Source: Endomicrobiia bacterium
Lineage (GTDB): Bacteria > Elusimicrobiota > Endomicrobiia > DTEH01
Length of the DNA stretch: 38,157 nucleotides
Assembly: GCA_039630545.1 (NCBI GenBank)
Contig: JBCNUU010000010.1
Span: 1 to 38,157, forward strand
Reading direction: 5' to 3'
Of the stretch, positions 1 through 38,157 are shown one piece after another (the stretch's first letter is position 1; every line of letters begins with the position of its first letter). Position numbers and translations under genes: made by a program. The notes beneath the pieces were generated by a model, which searched no databases, had not been told where the DNA came from, and was given only the letters and a program-made list of their open reading frames with translations.

Positions 1-169
1 TAAGTGGCTATAGCATCGTTGTTGTAAAGTTCCATGTTAATTAAAGGATCTTCCCATATAACTGAGTCGCGGTTTTTTTATTTTAAATTTTTAAAAAATC
101 AAAAAAATTATTAAATTAAAGTATTACTTTAAAATTTAGAAAATTAAATTTGAAAATGATTTGTCTTGT

Positions 170-904
170 TTATCTAGAAAAAATAAAGGATATGTTGCGC
201 ATTATAAAATCTTTCTTGCGGTAAGAAAAAAAACCTGATGTATGGCAAGTACAGAGAGTCTTTTCTTTATAAATTCTGTTAGGGTTAATGCCAAAATCTA
301 AAAATACATTTTTTAATTTCTCAAACAAAGAATAACTTTTCCCATCAATTATATAGCATTTTTCACATATATGAACTCCTAAAACAAATCTAAAATCACC
401 AAGATTAAAACCTCTGGCTTTAAGTAAAAGAAGTGTATTTTCACAAATCCCTTCTTCCAAACCGCGTCTACCCACATGTAGTAAACCAAAAACCATGTCT
501 TTTTTATTAAACACAAATAAAGGTATACAGTCAGCACTGAAAACCAAAACTACAGCATCTCTTAAATCTGTGATAATACCATCTGCGGATCCTATACCAT
601 AAATTTCAAAGTTATTAAATTTTACACTCTTATATAAATCCAAATTGTTTTTATCTATAAATATAACTTTATTCCCATGAATTTGTTCTGGTATTAAAAT
701 TTTATTTTTAGGTTTTAAAAAATCGTATTTATTCAAAAAATAAGTCAAAATCAAATTTTTTTCTTTAACTAGACAAGGAACTAAATTTAGGTCTTCAATT
801 TCTGGTGGTAAGACAAAATTTTTAAAAAAATCTTTATTTGTGGTGGCCAAAAAAAATTGTTTATCAAGGAATGTTATTAAAAGTTTACTTTTTTCCCATA
901 CCAT
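170..904 (-). CDS. pgeF: Peptidoglycan editing factor PgeF / laccase-like purine nucleoside phosphorylase (YfiH/YlmD family)
   Basis: Family motifs QIHGNKV, ADGIIT, SADCIP, LHVGRRG, CTCH and FFSYR; located just downstream of the ftsZ region as is typical. Confidence 0.88.
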   Translation of the reverse strand: MVWEKSKLLITFLDKQFFLATTNKDFFKNFVLPPEIEDLNLVPCLVKEKNLILTYFLNKYDFLKPKNKILIPEQIHGNKVIFIDKNNLDLYKSVKFNNFEIYGIGSADGIITDLRDAVVLVFSADCIPLFVFNKKDMVFGLLHVGRRGLEEGICENTLLLLKARGFNLGDFRFVLGVHICEKCYIIDGKSYSLFEKLKNVFLDFGINPNRIYKEKTLCTCHTSGFFSYRKKDFIMRNISFIFSR

Positions 905-913
905 TAAAACACT

Positions 914-2050
914 TTATCTTCTTTCAAATCTTTCATAAATCTGAGAACTTCCTCCTGAGGATGTCTCAATACCTTTAATAGCAAGCATAAGATCCTCAGG
1001 ACTGCTAGCAGCCTGAAGGGCATCTTCTAAGCTGATTTTTTCTGCTTTAAATAGCTCTAAAAGAGCCTGGTTGAATGTTTGCATACCATAATGTTTACCT
1101 TGTTTAATTAAGTTAAAAATATCACCAAAAGCTTTTTCTTCAATACATTTTTTTACTGCTGGTGTAACTACTAATACCTCAACTGCAGGAATTAAACCAG
1201 GCCTGTCTTTTCTTTTTATTAATCTCTGAGAAATAACTCCCTTTAATGTATCTGCTAACTGAAGTCTTACTTGATTTTGTTGATGTGGTGGAAAGATGTC
1301 TATTATTCTATTTATTGTTTGAATAGTATCAACAGTATGCACTGTGGAAAGTACAAAATGACCTAGTTGTGCCGCCGTTAAAGCTGCCTGCATTGTTTCT
1401 AAATCTCTCATTTCTCCAATTAAGATAACATCAGGATTCTGTCTTACTACATGTCGCAAAGCAGAAACAAAAGAACTACTATCATATGGTATTTCTCTTT
1501 GAGAAATTATAGATTTTTTGTCTGAATGAATAAATTCAATAGGATCTTCTATGGTCACAATATGTACTGAACGTGTAGAATTAATATAATCAATCATACT
1601 AGCCAAGGTAGTTGATTTCCCTGAACCTGCAGGACCTGTCACAAGAACTAAACCTCTCGGATTTTCTGCAAGTTTATAAACTACTTCTGGTAATTCTAAT
1701 TGTTCTTTCGGTGGGATTTGTAAAGGTATGTTTCTTATTACTATATTTACTACCCCTCTCTGATAAAATATATTCATTCTTAACCTTGCTAAATTCTCAA
1801 AATTATAACCAATATCACATTCCCTTTCTATTTCAAATCTTTTTTGTTGTTCAGGGTTCATTACATAATAAGCAAAATTTTTAATTTCTTCAAAAGAAAC
1901 AACATCTTCATCGTTTAAACCAAATAATACTCCATCTTTTCTTACATATGGTATTGAATTACTTCTTAAATGTAAATCACTCCCTTTTATTTCTATTATA
2001 AATCTTTTTATTATTTTTATTATTTTACTTATATTGTCTATCTGTGGCAT
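914..2050 (-). CDS. pilT: Type IV pilus retraction ATPase, PilT/PilU family
   Basis: GSDLHL N-terminus, Walker A GPAGSGKSTT, Asp box TIEDPIE, Walker B PDVILIGEMRD, His box STVHT, GMQTFNQAL. Confidence 0.92.
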   Translation of the reverse strand: MPQIDNISKIIKIIKRFIIEIKGSDLHLRSNSIPYVRKDGVLFGLNDEDVVSFEEIKNFAYYVMNPEQQKRFEIERECDIGYNFENLARLRMNIFYQRGVVNIVIRNIPLQIPPKEQLELPEVVYKLAENPRGLVLVTGPAGSGKSTTLASMIDYINSTRSVHIVTIEDPIEFIHSDKKSIISQREIPYDSSSFVSALRHVVRQNPDVILIGEMRDLETMQAALTAAQLGHFVLSTVHTVDTIQTINRIIDIFPPHQQNQVRLQLADTLKGVISQRLIKRKDRPGLIPAVEVLVVTPAVKKCIEEKAFGDIFNLIKQGKHYGMQTFNQALLELFKAEKISLEDALQAASSPEDLMLAIKGIETSSGGSSQIYERFERR

Positions 2051-2066
2051 AAAAAATATAAACCTT

Positions 2067-3143
2067 CTACTTTAGTACACGAAGCTTTCCTTTTCTTATG
2101 AAACTAACTTTTTTTTCACTTTTTTCCTCTGTAGAAATTGGAGAATAAGATTTTTTTATAGCATCAAAAGCAGATTTTTTCTTCTTAGAAATATTAGAAA
2201 AACCACTTGCTATTACAGTTACTTCAACTATTTCTTTAAATTCTTCAGAATTAACATATCCTACAATAATAGTTGAATCTTTATCCATGTATTGTTCCAG
2301 ATATTTACCTAAAATCACTACATCATTTGTCATTATATTTGCACCACATAAATTTACTAAAACTTTCTTTGCTCCTTGAATGTTAACATCTATCAATGGA
2401 TTATTAAGTGCTGTTTTTAATGCTTTTTTTAAAGCGTTTTCAGAATAAGAATTCTCTGTCCCCATACCCATTATTATTTCTCCTGCATCTTTTAGAACAC
2501 TTTTCACATCCGAAAAATCCACATTCCAATAGCCCTGCCTCTTTATTACACTCCACATACTAAGAACTGCTTTATGAAGAACATCATCTGCTATTCTATA
2601 CAACATCTCAGTAAAACTTACATAAGGATATAACTCCAAAAATTTATCATTTGGAATTACCAACCACGCATCCACATATTTTCTAAGTTCCTCAATACCC
2701 ATTTCTGCGTTTTTCATTCTTTCTGCACCTTCAAATTTAAAAGGCTTTGTTACTATAGCCACAGTCAAAATACCCAGCTCCTTGGCAATTTTAGCAATAA
2801 CAGGAGTAGCCCCTGTACCTGTACCTTTCCCCATTCCACATGTTAAAAATAAAAGATCTGTATTCATTAAAATATCTCTTATAGTTTCAGCAGATTCTTC
2901 AGCAGCTTTTTTCCCAATTTCAGGCTTCCCACCACTACCTTGACCATTCGTGGTTTTTTGACCTATCTGAAGAATTATAGGAGCTCTGGAAGTTCTTAAA
3001 ACCTGAAGATCTGTATTTACACTTATTATATCAACACCACCAGATATCTGCCCTGCTTCTACTATTCTATTGATAGCATTACCACCTGCTCCACCTACTC
3101 CCATTATTTTTATTTTTACAGGATCCTTTTCTAATTCTTTCAT
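2067..3143 (-). CDS. ftsZ: Cell division protein FtsZ (divergent)
   Basis: GVGGAGGNAINR, NTDLQ, GMGKGTGTG, TKPFKFEG, IPNDK, NVDFSDV, VTVIASG; follows ftsA. Confidence 0.96.
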   Translation of the reverse strand: MKELEKDPVKIKIMGVGGAGGNAINRIVEAGQISGGVDIISVNTDLQVLRTSRAPIILQIGQKTTNGQGSGGKPEIGKKAAEESAETIRDILMNTDLLFLTCGMGKGTGTGATPVIAKIAKELGILTVAIVTKPFKFEGAERMKNAEMGIEELRKYVDAWLVIPNDKFLELYPYVSFTEMLYRIADDVLHKAVLSMWSVIKRQGYWNVDFSDVKSVLKDAGEIIMGMGTENSYSENALKKALKTALNNPLIDVNIQGAKKVLVNLCGANIMTNDVVILGKYLEQYMDKDSTIIVGYVNSEEFKEIVEVTVIASGFSNISKKKKSAFDAIKKSYSPISTEEKSEKKVSFIRKGKLRVLK

Positions 3144-4441
3144 ATTTGGTCAAAAACATTCCATAATTTTTTAAAAAATTTGCTTATAAAGCTGGTTTCT
3201 TTATCTTTACTAATTTGTGTTTTATGCTGATTCGATACACTATATTTTATTAAACTTATAGCTGTTGTATATGAAAAATTTGAAATTATTTCTTCATTAC
3301 CAATTATTCCACTTTCTCCACCAATATAACCTGGACGAACATCAATACTTCCTTCAATATTACTATATTCACTCCTAAAAAGTTCTCTTATCGCATCTGT
3401 GATCCCACACAGATTAGCACCTCCACCAGTTAGTATTATATCCCCGTCTCTTAATACTGTCTCTATCCAGTTAACTTTTTTTAAATCTGGGATTACTCTA
3501 TCTAAAAATATCGTTTCTATCACTTCTGCTATTATTCTTGCAATTTCTTTTTTAGTAGTAATTTTCACATTTTTTCCATCTCGAGTAGGAATTTCTATTT
3601 GCTCATCTTTTTTAATCGCCGATGGTTGTGATACACCATATTGATGTTTTATATTCTCTGCTATATTCCAAGAGGTTTTATAATAAGCTGCGATTTCTCG
3701 TGTAATTAAATCTGCTCCCAAATCTATTTCATTATCAAAAAATTCTTTACTATATCTGACACATCCCCCATTATATGCTACAACTCCAATTGTCTGGCCA
3801 TTGAAGTCTATTACTAAACATCCAAGTTTTCTTTCTTCATTATCAGTAACTAATTGACTTAGTGGAACCAAACCATATAGAGTCTCATCAGGAATGTAAC
3901 CAGCTTCATTAAATGTTCTTTCAATATTTCTTAAAAAACTGTTATATACTACCACAGCATAGGCTTTCACCTCCAAAACACTTCCTTCCATATTTACAGG
4001 GTTAGTTATTCCCGATTGGCCATCTATTATATATTCCTGAGGAATAGCAGTCATTATTCTTCTTTCATTAGAAATTCTTAAACTTTTAACTGCATGATCT
4101 AAAACTTTATCTTGATCTTCTTTTGTAATAGTTTTATCAGTAGATGTAATTGGTATCTGAGCAGTGGTATCATATGTGGAAACAAAAGCACCTCTTATAC
4201 CAACTATTAACTTTGTTTTTTCTGCTTGTGCAATTTCTTCTAAACTATTAATAACTTCGTTTATAAGTAAAGCACTCCGTTCTATATCTTTTATAACACC
4301 GTTAGATATAGCTTCCCTATCTACAACTTGTTTTCCTCCAATAATATCTATAAGCCTTCTTTCAGGATCATATCTGCCTATTACACCAGTAATCCTTCCT
4401 GAGCCTATATCTAAGCCACAATAAATTTCTTCTTTCGGCAT
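3140..4441 (-). CDS. ftsA: Cell division protein FtsA
   Basis: GLDIGSG, PQEYIIDGQSGITNPVNMEG, AENIK, ILTGGGANL; SD-like GGGGGAG upstream; 4-bp overlap with ftsZ. Confidence 0.95.
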   Translation of the reverse strand: MPKEEIYCGLDIGSGRITGVIGRYDPERRLIDIIGGKQVVDREAISNGVIKDIERSALLINEVINSLEEIAQAEKTKLIVGIRGAFVSTYDTTAQIPITSTDKTITKEDQDKVLDHAVKSLRISNERRIMTAIPQEYIIDGQSGITNPVNMEGSVLEVKAYAVVVYNSFLRNIERTFNEAGYIPDETLYGLVPLSQLVTDNEERKLGCLVIDFNGQTIGVVAYNGGCVRYSKEFFDNEIDLGADLITREIAAYYKTSWNIAENIKHQYGVSQPSAIKKDEQIEIPTRDGKNVKITTKKEIARIIAEVIETIFLDRVIPDLKKVNWIETVLRDGDIILTGGGANLCGITDAIRELFRSEYSNIEGSIDVRPGYIGGESGIIGNEEIISNFSYTTAISLIKYSVSNQHKTQISKDKETSFISKFFKKLWNVFDQI

Positions 4442-4506
4442 TTCTCCCCCTTTTATTTTAACATATAATATATATAAATTTAAAATTTCTTAAATTCAAC
4501 AATTAA

Positions 4507-5247
4507 CTATAAATCACTATAAAACACAATATTCTCATCTAAAAGTGAAATATAAACTCTGAATGGTTTTTTATGAAATAGATTATAAACTTCAGCTATC
4601 TTTTTTTTATCTATCATCTCAAAATTTTCTCTTAATATAAAAATCGGACCTTCTTTAAAATATACCATATATTCTTTATTATCTTTTAGCATAATTTTTT
4701 GAACATCTTTTCCTATGTTTATATCTTCTAAAATTTGATTTAGTTTATATAATTTCTCTAAATCTAAGTATTTTTCACAACATACCTCTTTTATCTGGTT
4801 ATTATTTATGACATAAGAAGAATTATAAACTCTATACCATTTTTTATCTCTTGAATAAAACATTAGGTTATCGTATTTTGAAATATAAAAAATGTAGTCT
4901 CTTTTTAAAATTGAAATTTTTAGTATTCTATTGAAAAAAGGAAAATTCAGCAATTTAATCTTATAAATTTCTCTATATTTATTTTGAAGTTCTTTTAAAA
5001 CAAAAAAATAGTTAAACACATTTATGTGCTTATTGGAGAGATATTGAAGAATTATACTATCTGGTAAAGTTGTAAAATTTTCTTGAATATGGATTTTTCT
5101 TATTTTTATAAAATCCAAAAAATTATTTCTGAACAAAAATAAGAAGACAAAAAAAATTATAATTACTATTATTTTTTTTAAAAGTCTAAAATATCTTTTA
5201 TTTGGCTTTTTGCCAATATAACTTTTATAGAGATAATATCTACCCAT
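4507..5247 (-). CDS. ftsQ: Probable divergent FtsQ/DivIB
   Basis: Short basic N-tail, single TM helix (IIVIIIFFVFLFLF) and a POTRA-like segment starting IRKIHIQ; sits in the canonical ddl-ftsQ-ftsA position. Sequence similarity is weak by eye. Confidence 0.65.
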   Translation of the reverse strand: MGRYYLYKSYIGKKPNKRYFRLLKKIIVIIIFFVFLFLFRNNFLDFIKIRKIHIQENFTTLPDSIILQYLSNKHINVFNYFFVLKELQNKYREIYKIKLLNFPFFNRILKISILKRDYIFYISKYDNLMFYSRDKKWYRVYNSSYVINNNQIKEVCCEKYLDLEKLYKLNQILEDINIGKDVQKIMLKDNKEYMVYFKEGPIFILRENFEMIDKKKIAEVYNLFHKKPFRVYISLLDENIVFYSDL

Positions 5248-6172
5248 ATTTCCTTAAAGACAGTTCCACTATTTCTCTTACAAGTTGTGGGAAATCTATT
5301 CCAAAGAATCTTGCTGACTCAGGAAACAAAGAAGTTTCCGTCATGCCTGGAATTGAATTTATTTCTAAAACGTATATTTTATTAGTATTTTTTTCTAAAA
5401 TAATATCAACTCTACACATCACTTCACATCCGACACTAAGGGCTGCTTTTTTTGCTATATTTTCCATTTCTTTATATATACTTTTTTCTACTTTAGCTGG
5501 GATAATATGTGTGGAACCACCCTTTTTGTATTTTGAGTCAAAATCATAGAATTTATTTAAATTCGGTATTATCTCTACAATAGGTAAAACTTTATCACCA
5601 AGAATTGGTACTGTAAACTCTCTACCAACTATAAATTTTTCTACTATAACTTTATCACTATATCTAAAAGATACCTTTAAACCCTCAAGATATTCACTTC
5701 TATTTGTCGCTAAACTTACTCCTATAGTAGAACCTTCATCTACAGGCTTTATTATTACAGGAAATCGAATTTTTAATTTGGTATTTAAAGAATTTTTATC
5801 TAAAAGCTGCCATTCCGGAGTTGGAATTTTATTTGCTACAAAAATATATTTAGCGTAATGCTTATTCAAACATATCGCAGAAGATATAGCATTAGAACCC
5901 GTATATTTTATTTTAAGTGTATCTAAAAGTGACTGCAGAGTTCCATCCTCTCCAAATTTACCATGTAAAGCAATAAACACCATATCAACTTTTTGTTTTT
6001 TTAGCAGTAACAACTTCTTCAAACAATCTGTTTTGTTGATTTCAAGAAGCTTAACATCAAAATCAGAATATTTGCATAAATTCATATATACTGCTTTACC
6101 TGTTTTAAGACTTATTTTTCTTTCAGATGAAAATCCACCATATAGCACGACTATTTTTAATTTTTTTTTCAT
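5240..6172 (-). CDS. ddl: D-alanine--D-alanine ligase
   Basis: GGFSSERKISLKTG, LHGKFGEDG, KPVDEGSTIGV, FYDFDSKY, LEINSIPGMTETS. Confidence 0.97.
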   Translation of the reverse strand: MKKKLKIVVLYGGFSSERKISLKTGKAVYMNLCKYSDFDVKLLEINKTDCLKKLLLLKKQKVDMVFIALHGKFGEDGTLQSLLDTLKIKYTGSNAISSAICLNKHYAKYIFVANKIPTPEWQLLDKNSLNTKLKIRFPVIIKPVDEGSTIGVSLATNRSEYLEGLKVSFRYSDKVIVEKFIVGREFTVPILGDKVLPIVEIIPNLNKFYDFDSKYKKGGSTHIIPAKVEKSIYKEMENIAKKAALSVGCEVMCRVDIILEKNTNKIYVLEINSIPGMTETSLFPESARFFGIDFPQLVREIVELSLRKYG

Positions 6173-7083
6173 ATCTCTATATTTACAAGTTTTATTTCTG
6201 GCTCTAACTCTATTCCATATTTTTCTTTTACCTTCTTAATAACATATCTAATTATATTAACAAAATCTTCTGAAGTAGCATTTTTCTTATTTATTATAAA
6301 GTTAGCATGTTTTTCTGAAATATAAGCATCTCCACAGGAAAATCCTTTAAGTCCGCATTCTTCTATTAATTTAGCAGACGAAACCTTACCACCCTGTGGA
6401 TTTTTAAATATACACCCTACATTAAATGTTCCAAGCGGCTGGGTTTTATTTCTTTCAATTAATAGATTAGTTATTCTTTCTTTTAAAAAATTCTTGTCAG
6501 CTGGTTTTAAATTAAAAATCGCTTTAATTATTACAAAACATTCAAGATTACTTTTTCTATATTCAAAATTAATCTCGTTTTTTGAAAATTTTACTATTTT
6601 GTCAGGTTCATCAATTTTTATTGCTTCTATTGATTCTAAATTATCAGAGATAGTAGCTACTTTAGTACCAGCATTCATCATAATAGCTCCTCCAACGCTT
6701 CCAGGTATTCCAAAAAGTTCCTCTAAACCACCAAGCGAATAATCTACAACAGTTTTTATCAACAAAGGTAACATTACACCAGCACCACATAGGACTTTAT
6801 TACTTATTATTTCAAACTTGCAAAATTCATCGCTCAATTTAATTACTACTCCTTCAAATCCTTTATCAGAAATTAACATATTCGAACCAGCACCAATAAT
6901 TAAAACTTTTTGATGAAATTCTTTAGAAAGTTTCAATACCGTAATTAATTCAGAAATATTATTTGATTTAACAAAATATCTTGCCTCGCCACCAATATTT
7001 AATGTAGTATACCTTTTAAGAGGTTCATTGAGTTTTACATCAATATTGTGTTGTTTTAATATGTCAAAGAATTTATCATCCAT
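6169..7083 (-). CDS. murB: UDP-N-acetylmuramate dehydrogenase
   Basis: TTLNIGGEA, GAGSNML, GIPGSVGGAIMMNAG, FEYRKS, QPLG..GCIFKNP, SEKHANFIIN, LEPEI. Confidence 0.97.
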   Translation of the reverse strand: MDDKFFDILKQHNIDVKLNEPLKRYTTLNIGGEARYFVKSNNISELITVLKLSKEFHQKVLIIGAGSNMLISDKGFEGVVIKLSDEFCKFEIISNKVLCGAGVMLPLLIKTVVDYSLGGLEELFGIPGSVGGAIMMNAGTKVATISDNLESIEAIKIDEPDKIVKFSKNEINFEYRKSNLECFVIIKAIFNLKPADKNFLKERITNLLIERNKTQPLGTFNVGCIFKNPQGGKVSSAKLIEECGLKGFSCGDAYISEKHANFIINKKNATSEDFVNIIRYVIKKVKEKYGIELEPEIKLVNIEI

Positions 7084-8455
7084 ATTTTTCTATCAACCAT
7101 TCAGAGATTTTATAAACATTACCAGCACCTAAAGTTAAAATAACAAATTCTTCATTATAGCTTTCTATAAACTTTAAGAATTTTTTCTCATCATATTTCT
7201 CTACATCATATCCGCGACTTTTTAAATCGTTATAAATAAGCAAAGAACTAACACCTTTTATCGGTTTTTCATTAGCAGGATATATATCCAGAATAAAAAT
7301 TTTATGGTTTTTGTTAAATCCTTTATAAAATTCTTTATATAAAAGTTTTGTTCTTGTATATCTATGAGGTTGAAAAAGTATAACTATTTTTTTATTTTTT
7401 ATTTTTTTCTGTAAAGCACTTAAAGTATAATATATCTCTGTAGGATGATGTCCATAATCATCATAAATTTCTATCTGTTTTGAATTGATCTTAATTTTAC
7501 CTTTGAATTCAAGTCTTCTTTCTACTCCTAAAAATTCTTCTAAAGCAAGTTTAATATTGCTAAAATTTATATCACATAAAACTCCATAAGAAATTACAGC
7601 TAAAGCATTTAACACATTATGAACCCCTAATACTTTCAATTTTATGCTTCCTAAAAATTTTTCTTTATAGAACGCTTTAAAACTAGAAAAGTTTTCGTTA
7701 ATTTTTATATCTTTTGCATAAAAATCATTTTTAAAAGATAATCCATATGTATAATATTTTCTTTTTATAAAACCAAGCAAAGACTTTATATTTTTATCTT
7801 CTCCATATAGAATATTAAATCCATAAAATGGAACTGAATTAAAATGATTAAGAAAAGATTCTTTTAGAAAATTTAAATTTTTGTAATAATCTAGGTGATC
7901 ATTGTCAATATTAGTACAAATTACCACATAAGGAGACAACTTTAAAAAAGAACCATCACTTTCATCTGCTTCTACAACAATAAATTTTCCTTTCCCTAGT
8001 CTTGCATGAGAATTTATGTTTTTAAACTTCCCTCCTACTACTATGGTAGGATCCAATCCACATTTTTTTAAAAGCAATCCCATCATAGATGTAGTAGTAG
8101 TTTTTCCATGGGTACCACAAACACTTATAGTATACTTCATTCTTGCAATTTCAGCTAACATTTCCACTCTGGAGATTACTTGAATATTTTTTCTTTGAGC
8201 TTCTTTAATTTCTGGGTTATTTTTGTTAACAGCAGAAGAATACACAACCACATCTGCTGAATTTATGTTTTCTTTTTTATGACCAATGAAAATATTCGCT
8301 CCTAACTTTTTTAACCTGGCAATAACATCTGAATCTTTTATGTCAGATCCAGATACTGTATAACCCATATTTAATAAAACCTCAGCGATTCCACTCATTC
8401 CACTACCACCAATTCCTACTAGATGAATTTTTTTTACTTTACTGAAGGGGTTCAT
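7076..8455 (-). CDS. murC: UDP-N-acetylmuramate--L-alanine ligase
   Basis: GIGGSGMSGIA, GTHGKTTTT, EADESDGSF, DNDHLD, DDYGHHPTEI, FQPHRYTR, TLGAG; ATG at 8455 preferred over the TTG at 8464. Confidence 0.97.
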   Translation of the reverse strand: MNPFSKVKKIHLVGIGGSGMSGIAEVLLNMGYTVSGSDIKDSDVIARLKKLGANIFIGHKKENINSADVVVYSSAVNKNNPEIKEAQRKNIQVISRVEMLAEIARMKYTISVCGTHGKTTTTSMMGLLLKKCGLDPTIVVGGKFKNINSHARLGKGKFIVVEADESDGSFLKLSPYVVICTNIDNDHLDYYKNLNFLKESFLNHFNSVPFYGFNILYGEDKNIKSLLGFIKRKYYTYGLSFKNDFYAKDIKINENFSSFKAFYKEKFLGSIKLKVLGVHNVLNALAVISYGVLCDINFSNIKLALEEFLGVERRLEFKGKIKINSKQIEIYDDYGHHPTEIYYTLSALQKKIKNKKIVILFQPHRYTRTKLLYKEFYKGFNKNHKIFILDIYPANEKPIKGVSSLLIYNDLKSRGYDVEKYDEKKFLKFIESYNEEFVILTLGAGNVYKISEWLIEKYG

Positions 8456-8460
8456 AAAAT

Positions 8461-8859
8461 TCAAAATCGTCCTTTTTCTCTTTTTACTGTGGTTTTTAAA
8501 CCACCACGAATATTAAATTCTAACTCTACATATAGCCATTTTGGCTTTAAAAGTTTATAAAGATCTTCAAAAATTCTATTTACAGCATCTTCATGAATTA
8601 TTTTAACATTTCTATAACTCTGGATATAGTATTTTAAAGATTTAAGTTCTACACATACTTTGTTGGGGATATATTTTATTTTCAAAGAAGCATAATCAGG
8701 CAACTCACTCCATGGGCACACACAACTAAACTCTTGAGTAAATATTTCTATTACTATCCTTTTGCCTATGTATTGATATTTTATAGGCAACAACAAATCA
8801 GCAGAAATTTTGTCGAATACAGGTTTTAAATTTTTAATTTTTTTATATAATTCCTCCAT
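8461..8859 (-). CDS. queF: NADPH-dependent preQ0 (7-cyano-7-deazaguanine) reductase, type I
   Basis: EFSCVCPWSELPDY, QueF motif ELKSLKYY..SYRN..HE, RGG. Confidence 0.93.
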   Translation of the reverse strand: MEELYKKIKNLKPVFDKISADLLLPIKYQYIGKRIVIEIFTQEFSCVCPWSELPDYASLKIKYIPNKVCVELKSLKYYIQSYRNVKIIHEDAVNRIFEDLYKLLKPKWLYVELEFNIRGGLKTTVKREKGRF

Positions 8860-8864
8860 ATAGA

Positions 8865-10055
8865 TTAACCTATTAACACAGATATAAATTTTAAATATTT
8901 AGTTTCTTCAAACATACAACCATATATAGGGTGATCTAATGATTGAGTACCACTATATATTATAAATCCTTTTTGCCTATTTTTCAACATACATTCTATT
9001 ATTATTTTATTTATTTCCTCCTCTGTTAGATGTCTTGAACAAACAGAAAAATTAAAAATACCATCTTTTTTAGTAATTTTTAGCAGGTTTTTTACCATAT
9101 TTTTGTATTTTTTTATAGCACTTTTTTTATCTTTTTTGGATTTTGTGAATGAAGGTGGATCATATATCACTATATCAAATTTTTCTTTATTTTTTTCTAA
9201 AAACTTTTCAACATCCTCTTGAATAAATTCAACTTTTCCTTCTAAATTATTTAATCTGGAATTTTCTTTAGCTAATTGAATCGCATACGAAGAAGAATCT
9301 ATACCTATAACTTTTTTGGCTCCAGAAATCCCAGCTATTATTCCAAATCCTCCTGTATAACAACATAAATCTAAAACCACTTTATCTTTAACTATTTTAG
9401 AAATAAACTCTCTATTAGAAAGTTGATCATAATAAAATCCTGTCTTCTGTCCATTAAATACATCTACTACAAATTCACAATTAAAATGAGTTATTTTTAC
9501 TAAAAAATTAAAATTTTTTTCCTTACAGAAAACTACTTCTTTATTCTGAGGTGCTTTTTCAATATCTCTGTGGTAAAAATCATTTCTTATAATTATACAA
9601 GAGACAGAAAAAATATCTAACAGTGCATTTATAATTTCCTCTTTAAAAATTTCCATTCCATAAGAATAAAATTGTAGCACAAAAACATCTCCATATCTGT
9701 CAATTACCACTCCGGGTAAATAATCACTCTCTCCATATACCAACCTACAATACTCTGTGTTTATCCCCAAACTTTTTCTTAAATTTAACGCCATTTTGAT
9801 CTTATTTATAAAAAAATCTTTATTTATTTTTTCATTTTTGTCAACAGACAAAACCCTAAGCGCTATAAGAGAATAAGGATTATAAACTCCTTTGCATAAA
9901 AATCTATTTTTGTCATCATATAACTCGACATAACCTATCTCCTTAGGTGCATCTTCTTTTTTAATTTCATTAGAAAAAATCCAAAGATAACCATTTTCTA
10001 TACGATTTTTATATTGCTTTGTAGTAAATAAATGATTTATCTTCATATATATCAT
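8865..10055 (-). CDS. rlmI: 23S rRNA m5C1962 methyltransferase, RlmI family (PUA plus class I SAM methyltransferase)
   Basis: GYLWIFSNEI, RLVYGESDYLPG..IDRY, GQKTGFYYDQ, VLDLCCYTGGF, DPPSF, DHP, ETKYLK. Confidence 0.88.
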   Translation of the reverse strand: MIYMKINHLFTTKQYKNRIENGYLWIFSNEIKKEDAPKEIGYVELYDDKNRFLCKGVYNPYSLIALRVLSVDKNEKINKDFFINKIKMALNLRKSLGINTEYCRLVYGESDYLPGVVIDRYGDVFVLQFYSYGMEIFKEEIINALLDIFSVSCIIIRNDFYHRDIEKAPQNKEVVFCKEKNFNFLVKITHFNCEFVVDVFNGQKTGFYYDQLSNREFISKIVKDKVVLDLCCYTGGFGIIAGISGAKKVIGIDSSSYAIQLAKENSRLNNLEGKVEFIQEDVEKFLEKNKEKFDIVIYDPPSFTKSKKDKKSAIKKYKNMVKNLLKITKKDGIFNFSVCSRHLTEEEINKIIIECMLKNRQKGFIIYSGTQSLDHPIYGCMFEETKYLKFISVLIG

Positions 10056-10870
10056 TAGGAAACATTAAGAATAAACAAAAAATTTGATAAGTCGCCAAAT
10101 TTTGAAAAATATTTATAAGCATCTGCCTTATTTAAAGCAACTTCTATATATCCGAAAGAATTTATATAAGCAAGAAGTTCTTTTTCTTTGACTTGAGAAT
10201 AAAATTTATGCAGGCGAACTTTCCATGTTTTAGTGTTACATTTTACTTTAACAAAAAATTTACCATCTGGTTCTTTATTTATAAAATCTTTTTTTAAATT
10301 AGTTATAATATTTCCAAAAGAATCATGAAATAAGTATCTGCCTATATATTCTATACAATTATTTCTCTTAATAACTAAGGGATTTGCAATTTCAAAAATT
10401 TTTACATGTTGAATGTTAATCTTGCAGGCTATTTTTTTAATGTCAACTCCTTTTGAAACATAAGCTGCAACAGGAGACATTATATCTCTTCCATGAAAAG
10501 TATTGCTTATGGGCTTTAAAAAGTATTTATCATTGATAACATTATACACGTCTACTTTATTTTCTCTTATTACTTCAGACAAAACTCCATTATTGGGAGA
10601 AATAAAAATATAATCTGGTGTTCTTAATAAAATTATTTCTCTGTTGCTTCCTACTTCTGGGTCTACTACGCAGATAAATATGCTTCCTTTAGGAAAAAAC
10701 TTATAAGAACTTCCAAGAATAATCATGGCTTGCAGAATGTTTTGAGGTTGAATATTATGACACAAATCTAATATCTCAACGTCTGGGTTTATATTTTTTA
10801 TTACTCCTTTCATCTGACCTACATAAAAGTCATTGCCAAAATCTGTCAAAAGGACTATAAATTTTTTCAT
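10055..10870 (-). CDS. SAM hydroxide adenosyltransferase (DUF62; chlorinase/fluorinase superfamily)
   Basis: LLTDFG, VVDPEVGSNR, SNTFHGRD, DSFGNIITN, NSFGYIEVA; ATG at 10870 overlaps the queE stop. Confidence 0.9.
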   Translation of the reverse strand: MKKFIVLLTDFGNDFYVGQMKGVIKNINPDVEILDLCHNIQPQNILQAMIILGSSYKFFPKGSIFICVVDPEVGSNREIILLRTPDYIFISPNNGVLSEVIRENKVDVYNVINDKYFLKPISNTFHGRDIMSPVAAYVSKGVDIKKIACKINIQHVKIFEIANPLVIKRNNCIEYIGRYLFHDSFGNIITNLKKDFINKEPDGKFFVKVKCNTKTWKVRLHKFYSQVKEKELLAYINSFGYIEVALNKADAYKYFSKFGDLSNFLFILNVS

Positions 10871-11586
10871 TTTATCTTCCAAATTGTTTTATGAAGTTGT
10901 GGTATAATGTATATATTTTTAAGAATATTCTTTAAAGAAGCAAAGAGATTACATAAGTTTAAAAATAAACTTTTATTTTTTTTTCTTAACTCTTCAGTAA
11001 CAGGTTGTAAGACTATTTCTGAAAGATTTGTTTTTTTTATAATACTTTTAATTAATTTAACAGTTTTCAAAGAATAAATTGAACTACCCCCTACTACTAA
11101 CTTAACAAAAAATTTTTTCTTACTTTTTTTGCAAATATCAATACATTTTTTAAACTCTTGAAGAACATTTTTGTTTCTTTTATCATCATCAGGAATTTTT
11201 AAGTCCATTGATATTACATCTATGTATTTTATTATTTTTAATAAGGAATTTGCAACTGACGCATTTGTTTCAAGATATAATTTAAATTTAAACTTCTTTT
11301 TTAATTTATATAGTTGTTCTACTAATAATCCAATATTTGGCTGTATCAACGGTTCGCCTCCTGTTAAACTTATAAATTTTATATTTTTTTCTTTAAGTAA
11401 TTTTTTAATATCTATCAAAACTTTTCTTATATCTACCTTCCTGTTAGTATTCAATTTTGACAACTTTTCATCACAGTAATAACAGTCAAGATTGCAACCA
11501 AAAAATCTTATAAAAATTGTGGGTTCTCCTATATAAAAACCCTCAGCTTGGTAAGAAACAAATATTTCCTTTAAATTTAAATCCAT
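10867..11586 (-). CDS. queE: 7-carboxy-7-deazaguanine synthase (radical SAM)
   Basis: EIFVSYQAEG, FIRFFGCNLDCYYCD (CxxxCxxC), TGGEP, LETN, SMDLK, LQP, PQLHK. Confidence 0.93.
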   Translation of the reverse strand: MDLNLKEIFVSYQAEGFYIGEPTIFIRFFGCNLDCYYCDEKLSKLNTNRKVDIRKVLIDIKKLLKEKNIKFISLTGGEPLIQPNIGLLVEQLYKLKKKFKFKLYLETNASVANSLLKIIKYIDVISMDLKIPDDDKRNKNVLQEFKKCIDICKKSKKKFFVKLVVGGSSIYSLKTVKLIKSIIKKTNLSEIVLQPVTEELRKKNKSLFLNLCNLFASLKNILKNIYIIPQLHKTIWKIK

Positions 11587-11591
11587 AAAAT

Positions 11592-12263
11592 TTACAATAA
11601 AGGATCTTTTAAACCGAGCTTTTCAAAACCAGCTTTTCTATATTTACAAGCATCACATACTCCACAGGGCTTCTTATCCCCTTTATAACAACTCCAAGTA
11701 AGATGTAATGGTACATTTAATTTTACAGCTAGCTTTATTATTTGAGATTTATCATAATTTATAAAAGGAGCAATTATTTTTATTTTCTTCCCAGAAAGTG
11801 CTAATTTGGTTGAAACATTTACCATTTTTTGAAAAGAGTATATAAATTCTTTTCTACAATCAGGATAGCCTGAAAAATCTATTTGATGTGCTCCATAAAA
11901 AATATAATTTATCTTTGTTACCTCGGCTAATGAGACAGCGTAACTTAAAAATATCATATTTCTTGCAGGCACATAAGTAGATGGAATTTTGTTGTTTTCA
12001 AACTTCAGATTTTTATGAACGGGTATTTTTTGCTTTTTGTCTATTAAACTGCTTCCTTTCCATGGAAGGTCGATTTTTACGATGTAATACTTAAGATTTA
12101 AATTTTTTGCTATTTTTTTAGCATAGTTTATTTCTTTTTTATGTCTCTGTCCATAATCAAATATTATACATAAAGGTTCAAATTTTTTGTGTAAAAGGTA
12201 ATAAAGAGTGGTAGTAGAATCTAACCCACCAGAAAGTAAAATTATGCATTTTTTATTCTTCAT
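11592..12263 (-). CDS. queC: 7-cyano-7-deazaguanine synthase
   Basis: SGGLDS, FDYGQRH, TYVPARN, YPDCR, TWSCY..PCGVCDAC. Confidence 0.97.
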   Translation of the reverse strand: MKNKKCIILLSGGLDSTTTLYYLLHKKFEPLCIIFDYGQRHKKEINYAKKIAKNLNLKYYIVKIDLPWKGSSLIDKKQKIPVHKNLKFENNKIPSTYVPARNMIFLSYAVSLAEVTKINYIFYGAHQIDFSGYPDCRKEFIYSFQKMVNVSTKLALSGKKIKIIAPFINYDKSQIIKLAVKLNVPLHLTWSCYKGDKKPCGVCDACKYRKAGFEKLGLKDPLL

Positions 12264-12630
12264 AACTAGCTAGTTGATTTGGAGTTTCCCACACTATTAC
12301 TTTAATGTTATCTATATTTTTATATCTTTTAAGGAATTTTTTTACATTTTCATGAATATATCTTGCTATATTCTCAGCTGTTGGCTGAAAATTTTTAAAA
12401 TACTTTACTTCTTTGTTTAATAACTTATGATCAAGAGTATCTAACACCTTTTTTAAAATTTTTTTTAGTTTAGAAAAATCTATTACCATACCTAACCTAT
12501 TTAACTGTGTACTACTTACGTAAACTCCAACTTTCCAGTTATGGCCATGTAAATTCTCACATTTACCCTTGTACATTTTAAGATAATGTGCAGAAGAAAA
12601 TTGTGATTCTACATATACTTCGTATTTCAT
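12253..12630 (-). CDS. queD: 6-carboxy-5,6,7,8-tetrahydropterin synthase
   Basis: FSSAH, CENLHGHNW, GMVIDF, LDHKLLN, PTAENIA, WET. Confidence 0.95.
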   Translation of the reverse strand: MKYEVYVESQFSSAHYLKMYKGKCENLHGHNWKVGVYVSSTQLNRLGMVIDFSKLKKILKKVLDTLDHKLLNKEVKYFKNFQPTAENIARYIHENVKKFLKRYKNIDNIKVIVWETPNQLASYEE

Positions 12631-13502
12631 AAACATTTAGAGATATTTACTTTTTTGACATAGCTTATTTTTCTATTTAGTAATAACTCTCCAATGTTTG
12701 CAAAATTTTTCGGATCGTCTGTTACAAAAAATCTATAAACAGGCTGTTTTGTAGTAGTATTTAACAAATTCTTCTTTGTAAGAATTTCTTTTACTGCTAA
12801 AGCAGTTTCTATTGCAGAATCCACAACTTTCACATTTTGTCCTAAGATATCTTGAATTACTATTTTAATAGCTGGATAATGTGTGCAACCCAAAATTAAC
12901 ACATCTATGCCTTTTTCTTTTAATGGACTCAAATACTCTAAAGCAACCTGCCTTATTATATTTTCGTGGTTTATACTTTTAAGATAGTAATCTTTATCTT
13001 TATAATATAGTTTATCAATCCATCCTTCTTCTATCAACGGAACAAATAAAGGTGTTGGCTGTGCATATATTTTAACATTTTTAATATATTTTTTTATTTT
13101 TTTCTCATATGCTCTACTTTTAATTGTAGCTTTTGTGCCTATTATTCCAATTGTTTTGTTTTTTGTTAAATTCACTGCTGCACGAGCACCGTTAGTTACA
13201 ACATCTATAATTTCTATTCTTTTAAACATTTTTTTAAGAACAGGTATGGCATATGAAGACGATGTGTTACAGGCTACTACCAATAATTTTATTTTATTTT
13301 TTATTAAGAATTTAGCATTTTCTATAGAATATTTTATTATGGTATCCCTTGACTTATTGCCATAAGGAACTCTTGCTGTATCACCGAGGTATACTATATT
13401 TTCATTTGGCAAAAAATTAATAATCTCCTTTACAACAGTCAACCCACCTACTCCAGAATCAAATAAACCTATAGGTTTTTCTTTTTCACTGTTGATCTTC
13501 AT
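12627..13502 (-). CDS. murI: Glutamate racemase
   Basis: FDSGVGGLTV, DTARVPYG, VACNT, LGCTHYP. Confidence 0.97.
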   Translation of the reverse strand: MKINSEKEKPIGLFDSGVGGLTVVKEIINFLPNENIVYLGDTARVPYGNKSRDTIIKYSIENAKFLIKNKIKLLVVACNTSSSYAIPVLKKMFKRIEIIDVVTNGARAAVNLTKNKTIGIIGTKATIKSRAYEKKIKKYIKNVKIYAQPTPLFVPLIEEGWIDKLYYKDKDYYLKSINHENIIRQVALEYLSPLKEKGIDVLILGCTHYPAIKIVIQDILGQNVKVVDSAIETALAVKEILTKKNLLNTTTKQPVYRFFVTDDPKNFANIGELLLNRKISYVKKVNISKCL

Positions 13503-15027
13503 AATACTTTTTTATAGCAGAAAAAATTCCATCAGCAATCAATTGCTGAAAATCTCGTCTTAACAATTTTAATTCTTCGGTAGGGTTAGATATAAATCCT
13601 ACCTCTACTAAAATGGCAGGCATCTGGGCACCTCTAAGTACATAAAAGCCAGCCTGTTTTACACCACGGGGAATTTGTTGAGTCCTAGAAACACACTCGT
13701 TAACTACTAAACTACAAAGTTTAGATGATTCATTAATGAATTCATTTACTATCATGGACCATAAAAGCTTCTGTAATTTCGAAAGTTCTTCTGTCTTTTT
13801 TTCAAATTTTATTACTTCGTTTTCTAACTTTTCAGTAGCAACAGCATCCGGATCTGTTGCCCTTTCAGAAAGAAAATATGCTTCAAGCCCTCTATCTGTA
13901 CCTGATGGTTTTTCTGAGGCATTACAATGAATTGAAATAAATAAATCTGCATTATTGTCATTTGCAAATTTTGTGCGTTTTACTAAAGGAACAAAAATAT
14001 CATCATCTCTTGTAAGTAAAACAGTAAAACCATTCGCTTCAAGTTTTTCTTTTAAAATTTTAGAAATTGATAAATTAATATCCTTTTCTTTACTTCCATA
14101 TTTACCAACTGCTCCCGGATCTTCTCCACCATGTCCAGGATCAATTACAATAATCCTTTTTTTGATAAAATTGCTATCAACATTAACAGTTGGATATGTA
14201 TTATTTGGATCTGAAGAACTTAAATCATTTTTTTCTTCAGTAAAAATTTTTGCGTTTCTAGCTATTTCTGTTGTGTCTTCGAAATCTATCTTATATATTT
14301 CTAGAATTATTTTATCTTTAAACTCTTCTCTTTTTATTTCAACTCTTTGATTTGTATAAATTTCAACTACAGACTCTCCGTTTTGCTGGGATAATTTTAT
14401 TTTAGAAATTACACTTCCAAAAATCCTGTATTCTTTAGGCTGTAGCTTTTCATTAAAAAAGGTTAAAACAATCTTTTCATCTTCATATAAATATTCGTAT
14501 TGCAAAGCAGAAGTTGATTTTATTTCTATTAAAGCTTTGTCTTTAACAACATAATAACTTACTGATATAGTGTCTAACCAGTTTATTATTAATGTATTTT
14601 CATCTTTTCTAAACTGAGTATCAATATTTAAAATTTTAAGAAATACATTATTGTTAAGTATACTAATAGGCACCAAAACTCTGTTTTTGAAATTTATAAT
14701 CTCAGATGGTAAATAAAATTTTTGTTTTGACCATATGAAATAATTTTTGTTAATATAAAAGTATATTTTTTCTTTCCTGCAATTAAAACTTATGTATTTG
14801 CCTTTTGAATAATAAGTTAAAGTTGCTTTTAGAATTTTAGACAGATCTTTAATCGTGATATATTTATCTTCTTTACCGGCTATTTTATAAACAGGCAATT
14901 CATATATCTTTTCTACATTTACAATGACTTGTAAAGTGGTAAAAAAATCTACTCGAGAATAAGCATTTAATAAATTATTTAAAATTAAAAAAGTAATTCC
15001 TGCTACAAGTTTTTTAAATTTCTTCAT
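13486..15027 (-). CDS. N-acetylmuramoyl-L-alanine amidase (Amidase_3) with signal peptide and N-terminal AMIN/copper-amine-oxidase-like domains
   Basis: Signal-like MKKFKKLVAGITFLIL (ATG at 15027); IDPGHGGEDPGA, EKDINL, FISIHCNA, FYVLRGAQMPAILVEVGFISN. Confidence 0.92.
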   Translation of the reverse strand: MKKFKKLVAGITFLILNNLLNAYSRVDFFTTLQVIVNVEKIYELPVYKIAGKEDKYITIKDLSKILKATLTYYSKGKYISFNCRKEKIYFYINKNYFIWSKQKFYLPSEIINFKNRVLVPISILNNNVFLKILNIDTQFRKDENTLIINWLDTISVSYYVVKDKALIEIKSTSALQYEYLYEDEKIVLTFFNEKLQPKEYRIFGSVISKIKLSQQNGESVVEIYTNQRVEIKREEFKDKIILEIYKIDFEDTTEIARNAKIFTEEKNDLSSSDPNNTYPTVNVDSNFIKKRIIVIDPGHGGEDPGAVGKYGSKEKDINLSISKILKEKLEANGFTVLLTRDDDIFVPLVKRTKFANDNNADLFISIHCNASEKPSGTDRGLEAYFLSERATDPDAVATEKLENEVIKFEKKTEELSKLQKLLWSMIVNEFINESSKLCSLVVNECVSRTQQIPRGVKQAGFYVLRGAQMPAILVEVGFISNPTEELKLLRRDFQQLIADGIFSAIKKYYEDQQ

Positions 15028-15031
15028 ATGC

Positions 15032-16483
15032 TTAAGGAACAGGTAAATATATAACAAAAGTAGCGCCTTTACCTTTCCCTTCAGACATCACTGTAATTTT
15101 ACCTTTATGATGCAATATAATATCTCTAGTAATAGAAAGACCCATCCCAGCAAATTTGTCTTTACTTTTTGTAGTAAAAAATGGCTCAAAAATCAATTTA
15201 AAATTTTCTTTTTCTATTCCACAACCAGTATCTTGAACTTCTACAGCAACATATTTTTTTGAACTATTTGCTTCTTCATCTAATATTGTAGTATATGTTC
15301 TTATTTTAATAAAGTTATTTTTATTTGTTGTATTTTCTGAAATTGCCTGAATTGAATTATTTATTATATTAAGAAACGCCTGTTGTATATGAGGAACTGA
15401 AACTTTTAGTTTTGGTAATTTTTCATCTAACAAAGTTTGGATCTCTATATTATTTGCTTTAAGTTCACTATCAGCAATAAATAAAGTACTTTTTATTACA
15501 TCATTTATATCTACCTCACTATACTCATATTCTTTCTGTCTAGAAAATTTCAAAAGTGTAGCCACGCTTTCTTTGCATCTTAAAGCAGCTCTTTCTATTT
15601 TTTTAACATGTTCTATTAAAGGAGAATCTGCCGGAAGTTTCTCTAACAAAATCTGTGCTTGACCTAACACTCCAACTAAAGGATTATTAAGTTCATGTGC
15701 AATACCTCCTGCCAATTGCCCAATGTTAGATAATCTATCCATCTGTAAAATTTGTGTCTGTAATGTTTTTAAGCTATTTACCATATGATTAAAAGCTGAA
15801 ATCACTTCTGAAAATTCATCTTTAGTTGAAAAGTCTATAGTTGTATAATTACCTTTAGACAAACTATCAGCAAATCTCACTATGATCTTCAAGGGATTTA
15901 TCAGAGAGTTATATACTTTTACTCCGTAGTTGAAACTAATAAATAGAGAAAAACCTATTACAATAAATGAAATAACCCAGCTTAGAACATATAAAAATTG
16001 AATATTACTTTGTAAAGAATTTATCTGTTTTATGCACATACTTTTTTCTTTATTTATATTATTTGTAAATATTTCATATGCCGAAAGGAAATCATTCATT
16101 GCTATGTTTATTTTCTTAATTCTGTCTTTTTCATTAAATATCTTCTCAGCAATGTTTAACAAAACACTATATTCTTTTTCTACATTACTATAAGGCGTTT
16201 TTTGAATATAAAGATTTATAATTCCTTTAATATGAGTGGTTAATAATACAAAGTTTTCTTTTTCTTTTTCTTCTTGAAGCAATATATAATAATCAAAACG
16301 TAATTTTTGAAATCCAACGGTTTGGATAATACTTTCTAACAATCCCAACCTATCTCTCATTTCTACATATCTTATAAAATTTTTCTGTTGAAGATATAAA
16401 CTCAACACTAACCATAATATTAAAGTAAAAATTAATACTACAAAAACAAAAAATATCATTCTTAATTTCTGTCTTATAGTCAT
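15032..16483 (-). CDS. Membrane sensor histidine kinase (TM-periplasmic-TM-HAMP-HisKA-HATPase, NtrB-like)
   Basis: Two TM segments, HAMP (DEFSEVISAFNHM), H-box IAHELNNPL, N-box NIINNS, DTGCGI, FEPFFTTK, GMGLSI. Confidence 0.93.
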   Translation of the reverse strand: MTIRQKLRMIFFVFVVLIFTLILWLVLSLYLQQKNFIRYVEMRDRLGLLESIIQTVGFQKLRFDYYILLQEEKEKENFVLLTTHIKGIINLYIQKTPYSNVEKEYSVLLNIAEKIFNEKDRIKKINIAMNDFLSAYEIFTNNINKEKSMCIKQINSLQSNIQFLYVLSWVISFIVIGFSLFISFNYGVKVYNSLINPLKIIVRFADSLSKGNYTTIDFSTKDEFSEVISAFNHMVNSLKTLQTQILQMDRLSNIGQLAGGIAHELNNPLVGVLGQAQILLEKLPADSPLIEHVKKIERAALRCKESVATLLKFSRQKEYEYSEVDINDVIKSTLFIADSELKANNIEIQTLLDEKLPKLKVSVPHIQQAFLNIINNSIQAISENTTNKNNFIKIRTYTTILDEEANSSKKYVAVEVQDTGCGIEKENFKLIFEPFFTTKSKDKFAGMGLSITRDIILHHKGKITVMSEGKGKGATFVIYLPVP

Positions 16484-16519
16484 ATTTTTAAAAGTAAGGA
16501 GGGATTAATCTAAAAAAAT

Positions 16520-17236
16520 CTATGTTCTTGAAATTATAATCTCTATACGTCTATTTTTAGCTCTATTTTCTTCAGTATCATTGTTCACAACAGGTTTATG
16601 TTCTCCATAACCTGCTATAGCAAATCTTTCAGGTGGTAAGTTCTTAACTTCTGTAAAATACCTCATCACAGAAATTGCTCTTGCAATAGAAAGTTCCATA
16701 TTATTTGCATATTCTTTTGTTCTAATAGGAACATTATCCGTATGACCTTCTATTATTATTAAATTTGTTGAAGGAAGTGTAGATATCAACTCAGACAAAT
16801 CGTCTAAAACTTTTTTAGCGTTCTCATCTAAGTCTGCCCTACCTGAAGCAAACAATACTGCTCGCTCTGTAAACATAATCCGAATTTTCTGTGCAGTAAT
16901 GTTTACCTGTGCTGCTTCAGACAGCCCTCTTTTTTCCATGTATTCTTTAAGTTTCTGTGCAAATTCTGTCTCTTTTTCTCTTTTTTCAAGCTCTTTTTTT
17001 AACTTTAAATCTAAGTTAGCAACCTGAGCCTGTATTTTATTCATTAAACGTTCATAATTAATATCATTAGAAAAGTAAGTGTAAGCATATAAGACAAAGA
17101 AAAATATCATCAAAAATGTCATAAGATTCCCATAAGGTGTAACCCAACTTTCGGCATCTATCTTGTAATTATCTTCATTTCCTAAAATTTCTAATTTTGA
17201 TTTTATTGTTCTTTTCAGAGTAGTTTTATTATTCAT
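16520..17236 (-). CDS. motB: MotB/PomB-family stator subunit, second copy, with Asn at the conserved ion-binding Asp
   Basis: TM motif WVTPYGNLMTFLMIFFFVLY; OmpA-like PG-binding domain LFASGRA, EGHTDNVPI, NNMELSIARA, GYGEHKP, NRRIEI. Confidence 0.88.
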   Translation of the reverse strand: MNNKTTLKRTIKSKLEILGNEDNYKIDAESWVTPYGNLMTFLMIFFFVLYAYTYFSNDINYERLMNKIQAQVANLDLKLKKELEKREKETEFAQKLKEYMEKRGLSEAAQVNITAQKIRIMFTERAVLFASGRADLDENAKKVLDDLSELISTLPSTNLIIIEGHTDNVPIRTKEYANNMELSIARAISVMRYFTEVKNLPPERFAIAGYGEHKPVVNNDTEENRAKNRRIEIIISRT

Positions 17237-17240
17237 AAAA

Positions 17241-17908
17241 CTATTTTTTAATAATTTTTATCTCTATACGACGATTTTTTGCCTTATTTTCTTCTGTATC
17301 GTTTGGTGCCACCGGCCTATATTCACCATACCCAACACATGAGATTCTTTTTTCTTCTATGCCTTCTTTTATTAAATAATCCCTCACAGAAAAAGCCCTA
17401 GCAGCAGAAAGCTCCCAGTTAGACTTATACTTACCTCCGTAAATAGGGGTATTATCTGTGTGCCCTTCTACTACTATTTCACTAGTAATGGATTTTAAAC
17501 TTTCTGCCACTTCTTTAAGAACAACTAAAGCGGTATCTTTAAGTTCTGCTTTACCTATATCAAATAATACTGGAGAAGGTAAATTTATTACAATTTCTTC
17601 TTCTTTTACCTCTACAGTTGCGATATCTTTAAGCTTTTTTGACAGCTCATCTGTTTGTTCTTCCACTATCTGTTGCTGAGTAACTTCGATTTTCTTACCT
17701 AAATTTGCTAATGCTCGCATAAGCTGTTCTCTTTTTGAAGCACTTAGCCTTGTAAACGCAAATAATATCAAAAAAATAACGCCAGGTTAGTAGACATATC
17801 TGAATAAACTGTTCGCCAGATATTCAAACCTTGTTTTATTTCCTCACTTTCAGTAATTTCTTCTTGGATTTCTTGTTCAATTTCTTCTAATCTGTTTTTT
17901 TCTTCCAT
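17241..17908 (-). CDS. motB: MotB/PomB-family stator subunit, first copy; frameshifted by one missing base in the A7 run at 17770-17776
   Basis: ATG at 17908 reads MEEKNRLEEIEQEIQEEITESEEIKQGLNIWRTVYSDMSTNLALFF then stops. One extra T joins it to LILFAFTR... (ORF 17241-17771), giving 222 aa with EGHTDNTPI, SNWELSAARA, GYGEYRP, NRRIEI. Confidence 0.88.
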
Positions 17909-17910
17909 AA

Positions 17911-18675
17911 TTATTTTTTTCTCTGCCTCATTTTATGTGCTAAAAATGCCTGGAGTCTTCTGCTTACAACAGATGGTAGTTCACCTGCCTGAATTGCTAA
18001 AATACCTTCTATAGCAACCTCTTTAAGTAGTAACTTTTCCTCAGTATAAGCAGCAAGTTTATTAGCAATAGGCAGAAAAATAAAGTTTGTGCCAAATATT
18101 CCATAAAATGTAGTAATCACTGCAACAGCCATAGAAGAACCTATTGCTTCAGGATTTGTAAGATTTTTAAGTACACCCACTACACCTATCAGAGTACAAA
18201 GCAATCCAAATACTGGAGCATAAGCACCCATACCTCTAAAGACTGCATGAATCTGCTGGTGTCTTCTTCTTATAAATGTTATTTCTTTTATTAAGTTTTC
18301 TCTCACAATTTCTGGTGGAAGTCCATCTAATACCATTTGCAGTCCATCTACTAAAAAATGGTCTTTAATTTTAGGCAAACTATCTTGTAAAGAATCCAAT
18401 CCTCCTCGTTTCGCCTCTTCAGCTAAATCAACCAAAAGCCTTATGTACTTTTCTGCTGTCCATCTTTTTTGAGGAAAAAGTGCTAACATCATAGCTTTAG
18501 GAACTCTTTTAAGAATTCGATAAGGATAAGTAAGAAAAGTTGAAGCTATGGTCCCACCCAATACAAGAATTAAAGAAGGAAGGTTATAAATCATGTTTAC
18601 CAATCCACCAGCCTGAAGAGTATAATATACAGCCCAGATACCCAAACCCAACCCAATTACTGTCATCAGATCCAT
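17911..18675 (-). CDS. motA: MotA/PomA-family stator subunit
   Basis: MDLMTVIG, PSLILVLGGT, AKRGGLDSL, FLVDGLQMVLDG, APVFGLLCTLIG, MAVAVITTFYG, FLPIANKL, EGILAIQAGE; SD AAGGAG at 18686-18691. Confidence 0.94.
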   Translation of the reverse strand: MDLMTVIGLGLGIWAVYYTLQAGGLVNMIYNLPSLILVLGGTIASTFLTYPYRILKRVPKAMMLALFPQKRWTAEKYIRLLVDLAEEAKRGGLDSLQDSLPKIKDHFLVDGLQMVLDGLPPEIVRENLIKEITFIRRRHQQIHAVFRGMGAYAPVFGLLCTLIGVVGVLKNLTNPEAIGSSMAVAVITTFYGIFGTNFIFLPIANKLAAYTEEKLLLKEVAIEGILAIQAGELPSVVSRRLQAFLAHKMRQRKK

Positions 18676-18716
18676 AATTTTTACTCTCCTTTCTTAAATA
18701 TGTAAAAGAACAAAAA

Positions 18717-20230
18717 TTATTTCTTTTTTTCAATTACTTCTGGTTCTATAGTAAAACTTCTTTGTCTTTCTATCTGTTCTTTTATAAATTTACTTCTATC
18801 TATTGTAATTTCACCAGCATTTAATAAATCACGAATAGTTGCAATAATTTTTTCTGTTCAGTTTTTATAACTTTTTCTCCAACTTCACCTAAAAGGTCCA
18901 TCTGCTCTGCTAACATCGCACGCCCACCTTCTGTCAGACAATCCATAACTTTATTTTTTATTTCATCTGAAGCACCTTTTAAAGCTATTGCCAAAGAAAT
19001 TCCTCTCCTTTGGATTTCACGAATAATTTTTTGAAGTGTTGTTTTATCAAGAAATAAAATATCTTCAAATAAGAATATTTTCTCCCTCAATTTTTCAGCT
19101 AAAGATGGATTTTGAATAGACAAAGTTTGCAAGATATCCTCTTGAACATCTTTGTCTGCTTGATCTAATAAGGATAAAAAGTATTCTTCACCTCCTATAC
19201 AATAGTCAATTCTTGACTTTATATTATTTTCAATTTCCTGGACTTCTTTAGGATCTGGAAGTTTAACAGAAGCAAGTTCTAAAGCTACTTTTGCTTGAGT
19301 TTTTTGATCTAACATCATCATAAATTCTGAAACTAAATCAGGAGGTAAATAATTTAATACAAGTGCTATAGTGGAAGGTGCTTCGTCCTTTATAAGATAC
19401 CATAAATTTTTAAGATTAGACCTATTTATAAAATCAAAAAGTTTCCTCTGTGTTTTCTCTTCTTTTTTTCCACCCACAGTTAGTTCAAATGTACCTCCTC
19501 CAAAACCTCCTTGAGGAGCTGGCAAACCCGGAATCTCAACACCAGGTAATAAGCCAGTCTGAGTTTGTCCTGAAATTTCTGTTTTCTCAGTACTTCTAAG
19601 TCTAGCATCTGCTTCTATTCTTAACTGGACAGCTTTAACTATGGTTTTAAAGAAATGAGTAACAGGACCAAATAAAAATAAAGCAATTACAAAAATTATA
19701 AATGGAATATATAAATGAGGTAACATTTGTTCTAATATCATCTGCCATGTAGGTGTTTTTTGAAACTGAATCCTTGTTACATTAATAGTATCTCCACGCA
19801 TTGTGTTTAAACCTAAAAATGAAGGAAGTTCTGTTTTTATTCTATTTACTATATTTTCTGGTAAACTTACATCTACTGCTACATTGATAATAATTCTATC
19901 TATTACAAGTTGCATAGGTAAATTAGTAGCAGGATTTGTTATCGGAAGATATGAATATGTAACACCAGGTAGATATTCTTCTTCTCTAATATACAACCCA
20001 GGGTATTGCTGCTTACTTAAATCTATGTTGCTTGCAGGTGTCTGTTCTGGAGTTTTTATTTCTACAGTTACTAATACGACAAAATTTTTACTTCCTATTA
20101 TTTTTAAAACTATGTCCTCAACTTTCTGCTGGATTGATTTTTCAAGATTAATTTTTTCTTCAGTTAAAGTTAATGTAAAACTGTGGGATATTATTACCAA
20201 GAGAATTAATGTTAGTGCTATCTTTTTCAT
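18717..20230 (-). CDS. fliG: Fusion protein: signal peptide/anchor, FliF-like ring-building domain, TM helix, FliG middle and C-terminal domains; frameshifted by one missing base in the T6 run at 18848-18853
   Basis: FliF RBM3-like LEKSIQQKVEDIVLKIIGSKNFVVLVTV...IDRIIINVAVD...LGLNTMRGDTINV; TM at aa ~173-190; FliG-like FDF..EAPSTIALVLNYL, GG linker, IFLFEDI, LAIALKGAS. One extra A restores QKKIIATIRDLLNAGEI (FliG terminal helix) and extends to a stop at 18717 (504 aa). Confidence 0.85.
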
Positions 20231-20239
20231 GAAAACAAA

Positions 20240-21340
20240 TTATATAAATTCAACTAAAATTTGATTAGCTACAAATTTATATTTTGAGGGGATTATTAAA
20301 TAATTATCCTCTCTTTTCAACTTTCCTTCTTTGATTAACTTTTTTATTATTGTATTATACTTCCTTTGAATACTTTTATTTATTAACAACCCTTTAGTAG
20401 TTCTTAGTGCTAATATTATTTTTTCTTTTAGAGCAACTTCGTCAGGAATGTTTTCTACTTCATATTTAAAGTTCAGGTTTATATACTCCTCTACTTTCGA
20501 TACATTAGTTATGCGTTTTTTATTTAAAAAAGATACTGATGATGTACCTATCCCTATATATTCTTTCCTTCTCCAGTAATTCAGATTATGTAAACATTCA
20601 TATCCACTTTTAGCAAAGTTAGATATCTCATATATATTATAATTATTTTTTGATAAAAAATCAACTATTATTTCATACATCTTCGCTTGCAAATCTTCAT
20701 CAGGAAAATATTTACATTTATAAAAATAACTCCCTTCCTCTATAGTTAAAGCATAACAGGATACATGAGTTGGATTAAACTTTACTGTAAATTCTAAATC
20801 CTGTATTACATCTTTAATTTTTTGGCCAGGAAGTCCAAAAATAAGATCAAAGTTATAGTTACAAAATCCTAATTTTTCAAAAATTTTAACGGCACTTATT
20901 ACATTTTCTATTGTATGTATTCTACCAATGGATTTAAGAATTTTGTCATTAAAACTCTGAACACCTAAACTTAACCTTATATTTTTAGTTAACGAGAAAA
21001 ATAAATTTTTTATCTCTGCTAATTTAAATTCGGTTACACTTTCAGGATTAAATTCTATTGTTATTTCTTTTAGATTTTTAAAATCGAAATGTCTTATTAA
21101 GATATAAAATAAGTTTTCAATCTGCGTTTCATTTAATAAAGAAGGTGTACCGCCACCTATATAAAGAGTAACTATCTGTGGATTTGTTATTAAAAATTTA
21201 TTAAAAAAACAAATTATCTCTTTTTCTATCGAATTGATATAACTATCTAGAAGTTCTAAATTATTAATAGAATAAAAATCACAGTAATAACATTTAGACC
21301 TACAGAATGGAATGTGAACATATAGTCCGTACTTCTTCAT
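20240..21340 (-). CDS. hemW: Radical SAM heme chaperone HemW (HemN-like)
   Basis: LYVHIPFCRSKCYYCDF, GGGTPS, RLSLGVQSF, DLIFGLPGQ, YEISNFA, HNLNYW. Confidence 0.92.
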   Translation of the reverse strand: MKKYGLYVHIPFCRSKCYYCDFYSINNLELLDSYINSIEKEIICFFNKFLITNPQIVTLYIGGGTPSLLNETQIENLFYILIRHFDFKNLKEITIEFNPESVTEFKLAEIKNLFFSLTKNIRLSLGVQSFNDKILKSIGRIHTIENVISAVKIFEKLGFCNYNFDLIFGLPGQKIKDVIQDLEFTVKFNPTHVSCYALTIEEGSYFYKCKYFPDEDLQAKMYEIIVDFLSKNNYNIYEISNFAKSGYECLHNLNYWRRKEYIGIGTSSVSFLNKKRITNVSKVEEYINLNFKYEVENIPDEVALKEKIILALRTTKGLLINKSIQRKYNTIIKKLIKEGKLKREDNYLIIPSKYKFVANQILVEFI

Positions 21341-21861
21341 ATAGTAGTTTCTAAAATTTTTTTTAAATAATGTCTTACCTTTTCTATATCTACATCAGTA
21401 TTAATACAGGGTTTCTCTAATATAGTATTAGGGATTCCAATTATAGCATAATTAAAATTATCTCTTATCCCAGCAATCAATTCTTCTTCACATGCTACTG
21501 CTATTGTATAGTCCGGGTTTATGGCTTTTAAATATAATTTAGCTATTTGTGAGCCAGAAGCTATTTTTATCTTAACATCTATATTCTTAGAAAGATTCTC
21601 TTTTATCTTTATTATATCTTTTATCTTACACCTGCCACATAGTTTACAGTTATCTATGGAATTTACACAAGAAGAATTTTGCAAACATTTTGGAAGCAAA
21701 AATAAAATTTTTTTAAAAAATTTTTTTGAATGTTTAATTGATATTTTATTGTTAATTTCAATAAGCCAACATAATAACTTCTTTTTTTTAGAATAAGAAA
21801 CAAAATTAGTAAAAAATAGATAAATATTTAATACAATATAGTGAAAAATAAATTTTATCAT
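21337..21861 (-). CDS. DUF116 family Cys-rich protein
   Basis: LLPKCLQNSSC, CKLCGRCKI, AVACEEEL..GI, PCINT; commonly adjacent to fmt. Confidence 0.82.
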   Translation of the reverse strand: MIKFIFHYIVLNIYLFFTNFVSYSKKKKLLCWLIEINNKISIKHSKKFFKKILFLLPKCLQNSSCVNSIDNCKLCGRCKIKDIIKIKENLSKNIDVKIKIASGSQIAKLYLKAINPDYTIAVACEEELIAGIRDNFNYAIIGIPNTILEKPCINTDVDIEKVRHYLKKILETTI

Positions 21862-22811
21862 ATAAACCTGTCAAATTTTTTTACTCTATAACCGCATATA
21901 AACTGTGCAGCAGTTATAGGATTTTTGTTTTCTGGCTGGAGTTTTAATACCTTAAGAATGCTATTATTACCACATAATACTAATATAAAATCTTTAGCTA
22001 CCTCTATTATTGTACCACATGAAATTTTTTCATTTGAGTTAAACTTTTCCTCCCAAGGTATAGTTTGTAGTATTTTTACATTTAAAATTTTATTGTTAAA
22101 TTCCAACTTAGTTGAAGCTTTAGGCCAACTAACTAATGCTCTTACTATGTTATGAATCTTCCAGGCATCAAAATTCCAATTTATTATGCCATCACTTTTT
22201 TTGAGTAGAGGTGCATAAGTTGGATGTCCTTGTTGAGGAATTCTAATAATCTGGTTAGATAAAATTCTGATTATAGTTTCATATAATAACCCTTTAGCTT
22301 TCCTTATTAACCTTTCAGATAAACTATAGAAGTCATCTTGAATAGTTACGGTTTCTTGTTCTTGCAAAAATATATCACCGGTGTCCATGCCTTCATCTAA
22401 CCAAAATATCGTTACACCTGTTACACTATCTCCATTCATTAAACACCATTGAACGGGTGCCGCACCTCTATATTTAGGCAACAAGGAAAAATGTATATTT
22501 AACATTCCATATTTGTGAAGTTTTATTATTTTTTCTGGTATAATTTTACCATATGATACAACTATACTAAAATCAATATCTTTTATTATGCTTAAAATCT
22601 CATCTGATTCTAAACTTTCAGGAGTTAATACTTTAATATTATTTTTTTCTGATAAAATTTTTATTAAAGAGGGTTTAATCTTTAATCCCCTGCCAGAGGG
22701 TTTATCCGGTTGAGTTATTACATATGACACTTTTATATTTTTATTATTTATAAGATCTTCAAGAAAAGGCACAGAAAAGTAAGAAGAAGAACCCCAGAAA
22801 ATAACTTTCAT
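21858..22811 (-). CDS. fmt: Methionyl-tRNA formyltransferase
   Basis: TQPDKPSGRG, VVSYG, NIHFSLLPKYRGAAP, GMDTGD. Confidence 0.97.
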   Translation of the reverse strand: MKVIFWGSSSYFSVPFLEDLINNKNIKVSYVITQPDKPSGRGLKIKPSLIKILSEKNNIKVLTPESLESDEILSIIKDIDFSIVVSYGKIIPEKIIKLHKYGMLNIHFSLLPKYRGAAPVQWCLMNGDSVTGVTIFWLDEGMDTGDIFLQEQETVTIQDDFYSLSERLIRKAKGLLYETIIRILSNQIIRIPQQGHPTYAPLLKKSDGIINWNFDAWKIHNIVRALVSWPKASTKLEFNNKILNVKILQTIPWEEKFNSNEKISCGTIIEVAKDFILVLCGNNSILKVLKLQPENKNPITAAQFICGYRVKKFDRFI

Positions 22812-22813
22812 TT

Positions 22814-23323
22814 CTAAAATTTATGTTTACCTAAAAAATATAAAACATAAAATTTTAACCTTTTATCAGCAGACATTCTTTGAATAAAGCTTATACCATT
22901 GATGTGATCTATTTCATGTTGCAAAACTCTGCTTAATAAATTATTAACTATAATTTTATTTTTCTTACCATTTATATCAAAATATTCAACTTCTATAGTT
23001 TCTGCTCTTTTTATTCTTTCATAGTAACCCGGAAAAGAAAGACAACCTTCTTCAGCATCTATTTTTTTGCTGCTATATTGTAAAATTTTAGGATTAATGA
23101 GAGCAAATGACGTTGATTTTACATTTTTCTCTTTATAACTAATATCTACAACCACTATTTGTAAATCTATTCCAACTTGATTTGCCGCCAATCCTATACC
23201 GTTATATGCATACATCGTCTCAAACATATCTCTTACAATATGTTTCAATTCTGAATTAAATTTCTCTACAGGAGAAAGTTTTCTTTTTAAAAGTGGATGT
23301 GGATATTTTATAAGTGGTAACAT
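22814..23323 (-). CDS. def: Peptide deformylase
   Basis: GIGLAANQVG, EGCLS, QHEIDHING. Confidence 0.97.
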   Translation of the reverse strand: MLPLIKYPHPLLKRKLSPVEKFNSELKHIVRDMFETMYAYNGIGLAANQVGIDLQIVVVDISYKEKNVKSTSFALINPKILQYSSKKIDAEEGCLSFPGYYERIKRAETIEVEYFDINGKKNKIIVNNLLSRVLQHEIDHINGISFIQRMSADKRLKFYVLYFLGKHKF

Positions 23324-23327
23324 AAGT

Positions 23328-23645
23328 TTACTTTGTTGTTATTTCTTTAATCCATTTTAAATATTCTTTGTTCGCCTTATATATTTCAAAAGAAATAATT
23401 TCTGGAATTTTGTAAGGGTGTATTTTTTTGATCTCTTCAATAATTTTGTTTACTAATGTCTTTTTTGTTTTTATTAGGAGCAAATCCTCTTTATCTTTAC
23501 ATATTTTATTTTCCCACCAGTAAAAAGAATTCACATTTCTTACTCTATTAACACAAGCTACTAGTTTATTTTTTAAAATATAATTAATTATTTTATCCAC
23601 AGACTTTGCAGGAACTGAAGTTATCACCATAACAAAGTTTTTCAT
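23328..23645 (-). CDS. cutA: Divalent-cation tolerance protein CutA
   Basis: LVACVN, SFYWWENKI, IKT, HPYKIPEII, YLKWI; ATG at 23645 overlaps the upstream stop. Confidence 0.92.
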   Translation of the reverse strand: MKNFVMVITSVPAKSVDKIINYILKNKLVACVNRVRNVNSFYWWENKICKDKEDLLLIKTKKTLVNKIIEEIKKIHPYKIPEIISFEIYKANKEYLKWIKEITTK

Positions 23646-26161
23646 TTTTTTATCCACTCGTTCAGTTTAGTTATATACTCACTTAGCAATCTTTGAGTAT
23701 CTTTTTCTTTTTGAGTTTCTACATATATGTGTAAATATGCCTCATCTGGGTCAGGCAAAAATAATATCCAATCTTTATTGCCCATCCATATTTTTACACC
23801 ATCTATTAACTCAATTTTATAATTTTTGTGTTCTTCTATTAATTTTCTTATAACAAAACCTTTATTTTCCCAACTACAGGAAATTTTACTGTGGACTACA
23901 TTAAAGTCAGGTATTTCTCTTTTTATTCTGGAAATTTTAGTATCCTGTTTACTTAAAAGCTCTAAAATTTTTCCGATAGCAAACATTCCATCAAATGCTG
24001 GTTGGAACTCTGGAAAAATGTATCCTCCTAATCCATCTGCAATAAATTTTACATTTTCTTTTCTTGCTTCTTCTCTTAAATATCTCGGCAAAGTTTTACT
24101 CCAGACAACTTCAATATCTTTATGAAAAGAAGCAATAATTTCATTAACTACATTAGAAAAATATACTGGCAAAGCAATTTTAAATTTTTCTTCTTTAATG
24201 GAGGCTATTCTTAACAACAAAATTACCATTGATGCTAACTGATTGTCTAAAACTTTACCTTTGTCGTCTACTATATAAATTTTTTCAGCCCCGTTATCTA
24301 ACATGAATCCAACATCTGCATCTAAGGTAGTCACTATATTAGAAAGCTGCTCTAAGGCGTAGTTGAGTTCTTTTTCTGTCCTTGCAATTTTAGAACTATC
24401 TACAAAAGCATTTAAAGACACAACTTCAACACCTAGTTCACCTAAGATAGAAGGGAAAATATTTACTGCAGTAGAATATGAGTAATCTATCACAACTTTT
24501 AATCTTGCTTTTTTAATTGTCTCCACATCTAAAGATTTTAAATATCCGTCTCTATAATACTCATATGCCCTTGGAGGTAAGACAATTTCTCCTACTTCTT
24601 CTAAAGAAGCTCTAGGAAAATCTTCTCTTAAAAACAACTGTTCTATACTTTTTTCCTGTGCAACAGAAATATCATTTCCATTCCTATCAAAAAATCTTAT
24701 TTCAATAATATTTGGATTGTAAGGCGATAACCTCACATGTAAACCACCGTCTACATTTTCTTTACCAACTTCATATCTGACCACAGGAATCGGAGCTGCT
24801 CGCAAATCGCCTACTTTCACTCCTGCAGACAACAACCCAGAAATCATACTGCGTTTTATCATCCTGGAGGCTTTATGAGCATCTCTTGAAGTGATTACAT
24901 TTTTACCTCTGCCAATAAGACTGCCAAAAGCCGCTCCTAATTTGCATGCAAATTCAGGTGAAATTTCTGAATTTAAAAGTCCTGAAACCCCCATAGAACC
25001 AAAAAGAACTCTATTCCATTTTTCTTGCCATATTAAACTGGTAGATACCGTTGCTCCTTCCTCAACTATTTTTTTAGGCCATATTTTAATATTTGCTTTT
25101 ATGTGAGAATTATTTTGAATATCACACTCTTCTCCTATCACCGAATTAACTTCTACAACAACATTATCGCCTATCTTTGTATTATAGTGAATTATGCTTT
25201 CTTTAATAGAAGTATTTTTTCCTACATAAACATTATTCATTATTATACTTCCAAATATCACACAATCATTTTCTATCACACAATTATCACCTATTACTGA
25301 ACGGTTTATGACTACATTATTACCTATTTTAGTATTTTTCCCAATAACTACATATTTATCACAGACAAAATTCTCTCCTATGGTAGTGTTATCTCCTACA
25401 ACAAATTCAGTGTTGTTTATTTTAGTAATTCTTCCATCTATAGAAATATTAACCTTCTTCTCTAAAATATCATAATGACAAAATCTATACTCTTGAAGAG
25501 TACCTACATCTTTCCAATATCCATCTAGTACACATGCATATAAAGGAAGATTATTTTCTAAAAGTTTTGGAAATAAATCCTTTGAAAAATCAAAAAAGGT
25601 ATCTTTAGGAATATATTCAAAAATTTCTTTATTAAACATATAAATCCCAGTATTTACTTTATCAGAAAATACTTCACTCCATGTTGGTTTTTCTAAAAAC
25701 TTTTTTATTCTAAAATCTTCGTCATATATCACTATACCATAGTTTAAAGGATTTTCCACACTTGTAAGTACAATAGTTGCTAAAGAATTTTTATTTTCAT
25801 GAAATTCTATTAATTTTTTTAGATCTAAATCTGTAATGATATCAGCTGAAATTACCATAAATTTATCTTCCTTTACATAATCCCTTGCAAATCCAACAGC
25901 ACCACAGGTACCATAATCTCCATCAGGTAAGATATACCTTATTTTCACTCCAAAATTCTCGCCATTGCCAAAGTATTTAGTTATATATTCATGTTGATAA
26001 AACAGTAACACAATCAAGTCATCAATATTATATCTTTTAAGTAGTCTTATAACATGTTCCATCATAGGTTTGTTAACTACAGGTACCATTGGCTTAGGTA
26101 TAATACTAGTTAATGGCCTTAATCTTGTGCCAAATCCACCTGCCATTATTATCGCTTGCAT
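23642..26161 (-). CDS. Mannose-1-phosphate guanylyltransferase-like protein with left-handed beta-helix and phosphomannomutase-like domain
   Basis: AGGFGTRLRPLT..PKP, FLEKP, FDFSKDLFP, YWKDVG, hexapeptide repeats, then PGM/PMM fold (LFG..GVSG..N, AFDGM, DGVK); SD AAGGAG upstream. Confidence 0.9.
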   Translation of the reverse strand: MQAIIMAGGFGTRLRPLTSIIPKPMVPVVNKPMMEHVIRLLKRYNIDDLIVLLFYQHEYITKYFGNGENFGVKIRYILPDGDYGTCGAVGFARDYVKEDKFMVISADIITDLDLKKLIEFHENKNSLATIVLTSVENPLNYGIVIYDEDFRIKKFLEKPTWSEVFSDKVNTGIYMFNKEIFEYIPKDTFFDFSKDLFPKLLENNLPLYACVLDGYWKDVGTLQEYRFCHYDILEKKVNISIDGRITKINNTEFVVGDNTTIGENFVCDKYVVIGKNTKIGNNVVINRSVIGDNCVIENDCVIFGSIIMNNVYVGKNTSIKESIIHYNTKIGDNVVVEVNSVIGEECDIQNNSHIKANIKIWPKKIVEEGATVSTSLIWQEKWNRVLFGSMGVSGLLNSEISPEFACKLGAAFGSLIGRGKNVITSRDAHKASRMIKRSMISGLLSAGVKVGDLRAAPIPVVRYEVGKENVDGGLHVRLSPYNPNIIEIRFFDRNGNDISVAQEKSIEQLFLREDFPRASLEEVGEIVLPPRAYEYYRDGYLKSLDVETIKKARLKVVIDYSYSTAVNIFPSILGELGVEVVSLNAFVDSSKIARTEKELNYALEQLSNIVTTLDADVGFMLDNGAEKIYIVDDKGKVLDNQLASMVILLLRIASIKEEKFKIALPVYFSNVVNEIIASFHKDIEVVWSKTLPRYLREEARKENVKFIADGLGGYIFPEFQPAFDGMFAIGKILELLSKQDTKISRIKREIPDFNVVHSKISCSWENKGFVIRKLIEEHKNYKIELIDGVKIWMGNKDWILFLPDPDEAYLHIYVETQKEKDTQRLLSEYITKLNEWIKK

Positions 26162-26251
26162 GTGTTTTTTCTCCTTAAAAATGAAAACATTGAAAAATTT
26201 TAATTTTTTATATAAAATTAAAAAATGTAATTCAACTGAAAAATTAAGTCT

Positions 26252-28378
26252 ATGAAATTTATTAAAAGTATAGAATCTAAAAAATTAGTTTTACTTGGTA
26301 TTTTTTTATTGTTTTTATTAACAATTTTGATTTTAGCATATTTTATAAAACTTTATAAAGAACTACCCACAGAAGATGAACTTAAAAATTTCACTCCGGT
26401 GCTATCAACTAAAATCCTTGACAGAAATGGTATACTTATTACAGAACTTTTTACAGAAAAGAGAACTTGGGTTGAGTTTAAAGATATTCCTGAATACATA
26501 AAACTTGCAACGTTAGCAATAGAGGATCATACTTTCTATAAACACTGGGGGATAAATCCTAAAAGGATATTAAAAGCACTATTAGATAATTTACTTAAAA
26601 GGAAATTTTATGTAGGCGGTTCTACAATTACTCAGCAGCTTGCTAAAATTTCCTTTTTAACTCATAAAAAAAACTTAGAAAGGAAACTAAAAGAGTTAAT
26701 TTTAACTATTAACTTAGAACACCATTTTTCTAAAGATGAAATTTTAGAAATGTATTTAAATCAAGTGTATTTTGGACACGGAGCATATGGGATTCAACAG
26801 GCTGCAAAGATTTATTTTTCCAAAAATCTATACGAACTAACTTTATCTGAAGCAGCTCTTTTGGCGGGACTAATTCGTTCACCTTCATATTATTCGCCTT
26901 TTAAACACTATGAGCGTGCTATAAAAAGAAGAAATGTTGTTTTAAACAGAATGTTAAAATTAAAGTATATAAATAAGCAACTCTATGAAGAAGCTATAAA
27001 TGAACCTATAGTTGTAGGATATACTTCTGTACCCTCTGCTACAGCTGCTTATTTTGTAGAGTATATAAAAGAACAAATAGAGAAAGAATTTTCTTCTGAA
27101 ACATTATATACGGAAGGATTAACCATAATAACAACTCTTGATCTTAATCTCCAAAAAAAAGCAGAAGAAATAATATCAAAGCGTCTTATTGAGATCGATA
27201 AAATAATAAAATCAACAGATCCTGTACAATGTGCATTAATAGCTATGGAGATAAAAACAGGCAAAATTCTCACTATGATAGGAGGAAGAGATTTCAGAAA
27301 ATCTCAATTTAATAGAGTAACACAAGCAAAAAGACAACCAGGTTCTGCTTTTAAACCAATAATTTTTTTAGCTGCTTTGGAAAATAACTACACCCCATCT
27401 ACCATAATTGAAGACACACCGCTTGTTTTTTACAATAATGGTTTTGACTGGGAACTACTTAAAGCTACTTCTGATTATTCTCAATTAGATTACAGCAAAC
27501 TTGCTAAAATCAACATTACAAACAAGGACGAATTTATATCCAATCTGTCACAATTAAAAGAAAAAAATAAAATATGGATTCCAGAAAATTACAAAAATAA
27601 ATATTATGGAAAAGTAACTCTAAGAAAAGCTTTAGAATTATCTCTTAATTCATGTGCAATTAGATTAACAATGGAATTAGGAACTAACAAAATAATAGAA
27701 TGTGCTAAAAAACTTGGTATTAATACACCTCTTATTAATACTTATTCATTAGCACTTGGAGCTTCAGAAGTAACACTTTGGGAATTAGTTACTGCATATA
27801 ATGTATTTGCTAACTATGGCATAAAAGTTGAACCTTATGGAATTGTAGAAATAAAAGATAAGTTCAACAATACAATAAAATCTTACTCACCAAAAGAAAC
27901 AATCGTTTTAACACCAGAGATATCATATATACTTACAAATCTGTTAAAAGGGGTTGTAAAAAGTGGAACAGGTTATTACGCAAGAAATTTAGGCAAAATC
28001 TCAGCGGGTAAAACAGGAACTTCCAATGATTGTACTGATGCATGGTATATCGGTTATACTCCAGACATAATATGTGGAGTATGGGTAGGTTTAGATATTA
28101 AAAAGTCTTTAGGTAGAGACGCAACTGGTGGTAAAGTTGCTTGTCCAATATGGACAGAATACATGAAGTTTGCAACTGAAAATTTACCTAACAAAGATTT
28201 TGAAAAGCCTGAAGGAATAGTGGAAGTTTTAATAGATGCTAATTCTGGACTATTAGCAACACCTGATTCCAAAAAAGTTTATCTTGAAGCTTTTATTAAA
28301 GGAACCCAACCACAAGAATACGCTACAATAACAGATGAAATTTCAACTTCCTCAGAGGAAGAGACTACAGGCTTTTAA
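26252..28378 (+). CDS. Class A penicillin-binding protein (PBP1A family)
   Basis: N-terminal TM; GT51 motifs EDHTFYKHWG, GGSTITQQL, RKLKE; transpeptidase SAFK, SLN, KTG. Confidence 0.95.
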   Translation: MKFIKSIESKKLVLLGIFLLFLLTILILAYFIKLYKELPTEDELKNFTPVLSTKILDRNGILITELFTEKRTWVEFKDIPEYIKLATLAIEDHTFYKHWGINPKRILKALLDNLLKRKFYVGGSTITQQLAKISFLTHKKNLERKLKELILTINLEHHFSKDEILEMYLNQVYFGHGAYGIQQAAKIYFSKNLYELTLSEAALLAGLIRSPSYYSPFKHYERAIKRRNVVLNRMLKLKYINKQLYEEAINEPIVVGYTSVPSATAAYFVEYIKEQIEKEFSSETLYTEGLTIITTLDLNLQKKAEEIISKRLIEIDKIIKSTDPVQCALIAMEIKTGKILTMIGGRDFRKSQFNRVTQAKRQPGSAFKPIIFLAALENNYTPSTIIEDTPLVFYNNGFDWELLKATSDYSQLDYSKLAKINITNKDEFISNLSQLKEKNKIWIPENYKNKYYGKVTLRKALELSLNSCAIRLTMELGTNKIIECAKKLGINTPLINTYSLALGASEVTLWELVTAYNVFANYGIKVEPYGIVEIKDKFNNTIKSYSPKETIVLTPEISYILTNLLKGVVKSGTGYYARNLGKISAGKTGTSNDCTDAWYIGYTPDIICGVWVGLDIKKSLGRDATGGKVACPIWTEYMKFATENLPNKDFEKPEGIVEVLIDANSGLLATPDSKKVYLEAFIKGTQPQEYATITDEISTSSEEETTGF

Positions 28379-28380
28379 CT

Positions 28381-28884
28381 TTATTTCTTTTTATGTAATT
28401 CAAAAGCTTGATGTAAACTTTTTACAGCTGTTTCTAAATGTTCTTTTTTGATTATACAGGAAATTTTTATCTCAGATGTAGAAATCATTTCTATGTTTAT
28501 ATTGTTTTTACCTAAAGTCTCAAACATTTTAGCAGCTACACCTGGATGACTCCTCATACCAACACCTATAATTGAAACCTTCGCCATGTTGTCTTCATAA
28601 ACTACACCACCTGAATTTAATTGCTTATTTATTTCTTCTAACACTTCTAGTGCTTTTTTTAAATCATTATAAGAGATTGTGAAAGAAATGTCATTTTTTT
28701 TACCTCTAGCAGCTGATTGTACAATCATGTCTACATTTATATTCTCTTTAGCCAGTGCTCCAAAAATTTTAGCTGCTATACCTGGGCGATCAGGAACATC
28801 CAATATGCTCATTTTTACTTGGTTTTTATCAAATGTAACCGCTGTAACTATTGGTTCTTCCATTTTATGTTTTGCTTTCATCAT
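28381..28884 (-). CDS. Stand-alone tandem-ACT protein resembling aspartokinase beta subunit
   Basis: MEEPIVTAV, VPDRPGIAAKIF..LA..NINVDMIVQ, KVSIIGVGMRSHPGVAAKMF, INIEMISTSEIKIS, LHQAF; own SD AGGAGG at 28891-28896, 6 nt before the ATG at 28884. Confidence 0.88.
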   Translation of the reverse strand: MMKAKHKMEEPIVTAVTFDKNQVKMSILDVPDRPGIAAKIFGALAKENINVDMIVQSAARGKKNDISFTISYNDLKKALEVLEEINKQLNSGGVVYEDNMAKVSIIGVGMRSHPGVAAKMFETLGKNNINIEMISTSEIKISCIIKKEHLETAVKSLHQAFELHKKK

Positions 28885-28897
28885 CAAAAACCTCCTT

Positions 28898-31075
28898 TCA
28901 TACAGTCCAAAACATTTTAAAATATGTTTCGTCAGGATGAAATATCTCTATAAATCCGTTTTCTGGTAGTCTTTGTATTTCTACTAATTTCTCATTAATT
29001 TTTTTTTCAAAATTTACAAAAAAAACTATTTGTTGATGTGGTTTTGTTTCTAATAAAATAAAAGGAACTTTAATCTCTATTATTCTATCTATAGCTAAAT
29101 TGTTTTCTACCTCTTTTGTTTCACCGTTGGGGAAAAAAACCTTATATGCTTTTTTATCTTTTTCGTCTAAGTTAATTTTGAAATTATAAGCTTTATTGTT
29201 TTTTAAGTCACTAATAAAACATATATTTAATACAAGATCCTTGAATTCTAATTTTTCATGATAGTCTATACGAATATAGATATTTTTTAAGTCAAAACCA
29301 TAATATAAAGAATCTGCTATGGAATTTGTTCTGTGCTGTGAAAAATTTATCCGTATATATTTACCGGAGTTGACCCATTCAAAATAATTAGAAATTTTAC
29401 CATCTATCGTTGGTGTAATAAAATTAGATGGAACTAAAATATTATTTTTTACCATATTTATTTTTATTGGTATATCCAGATAATTAGGATATTCCTGTTG
29501 TAAAGCTATATATACATTTTTTAGATGTTGTCTAAACAAAAAATCAAAAAGATCACTTTGATATGAGTAATGTTCATCACCAAACCACCAGAACCAATCA
29601 GAACCTTCAGCTGCATAAATTTCCTGCCAACAGAATTCTTCTTTTTCTTTAGAGATCTGATTATTTATCAAAAAATTTTGCAAAAACTCTCTTGTTTTAT
29701 ATAGATATTCCCATGCTTTATTATCTTCAGGATGTCCTATCCATATCTCATAATTAGAATTTATCCAGGAACCAGGCCATATATTTTTCAAAATTGGTGT
29801 TTTTGGATATTTAGACAGATAATCATCTATTAATACTGTTTCGAATATTTCATTAGATGTAAGCATCTCATAAAAAGCATAAAGAAAATCTTCGCCATCA
29901 TTTTGATAATACTCCCAGCAATTTTCTCCATCAAGTATTATAGATACTAAAAATGGAAAATCTTTATTTTTTGAAAGATTATAAATTTCTGTAAGTTTTA
30001 ATTCTATGTCTTTTATAGCATCTTCTTTTTTCCATTTGTAATAAACAAAACTGATATTATTAGATAACTCCTTATTTCTAAAAATTACATAAATTGGTTC
30101 ATCAATATAAAATCTGTAAGGTGTAAAGAGTGCATCTTTAGAAAAAATCTCTCCCTCTTTTATTAAAGTTTTTGCCAAAATATCTTCATCAGTAGCGAAC
30201 CATCTTATTTTAAACTTCTTTAAAAGATAAACCAAATCATCAGAAACAGCTCCCTCTGAGGGCCAAAAACCTTTTGGTGATATCCCAAATTTTTCCTCAT
30301 AATACTTTTTAGCTATTTCTATTTGCTTTTCTGCATCAGTAAGTAAAGATATTGCGTTAGAAGGTAATTTTATATGAGGTGCTGAAATTTTTGCATTTTG
30401 TGGATTTAATAATAACGGCAAAATAGGATGATAAAAAGCAGAAAAAGAAATTTCTATTTTGTTTTCTTGCTGAAGTTGTTTATATTTTTTAATAATCTCA
30501 CCACAAATCCAAGATTGTTTATTTGTTATTAGATACTTGTCCTCCTGTGTAAAACCTTCTTGTTTTTCAAATAAAGCCTTTATTTCTAAATCATTTTTCC
30601 TCCAGTAAGGATCAAACCAAACTAAGTTATACCATACTTGCAAATCAGTCCAATCTTTATGGTTAAAATATGTAATCTTTCTTAAAATTTCATCTTCTTT
30701 TAAATTTTTTCCTCTTTTTTCTAAAAGCTCCCTGTATCTTCTGTAAGGATAAACCATTGTTTCCCAATTACAATTAAAAAAGTTTTTAAGTATAAATAAC
30801 TTATCTTCTACGGTAAGCTCAGTAGATGGTTTAAGAGTCAATTCAAGGTATTTATCTTTAGCACCTCTGGAATAATCTTCAAGTTGAACCAGTAACGACG
30901 GAACAAAATTAAAATTTAACTTCAATTTCGGAAACTTTTCGACCCATGTTGCCATATCATAATAGTCCTTTGTTGCATGAAACTTTACCCATGGAAGATG
31001 GTAATAGTTATCTAACGGATCTTTATATAAGGGTTGATGATGATGATAAAGGATAGCAACGTATAATTTTTTCAT
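28898..31075 (-). CDS. Glycoside hydrolase family 57 (amylopullulanase-like)
   Basis: HHHQPLY, FYHPILPL, GFWPSEGAVS (nucleophile), LDGENCWEYY (acid/base), GSWIN, AEGSDWFWW. Confidence 0.93.
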   Translation of the reverse strand: MKKLYVAILYHHHQPLYKDPLDNYYHLPWVKFHATKDYYDMATWVEKFPKLKLNFNFVPSLLVQLEDYSRGAKDKYLELTLKPSTELTVEDKLFILKNFFNCNWETMVYPYRRYRELLEKRGKNLKEDEILRKITYFNHKDWTDLQVWYNLVWFDPYWRKNDLEIKALFEKQEGFTQEDKYLITNKQSWICGEIIKKYKQLQQENKIEISFSAFYHPILPLLLNPQNAKISAPHIKLPSNAISLLTDAEKQIEIAKKYYEEKFGISPKGFWPSEGAVSDDLVYLLKKFKIRWFATDEDILAKTLIKEGEIFSKDALFTPYRFYIDEPIYVIFRNKELSNNISFVYYKWKKEDAIKDIELKLTEIYNLSKNKDFPFLVSIILDGENCWEYYQNDGEDFLYAFYEMLTSNEIFETVLIDDYLSKYPKTPILKNIWPGSWINSNYEIWIGHPEDNKAWEYLYKTREFLQNFLINNQISKEKEEFCWQEIYAAEGSDWFWWFGDEHYSYQSDLFDFLFRQHLKNVYIALQQEYPNYLDIPIKINMVKNNILVPSNFITPTIDGKISNYFEWVNSGKYIRINFSQHRTNSIADSLYYGFDLKNIYIRIDYHEKLEFKDLVLNICFISDLKNNKAYNFKINLDEKDKKAYKVFFPNGETKEVENNLAIDRIIEIKVPFILLETKPHQQIVFFVNFEKKINEKLVEIQRLPENGFIEIFHPDETYFKMFWTV

Positions 31076-31076
31076 A

Positions 31077-32363
31077 TTAAAACTTACTCTTTACATAAAT
31101 TCCTAACTTTGTAGCATCTTCGTCTTTTTCATAGACTCCTTTTGTAGGGTTAAATATTGAATAATATAAACTTATATCTAAAATATCAGAAATACTATAT
31201 CTTACAGAAAAATCATATTCTACACCAATTGCTTTCTTTGCACCTAAAGTTTTTTCTGTAGCTGATGGTTCCGGTTTATTATCCGGAGCCGAAGGAGATG
31301 AAAACAAATAATATCCCAATCCAGCAAAAAATCTTTTCAACGGGTTAATCAATAAATTAAAACCTAAAACAAAAATTCCACTGTAACCTTGAGGTAAATC
31401 AAAAAAAATGTTGTTTATATTAGCTTTAGCAAAATCACCATATCCATATGGTTCTAAAAAGTAATATTTCCTATAAAATGAAGGTTCAAACTTATTTCTT
31501 TCATCTCCTCCGGATGAAAGCAACCACACTAAACTTGCTTCTGACTCACCTAAGTATTTATTTTTCCCTCTTGTGGCTGCTTTTAGAAACCATAAATTTC
31601 CAGAATATTCCATCTGTTCTTTTCTTCCTGTTTGAAAAGAATATTCAAAAATATAATAGTAATTTGTAAGTTCTCTTTTTATAAAAAATTCATAAAAAAT
31701 TTTCTCAAAATTTAAAATTTCGTTGTTCTCCAGAGTAGTAGATATTCCAAAATCAAAACTTTTATAGTACTTGCTGCCTACAAGAAAACTATAAAGATCA
31801 AATTTTTTATTCTCAATAAATCCTCCATAGGATATCACTCTACTAAATAAACTATCCAAATATAAATATTTACCTAAATTAACACAAAATGAAAATCCAT
31901 CATATCCTATTCCATTATCCCCCAAAACCATACCATTTATAAATTCTTTTTTTTGTCTGCCAATTGTAGATATAAATTCTACATTTTCTTTCAAGAATTC
32001 AAAATTATATGTATATCTTATATATGACTCAGATATCCATGGCAAAAAGCTAACATTAGGATAAGGCAAATTTTTTTGCCATAAGTAAGTATATGTCGAA
32101 ACTTGAAAGTTATTATCTCCTACCTCTCCGATAGAACAAAAATTAACTTTAAATTCAAAATTATCTATACTTATCTTTAAAGCTGAATTTAGAAAAGAAT
32201 AAATTTTACTGCAACTATCAACAGATGCAATGTTATTAAAGTCTAAATTATTATAATTTATATAGTCTACTTCATAAATTGTATCTAAGAAAACTCTTGT
32301 TGAGGTAAAAACACAATTTATTAAAAAACCAGTTATAATTAAAAAAAACATTAGCCTTTTCAT
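31077..32363 (-). CDS. Putative outer-membrane beta-barrel protein (alginate-export-like)
   Basis: Signal peptide, many alternating aromatic/polar strands, IGRQ..G..LG...G.DG segment, C-terminal barrel signature ending in Phe (GIYVKSKF). Confidence 0.6.
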   Translation of the reverse strand: MKRLMFFLIITGFLINCVFTSTRVFLDTIYEVDYINYNNLDFNNIASVDSCSKIYSFLNSALKISIDNFEFKVNFCSIGEVGDNNFQVSTYTYLWQKNLPYPNVSFLPWISESYIRYTYNFEFLKENVEFISTIGRQKKEFINGMVLGDNGIGYDGFSFCVNLGKYLYLDSLFSRVISYGGFIENKKFDLYSFLVGSKYYKSFDFGISTTLENNEILNFEKIFYEFFIKRELTNYYYIFEYSFQTGRKEQMEYSGNLWFLKAATRGKNKYLGESEASLVWLLSSGGDERNKFEPSFYRKYYFLEPYGYGDFAKANINNIFFDLPQGYSGIFVLGFNLLINPLKRFFAGLGYYLFSSPSAPDNKPEPSATEKTLGAKKAIGVEYDFSVRYSISDILDISLYYSIFNPTKGVYEKDEDATKLGIYVKSKF

Positions 32364-32992
32364 TTTGTATTGATTTTATTTTGAGAGATATTAGACCAAT
32401 AACTTCCAGGATATAATATATTCATTTTTTCATATATCGCTTTCGCATTCTGTTGGTCTCCTTTAGCTTCGTAACATAAAGCCATTGTTTCATATATCCT
32501 TGGTGTATAAAAATGGTCTGGATATTTTTTAATTATTTCGTCAAAAATTTTAATTGCCTCGTTAAAATTAGAAAGATTAAAATGACACAAACCTAAAATA
32601 TACATAGTAGGCACTATTATTGATTTTGGCTTTTTTATCTTCAAAATTTCCAAACATAAATTTTTTACGGTTTCGAAATCTTTAGAGTCATAAAGATATG
32701 TAGCTTTTATATACATAGCAATTGCAGCATATTTTGTTTTTTTATAAGTAGAAATAATCTCATCTAAAACTTTATAACCTTCTTCAAATTTTTTAGAATA
32801 CAAAGAGTTTTCAGCAACAGTAATCCTCTGCAGAAAATACTCATTTGCCTTATGAGATCTTACTATTAACAAAATTACAACCAAAAAAACCGCACTTATA
32901 GTTGCAGAAATAGATATAATCAAATTTTTATATTTTTGAAAAAATTCTTTAAATGGTTTTAAAAATACTTCAAAATAAATTTTTTGTTGCAT
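32360..32992 (-). CDS. Membrane-anchored tetratricopeptide repeat protein (YfgM/BamD-like)
   Basis: Single N-terminal TM; TPR-like YILGLCHFNLSNFNEAIKIFDEIIKKYP and MALCYEAKGDQQNAKAIY..YP. Confidence 0.78.
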   Translation of the reverse strand: MQQKIYFEVFLKPFKEFFQKYKNLIISISATISAVFLVVILLIVRSHKANEYFLQRITVAENSLYSKKFEEGYKVLDEIISTYKKTKYAAIAMYIKATYLYDSKDFETVKNLCLEILKIKKPKSIIVPTMYILGLCHFNLSNFNEAIKIFDEIIKKYPDHFYTPRIYETMALCYEAKGDQQNAKAIYEKMNILYPGSYWSNISQNKINTK

Positions 32993-33014
32993 AAATTTCC
33001 CTTTCTTTTAAAAA

Positions 33015-33086
33015 TGTCCCCGATGGGAATTGAACCCATATATGTAGCTTAGGAGGCTACCGCTCTATCCGTTGAGCTACGGGGAC
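33015..33086 (-). tRNA. tRNA-Arg (anticodon CCT)
   Basis: Cloverleaf: acceptor GTCCCCG/CGGGGAC, D-stem GCTC/GAGC, anticodon arm GTAGC-CT CCT AA-GCTAC, T-arm ATGGG-TTCAATT-CCCAT; CCA not encoded. Confidence 0.95.
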
Positions 33087-33090
33087 ATTT

Positions 33091-33612
33091 TTAATATTTA
33101 ATTAAAGAATAAATTTCGTAACCTTTAAGTTTCTCTCGCGGGTTCAAAAAAGTAAGTTCTATCAGAAAACCCATTCCTATAACTTTCCCTTTACATTTCT
33201 CTATCAACGAAGCTACTGCTTTAGCTGTCCCACCTGTAGCTAACACATCATCTATTATTATTACATTATCACCCTGCGTAATAGCATCTTCATGGATTTC
33301 TAAAATATCTTTACCATACTCCAATTCATATTCAATAGAAACAGTCCTATATGGAAGTTTACCTTTTTTTCTTACTGGAACAAAACCACATCTAAGCTTA
33401 TGCGCTACAACACTTCCAAATATAAAACCTCTTGCTTCCATAGAAACTACTTTTGATACTTTTTTATCAACAAAGTATTTAGATATTTCTTCTATAGCTA
33501 AAGAAAATACATCAGGTGTTTTTAATAAAGGTGTGATATCTTTAAATATTATTCCTTCCTTTGGGAAATTTGGTATATCTCTTATATATTTTTTAAAGTT
33601 TTCTTCCTTCAT
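33091..33612 (-). CDS. apt: Adenine phosphoribosyltransferase
   Basis: IRDIPNFPKEGIIFKDIT, EARGF, RKKGKLP, YELEYG, IIDDVLATGGT. Confidence 0.97.
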   Translation of the reverse strand: MKEENFKKYIRDIPNFPKEGIIFKDITPLLKTPDVFSLAIEEISKYFVDKKVSKVVSMEARGFIFGSVVAHKLRCGFVPVRKKGKLPYRTVSIEYELEYGKDILEIHEDAITQGDNVIIIDDVLATGGTAKAVASLIEKCKGKVIGMGFLIELTFLNPREKLKGYEIYSLIKY

Positions 33613-33617
33613 ATGCT

Positions 33618-34445
33618 TTACCTACTTTCTAAAAATTTTTTCAATTTTTCTAAAACTCTTTTTTCTATTTTTCTTACATACTCCGCTGAAATATGCAAAA
33701 TTCTACCTATTTTTCTATATGCCATTTTTTTCCTATTCTTTGAAAAATTCTGATACCTCAATTTAATAACAGCATATTCTTTCTCAGTCAAAATTTTCTT
33801 AAAAGCATCTTTTAAGGTTTCATAATCAGACATCTTTACCAACAAATCTTCTGGTGTCAAAGATTTATCTGATAAAGTATCTTCTATTCTAAAATCTTCA
33901 TTTATTGGATTATCAAAAGAGCTAACATTGGAAAATATATCTAATGTATGTAAAATTTTCTTCATTTTATGATATGAAATATTTAACTTTTTGCTTATCT
34001 CTTTTATTGTTGGAGAACGGCCATATTTTTTATATATGTCCTGCCACTGTTGAATCCATTTTTTAATCATCTTTAAAGTAGACACAGGCAACTGCACAGC
34101 AGCAAATGGTTTTTCTTTTAAATAAAGCTGAATAGATTGTTTGATCCAATAAGTAGCATAAACAACAAATCGGTGCTTTTTTTGAGGTTTATACCTGTTT
34201 ATAGCTTTAAGAAGACCAATTGTTCCTTCTTCAACCAAATCTCCTAAATCTAAATTTGAGGTTATATATTTTTTGTAAAAACTCTTAGCTATATTCACCA
34301 CCAGCCACATGAAAGAATTAATTATAAAACTTTTTATCTTTTCATCGCGAGTTTTTCTATATTTGTTGATTAACTCTCTTAGTGTTTTTTCATTTATAGG
34401 TTTATAAGTCTCTATTATCTGTTGAATATTTTCTGGAATCTCCAT
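33618..34445 (-). CDS. Alternative sigma-70 family factor (RpoD/RpoS/RpoH-like regions 2-4, no region 1.1)
   Basis: LVVNIAK, DLVEEGTIGLLKAINRY, RFVVYATYWIKQSI, region 3 GRSPTIKEIS, region 4 LTEKE..VIKLRY...IG..L.IS.EYVRKIE. Confidence 0.9.
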   Translation of the reverse strand: MEIPENIQQIIETYKPINEKTLRELINKYRKTRDEKIKSFIINSFMWLVVNIAKSFYKKYITSNLDLGDLVEEGTIGLLKAINRYKPQKKHRFVVYATYWIKQSIQLYLKEKPFAAVQLPVSTLKMIKKWIQQWQDIYKKYGRSPTIKEISKKLNISYHKMKKILHTLDIFSNVSSFDNPINEDFRIEDTLSDKSLTPEDLLVKMSDYETLKDAFKKILTEKEYAVIKLRYQNFSKNRKKMAYRKIGRILHISAEYVRKIEKRVLEKLKKFLESR

Positions 34446-34451
34446 AGATGA

Positions 34452-34733
34452 TTAAAATTTTATTATAAAGTCATCATAGAATGTTGGATTTATTTTTTTA
34501 ATTTCTACTTTTTTAACTACAGCATATGGATGCTCTTTTTTTATTCTTTCAATAAATCTATTAACTTTTTCTTCTTTATCTGACTCAACTATTATTTCTA
34601 CTGTACCGTCCTGGTTATTTTTTACATATCCAGAAAGATTTTCTTCTTTTGCAATGTCTTTTACAAACCATCTATACCCTATACCTTGAACATGTCCATA
34701 TATTGTTAATTGAAATGCTACTCTATCATTCAT
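34452..34733 (-). CDS. acyP: Acylphosphatase
   Basis: GHVQGIGYR, GYVKNNQDGTVE. Confidence 0.95.
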   Translation of the reverse strand: MNDRVAFQLTIYGHVQGIGYRWFVKDIAKEENLSGYVKNNQDGTVEIIVESDKEEKVNRFIERIKKEHPYAVVKKVEIKKINPTFYDDFIIKF

Positions 34734-34735
34734 AC

Positions 34736-35404
34736 TTAAACTTTGACTGATATACCAAAAACAAAATTATAAAACAACAAGTTTTTTAAATTTTTAAAAT
34801 CAATAAAAAACAAACTCAATCTTATGTCTGGCATCAACAAAGCTCTTATTCCAAAAGAATAAAAGTTTTTAACAGGATTTACATCTATTATATACTCTAT
34901 CCATTTGGTATATTTTGAAAAAGCAATACTATAAAAATACTTTTCTTTCCCTGTAAATGAAAGAAAAAAATTAACAACAATAGATGTAGAATAAAAATCT
35001 GATAAAATTTTTTCAATTACAATAAAAGCCTCTGTTCTATAAAACCCCAGTGATATGTCCACAGGGTTATTAGAAAATGAACTAATAATATGATATTTTA
35101 TATAAGGAGATATTAAAGTAATATTTTTTGCTATTTTTGTAATATCTTGTTGCTCATTTAAATTAAGCTTTATACCTATTTCAGAATTTTTTGTTACGCC
35201 ATAATTTAACGATACATCAAATCTATGCAACCCTAACAGGACTCTATTATGAGCAACAGTATACGAATTAATAGAACAAATCTTGCCGGTAGAACCTTCT
35301 AACCTTGCACACTCAGCAAAATATTTATATCTTTTTATTTCTTTAGATAAACAAAAAGATATAAAAATAAAAAAAAGTAGTACTCTCAAACTAAATTTTC
35401 TCAT
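34736..35404 (-). CDS. Hypothetical exported protein, possibly a small beta-barrel
   Basis: Signal-like N-terminus, beta-strand-like alternation, ends FGISVKV; tightly packed between neighbours. Confidence 0.6.
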   Translation of the reverse strand: MRKFSLRVLLFFIFISFCLSKEIKRYKYFAECARLEGSTGKICSINSYTVAHNRVLLGLHRFDVSLNYGVTKNSEIGIKLNLNEQQDITKIAKNITLISPYIKYHIISSFSNNPVDISLGFYRTEAFIVIEKILSDFYSTSIVVNFFLSFTGKEKYFYSIAFSKYTKWIEYIIDVNPVKNFYSFGIRALLMPDIRLSLFFIDFKNLKNLLFYNFVFGISVKV

Positions 35405-36724
35405 TTATTGCTTAAGCAATTGATTATTAATTAATTCAAATAATCTTCTACTCTCACAAATTAGTCTGTGTGCATTTTTATATAACTGTTCATAAGAAAT
35501 TTTCTTTAAAGAAACTTTTTGCTTTACAGCAGTAATACCTACCGAAGCAGCTACTAAAGGAAAAACTTCCCATTCATTCATTTTTGGTATTATGTAATCC
35601 TCACTAATTCCTTTTTTCTGAGCAAAACTAGCTAATGCTTCAGCAGCAGCAATACACATTTCATCTGTGATAGTTTTTGCTTGCACATCAAGAACACCTC
35701 TAAAAATTCCAGGAAAGCATAAAGAATTATTTATCTGATTAGGAAAATCAGATCTTCCCGTAGCTACAACTTTCGCACCACCTTCTTTGGCTTCATATGG
35801 CATAATTTCAGGAATAGGGTTTGCTTCAGCAAAAATTATAGGATCTTTGTTCATTTTCTTTATCCACTCTTTTTTAATAATACCAGGTCCAGGAGTAGAT
35901 GCAGCAATAACAACATCCACCCCAAACATCGCTTTTTCTATATCACCTCTTCTTTTTTCCTTGTTCGTAATTTGACACATTTCCCATTTTTCTTTATATA
36001 CTTCTTTATTGTTTTTTATGTCGTCTCTATCCGGATGTAATATTCCTTTTGAATCCACCATTATTATATTACCAGACACTACTCCTGCTTTTATCAAAAG
36101 CCTGGCTATGCAGATATTAGCTGCACCTGCACCTATCATTGCAATTTTAACTTCATCTATTCTTTTATTTACTATTTTAAGAGCATTAATAAGAGCAGCT
36201 AAAGTAGCTGTGGCCGTACCTTGTTGATCATCATGCCAGACTGGAATATCTAATTCTTTTCTTAATTTGTCTAAAATATAAAAACATTTTGGTTGCTGAA
36301 TATCTTCCAGATTTATTCCTCCAAAACTAGCAGATATAAGTTTAACTGTTTCAATTATTTTATCCGGATCTTTAGTGTTTAAAACTATAGGATATGCATC
36401 TACTCCACCAAGATATTTAAATATCAAAGCTTTGCCTTCCATTACTGGTAAAGCAGCATATGGCCCTATATCTCCTAAACCTAAAACTCTACTCCCATCT
36501 GAAATTATTGCTATGGAGTTCCATTTATTAGTATATTCAAAAACTTTGCTGAAATTTTTATGTATTTCCTTACAAGGAGCAGCTACACCTGGAGTATACC
36601 AGTATTTAAAATCTTCTAAACCTTCTATTTTACATTTAGGTATGGTTGCTATTTTTCCTCTATATTTTTTATGAAGTTTAATAGATTTACTATAAATTTT
36701 AAGTGTTGTATCTTCTTTTTTCAT
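35405..36724 (-). CDS. NAD(P)-dependent malic enzyme
   Basis: YTPGVA, DGSRVLGLGDIG, PVMEGKA, GGINLEDI, HDDQQGTA, GAGAA, ANPIPEI, ATGRSDFPNQINN. Confidence 0.96.
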   Translation of the reverse strand: MKKEDTTLKIYSKSIKLHKKYRGKIATIPKCKIEGLEDFKYWYTPGVAAPCKEIHKNFSKVFEYTNKWNSIAIISDGSRVLGLGDIGPYAALPVMEGKALIFKYLGGVDAYPIVLNTKDPDKIIETVKLISASFGGINLEDIQQPKCFYILDKLRKELDIPVWHDDQQGTATATLAALINALKIVNKRIDEVKIAMIGAGAANICIARLLIKAGVVSGNIIMVDSKGILHPDRDDIKNNKEVYKEKWEMCQITNKEKRRGDIEKAMFGVDVVIAASTPGPGIIKKEWIKKMNKDPIIFAEANPIPEIMPYEAKEGGAKVVATGRSDFPNQINNSLCFPGIFRGVLDVQAKTITDEMCIAAAEALASFAQKKGISEDYIIPKMNEWEVFPLVAASVGITAVKQKVSLKKISYEQLYKNAHRLICESRRLFELINNQLLKQ

Positions 36725-36746
36725 AAATATACAAATATACCAAAAT

Positions 36747-36822
36747 TCGGGGTGGCGGGATTTGAACCCACGACCTCATGGTCCCGAACCATGCGCTCTT
36801 AAGCCAACTGAGCTACACCCCG
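36747..36822 (-). tRNA. tRNA-Pro (anticodon CGG)
   Basis: Acceptor CGGGGTG/CACCCCG, D-stem GCTC/GAGC, anticodon arm CATGG-TT CGG GA-CCATG, T-arm GTGGG-TTCAAAT-CCCGC; CCA not encoded. Confidence 0.95.
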
Positions 36823-36841
36823 TCAAAATAAACTTAAATTG

Positions 36842-36870
36842 AGAATATAAAATTTATAATTAAAAAACAA
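36842..36870 (-). promoter_or_regulatory. Candidate sigma-70 promoter for tRNA-Pro and downstream genes
   Basis: TTGTTT (36870-36865), 17 nt, TATTCT (36847-36842), about 20 nt upstream of the tRNA; chance matches are common in AT-rich DNA. Confidence 0.35.
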
Positions 36871-36938
36871 GTATCTATACGGCAAGAAAATCTATAGGAG
36901 AGAGTTTTTATGCGAACTATTTATATCACCTAATTTTT

Positions 36939-37106
36939 TTACCTTGTTTTTATACACCCACTAGAAGAACTTTTATCGTGGTATCTATACTCCTTCCAAA
37001 CCCTATACGTTGAAAACTTTGTAAGTTTCACACACATATAAATCGTATGATGTTTAACCTTAAAAAACCTCGCAACTTCATTTATAGTAAAAAACACATC
37101 ATTCAT
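36939..37106 (-). pseudogene. Excisionase-like helix-turn-helix (HTH_17) protein, probably degenerate at the 3' end
   Basis: Not in the ORF track. SD GAGGTG then MNDVFFTINEVARFFKVKHHTIYMCVKLTKFSTYRVWKEYRYHDKSSSSGCIKTR (55 aa), matching the xis-like pattern T..EVA....V...TIY...K......YRV....R. Confidence 0.65.
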
Positions 37107-37142
37107 TTTTATCACCTCTTTTCTTTTTAGTTTTTGCTATTA

Positions 37143-37171
37143 TTGACATTTTCTTTGTAGTTTTGTATTTT
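37143..37171 (+). promoter_or_regulatory. Candidate sigma-70 promoter for the repressor remnant
   Basis: Perfect TTGACA (37143-37148), 17 nt, TATTTT (37166-37171). Confidence 0.45.
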
Positions 37172-37211
37172 TTGTAATAATTAATTATTTAGTTTTGTTA
37201 TATTAAGATAG

Positions 37212-37681
37212 ATGGGAATAGTGCAAGCCGTGATTTCGCAGTGGGAGAATGGCATCTACTTCTTCACTAAAAACCATATCCAAGCTTGCAAAAATCTTAA
37301 ATAAACCAATCTCATATTTTTTAGAGGATACAAAGACAACAACAAAAGAAACTGAGATCTACAGCGTCAAGGAATTTTCCTAAGAAGGCAATCATAAAAG
37401 GTGATCACAAAAATTATTTTGTCCTAAAAGTCATCTCTGATAGTATAATTGGTGAAGACATCAAAGAAGGTTATGTCTTAATCGTCAAAAGACAATCAAC
37501 AGCCGAAGATTGGCAATATTGTTATTGTATGGATAGAAGGCAAAGGTGCTACTTGTAAAAAATTTAGAAAACATAAAGACAAAATATTGCTTGAATCAGC
37601 AAACCCTAAATATTTAAACCTATTGAAAACAAAAATTTCATAATTTACGGAAAAGTTATTTATAAGGAGGGTAAGGTATGA
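37212..37681 (+). pseudogene. Phage CI/LexA-like repressor (Xre HTH plus S24 peptidase), multiply frameshifted
   Basis: Fragments in alternating frames: GIVQAVISQWENG / SLKTISKLAKILNKPISYFL / YFVLKVISDSIIGEDIKEGYVLIVKRQSTAED / GNIVIVWIEGKGATCKKF..ILLESANPKY / KPIENKNFIIYGKV. Confidence 0.8.
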
Positions 37682-38157
37682 AAAAAATAATATCAACAGT
37701 AACAATTTTTTGTTTTCTAACTACTATACTACAAGCAGAATATTATTCAAAAAAAGAAGCAAGAAAAACCGCACTAAACACAATCTTATTAGGTTTAGGA
37801 CTTGCAGCTATTGGTTACGCTCCCTTAGCAATAGAAAAAAAGGATATCACCAACCCATCATTAAATTATAGCAAATACACCTGGAATAAACAAAATTACG
37901 GCACTTCTAACTGGTATGCAGCAGCGCAAGGTGTTGTAAAAAATACAGGCAATGTCCCACTAAAAAATGTTAAAATCTACATAAAATACTATGATGTTAA
38001 CAATAACCTTCTTTCCTCTGAATACACTTATTTGGACACATACTGGTTAGAACCACTACCCGTAAATACAGAGGACACCTGGCACGATATCATAACTACA
38101 ATGTTAGGAGAACCTCATAGACTTGAAGTTTCAGCAACTTATGAATATGACAAAATC
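37678..38157 (+). CDS. Exported/membrane protein with FxLYD (DUF3426-like) Ig-fold domain; runs off the window edge
   Basis: SD AGGAGG, signal peptide MKKIISTVTIFCFLTTILQA, second hydrophobic stretch, then QGVVKNTGNVPLKNVKIYIKYYDVNNNLL; 160 open codons to the end of the window. Confidence 0.7.
   Translation, partial: MKKIISTVTIFCFLTTILQAEYYSKKEARKTALNTILLGLGLAAIGYAPLAIEKKDITNPSLNYSKYTWNKQNYGTSNWYAAAQGVVKNTGNVPLKNVKIYIKYYDVNNNLLSSEYTYLDTYWLEPLPVNTEDTWHDIITTMLGEPHRLEVSATYEYDKI

Follow-up and report, generated by a model that had tools for sequence, protein, structure and literature searches.

A FliF-FliG fusion gene beside MotA and two MotB genes in an Elusimicrobiota genome without flagellar genes: a candidate rotor-stator motor serving a surface-protein carrier

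The cassette and the proteins it encodes

The window, i.e. the whole 38,157-nucleotide stretch of DNA that was analysed, belongs to the genome of an uncultured hot-spring bacterium of the Elusimicrobiota. Its ORF list holds, at 16520-20230, four neighbouring genes that are all on the minus strand, as the first-pass annotation of this DNA had said in calling them adjacent and co-directional. They specify a rotor-like protein in which parts of FliF and FliG are joined, a MotA and two MotB paralogues (Table 1). The sensor histidine kinase gene that comes next is a probable accessory of the cassette; 21 related loci were compared and 6 of them have a homologue, which makes the window the seventh locus with one. 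A promoter/terminator scan found no terminator-like site on the minus strand within the cassette, and its 93 promoter-like sites, 83 being expected, were of no help in defining the start of an operon. In this genus the surroundings are cell-wall and division genes (amidase, murI, mur/fts genes, PBP1A), with the barrel gene considered below being unlinked. A role in cell division or peptidoglycan metabolism was entertained as the main reading and dropped because that synteny is confined to the closest relatives (L008, L009, L011 and L012).

Table 1. Features of the cassette and of the kinase gene downstream of it (window coordinates)
Feature	Position	Strand	Description
Rotor fusion gene	18717..20230	-	Called ORF 20230-18821, 469 aa; interrupted. 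Order of parts: N-terminal hydrophobic helix, periplasmic FliF RBM3/S-ring-like domain, TM helix, Gly/Pro-rich linker, FliG middle domain, FliG C-terminal domain
MotA, probably of flagellar stator type	17911..18675	-	254 aa, intact
MotB1	17241..17908	-	TM helix with conserved Asp (YSDM) and OmpA-like peptidoglycan-binding domain; interrupted; ATG at 17908
MotB2	16520..17236	-	238 aa, intact; MotB_plug and OmpA domain; Asn in place of the channel Asp (YGNLM)
Sensor histidine kinase	15032..16483	-	2 TM, HAMP, HisKA, HATPase; 36 nt downstream of MotB2

The FliG part of the fusion is plain from Pfam, with matches to FliG_M (PF14841, E 7.5e-15) and FliG_C (PF01706, E 3.8e-23), and from comparison of the two domains with Thermotoga maritima FliG (1lkv, E 1.4e-32). 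The match of this protein to YscJ_FliF_C is sub-threshold (22.2 bits vs a cut-off of 23.8); of 75 relatives of fusion residues 1-200, 51 match that family, PF08345, the best at E 6.6e-12, and the FliF part is real. Structure comparisons, with fold searches, used a model of an 86%-identical orthologue (P0002). Residues 18-160 of the model superpose on FliF RBM3/S-ring with Z 12.8 and 2.1 Å over 101 residues, and the periplasmic domain gives Z 11.2-12.8 against FliF RBM3/S-ring in 15 entries; the unrelated OsmC/Ohr rows score less, at Z 9.2 or lower. FliG_C superposes with Z 15.0 and 1.5 Å over 89/89 residues, and also on FliG_C in a MotAB-FliG complex (8ucs_H), with Z 14.2. Among both the sequence and the fold matches of the fusion is chain 8z4d_1, whose description is ‘Flagellar M-ring protein, Flagellar motor switch protein FliG’. 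Structure prediction had been proposed as a check on whether a FliG or a ring-building fold is missing, and both folds are predicted. The designation FliF-FliG fusion stands to that extent, and needs trimming in that the FliF content is limited to the last ring domain (RBM3-like), without the PF01514 part (RBM1-2), and FliG_N is absent.

What is kept among the fusions is also pertinent. No variation is seen in FliG_M or FliG_C, in the Gly-Gly hinge or in the FxF motif. Where T. maritima FliG has K, R, D-E and R in the torque helix, positions taken to be stator contacts, the fusions show K, G, E-Q and G, with several charges lost. The periplasmic insert that would be the counterpart of the FliF collar is short, and its pLDDT in the model is below 50.

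MotA has flagellar MotA/PomA as its best solved relatives (E 4e-43), all its best PDB matches being flagellar stators at E of about 1e-43, and MotP/MotA/PomA as its best NCBIfam matches (E 1e-54 to 1e-60), all of these below the curated cut-offs. It is 95-96% identical to its closest relatives and retains the R/K of the AKRGG loop and both TM prolines. MotB1 is intact (216-231 aa) in 8/8 of the related loci that hold it, and MotB2 matches MotB_plug with 29 bits, the cut-off being 24. Plug, TM Asp and OmpA-like domain, as in a stator B subunit, are present between the two, the Asp being in the frameshifted MotB1 and the plug in the Asn-bearing MotB2. MotB2 is without the channel Asp in this clade, and one MotB paralogue has lost it in several lineages. 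The description ‘complete stator set’ was too generous, given that MotB1, like the fusion, is frameshifted here.

Absence of a flagellum, distribution and constraint

That all four proteins are made of flagellar domains, and that two of the cassette genes are broken in this genome, would be natural in a degenerating flagellar remnant, or in a flagellar motor whose other genes lie elsewhere. The genome is 95.5% complete. A profile search of the whole of it gave no match to the export gate families FlhA (PF00771) and FliP (PF00813), with controls matched in 4 genomes each, to Flg_bb_rod (PF00460) of the rod and Flagellin_N (PF00669), with controls matched, to the YscJ_FliF family of full FliF (PF01514; control matched in 4), or to CheW (PF01584; control matched in 8). 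There was likewise none to FliMN_C (PF01052; controls matched), the one family searched for FliM/FliN. The lack of flagellar context noted within the window thus extends genome-wide, and the flagellar set elsewhere that would have made this simply a flagellar motor did not turn up. Because a 95%-complete genome is without FlhA, FliP, rod, flagellin, FliM/N, full FliF and CheW, the cassette is, judged by gene content, not a flagellum.

The distribution of the fusion tells against a remnant in a different way. Among sampled Elusimicrobiota, the profile that had been suggested for cassette vs flagellar genes puts the fusion in 109/301 genomes and 68/98 genera and FlhA in 6/301 genomes and 5/98 genera, related genomes in the sample not being independent. 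Three of the FlhA-positive genomes (G064, G242 and G119) hold canonical FliG together with fusions. In an unrooted FliG tree, a single branch, supported at 97/94, has the 26 fusions on one side and the 25 canonical FliG on the other, the FliG of flagellated Elusimicrobiota being among the latter. Comparison of the window with L007/L008 yielded dN/dS of 0.025 for MotA, 0.028 for MotB1 and 0.071 for the fusion, while six neighbouring housekeeping genes gave 0.04-0.44; by this measure the cassette is evolving under strong constraint, and values of 0.025-0.07 count against a remnant as well. A remnant, or a flagellar motor with its other genes elsewhere, is very improbable and already close to refuted. 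The reduced form of the flagellar motor that the first-pass annotation had put forward is also unlikely, the fusions being across a supported branch from canonical FliG and coexisting with full flagellar FliG/FlhA in three genomes. Beyond the phylum, Atlas look-alike clusters in Cloacimonadota and Bdellovibrionota have scores below 0.9 only and are leads.

Partner genes and shared lesions

The cassette had also been termed self-contained, a view that comparison across the phylum does not sustain, with a gene for an outer-membrane barrel with TPRs almost always upstream of the fusion and a gene for a giant surface protein often present. Of 20 other loci, each from its own genome, 19 have a barrel-TPR homologue within the cluster and 18 have it directly upstream of the fusion; MotA is within the cluster in 15, and a protein of at least 1500 aa is beside the barrel in at least 10. 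In the present genome the barrel-TPR and giant genes are on a separate contig, C12, unlinked from the cassette. The barrel profile matches PorV (6h3i_F) at E 2.8e-10, Foldseek on the barrel has 8gl6_F and 6h3i_F (PorV) as top matches, and on these comparisons the partner is a PorV-like barrel of the PorV family of outer-membrane proteins, one with a C-terminal TPR extension. The ends of the giants resemble Por_Secre_tail, CHU_C and FlgD_ig, all below Pfam cut-offs (18.3-26.1 bits vs 27). Several pairs of a gene with such a putative C-terminal domain (CTD) and a barrel gene are present in this genome, the other pairs without an adjoining fusion gene.

What is new here is that both the fusion and MotB1 have one-base homopolymer deletions and that the unlinked barrel and giant genes are broken too. 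The fusion has A6 at 18848-18853, where relatives have A7; the shift costs about 45 C-terminal residues, the remainder being in another frame to 18720, and the true stop would be at 18717-18719. In MotB1 the deletion is in a run of Ts (T7 at 17770-17776, T8 in L007-L011) and splits the gene. On C12 of this genome (G000), the barrel-TPR gene is frameshifted near C12:179217 and the giant gene has an in-frame stop near C12:176139. A sister genome, G135, has independent lesions, a CAA>TAA change in the fusion together with a barrel frameshift. Among 10 genomes of the family, 4 have fusion and barrel intact, 2 have both broken and 3 have neither gene; the 1 discordant genome is 88% complete.

The homopolymer frameshifts could be assembly errors; as to background, 6 of 133 compared genes of this genome were flagged, MotB1 included. 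Lesions in the fusion, MotB1, barrel-TPR and giant genes, taken together with those of G135, link the parts and suggest, from sequence, that this lineage is losing the module. In the genome at hand it is probably inactive or switched off. Coordinated decay in two genomes amounts to genetic-style evidence, obtained without culture, that the cassette and the barrel/giant pair share one function.

Possible function and relation to known systems

The reading that we favour, with a probability of roughly 0.6, is that the cassette is a flagellum-independent rotor-stator motor serving a PorV-type carrier and its adhesin, the nature of the load being deduced from the partner genes. The fusion would assemble through its FliF-RBM3-like periplasmic domain into an inner-membrane ring, each subunit of which would offer one FliG middle and C-terminal domain to the cytoplasm. 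MotA pentamers may encircle a heteromeric MotB1/MotB2 pair anchored to peptidoglycan by the OmpA-like domains, and ion flow by way of the MotB1 Asp would push on FliG_C and turn the ring. The load would be neither rod nor filament; instead it would be the PorV-family barrel, with its TPR tail in the periplasm, and the neighbouring giant CTD-bearing surface protein, with some physical link between ring and barrel. The ring might then serve as a pinion for moving, tensioning or loading the carriers, in a gliding-like or adhesin-handling role.

A bolder version is offered tentatively: an Elusimicrobiota envelope machine, so far undescribed, in which a FliF-FliG ring turned by MotAB without a flagellum drives PorV-type carriers of giant adhesins, the ring being a sister lineage of the flagellar rotor. 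Were it so, it would be a new kind of engine for surface motility or adhesin handling and a natural minimal rotor with a bearing on the origin of the flagellar motor, and the repeated coordinated inactivation in hot-spring strains would illustrate natural loss, or switching off, of a costly surface organelle. If what the cassette specifies is a working rotor-stator pair, it would, with a single rotor protein, a single MotA and two MotB, be the smallest flagellar torque generator in nature, and hence attractive for structural and single-molecule work. Working, it would also be a case of flagellar motor components coupled to another load, here a PorV-type carrier and its giant surface protein, and would provide an outgroup-like relative for the evolution of the MS-ring/FliG/stator core.

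The ring need not turn continuously. MotAB acting on a membrane-anchored FliG might shift the periplasmic domain and so gate, tension or report on the carrier and adhesin, with the histidine kinase as the read-out. Such a stator-driven switch or sensor would accommodate the kinase gene that follows the cassette, loss of the channel Asp from one MotB paralogue in several lineages and the partial retention of torque-helix charges. It fits less well with an RBM3 fold that builds rings in all the solved relatives listed, with the invariance of FliG_M, FliG_C, the hinge and FxF, and with the kinase being missing from most loci. Nor did Rfam give any riboswitch in the window, where it gave only two tRNAs (RF01051 had no match across the whole genome, and no control matched either). 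We regard a switch or sensor as unlikely.

Less probable again, from the homologies of the partners, is that the cassette energises a type IX-like secretion system in place of GldLM/PorLM, powering export or outer-membrane attachment of the CTD-bearing giants through the PorV-like barrel rather than moving them. The relationship of the barrel to PorV is what such a system would have, as are the ends of the giants resembling, below Pfam cut-offs, Por_Secre_tail, CHU_C and FlgD_ig-like domains, and the several CTD-gene/barrel-gene pairs in the genome. GldM (PF12081) and SprA_N (PF14349) gave no matches in the genome, but for the latter no control genome matched, and for the former one control did, below cut-off only. 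No translocon candidate was identified, and the other CTD/barrel pairs are without a fusion gene at their side. GldM of GldL5M2 spans the periplasm. Unlike GldL5M2, the stator here would be anchored to peptidoglycan and act on a cytoplasmic FliG ring.

We know of no characterised non-flagellar system that uses FliG. No description of a flagellum-free FliF-FliG fusion was found in the literature searched, and to that extent the first-pass statements that the system is uncharacterised and its load unknown still hold. The portions consulted of PMC12505986, PMC13277936, PMC12204202 and bioRxiv 10.1101/765248 contain no mention of one.

For a rotor-stator motor serving a carrier, the closest comparison is with the flagellar motor core (FliF MS-ring, FliG and MotA5B2 or PomA5B2). 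It has in common with the cassette the FliG middle and C-terminal domains, the RBM3 fold of FliF, a MotA that is probably of flagellar type (PomA/MotP/MotA best matches, and relatives with the four-helix cytoplasmic domain) and MotB with plug and OmpA-like domain. The differences are that FliF and FliG are one polypeptide here, with neither RBM1-2 of FliF nor FliG_N; that the genome is without FliM/FliN, export gate, rod, hook and filament; and that there are two MotB paralogues, one without Asp, and PorV-type barrel and giant partners. Fusions of FliF to FliG in a single chain have been engineered in Salmonella and Vibrio, where they are reported to form MS/S-rings (PMC10941966, PMC11481574). 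Those were built in the laboratory from full-length FliF and FliG and belong to a complete flagellum, whereas the present one is natural, is much shorter, at about 505 aa, and has no RBM1-2 or FliG_N.

A functional analogy is with Bacteroidota gliding and type IX secretion (GldLM, PorV, PorP/SprF and SprB-type adhesins), in that genes for an ion-driven motor of 5:2 type adjoin those for a PorV-family barrel and a CTD-like giant. However, the motor here would be MotAB with a FliG ring and not GldLM, and the barrel bears a C-terminal TPR extension. The Agl-Glt gliding system of Myxococcus likewise puts a Mot/Tol-like motor to use at the cell surface without a flagellum, its AglR working with AglQ and AglS, both of B type. 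It resembles the cassette in having a single gene for the A subunit and two unlike genes for B subunits, and would resemble it in that surface use. AglRS are listed among non-flagellar homologues in PMC12505986. Yet AglRQS is TolQR/ExbBD-like and has no FliG, whereas here the gene for a MotA probably of flagellar type adjoins that for a FliG-bearing protein.

Rotor and stator genes in a genome without a flagellum

The setting of the cassette is as the first-pass annotation had it, four adjacent co-directional genes among housekeeping genes. Its genes are 4 to about 45 nt apart, a gap of 9 nt separates the end of hemW from the first of them, and the cassette is embedded in a long co-directional run with a GlmU/GlmM-like fusion, cutA, def, fmt, DUF116 and hemW upstream, and a histidine kinase, an AmiC-like amidase, murI, que genes, murC, murB, ddl, ftsA, ftsZ and pilT downstream. 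The genome (G000; 1.60 Mb in 82 contigs, 95.5% complete, ~28% G+C) has the window as an entire contig, C2, of 38,157 bases, and the sequencing runs containing the window sequence are hot-spring metagenomes. By the names attached to its close homologues it belongs to Elusimicrobiota/Endomicrobia. As a guess from position, a 246-aa ORF between ddl and ftsA may be a divergent FtsQ.

The rotor protein has the architecture FliF(RBM3 only)-TM-FliG(M+C), without FliF RBM1-2 and without FliG_N, an assignment made because of Pfam, a structural-database match, the domains of relatives and model superpositions. In Pfam the fusion matches FliG_M (E 7.5e-15) and FliG_C (E 3.8e-23), with YscJ_FliF_C just under its cut-off (22.2 versus 23.8 bits). 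Residues 266-483 of P0002, a full-length orthologue with 86% identity, match the middle and C-terminal domains of T. maritima FliG (1lkv) at E 1.4e-32. A search with fusion residues 1-200 against 1.84 billion representatives gave only 80 proteins at E <= 0.001; among the 75 scanned, FliG_M is present in 64, FliG_C in 59 and YscJ_FliF_C in 51 (best E 6.6e-12), and PF01514 is listed for none. The AlphaFold model of P0002 (mean pLDDT 66, domains 70-86) runs helix, strand, disordered insert, two strands, helix, strand, TM helix, disordered linker, FliG_MC. Its FliG_C superposes at Z 15.0 (1.5 A over 89/89 residues) and, with the FliG_C of a MotAB-FliG complex, at Z 14.2, FliG_M giving Z 11.7-12.4 (all VIA-align). 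Residues 18-160 reach Z 12.8 (2.1 A over 101 residues) with the FliF RBM3/S-ring and Z 11.2-12.4 with Salmonella FliF 228-438, unrelated OsmC/Ohr rows having Z of at most 9.2 (Foldseek was also run). The earlier proposal of a FliF-FliG fusion is upheld by this model, which predicts a FliG fold and a ring-building fold.

Throughout the fusion family, paralogue included, there is little or no variation in the Gly-Gly hinge, the FxF motif, the ALK lysine and the LAE glutamate. At aligned positions where the T. maritima torque helix has R, a second acid and R, the fusions show G, Q and G; these we take to be stator contacts. Their E. coli numbering is to be found in a passage of PMC12505986.

The 254-aa MotA has flagellar MotA/PomA stators as its best solved relatives (10/10 matches, E 4e-43 to 1.7e-19), and its best NCBIfam models are MotP/MotA/PomA, every one under its curated cut-off; 8/8 aligned sequences retain the AKRGG-loop R/K and both prolines (TM3, TM4). 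MotB1 and MotB2 both have an OmpA-like domain, and MotB2 passes the MotB_plug cut-off. The channel Asp is present in MotB1 of every orthologue; the MotB2 position is Asn in the window clade and the related loci L010, L031 (same contig as L015) and L033, and Asp in L030, L032, L035, L036, L039 and L041. That there are two unlike B genes for a single A gene suggests that the B subunits pair as a heteromer. In L037, a type B-like locus, the pattern of Asp loss is the reverse of that in the window clade, the first paralogue having Gly and the second keeping Asp.

Profile searches of the genome for FHIPEP (FlhA), FliP, Flg_bb_rod, Flagellin_N, FliMN_C, YscJ_FliF and CheW gave 0 matches each, with controls giving matches in 4 to 8 genomes. 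FliG_C occurs twice, once in the window fusion and once in a C12 paralogue (type B) of 631 aa that is built alike but has in addition a TPR tail at its C terminus. MotA_ExbB occurs four times: in the window MotA, in a flagellar-type MotA-MotB pair on C34, in an ExbB-ExbD-ExbD set on C6 and in a 209-aa open frame on C12. Five defining flagellar features were tested for and found lacking, and the cassette is not a flagellum.

Likely outer-membrane partners

The cassette had also been called self-contained, and this did not hold. The four-gene set is retained in 7/7 related loci having enough flank, and more distant loci have two extra genes upstream of it, one encoding the giant, of 1810-2075 aa, which has BNR/sortilin/fn3 repeats and ends in a CTD-like region, and the other encoding barrel-TPR, of 527-555 aa. 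In a further survey with purpose-built HMMs of 20 loci from 20 genomes (three being the same contigs as L013-L015), a barrel-TPR homologue lies within the cluster in 19 and directly upstream of the fusion in 18, MotA is within the stretch in 15, and a protein of at least 1500 aa adjoins the barrel in 10. All-against-all clustering of 21 loci gave the fusion in 21, barrel-TPR in 20, MotA in 16, MotB in 16 and the giant in 13, with a kinase like that of the window in 6.

The barrel-TPR model is good (pLDDT 84.7) and shows 12 helices after a 14-strand barrel; its top two Foldseek matches are chain F of type IX translocon entries, FadL/TodX being next. That chain bears the name PorV, and the profile of the family hits it at E 2.8e-10. 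The present genome has its orthologues of the giant and barrel-TPR genes on C12. A second barrel-TPR there precedes the type B fusion, and coiled-coil proteins follow.

Features in the window (C2), on other contigs of the genome and at L037
Feature	Location	Strand	Remarks
Four-gene cassette	C2:16520-20230	-	
Nucleotidyltransferase-mutase fusion	C2:23642-26161	-	839 aa; sugar-1-phosphate nucleotidyltransferase (GlmU/mannose-1-P guanylyltransferase-like) plus phosphoglucosamine/phosphomanno-mutase-like domain; 79-90% identity in relatives; dN/dS 0.042, lowest among housekeeping genes compared
ORF	C2:4507-5247	-	246 aa; no Pfam/NCBIfam match at thresholds used
ORF	C2:31077-32363	-	428 aa; no Pfam/NCBIfam match at thresholds used
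ORF	C2:34736-35404	-	222 aa; no Pfam/NCBIfam match at thresholds used
NADP-malic-enzyme-like gene	C2:34736-36724	-	two abutting ORFs, 439 + 222 aa, junction 35404/35405
Giant and barrel-TPR genes	C12:170967-179711		
Second barrel-TPR and type B fusion	C12:54805-58287		
Second module, apparently intact	C12:50074-65569		170-aa protein with CTD-looking end, 524-aa barrel-TPR, 631-aa fusion with cytoplasmic TPR tail, 1603- and 810-aa coiled coils
Its likely stator, apart	C34:12028-13542		MotA 283 aa, MotB 217 aa with Asp; adjoins ECF sigma/anti-sigma pair
CTD-like protein end, then directly PorV/FadL-like barrel gene	C77:2628-4042		no fusion gene alongside
Same	C67:16937-18149		no fusion gene alongside
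Same	C6:12205-17878		no fusion gene alongside; pairs beside ExbB-ExbD-ExbD set
634-aa CO-dehydrogenase-like protein and 251-284-aa ATPase partner (CooS/CooC), orthologues	C45:42503-44039		full of stops/frame changes
L037 MotB genes	G007:C3:13560-14931		

Lesions in the cassette and its likely partners

When the genes of window 10870-26161 are set beside their syntenic counterparts in L008, L009, L011 and L012, only the fusion (A7 to A6) and MotB1 (T8 to T7) show frame changes, each a one-base homopolymer deletion, and these two could be assembly errors. The giant gene on C12 is interrupted by a single in-frame stop within a 1,820-column alignment to the L010 giant, and the barrel-TPR gene there by a frame change. 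In another genome, G135 (that of L012), a CAA codon in the part of the fusion around the torque helix has become TAA, the frame beyond the stop being still conserved, and the barrel-TPR gene is frameshifted with the giant gene intact; the two genomes are broken by different mutations.

Four lesions in six module genes is far above background, with the caveat that the giant gene is itself a large target: of 133 distinct genes compared with ~250 kb of three relatives, six were flagged. Those six are MotB1, CooS and CooC (names read from the sequences), clearly decayed and with the look of pseudogenes, the malic-enzyme gene split by a stop, C12:89386, and C4:12595, probably an N-terminal artefact. 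The malic-enzyme gene, a single 668-aa ORF in G135, is a housekeeping gene that here is either interrupted by a stop in frame or naturally split.

For the fusion and barrel of type A, a profile of 10 genomes of the family, which are kin so that it is no statistical test, has both intact in G185, G057, G067 and G093, both broken in G000 and G135, both absent in G073, G201 and G069, and a discordant state in G165 (88% complete). From the sequences, the whole module is read as recently inactivated or switched off in some hot-spring strains, and the co-decay as evidence that the unlinked cassette and barrel/giant genes serve one function.

Distribution and likely working

In the profile of cassette versus flagellar genes that the first-pass annotation had put forward, relatives of P0002 are present in 109/301 sampled Elusimicrobiota genomes and 68/98 genera (98 of the rows listed at E < 1e-20), versus FlhA in 6/301 of the same genomes. 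Two families, 177 of the sampled genomes, have only 2 matches between them, and the other families 106/123. Among five FlhA-positive genomes examined, G064, G242 and G119 have canonical FliG and fusions, and G062 and G170 canonical FliG only. In a maximum-likelihood tree of FliG_MC (51 rows), one branch (97/94) parts 25 canonical FliG, three of them belonging to flagellated Elusimicrobiota, from 26 fusions, within which the TPR-tailed type B fusions are a nested clade (97/97); 'ancestral' versus 'derived' is not decided by it because the tree is unrooted and the canonical sample narrow. With dS near saturation, the dN/dS values against nearest relatives are 0.025 (MotA), 0.028 (MotB1) and 0.071 (fusion), compared with 0.04-0.44 in six housekeeping genes nearby.

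From the observed parts, their conservation, linkage and co-decay, and the absence of a flagellum, a way of working may be proposed. The RBM3-like domain, ring-building in every solved relative listed, would build a ring that peptidoglycan-anchored MotA5-MotB1/MotB2 units would turn through FliG_C, and whose periplasmic face would couple to PorV-type carriers of giant adhesins; in type B, cytoplasmic TPR and coiled coils would do the coupling. Candidate outputs are movement, tension, loading or signalling.

Literature searches found only engineered FliF-FliG fusions and no description of the present system, and the passages searched of PMC12505986, on MotAB evolution, mention neither Elusimicrobia nor a fusion. 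New here are the evidence of coordinated decay, the profile at family level, a tree that sets the fusions against flagellar FliG of the phylum itself, and the dN/dS values. Among known systems, the cassette would be like the flagellar torque generator in its way of working, ring and turning alike being predicted, and its partners, though not its motor, resemble those of Bacteroidota gliding and type IX secretion.

Follow-up and report, generated by a model that had tools for sequence, protein, structure and literature searches.

Tandem motB genes in a non-flagellar module of an Endomicrobiia bacterium: MotB1 with, and MotB2 without, the ion-binding aspartate

Motors of the MotAB/ExbBD/TolQR type are currently modelled with two equivalent aspartates, which act alternately to drive a pentamer round a dimer. 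The aspartate in question is the invariant transmembrane (TM) residue of the B subunit, D32 of E. coli MotB and D24 of Vibrio PomB. We address the question what kind of motor is encoded by a locus in which a single motA gene is accompanied by two motB genes and only one of the two MotB proteins carries this residue. The locus is part of a 38,157-nt stretch of DNA, here called the window, from the genome of an Endomicrobiia bacterium (Elusimicrobiota; genome G000, completeness 95.49%).

Gene content of the tandem motB locus

Direct reading of the minus strand placed Asp37 of MotB1 at the GAT codon 17798-17800 and Asn37 of MotB2 at the AAT codon 17126-17128, as given in the preliminary description. 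Its further statements that both proteins possess an intact OmpA-like domain (Pfam, 8e-24 for MotB1 and 8.1e-22 for MotB2) and that the two share a single motA were borne out as well; this motA lies upstream of both motB genes (Table 1). The order motA-motB1-motB2 was identical in all tandem loci examined, with intergenic gaps of a few bases or overlapping genes. To judge from its spacing and strand, the histidine kinase gene probably belongs to the same transcription unit.

Table 1. Features of the locus, in window coordinates
Feature	Position	Strand	Evidence
FliF-FliG fusion ('rotor') gene	18717..20230	-	Pfam; ORF as called 18821-20230, 469 aa
motA, 254 aa, flagellar-type A subunit	17911..18675	-	Pfam MotA_ExbB; phmmer
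motB1, two frames: 17766-17908 and 17241-17774	17241..17908	-	translations; OmpA; intact orthologues
T7 homopolymer (A7 on the plus strand), motB1 frameshift site	17770..17776	-	relatives; X1 contig
motB2, 238 aa, Asn37; plug and OmpA-like domain intact	16520..17236	-	translation; Pfam; phmmer
HAMP/HisKA/HATPase histidine kinase, directly downstream of motB2	15032..16483	-	Pfam

MotA was assigned to the MotA_ExbB family (PF01618, 4.4e-22) and resembles the A subunits of the solved MotA5MotB2 and PomA5PomB2 complexes (6ykm, 6ysf, 6ysl, 8brd, 9lu9) in end-to-end alignments with E-values of 1e-40 to 4e-43 (phmmer: 9lu9, 4.3e-43; 6ysf, 1.1e-42; 8brd, 2.2e-40). The alignment with 9lu9 spans residues 1-246 of the 254, in keeping with a four-TM fold and a cytoplasmic torque domain. 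Where 6ysf reads ARREGLLSLED, the MotA of the window reads AKRGGLDSLQD; mapped by hand onto the E. coli numbering that we assume, the rotor-facing charges presumably correspond to Lys at R90 and Gln at E98.

The gene just upstream of motA encodes a membrane-anchored protein in which a signal/TM segment is followed by a periplasmic alpha-beta-beta-alpha-beta domain, then by a TM helix, a disordered linker and the middle and C-terminal domains of FliG (FliG_M PF14841, 7.5e-15; FliG_C PF01706, 3.8e-23). The match to YscJ_FliF_C (2.1e-4, 22.2 bits) stayed below the cut-off of 23.8, and a match to FliG_N (0.0012, 19.8 bits, cut-off 25) at residues 287-371 overlapped the FliG_M region. Instead of a FliG N-terminal domain for a separate FliF, this protein has a TM segment and a periplasmic domain fused to it. 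A relative (P0124) matched FliG of 1lkv with an E-value of 1.4e-32, and its AF2 model was of moderate quality (pLDDT 66.9, pTM 0.33). The torque helix GGRAMLAEQIDLLGEIGEK, compared with KRAAALLKDELEYMGPVRLK of T. maritima, does not show the canonical charge set; by the E. coli numbering that we take to apply, the canonical charges are kept in part only.

Two reading frames of the module are broken in the assembly. A -1 frameshift at an A6 run (18848-18853) interrupts the fusion gene; homologues of 497-520 aa end in ...TEQKKIIATIRDLLNAGEITIDRSKF..., the same end is encoded by the window in another frame, and a Logan contig of 4,314 nt carries a 504-aa fusion which is identical over residues 1-461. 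The N-terminal frame of motB1, ...NIWRTVYSDMSTNLALFF*, which includes Asp37, stops at a TGA right after the T7 run, and the linker and OmpA-like part (PF00691, 8e-24, profile positions 1-98 of 98) resumes in the -1 frame. An open motB1 needs T8, and one added base yields an open frame of 230 aa; intact orthologues of 216-229 aa are present in 12 relatives, all of which read ...LFFL[IM]... through the break point, 5 of them with a T8 run. Programmed frameshifting at TTA TTT TTT TGA was rejected, since all 12 relatives read through and 7 do so without T8. Homopolymer lengths were taken from assembled Logan contigs of 3 DNA runs belonging to one study. Run X1 yielded a contig of 18,088 nt (depth 127.6) in which an extra A behind 17769 restores the motB1 frame, and the X3 contig terminates at 17770, inside the T run. 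The sequencing runs found for the source comprised these 3 DNA runs and no RNA run, and the exact pattern around the T run had no match in metagenome contigs. If the frameshifted motB1 allele is real, the strain would be left with the Asn-bearing protein only. Both breaks sit at homopolymers, T7 in motB1, where T8 is needed, and A6/A7 in the FliG-like gene.

Searches of the 95.49% complete genome with Flagellin_N, FHIPEP and Flg_bb_rod gave no match; flagellin, FlhA and rod genes were not found in it, and the MotB proteins of the locus lack the flagellar-rotor context of MotB/PomB. Flagellin was detected in 13 of 401 sampled Elusimicrobiota genomes. Among the fetched genomes it was present in none with a non-Asp MotB2 and in one with a tandem module (G125, Asp type). 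An ordinary second MotA/MotB pair, with the Asp kept, is encoded on another contig of G000. The FliF-FliG fusion, MotA, MotB1, MotB2 and the histidine kinase form a non-flagellar module and not a flagellar stator. The best explanation of the fusion, motA and the two motB genes is a non-flagellar, flagellar-type rotor-stator module of Elusimicrobiota.

Asn37 of MotB2 and its history

MotB2 (...ESWVTPYGNLMTFL...) contains the TM segment WVTPYGNLMTFL, in which Asn37 occupies the ion-binding position; the invariant Asp of MotB/PomB is absent from MotB2 and present in MotB1. Phmmer alignments with solved structures matched Asn37 to the Asp of MotB from B. subtilis (6ysl, WLVPYADILT) and from C. sporogenes (6ysf, WLATFSDTIT). 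The plug was recognised by MotB_plug (PF13677) with 29 bits, above the cut-off of 24, and the OmpA-like domain is full length (PF00691, 8.1e-22, profile positions 1-98 of 98). Within the N-terminal half, the TM and plug segment is most conserved: W31, P34, Y35, L42, M43 and F46 are invariant in 13 sequences, and the motif flanking Asn is nearly invariant. No compensating acidic residue was found in the TM segment of MotB2 or in TM3 and TM4 of MotA.

Two homopolymer frameshifts at the locus might suggest that Asn37 reflects a sequencing error or pseudogenisation, or that the mutation is private to this genome. These explanations were ruled out, and we give them practically no credence: the contig of run X1 contains the same AAT codon, a GAT was not seen in a same-study contig, and homologues share the residue. 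Asn conservation, proposed as a check in the preliminary description, was found in 7 of 12 tandem-bearing relatives (PYGN[LM]MT, compared with PYAD in 5) and in 52 of the best 120 homologue clusters (56 with Asp, 12 without a match to the regular expression), a frequency which indicates that the identity of the site is not due to chance. The objection that orthologues or reads have GAT here fails, given Asn in other clusters and in an independent contig. As about half of the MotB2 orthologues carry Asp, the module can exist without the Asn. An exhaustive profile search gave 15 Asn, 2 Thr, 2 Ser, 104 Asp and 13 sequences without an aligned TM segment among 136 aligned of the top 150 representatives; this set was restricted to representatives of at most 520 aa, and 14 longer ones were skipped.

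A survey of 73 fetched loci plus the window revealed where the residue varies. Asp is present in all 42 MotB1 and in all 28 proteins of the single-copy MotB type; the 43 MotB2 rows comprise 22 Asp, 19 Asn, 1 Ser and 1 doubtful Asn (L140, genome G247), the open frame of which starts only 11 residues ahead of the Asn. Thr occupies the site in at least 3 further loci among the genome-contig matches listed, about 15 of these 80 matches being Elusimicrobiota modules and most others flagellar MotB (Clostridia etc.). An apparent MotB1-MotB2 fusion (L134, 590-aa open frame) was discarded as a masked stretch read as X. On a tree of concatenated MotA, MotB1 and MotB2 (39 modules, 673 columns, IQ-TREE careful), Asp and non-Asp (Asn/Ser) states of MotB2 require 5 changes, 4 of them forced by starred branches, and none of 200 bootstrap trees was compatible with a single change. 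Loss of the carboxylate is thus recurrent and confined to MotB2. Purifying selection acts on MotB2 as it does on MotB1, with dN/dS values of 0.075-0.18 (9 pairs, 1 more being saturated) and 0.09-0.17 (6 pairs), respectively, which also speaks against a pseudogene. The Asn of MotB2 is real, old and under selection, and the interpretation in the preliminary description is supported in part; two corrections to it are a motB1 frame that is split in this assembly and a module that is non-flagellar.

MotA differs with the type of MotB2. Gly in GIFG of TM4 is found in 17 of 20 modules with a non-Asp MotB2 versus 0 of 20 with an Asp MotB2, and the middle Thr of TTT in 16 of 20 versus 0 of 20. Such a difference fits a position of MotB2 inside the MotA channel; in an independent-pairs test, with only 3-5 phylogenetically independent contrasts, the association was not significant.

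Possible arrangements of MotA, MotB1 and MotB2

According to the accepted 5:2 scheme, ion binding and release alternate between the two Asp residues, one ion per 36-degree step. MotA of the module most likely forms the usual pentamer, as suggested by its resemblance over the full length to solved MotA5B2 and PomA5B2 units, and the axle within it would most likely pair MotB1 with MotB2 instead of two identical chains. Asp37 of MotB1 would then be the sole protonatable carboxylate, and Asn37 of MotB2, like Ser or Thr in other lineages, would act as a permanently neutral polar residue resembling an Asp that is always protonated. Such an axle may consume a single ion for every two steps, with the half-step at Asn completed without an ion of its own, which would lower ion cost and torque per turn or result in a ratchet-like cycle. 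Both OmpA-like domains may anchor the unit to peptidoglycan, and the cytoplasmic face of MotA would work on the FliG-like domain that the fusion protein carries. A MotB1 that always has Asp, a MotB2 with Asp, Asn, Ser or Thr, and their invariant co-encoding are as predicted if MotB1 and MotB2 share a unit in which one site conducts. Judged from sequence, we give a MotA5-MotB1-MotB2 unit that has a single protonatable site an even chance of being correct. A more specific version, in which the MotB1-MotB2 axle is obligate, the MotB2 carboxylate has repeatedly been dropped because one site suffices, and the motor, spending half as many ions on each revolution or working as a ratchet with one site, drives a membrane ring of the FliF-FliG fusion rather than a flagellum, is put forward tentatively and is somewhat more probably wrong than right.

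Function is lost upon the D32N substitution of E. coli MotB or its counterpart in PomB, and these alleles are dominant-negative, so a mixed Asp/Asn dimer might simply be dead. Asp-to-Asn stators assemble yet do not conduct, which would also agree with two homodimeric units sharing one MotA: a conducting MotA5(MotB1)2 and a non-conducting, peptidoglycan-anchored MotA5(MotB2)2 that serves the same FliF-FliG ring as brake, clutch, spacer or scaffold. MotB2 has kept the plug, the OmpA-like domain and the conserved TM segment, as needed to sit inside MotA. The only studied motA-motB1-motB2 operon, going by the accessible part of its report, is that of Aquifex aeolicus (Takekawa et al. 2015, PMC4525482); there, each MotB functions alone with MotA in chimeras, which argues for alternative homodimers as the default wherever motB genes lie in tandem. 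A dead paralogue, however, should decay, and MotB2 has been maintained with a dN/dS of about 0.1 in 19 or more clusters formed at 50% identity. Nor do homodimers account well for a carboxylate that was lost 4-5 times in MotB2 and never in MotB1 (42/42), or for genes that are closely spaced and always in the same order, which suggests equimolar co-production of MotB1 and MotB2. We regard two separate homodimers as rather unlikely.

MotB2 units might instead conduct without a carboxylate, the Asn, Ser or Thr coordinating a coupling ion such as Na+ together with the extra Thr in TM4 of MotA. The replacements in MotB2 are always small and polar, the TM4 Thr and Gly follow the non-Asp modules in the counts given above, and MotA is about equally similar to A subunits for Na+ or divalent cations and for H+ (9lu9 and 8brd). 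To our knowledge, however, the TM carboxylate is essential in every 5:2 motor tested, Na+-driven PomB included; the MotA association loses significance once relatedness is allowed for, and it would be left unexplained why MotB1 never loses its Asp. Conduction of this kind appears improbable. Slightly less credible still is a MotB2 that resides outside MotA as a membrane-tethered, peptidoglycan-binding accessory retained in the operon, an anchor of the MotY or Pal type. An intact OmpA-like domain in a protein that has lost the catalytic residue would suit this role, but a plain anchor would need neither a TM and plug segment more conserved than the rest of the N-terminal half nor a MotB_plug match above the cut-off.

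Comparison with known motors and implications

The module resembles several known systems, each of which differs in some respect. Both MotB proteins resemble those of flagellar stator units in having one TM segment, a plug region and an OmpA-like domain, and a FliG C-terminal domain is encoded next to them; unlike in those units, no flagellum genes were found in the genome, two B genes accompany one A gene and one B protein is devoid of the Asp. The flagellar rotor differs by the FliF-FliG fusion and by the torque helix charges, which presumably are only partly canonical here. Tandem B paralogues behind one A subunit also occur as ExbB-ExbD1-ExbD2, even in the same genome (G000:C6, locus L007), but that ExbD pair is of the Ton/Tol rather than the MotB type and has Asp in both proteins (PMIDIVFQLIIFF each).

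Judging by the portions available of the respective reports, the Aquifex operon (PMC4525482) shares the order of one motA followed by two motB genes, whereas in the module described here the TM segments are strongly divergent and Asp is limited to MotB1. In the same sense, AglR-AglQ-AglS of Myxococcus (PMC11761067, PMC9389320) is a non-flagellar gliding motor of the 5:2 type with two B-type genes, and AglR5-AglQ-AglS, modelled with an AglQ-AglS heterodimer as axle (PMC11761067), is a precedent for a two-gene axle; AglQ and AglS, however, are TolR-like, both are described as having kept the mid-membrane Asp, no FliG-like partner appears in these portions, and their heterodimer is itself only predicted. 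Heterologous pairs are also described for TPH-vWA transducers in the accessible text of PMC12204202. The FliF-FliG fusion of Chlamydiaceae (Bergeron 2016, PMC4768692) likewise joins a shortened FliF to FliG in a non-flagellated lineage; the corresponding extract describes a FliG M-like domain and no MotA/MotB partner, whereas the fusion reported here has both the M and the C (torque) domain.

A natural one-site unit of the MotAB/ExbBD/TolQR type was not described in the literature searched. The module may be a natural rotary motor, driven by ions through one working site only, in a bacterium without a flagellum. MotA, MotB1 and MotB2 are small, and their expression in E. coli is conceivable. 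A lineage that has repeatedly dropped one of the two carboxylates, with the protein kept under selection, provides a ready-made test of whether both sites are needed and how many ions are used per step, and the Asp/Asn asymmetry offers a mechanistic handle on an undescribed, flagellum-free rotor-stator module of Elusimicrobiota.

Genomic setting of the tandem MotB pair

The FliG-like ORF, motA, motB1, motB2, a kinase gene and an amidase gene follow each other in this order on the minus strand. Direct translation reproduced exactly the coordinates of the two ion-binding codons given in the preliminary description, Asp37 of MotB1 (in ...NIWRTVYSDMSTNLALFF, followed by a stop codon) and Asn37 of MotB2 (in ...ESWVTPYGNLMTFL...), and the OmpA-like domains proved to be intact in both proteins, with the Pfam OmpA domain complete in each. 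A phmmer search against solved structures aligned Asn37 of MotB2 to the Asp of MotB from B. subtilis (6ysl) and C. sporogenes (6ysf).

Features of the module and neighbouring genes (window coordinates)
Feature	Position	Strand	Remarks
FliF-FliG fusion gene	18717-20230	-	frameshifted at A6 run 18848-18853
FliG-like ORF as called, 469 aa	18821-20230	-	Pfam FliG_M 7.5e-15, FliG_C 3.8e-23
YscJ_FliF_C	within 18821-20230	-	weak match 2.1e-4, below cut-off
FliG-like torque helix	~18880-18940		aligned with 1lkv
motA	17911-18675	-	MotA_ExbB 4.4e-22
MotA segment of torque interface	18390-18420		aligned with 6ysf
MotA TM4	~18060-18110		AVAVITTFYGIFGTNF
motB1, between motA and motB2	start frame 17766-17908, rest 17241-17774	-	complete OmpA domain; seven-T run 17770-17776
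MotB1 Asp37	17800-17798	-	GAT
motB2	16520-17236	-	complete OmpA domain; passes MotB_plug
MotB2 Asn37	17128-17126	-	AAT
HAMP/HisKA/HATPase kinase	15032-16483	-	
AMIN/Amidase_3 amidase		-	last gene in this order, after kinase

The surroundings of the module (1-15057 and 20240-21340) contain cell-wall and division genes, namely those for an amidase, glutamate racemase, MurC, MurB, Ddl, FtsA and FtsZ, as well as a PilT-like ATPase and queuosine genes; neither an outer-membrane barrel nor a giant surface protein was found in these two stretches. In the genome, which is 95.49% complete and comprises 1.6 Mb in 82 contigs, searches with Flagellin_N, FHIPEP (FlhA) and Flg_bb_rod were all negative. An ordinary MotA/MotB pair that has the Asp (WMVSYSDLVT; contig C34, locus L001, 1009-2523) is encoded elsewhere in it, as is a second FliF-FliG-like protein of 631 aa with C-terminal TPRs (contig C12, locus L003, 265-2160); the two lie on different contigs and are not visibly adjacent. 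An ExbB/TolQ-like gene followed by two tandem ExbD/TolR-like genes (L007, G000:C6:17357-20698, 528-2238, minus strand) provides a contrast to MotB1 and MotB2 within the same genome, because both ExbD-like proteins carry PMIDIVFQLIIFF and thus keep the Asp.

Occurrence of Asn and other replacements in MotB2

Close homologues were assigned by their source names to Endomicrobia/Endomicrobiia and Elusimicrobia. A first survey of 41 related genomes revealed the motA-motB1-motB2 tandem in 12, not counting the genome of the window itself. Each of these 12 has Asp in MotB1, and MotB2 reads PYGN[LM]MT in seven (families f1, f3 and f5) and PYAD in five. Among the best 120 clusters of 1,598 homologues, 52 have Asn, with identities reaching down to about 43%, 56 have Asp and 12 were not matched by the regular expression. 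The AAT codon is unaltered in X1, a Logan contig of a sequencing run from the same study (18,088 nt, depth 127.6). An error or a private mutation is excluded as the origin of the MotB2 Asn, and the Asp/Asn asymmetry is confirmed and extends beyond the window.

MotB-type matches at E 1e-30 or better occurred in 181 of 401 genomes of the phylum in a profile search. The loci compared, 60 fetched from the best-scoring places among the 150 matches listed (a further 447 lay beyond the list) plus 13 others, represent a selected sample and not a census. HMM alignment classification of the fetched loci separated two architectures, Type I (fusion-motA-motB1-motB2) and Type II (motA-fusion-(~1.4 kb)-single motB). 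In this sample the ion-binding position is Asp in every MotB1 (42/42) and every single MotB of Type II (28/28), and MotB2 comprises 22 Asp, 19 Asn, one doubtful Asn (L140, whose frame opens only 11 residues before the residue), one Ser and one fragment without a TM helix. Three more loci taken from genome contigs (L061, L068 and L077) carry Thr (PYGTMM), and a further such locus, from the genome that also provides the Ser case above, has Ser (PYGSLMT; L042/L139). The replacements of Asp in MotB2 are not always Asn, but always small and polar. When a profile of non-Asp MotB2 was searched exhaustively against 1.84 billion representatives and the best 150 were taken, the 136 of at most 520 aa (14 longer ones were skipped) comprised 104 with Asp, 15 with Asn, two with Thr, two with Ser and 13 without an aligned TM helix. 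Several genomes (G138, G153, G178 and G041) have both kinds of Type I module, with one copy of each.

Flagellin was matched in 13 of the 401 sampled genomes, in 10 of them over the cut-off. No fetched genome with a non-Asp MotB2 gave a flagellin match; among those with the tandem module only G125, of the Asp type, did so. Outside Elusimicrobiota, a contig of Candidatus Termititenax (Margulisbacteria-related; L051, 3754-14609) carries a similar, flagellum-free-looking module of FliF-like, separate FliG-like, MotA and MotB (FFTIWADLNSFL) genes, directly followed by an open frame that exceeds 2,300 aa.

Frameshifts and allele variants in the module

In the window motB1 is split by its T run, which is followed by TGA, and the remainder continues in the -1 frame. 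A conserved slippery site at this position is ruled out, because in each of the 12 relatives examined the frame stays open across it as ...LFFL[IM]..., with T8 in five and other codons in seven. Logan contigs from three runs of one study were compared with the window. X1 has one additional base in the T run, which makes MotB1 intact, and differs further by two substitutions and by an 8-nt insertion at 17232, where the motB1 stop and the motB2 start adjoin (TCATAAAA on the plus strand). The insertion is a tandem duplicate of the stretch containing the motB2 start codon, and a second in-frame ATG would preserve the motB2 ORF. Another contig, X3, terminates exactly at 17770.

FliG-like homologues of the fusion have 497-520 aa and a C-terminal end ...TEQKKIIATIRDLLNAGEITIDRSKF..., which the window encodes in another frame after the A6 run. 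A 4,314-nt Logan contig of the same study carries a form of 504 aa, whose residues 1-461 are identical, and the 469-aa form is recorded in both NCBI and Logan. A scan of all 285 homopolymer runs in the window for sites at which a one-base insertion would join frames with a gain of at least 40 aa yielded the motB1 run as the sole intragenic site and five further sites judged to lie at gene junctions; the A6 site gains less than 40 aa and was detected through homology. The two frameshifts detectable in 38 kb are therefore confined to a single module. The same study also contains an intact allele of either gene, and the broken ones could be assembly errors or real strain or on-off variation.

Evolution and possible function of the Asp/Asn pair

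All MotB2 sequences clustered together (SH-aLRT 90), next to the Type II MotB, in a quick-search MotB tree of 116 rows from which the site columns had been removed. A firmer result came from a careful IQ-TREE analysis of concatenated MotA, MotB1 and MotB2 (39 modules and 673 columns, after masking of the ion-binding site and of TM4 in MotA). Here the Asp/non-Asp label requires five changes, four of them forced by well-supported branches, or about four changes when the doubtful L140 is left out, and a single change was permitted by none of 200 bootstrap trees. The direction of change is unrooted on this tree; every outgroup has Asp. Pairwise dN/dS values from five close genomes were 0.075-0.18 for motB2 (nine pairs, one more being saturated) and 0.09-0.17 for motB1 (six pairs), which are rough because synonymous sites are near saturation.

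The MotB2 TM motif W-x-x-P-Y-G-N-[LM]-M-T hardly varies, and no compensating acidic residue was found elsewhere in this helix or in MotA TM3/TM4. In MotA TM4, the Gly of GIFG accompanies 17 of 20 non-Asp and 0 of 20 Asp MotB2, and the middle Thr of TTT 16 of 20 and 0 of 20, respectively; with only 3-5 independent contrasts, this association is not significant.

The FliG-like protein of a relative (P0124) aligned with the middle and C domains of T. maritima FliG (1.4e-32). Its AF2 model (pLDDT 66.9, moderate) predicts an N-terminal helix, a periplasmic domain, a TM helix, a disordered linker and a helical FliG part. The periplasmic domain is modelled as alpha-beta-beta-alpha-beta with a long conserved loop, an order which we take to be that of a ring-building motif. 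By mapping, the MotA/FliG-like interface appears to retain one of two classical charge pairs: R90/D288 is presumably kept as Lys (MotA) and Glu (FliG-like), and E98/R281 seems to be missing from either side, with Gln and Gly in its place (E. coli numbering).

The carboxylate was lost repeatedly, and in a B subunit only where the gene directly upstream encodes a sister that has the Asp; gene order is fixed, purifying selection on MotB2 continues and its channel-facing helix is conserved. The simplest explanation for these facts is a single MotA pentamer around both MotB1 and MotB2. In such a unit, which on these sequence comparisons has about an even chance of being real, the single Asp of MotB1 would be sufficient and the Asn of MotB2 would take the part of an Asp in its protonated state. 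In model organisms, Asp-to-Asn exchanges leave the stator dead, which speaks for the main rival, a separate non-conducting MotA5(MotB2)2 unit serving as a brake or anchor; we regard it as rather unlikely. It also gains from the tandem MotB proteins of Aquifex, each of which is reported to work singly (PMC4525482). Less likely again are a carboxylate-free conduction path in MotB2 units, which we consider improbable, and a role of MotB2 as a pure anchor, slightly more improbable still. The interpretation in the preliminary description, a shared one-site stator or a brake or anchor, is backed in part.

For AglR5-AglQ-AglS a heteromeric axle has been proposed by prediction only, and both B chains, AglQ and AglS, are said to retain Asp, whereas MotB2 lacks it (PMC11761067, PMC9389320). 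Chlamydiaceae are reported to have a natural fusion of FliF with FliG (PMC4768692). A full-text literature search, with most subscription journals outside it, did not reveal any description of a naturally occurring MotB-type paralogue that lacks the Asp or of this Elusimicrobiota module; papers mentioning 'Elusimicrobi' together with 'MotB', judged mainly by title and abstract, do not deal with it. The components belong to the MotA, MotB (MotB1), OmpA-like and FliG_MC families; MotB2 lacks the Asp that defines MotB, and the system as a whole does not qualify as flagellar. As a motor, the module is a new form of an established type.

Follow-up and report, generated by a model that had tools for sequence, protein, structure and literature searches.

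In the flagellar MS ring, the RBM3 domains of about 33-34 FliF subunits assemble side by side, and the beta-collar of Salmonella FliF takes up about 110 amino acids (residues 271-381). The EHPQR motif of FliG binds FliM, and the charged residues of the FliG torque helix are K264, R281, D288, D289 and R297. A Salmonella FliF-FliG deletion fusion is said to lack the FliF tail and FliG-N. Outside the flagellum, PorLM/GldLM is an ion-driven motor of the 5:2 type that sits in the inner membrane and does its work for the outer membrane, and AglRQS of Myxococcus, with a MotA/TolQ-type channel and two MotB/TolR-type partners, serves non-flagellar surface motility. To our knowledge, FliG and MotA have been described solely as the rotor-stator pair of the flagellum, and we know of no described motility apparatus in Elusimicrobiota beyond type IV pili.

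According to the accessible part of one report, an engineered Vibrio FliF-FliG fusion formed MS rings in E. coli, Salmonella fusions were flagellated and motile, and FliG alone yielded no stable ring in the engineered fusions (PMC10941966). A charge pair of MotA-E98 with FliG-R281, and a pairing of D289, were described for the flagellar motor in the accessible part of PMC7564593. In the excerpts available, the PorLM/GldLM motor was reported to act together with PorV-type barrels and CTD-bearing giant adhesins (PMC8986121; 10.1101/2022.01.28.478170), AglRQS was counted among the 5:2 motors (PMC12204202), and Elusimicrobia were given as being without flagellar genes (figure legend, PMC7031533).

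The locus analysed here lies in a stretch of 38,157 nucleotides (hereafter the window) from the genome of an Endomicrobiia bacterium. By sequence comparison and structure modelling it was confirmed that one predicted protein joins the ring-forming part of FliF to the torque-receiving part of FliG (Table 1). The domain order of the original prediction, namely a signal-like segment, an RBM3-type motif, a transmembrane helix, a Gly/Pro-rich linker, FliG_M and FliG_C, was borne out by Pfam, profile and model, and the three motifs it had named were all found: LPGV, and IDRIIINVAVD and RGDTINV in the second half of the RBM3 motif. The label it had expected, 'FliG C-terminal domain-containing protein', matches the public annotations of relatives.

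Table 1. Predicted features of the fusion gene and its downstream neighbours (window positions; aa, residues of the fusion protein)
Feature	Position	Strand	Basis or remark
FliF(RBM3)-TM-FliG(M,C) fusion gene, whole	18717..20230	-	ORF, orthologue comparison
Signal-peptide-like or signal-anchor N-terminus, aa 1-20	20171..20230	-	hydropathy and orthologue N-termini
RBM3-type motif, first half, aa 22-59	20054..20167	-	helix 22-45, strand 50-59
Insert at FliF beta-collar position, aa 60-108	19907..20053	-	~49 aa, low-confidence monomer model
RBM3-type motif, second half, aa 109-156	19763..19906	-	strand 109-120, helix 125-139, strand 148-154
Transmembrane helix, aa 172-195	19646..19717	-	LFLFGP motif, then K/R-rich stretch
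Amphipathic helix, then Gly/Pro-rich linker, aa 200-262	19445..19633	-	11 Gly and 4 Pro in 63 aa
FliG middle domain, aa 275-341	19208..19408	-	Pfam FliG_M, residue comparison
FliG C-terminal domain, aa 369 to end	18717..19126	-	last helix behind the frameshift
Frame-break site, A6 run (+ strand T6)	18848-18853	-	orthologues require one extra base
motA, flagellar-type stator A subunit, 254 aa	17911..18675	-	Pfam and solved-structure match
motB1, MotB-like, YSDM Asp and OmpA domain	17241..17908	-	frame broken in T7 run
motB2, MotB-like, MotB_plug and OmpA	16520..17236	-	Asn at channel Asp (PYGNL)
HAMP-HisKA-HATPase sensor kinase	15032..16483	-	after motB2; putative system member

As assembled, the fusion ORF extends over 18821..20230 on the minus strand (469 aa, stop at 18821), and the last 43 residues are encoded in the -1 frame at 18717-18848. 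The end at 18717 given in the original prediction, which had overlooked the break, requires a shift to -1 at the A6 run. The shifted tail, IIATIRDLLNAGEITIDRSKF...KKK*, has its counterpart at the C-terminus of 19 of 20 orthologues, all but the truncated P0017; these are 497-520 aa long, among them the intact forms P0002 and P0004 (505-508 aa). A programmed frameshift was considered. The sequence there, cag aaa aaa tta, does not make a standard X XXY YYZ heptamer for both tRNAs, while the orthologues stay in frame with one more A; programmed frameshifting was rejected and a one-base deletion was preferred.

Hydropathy gave two hydrophobic stretches, at aa 2-24 and aa 164-198. The first 20 residues consist of MKK, a hydrophobic core and small residues ahead of a conserved LTLTEEK, and in the LFLFGP motif of the transmembrane helix F185, G188 and P189 are invariant. 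The predicted topology has the RBM3-type domain in the periplasm after export and one helix crossing the inner membrane; on the cytoplasmic side a flexible linker carries the middle and C-terminal domains of FliG.

The N-domain is, on profile and model comparison, a FliF RBM3-type ring domain. The Pfam profile YscJ_FliF_C (PF08345) matched aa 109-156 at profile positions 96-147 of 147 with 22.2 bits, which is below its gathering score of 23.8; among 44 relatives scanned, 18 were at or over the cut-off and 9 more matched under it, and some matched the whole profile (34.3 bits for P0109 and 36.1 bits for P0116). A profile built from 32 N-domain sequences (A2) found the solved FliF chain 9yh6 (E 4.3e-8), Vibrio FliF 8z5s at residues 270-487 (E 1.9e-6), Salmonella FliF 6scn at residues 241-281 and 381-471 (E 6.5e-6) and SpoIIIAG (E 0.032). 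In the AlphaFold2 model (pLDDT 77), membrane helices begin at residue 174. All 18 Foldseek matches of this model at E<=1e-3 were FliF MS-ring/RBM3 chains. With VIA-align, Z was 13.7, 12.9 and 12.5 for FliF, 9.6 for the next unrelated fold, 8.4 for SpoIIIAG and 8.2 for EscJ; the predicted ring-building fold was thus recovered by the structure search against FliF RBM3, SpoIIIAG and SctJ-type proteins, with FliF as the best match.

A beta-collar of full length was not found between the two RBM3 halves, where the insert of ~49 aa could be aligned to Vibrio FliF only with long gaps. Within it Y76 P77 G78, E84 E85, L87 P88 G89 and T91-Y94 are invariant in the orthologues (motifs YPG and EE.LPG.TYSY.P), and P88, G89, R145, G146 and D147 are invariant or almost so. 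Because the insert is a conserved segment, the beta-collar is shortened and not merely lost, a point that the original prediction had missed.

For the FliG part, Pfam gave FliG_M at aa 275-341 (55.4 bits, cut-off 25) and FliG_C at aa 369-465 (82.3 bits, cut-off 23.3), and the comparison with T. maritima FliG_MC (1lkv) gave E 1.4e-32. The sole FliG_N match in the fusion was one of 19.8 bits (<25) that lay over the FliG_M/C region, and the fliG equivalog TIGR00207 aligned to the orthologue P0002 at model positions 107-330 of 338 only, with 122.2 bits, below its cut-off of 226.7. RBM1/RBM2 (YscJ_FliF, PF01514) had no match in the fusion protein nor in the whole genome, and in the AlphaFold2 model the mature N-terminus leads straight into the RBM3 helix. 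The absence of FliG-N and of FliF RBM1/2, as originally proposed, was thus upheld by Pfam and by the TIGR00207 alignment. A FliF C-terminal cytoplasmic tail was not found either; the linker after the transmembrane helix runs straight into FliG_M. The EHPQR motif was not retained as such, with the equivalents of E125 and P127 kept and those of H126, Q128 and R160 lost. The GG hinge and F234/F236 of the MF.F motif are retained.

No match to FHIPEP, YscJ_FliF, FliP, Flagellin_N or FliMN_C was obtained in the genome of the window, which is 95.5% complete, and each of these searches gave matches in 4 control genomes. The proposal that the protein offers no housing for a type III export gate agrees, as far as it goes, with the lack of FHIPEP and FliP matches at this completeness and with the missing RBM1/2. 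A few Elusimicrobiota do carry flagellar genes, FHIPEP being found in 9 of 401 genomes. The N-domain is present in 137 of the 401 (74 of 123 genera); 133 of these 137 have no FlhA match, and N-domain and FHIPEP occur together in 4 genomes only.

The N-domain is common to 20 full-length orthologues and 87 cluster representatives, which argues that the architecture is not due to chance. Two to four paralogues were found per genome, and in the genome of the window the family forms two paralogous branches. Among 21 fusion orthologues, with identity down to 45%, 95 columns are invariant; E442 and K427 of the FliG part are invariant residues. In a tree of 43 fusion FliG rows and 31 canonical FliG rows, 4 of the latter from flagellated Elusimicrobiota, the two sets were completely separated (SH-aLRT 100); in this sequence tree the fusion FliG is a clade outside all canonical FliG sampled. 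Given this position, the fusion could represent a sister lineage of the flagellar rotor that has survived from a time before the rotor was united with the type III export apparatus, or that arose separately from this union. The relatives that could be named by sequence were all Elusimicrobiota, except one MAG labelled Omnitrophica. Look-alikes in the Atlas came from Balneolota, Bacteroidota, Bdellovibrionota and Pseudomonadota and are treated as leads only; from these candidates, the family may not be confined to one phylum. In the literature covered, which leaves most subscription journals outside, we found no description of a natural FliF-FliG fusion, of a non-flagellar FliG with MotAB or of a link between PorV and FliG, and the family is apparently undescribed there.

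We lean, by a small measure, towards reading the fusion as the rotor subunit of a non-flagellar envelope machine that would be driven by MotAB stators and have its output at the outer membrane. By analogy with RBM3 of the MS ring, the periplasmic domains would pack side by side into a ring. Such a ring would fix one FliG per subunit, so that FliG-N and the FliF tail would not be needed. The stators, MotA with two MotB-like proteins, would use ion flow to push the FliG C-domain. Because there is no RBM1/2, no export gate and no rod, the output would be directed outward and not into a rod, as read from the operons of relatives. Weighing against this reading are the YscJ_FliF_C score below its cut-off, the reported lack of a stable ring from FliG alone in engineered fusions (PMC10941966), and the changed charges at the predicted stator interface described below. 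An MS-plus-C ring on one polypeptide, as originally proposed, may be formed; the genome has no FliM/FliN match that would complete a C ring.

The neighbours of the fusion bear on the driving side. In 10 of the 11 loci with room, motA-motB-motB lies directly downstream on the same strand, and in the eleventh it is adjacent but convergent. Over its full length MotA matched solved flagellar MotA/PomA (E 4e-43), and the equivalents of P173 and P222 are kept. MotB1 has YSDM and an OmpA domain, with the channel Asp kept in 10 of 10 sequences examined; MotB2 has MotB_plug and OmpA but Asn in place of Asp, a loss found in the clade of the window (PYGNL), farther orthologues having PYADF. The features of a flagellar-type stator, namely the MotA fold and channel prolines and the MotB plug, Asp and OmpA domain, were thus found among these neighbours, although MotA and the MotB-like proteins all scored under the NCBIfam equivalog cut-offs. 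A Zorya-like reading was dropped because PADLOC gave no match for the fusion or MotA; only the MotB-like proteins matched the generic ZorB models.

It is also conceivable, if unlikely, that the protein forms a signalling or anchoring platform and not a rotor. FliG would then only dock MotAB-type channels, or sense their ion flow, at a fixed periplasmic scaffold without sustained rotation; it would pass information to the neighbouring histidine kinase or keep the envelope together. Several observations are in favour of this. In the window, as in L003-L006, motB2 is followed by a HAMP histidine kinase, the channel Asp of MotB2 is lost as described above, and no FliM/FliN match was found in the genome that would complete a C ring, so that nothing would stabilise a ring of FliG. 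In addition, the charge pair MotA-E98/FliG-R281 is missing on both sides: the E98 equivalent of the window MotA is Gln, and in the fusion R281 is Gly, D289 is Gln, R297 is Gly, D288 is Glu and K264 is kept. With three of the five charged FliG residues changed and Gln in MotA, the interface is unlike the flagellar one, and by sequence it might not transmit torque. A covariation of FliG R281 to Gly with MotA E98 to Gln fits the pair in the window, but the pattern is not clean and the idea was rejected; Gly stands at R281 in the paralogue too, yet Glu is retained in the second MotA (contig C34). Against the platform, the kinase is not kept beside the operon in L007, L008, L009 and L012, and the MotA prolines and MotB1 Asp are retained. 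Moreover, the torque-helix region is the most conserved portion of the fusion protein and, despite the changed charged residues, invariant within the family (LTEG..AMLAE on the torque helix belongs to the invariant columns), which is more in keeping with an interface that works mechanically than with one that docks passively.

Regarding the output of the favoured envelope machine, a PorV-family barrel with a TPR stalk and a surface protein of ~2000 aa precede the fusion outside the genus of the window. In L004 (the same family as the window, 72% identity), L008, L009, L011 and L012 the genes follow one another without a break as giant protein, PorV-family+TPR, fusion, motA, motB, motB, and the PorV_fam model gives the barrel 111-120 bits (cut-off 90). 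The model of the PorV-TPR protein (pLDDT 87.5) has a 14-strand barrel, a helix at 315-361 and TPR repeats at 365-547, and its best Foldseek matches, 8gl6_F and 6h3i_F, come from two type IX translocon complexes. Among the matches listed, inspection by eye showed at least 38 contigs with a barrel match no more than 3 kb upstream of a fusion match. In the window's own genus, however, the PorV-TPR and giant genes are not beside the fusion, which counts against a link between rotor and outer membrane; and PorV-family+TPR genes occur in 328 of 401 genomes, several per genome, being far commoner than the fusion, so that some of the adjacency could stem from this abundance. In the proposed machine, the output would reach the PorV-family barrel, which would hang its 47-residue helix and TPR domain into the periplasm and act on the giant surface protein with its type IX-like C-terminal tail; movement, secretion or anchoring of an adhesin would result. 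The fuller version, an unrecognised rotary envelope machine with a homo-oligomeric FliF-RBM3/FliG ring spun by MotA5(MotB1.MotB2) stators and engaging the stalk of the PorV-type barrel, is a tentative proposal that we regard as doubtful; if true, such a machine, having no secretion gate, no rod and no filament, would amount to a motor for gliding or secretion that does not depend on the flagellum.

The same partners allow a narrower account, which we consider quite unlikely, that the system is only an energiser of type IX-like secretion or attachment, powering export or hand-over of the giant CTD protein through the PorV-type barrel, in the manner of PorLM/GldLM in Bacteroidota, with no cell movement. 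The barrel exceeded the NCBIfam PorV/PorQ cut-off in 4 of 4 proteins tested (PorV_fam/NF033709, 95.7-119.7 bits, cut-off 90). The C-terminus of the giant protein gave weak matches to the type A sorting domain and to the C-terminus of PorU, and a small protein preceding the paralogue reached the Por_Secre_tail cut-off (23.0 bits). On the other side, the sorting-domain matches of 18-20.5 bits were below the cut-off of 23, and neither SprA_N nor GldM_1st had a match in the genome of the window, although this absence says little, since SprA_N matched in no control genome and GldM_1st in one, below cut-off. This account overlaps with the rotor of an envelope machine and differs from it in output only.

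In the genome of the window, 4 of 6 system genes have a frameshift or stop, compared with 0 of 61 other genes, the latter having been compared with a congener. The interrupted genes are the fusion, motB1 (at the T7 run, + strand A7, 17770-17776), the giant gene and the PorV-TPR gene; one of the interruptions is a TAG for Gln in the giant gene and another lies in an (AT)n stretch, both on contig C12. An alternative genetic code was rejected, because apparent in-frame stops came from alignments overrunning natural gene ends, and a true internal TAG was found among them in the giant gene only. From these sequences the system appears switched off or decaying in this genome, and with the fusion and three partner genes interrupted the machine may not work at all in this organism.

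It seems very improbable to us that the frameshifts arose in assembly and that the organism itself has an intact gene, even though both lesions in the window are in homopolymers and the longer run is present in Logan contigs from the same study (the extra base for motB1 in X1 and X3, and for the fusion in X3, from a sister sample). The probable source sample, represented by contigs X1 and X2, has the A6 form of the fusion at word depths of 127.6 and 19.9. Moreover, the window has 279 A/T runs of 6 or more, and by ORF tiling only those in the fusion and motB1 break a frame (orthologues were compared for frame breaks over 16.5-26.2 kb only); the TAG, the (AT)n lesion and the bias towards system genes also speak against assembly error. 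Least credible is a decaying remnant of a lost flagellum without present function, for although four system genes are interrupted here and some Elusimicrobiota have FHIPEP, there are intact full-length orthologues in many genera with 95 invariant columns, several paralogues per genome, a FliG clade apart from that of flagellated Elusimicrobiota, non-flagellar operon partners, and intact alleles of both frameshifted genes in sister samples. In one hot-spring population, frameshifts and a stop are concentrated in the genes of this system while intact alleles occur next to them, and this may be an instance in nature of the machine being turned off or lost.

A conserved FliG-MotAB module without flagella across the phylum would show that the torque pair can work apart from export apparatus, rod and filament, and would bear directly on the old question of how the flagellar motor was assembled from separate modules. 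It would also give structural and single-molecule work a much simpler rotor, consisting of one polypeptide and its stators. Linkage in operons with a PorV-type barrel and giant adhesins suggests a second, independent route, besides GldLM, of ion-motive energy to the outer membrane, and gives a hint of surface motility, or of adhesin handling, in Elusimicrobiota.

Among known systems, the laboratory FliF-FliG fusions of Salmonella and Vibrio (PDB 8z4d/8z4g) likewise have a FliF ring part and FliG on one polypeptide, and the N-domain profile matched the fusion chain 8z4d with E 7.5e-6. They keep RBM1/2, the full beta-collar, both transmembrane helices, the FliF tail or most of it, and FliG-N, whereas the natural protein has none of these; they also work inside a complete flagellum, whereas the natural fusion occurs without one. 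With the canonical rotor (FliF, FliG, FliM/FliN, MotA5B2) the system shares the RBM3 fold (Z 12.5-13.7), FliG_M and FliG_C, the GG hinge, F234/F236, K264, an acidic residue at 288 and adjacent MotA/MotB. The canonical rotor has RBM1/2, FliG-N, EHPQR, FliM/N, export apparatus, rod, hook and filament, none of which goes with the fusion; the fusion system has two different MotB-like subunits, scores 122 bits where the fliG equivalog requires 226.7, and forms a clade apart from canonical FliG.

SpoIIIAG (5wc3) and SctJ/EscJ/PrgK have the same alpha-beta-beta-alpha-beta ring-building fold, and SpoIIIAG, like the fusion, has an insert between the two RBM halves. Their matches were much weaker than those of FliF (Z 8.4 and 8.2; profile E 0.032), and they have no cytoplasmic FliG domain and no stator neighbour. 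The likeness to PorLM/GldLM lies in the operon partners, a PorV-family barrel and a CTD-like giant protein. In Bacteroidota the transmission is GldM/PorM, with no FliG- or FliF-like part, whereas a FliG ring and an RBM3 ring are proposed here. With AglRQS the system shares a MotA-like channel that has two different MotB-type partners, but neither a FliG-like rotor nor an RBM ring belongs to AglRQS, and the present stator falls into the flagellar MotA/PomA type.

Reading of the window by ORFs gave an uninterrupted minus-strand frame from 20230 to 18821, corresponding to 469 aa. The original prediction had the fusion gene, encoding a FliF ring domain, a transmembrane (TM) segment and part of FliG, end at 18717, which is 104 bases past the ORF stop and requires a -1 shift within a run of six A. 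Twenty orthologues were found, 497–520 aa long and in frame, and the tail in the shifted frame, IIATIRDLLNAGEITIDRSKFIKEQIERQRSFTIEPEVIEKKK followed by a stop, agreed with the C-termini of 19 of them, the exception (P0017) being truncated. Because the shifted tail fits these in-frame orthologues, the gene at 18717–20230 is real, but its frame is broken by a one-base deletion in the assembly. Pfam matches were obtained for FliG_M (aa 275–341, 55.4 bits) and FliG_C (aa 369–465, 82.3 bits), and the FliG half matched the solved middle-plus-C fragment of Thermotoga maritima FliG with an E value of 1.4e-32. The NCBIfam fliG equivalog was aligned only over model positions 107–330 of 338, with 122 bits (cut-off 226.7); thus FliG-N is absent, as had been proposed, and the equivalog score is not reached.

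For the N-terminal region, Pfam gave YscJ_FliF_C at aa 109–156, covering the last third of the profile, with 22.2 bits (below the cut-off of 23.8). A profile was made from 32 sequences (the window and related loci) covering the N-terminal 215 residues. It matched solved FliF chains with E values of 4.3e-8, 1.9e-6 and 6.5e-6, and SpoIIIAG with 0.032. Salmonella FliF was matched in two pieces, 241–281 and 381–471, which are both RBM3 halves and the second TM. The AlphaFold2 model (mean pLDDT 77) exhibited a helix at 22–45, a strand at 50–59, a low-confidence stretch at 60–108, a strand at 109–120, a helix at 125–139 and a strand at 148–154, followed by membrane helices. All 18 Foldseek matches of this model at E ≤ 1e-3 were FliF MS-ring structures. 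An independent all-against-representatives structure alignment placed three FliF entries on top (Z of 13.7, 12.9 and 12.5), above an unrelated fold (9.6), SpoIIIAG (8.4) and EscJ (8.2). These results confirmed the suggested RBM3-type fold. The beta-collar, said to be mostly missing, is indeed shortened to ∼49 aa, but the domain's best-conserved motifs (YPG and EE.LPG.TYSY.P) lie in this insert, which is a conserved, shortened element rather than a mere gap. Hydropathy showed a signal-like segment at aa 2–24 and a second hydrophobic stretch at 164–198, with four Lys/Arg within the next 20 residues. The N-terminal segments of the orthologues were variable in sequence, with small residues at the end and a conserved LTLTEEK right after. 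Both features fit export of the N-domain and a FliG part that stays in the cytoplasm.

Directly downstream are motA, motB1 and motB2 (see the table). The MotA product retains the equivalents of E. coli MotA P173 and P222. One base missing from a T7 run (A7 at 17770–17776 on the plus strand) breaks the frame of motB1, and the motB1 orthologues are uninterrupted through ALFFLILFAF. In motB2, Asn (PYGNLMTF) was found in the window's clade and in the related loci L008 and L011, PYADFM in L007, L009 and L012; in more distant orthologues both MotB-like proteins carry Asp. As motB2 has Asn at the ion-binding Asp site, the stator may pair MotB1 with MotB2 in a heterodimer in which only one Asp can be protonated. 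Of the 11 related loci with room, 10 have motA-motB-motB downstream of the fusion in the same orientation; in the eleventh these genes are adjacent but convergent. A second flagellar-type MotA-MotB pair is present in the same genome, whose MotA retains the E98 equivalent; it is flanked by a leuA-like gene and an ECF sigma module, and no FliG-like gene was found nearby. This pair may serve a paralogous fusion on contig C12.

Features of the window and of related stretches (C12 and C34, other contigs of the same genome; L049, L051 and L055, stretches of that genome; other L numbers, related loci)
Feature	Position	Strand	Remarks
Frame-breaking A6 run, fusion gene	18848–18853	minus	T6 on the plus strand
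motA	17911–18675	minus	full-length match to solved flagellar MotA/PomA chains, E 4e-43
motB1	17241–17908	minus	MotB-like, channel Asp present, frameshifted
motB2	16520–17236	minus	MotB-like, MotB plug and OmpA domain, Asn for channel Asp
Sigma-70-family factor, 275 aa	33618–34445	minus	regions 2, 3, 4
PilT-like T2SSE ATPase	914–2050	minus	
Paralogous fusion, 631 aa	C12:56392–58287 (L051 7393–9288)		RBM3-like, TM, FliG_M, FliG_C, C-terminal TPR
Giant and PorV-TPR genes	C12:170967–179705 (L055 4968–13712)		contig different from that of the fusion
Giant gene lesion	L055 10137–10139		in-frame TAG; Gln in congener
PorV-TPR gene lesion	near L055 13209–13230		frameshift in (AT)n stretch
Second MotA-MotB pair	C34:12029–13543 (L049 7029–8543)		
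'23S rRNA intervening sequence protein' family gene	L008 5733–6086		between giant and PorV-TPR genes
'23S rRNA intervening sequence protein' family gene	L008 9406–9789		between fusion and motA
Unannotated protein, 436–615 aa	L007 5694–7004; L009 11996–13843; L011 11732–13546		adjoins motA-motB-motB
Homologue of the unannotated protein	C12:156727–158295		

In five related loci outside the window's genus (L004, L008, L009, L011 and L012), two genes for a giant putative surface protein and a PorV-family outer-membrane barrel with a TPR domain (PorV-TPR) were found upstream of the fusion; L004 belongs to the window's family (72% identity), and L007 is cut inside the second upstream gene. The giant protein is ∼2000 aa long (1887–2075 if complete) with fibronectin-III and BNR-propeller repeats, and its C-terminal Ig-like domain showed weak matches to the type IX sorting domain and the PorU C-terminus. 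The ∼550-aa PorV-TPR protein scored 96–120 bits against the NCBIfam PorV/PorQ family model (cut-off 90). Its predicted model (pLDDT 87.5) exhibited a 14-strand barrel, a 47-residue helix and a TPR domain; the best two structural matches were chains of type IX translocon complexes, with FadL-type barrels next. The PorV-TPR family was present in 328 of 401 genomes of the phylum, and, counted by eye from two match listings, at least 38 contigs among the matches listed had a fusion match with a same-strand barrel match no more than 3 kb upstream of it. The paralogous fusion has the same part order as the fusion in the window plus the extra TPR domain, and its TPR-bearing branch is widespread across the phylum. 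Genes for a PorV-TPR paralogue and for a small protein bearing a type IX sorting tail lie ahead of this paralogous fusion; behind it comes a 1603-aa protein whose sole feature is a weak C-terminal TPR match. The unannotated protein beside motA-motB-motB in three distant loci, without a Pfam match, could be a further component of the system.

The results support a naturally occurring FliF(RBM3)-TM-FliG(MC) fusion that works, outside any flagellum, with a flagellar-type stator of its own. From the conserved gene order and from how RBM3 and FliG are known to behave, we infer that the subunits would form a ring, that the ring would turn, and that the PorV-TPR barrel, together with the giant surface protein, would receive its work. 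The chief alternative is a docking or signalling platform that does not rotate; a pure flagellar relic is unlikely. The literature search found no description of the family, as far as the available text of the sources goes, and just engineered FliF-FliG fusions (PMC10941966). It had been expected that annotation would call the protein only a FliG C-terminal domain protein; members do carry the label 'FliG C-terminal domain-containing protein', but also 'tetratricopeptide repeat protein' and 'flagellar motor switch protein FliG'. In the ESM Atlas, clusters from Pseudomonadota, Balneolota, Bacteroidota, Bdellovibrionota and others that share the three Pfam families or have a similar N-terminal structure are candidate relatives only.

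FHIPEP (FlhA), YscJ_FliF, FliP, Flagellin_N and FliMN_C were not matched in the window's own genome (1.60 Mb, 82 contigs, 95.5% complete), although each of these searches gave matches in four control genomes. Of the 401 phylum genomes, 137 contained the N-domain (110 of 293 good-quality ones; 74 of 123 genera), often in two to four copies per genome, with 0 of 89 genomes in family f2 and 1 of 118 in f20. FHIPEP was found in nine of the 401, and only four have both, which leaves 133 of the 137 genomes with the N-domain lacking an FlhA match. The available text of a published comparison likewise reports flagellar genes as absent in Elusimicrobia (PMC7031533). The named relatives were Elusimicrobiota/Endomicrobia MAGs throughout, save one labelled Omnitrophica, and the sequencing runs containing the window stretch were labelled hot springs metagenome.

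A pure assembly artefact is also unlikely, even though both frameshifts in the window fall in homopolymer runs. Lesions were also found in the giant and PorV-TPR genes. When ORFs of at least 150 aa from ∼198 kb of a same-genus genome were compared with this one, four of six system genes were disrupted, against 0 of 11 flanking genes and 0 of 50 randomly placed orthologous genes (two flags were tandem paralogues). The window has 279 A/T runs with a length of at least six, just two of which break a frame by ORF tiling across the window, with orthologue comparison over part of it; no ORF of at least 100 aa was found within 36725–37677 or 34446–34735. In Logan contigs, the in-frame motB1 allele was present in two runs of the same study, X1 (probable source sample) and X3 (sister sample), the contigs of X2 (probable source sample) stopping there; the in-frame fusion allele was present in one run, X3, and the broken one was kept in both X1 and X2. 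From these counts and contig-level alleles, the lesions look like real alleles concentrated in the system. They point to a system that this population is losing or turning on and off, intact copies being present nearby.

Compared with canonical FliG, all 43 fusion rows were split from all 31 canonical rows, four of them from flagellated Elusimicrobiota, with a branch support of 100 in a maximum-likelihood FliG_MC tree (LG+G4, SH-aLRT only, 74 rows, unrooted; two rows with missing or short matches removed beforehand). All that this unrooted tree establishes is that the fusions do not branch from inside the canonical FliG sampled, those four included. According to the available text of PMC7564593, the partners of MotA R90 and E98 are FliG D289 and R281, respectively. 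The E98 equivalent is Gln in the fusion-linked MotA, and relative to E. coli FliG the fusion family has lost H126, Q128, R160, R281, D289 and R297 and has Glu for D288. The joint loss of MotA E98 and FliG R281 is suggestive at the sequence level, but with the paralogue data it falls short of a clean covariation. E125, P127, glycines 194/195, F234, F236 and K264 of E. coli FliG are kept in the fusion family.
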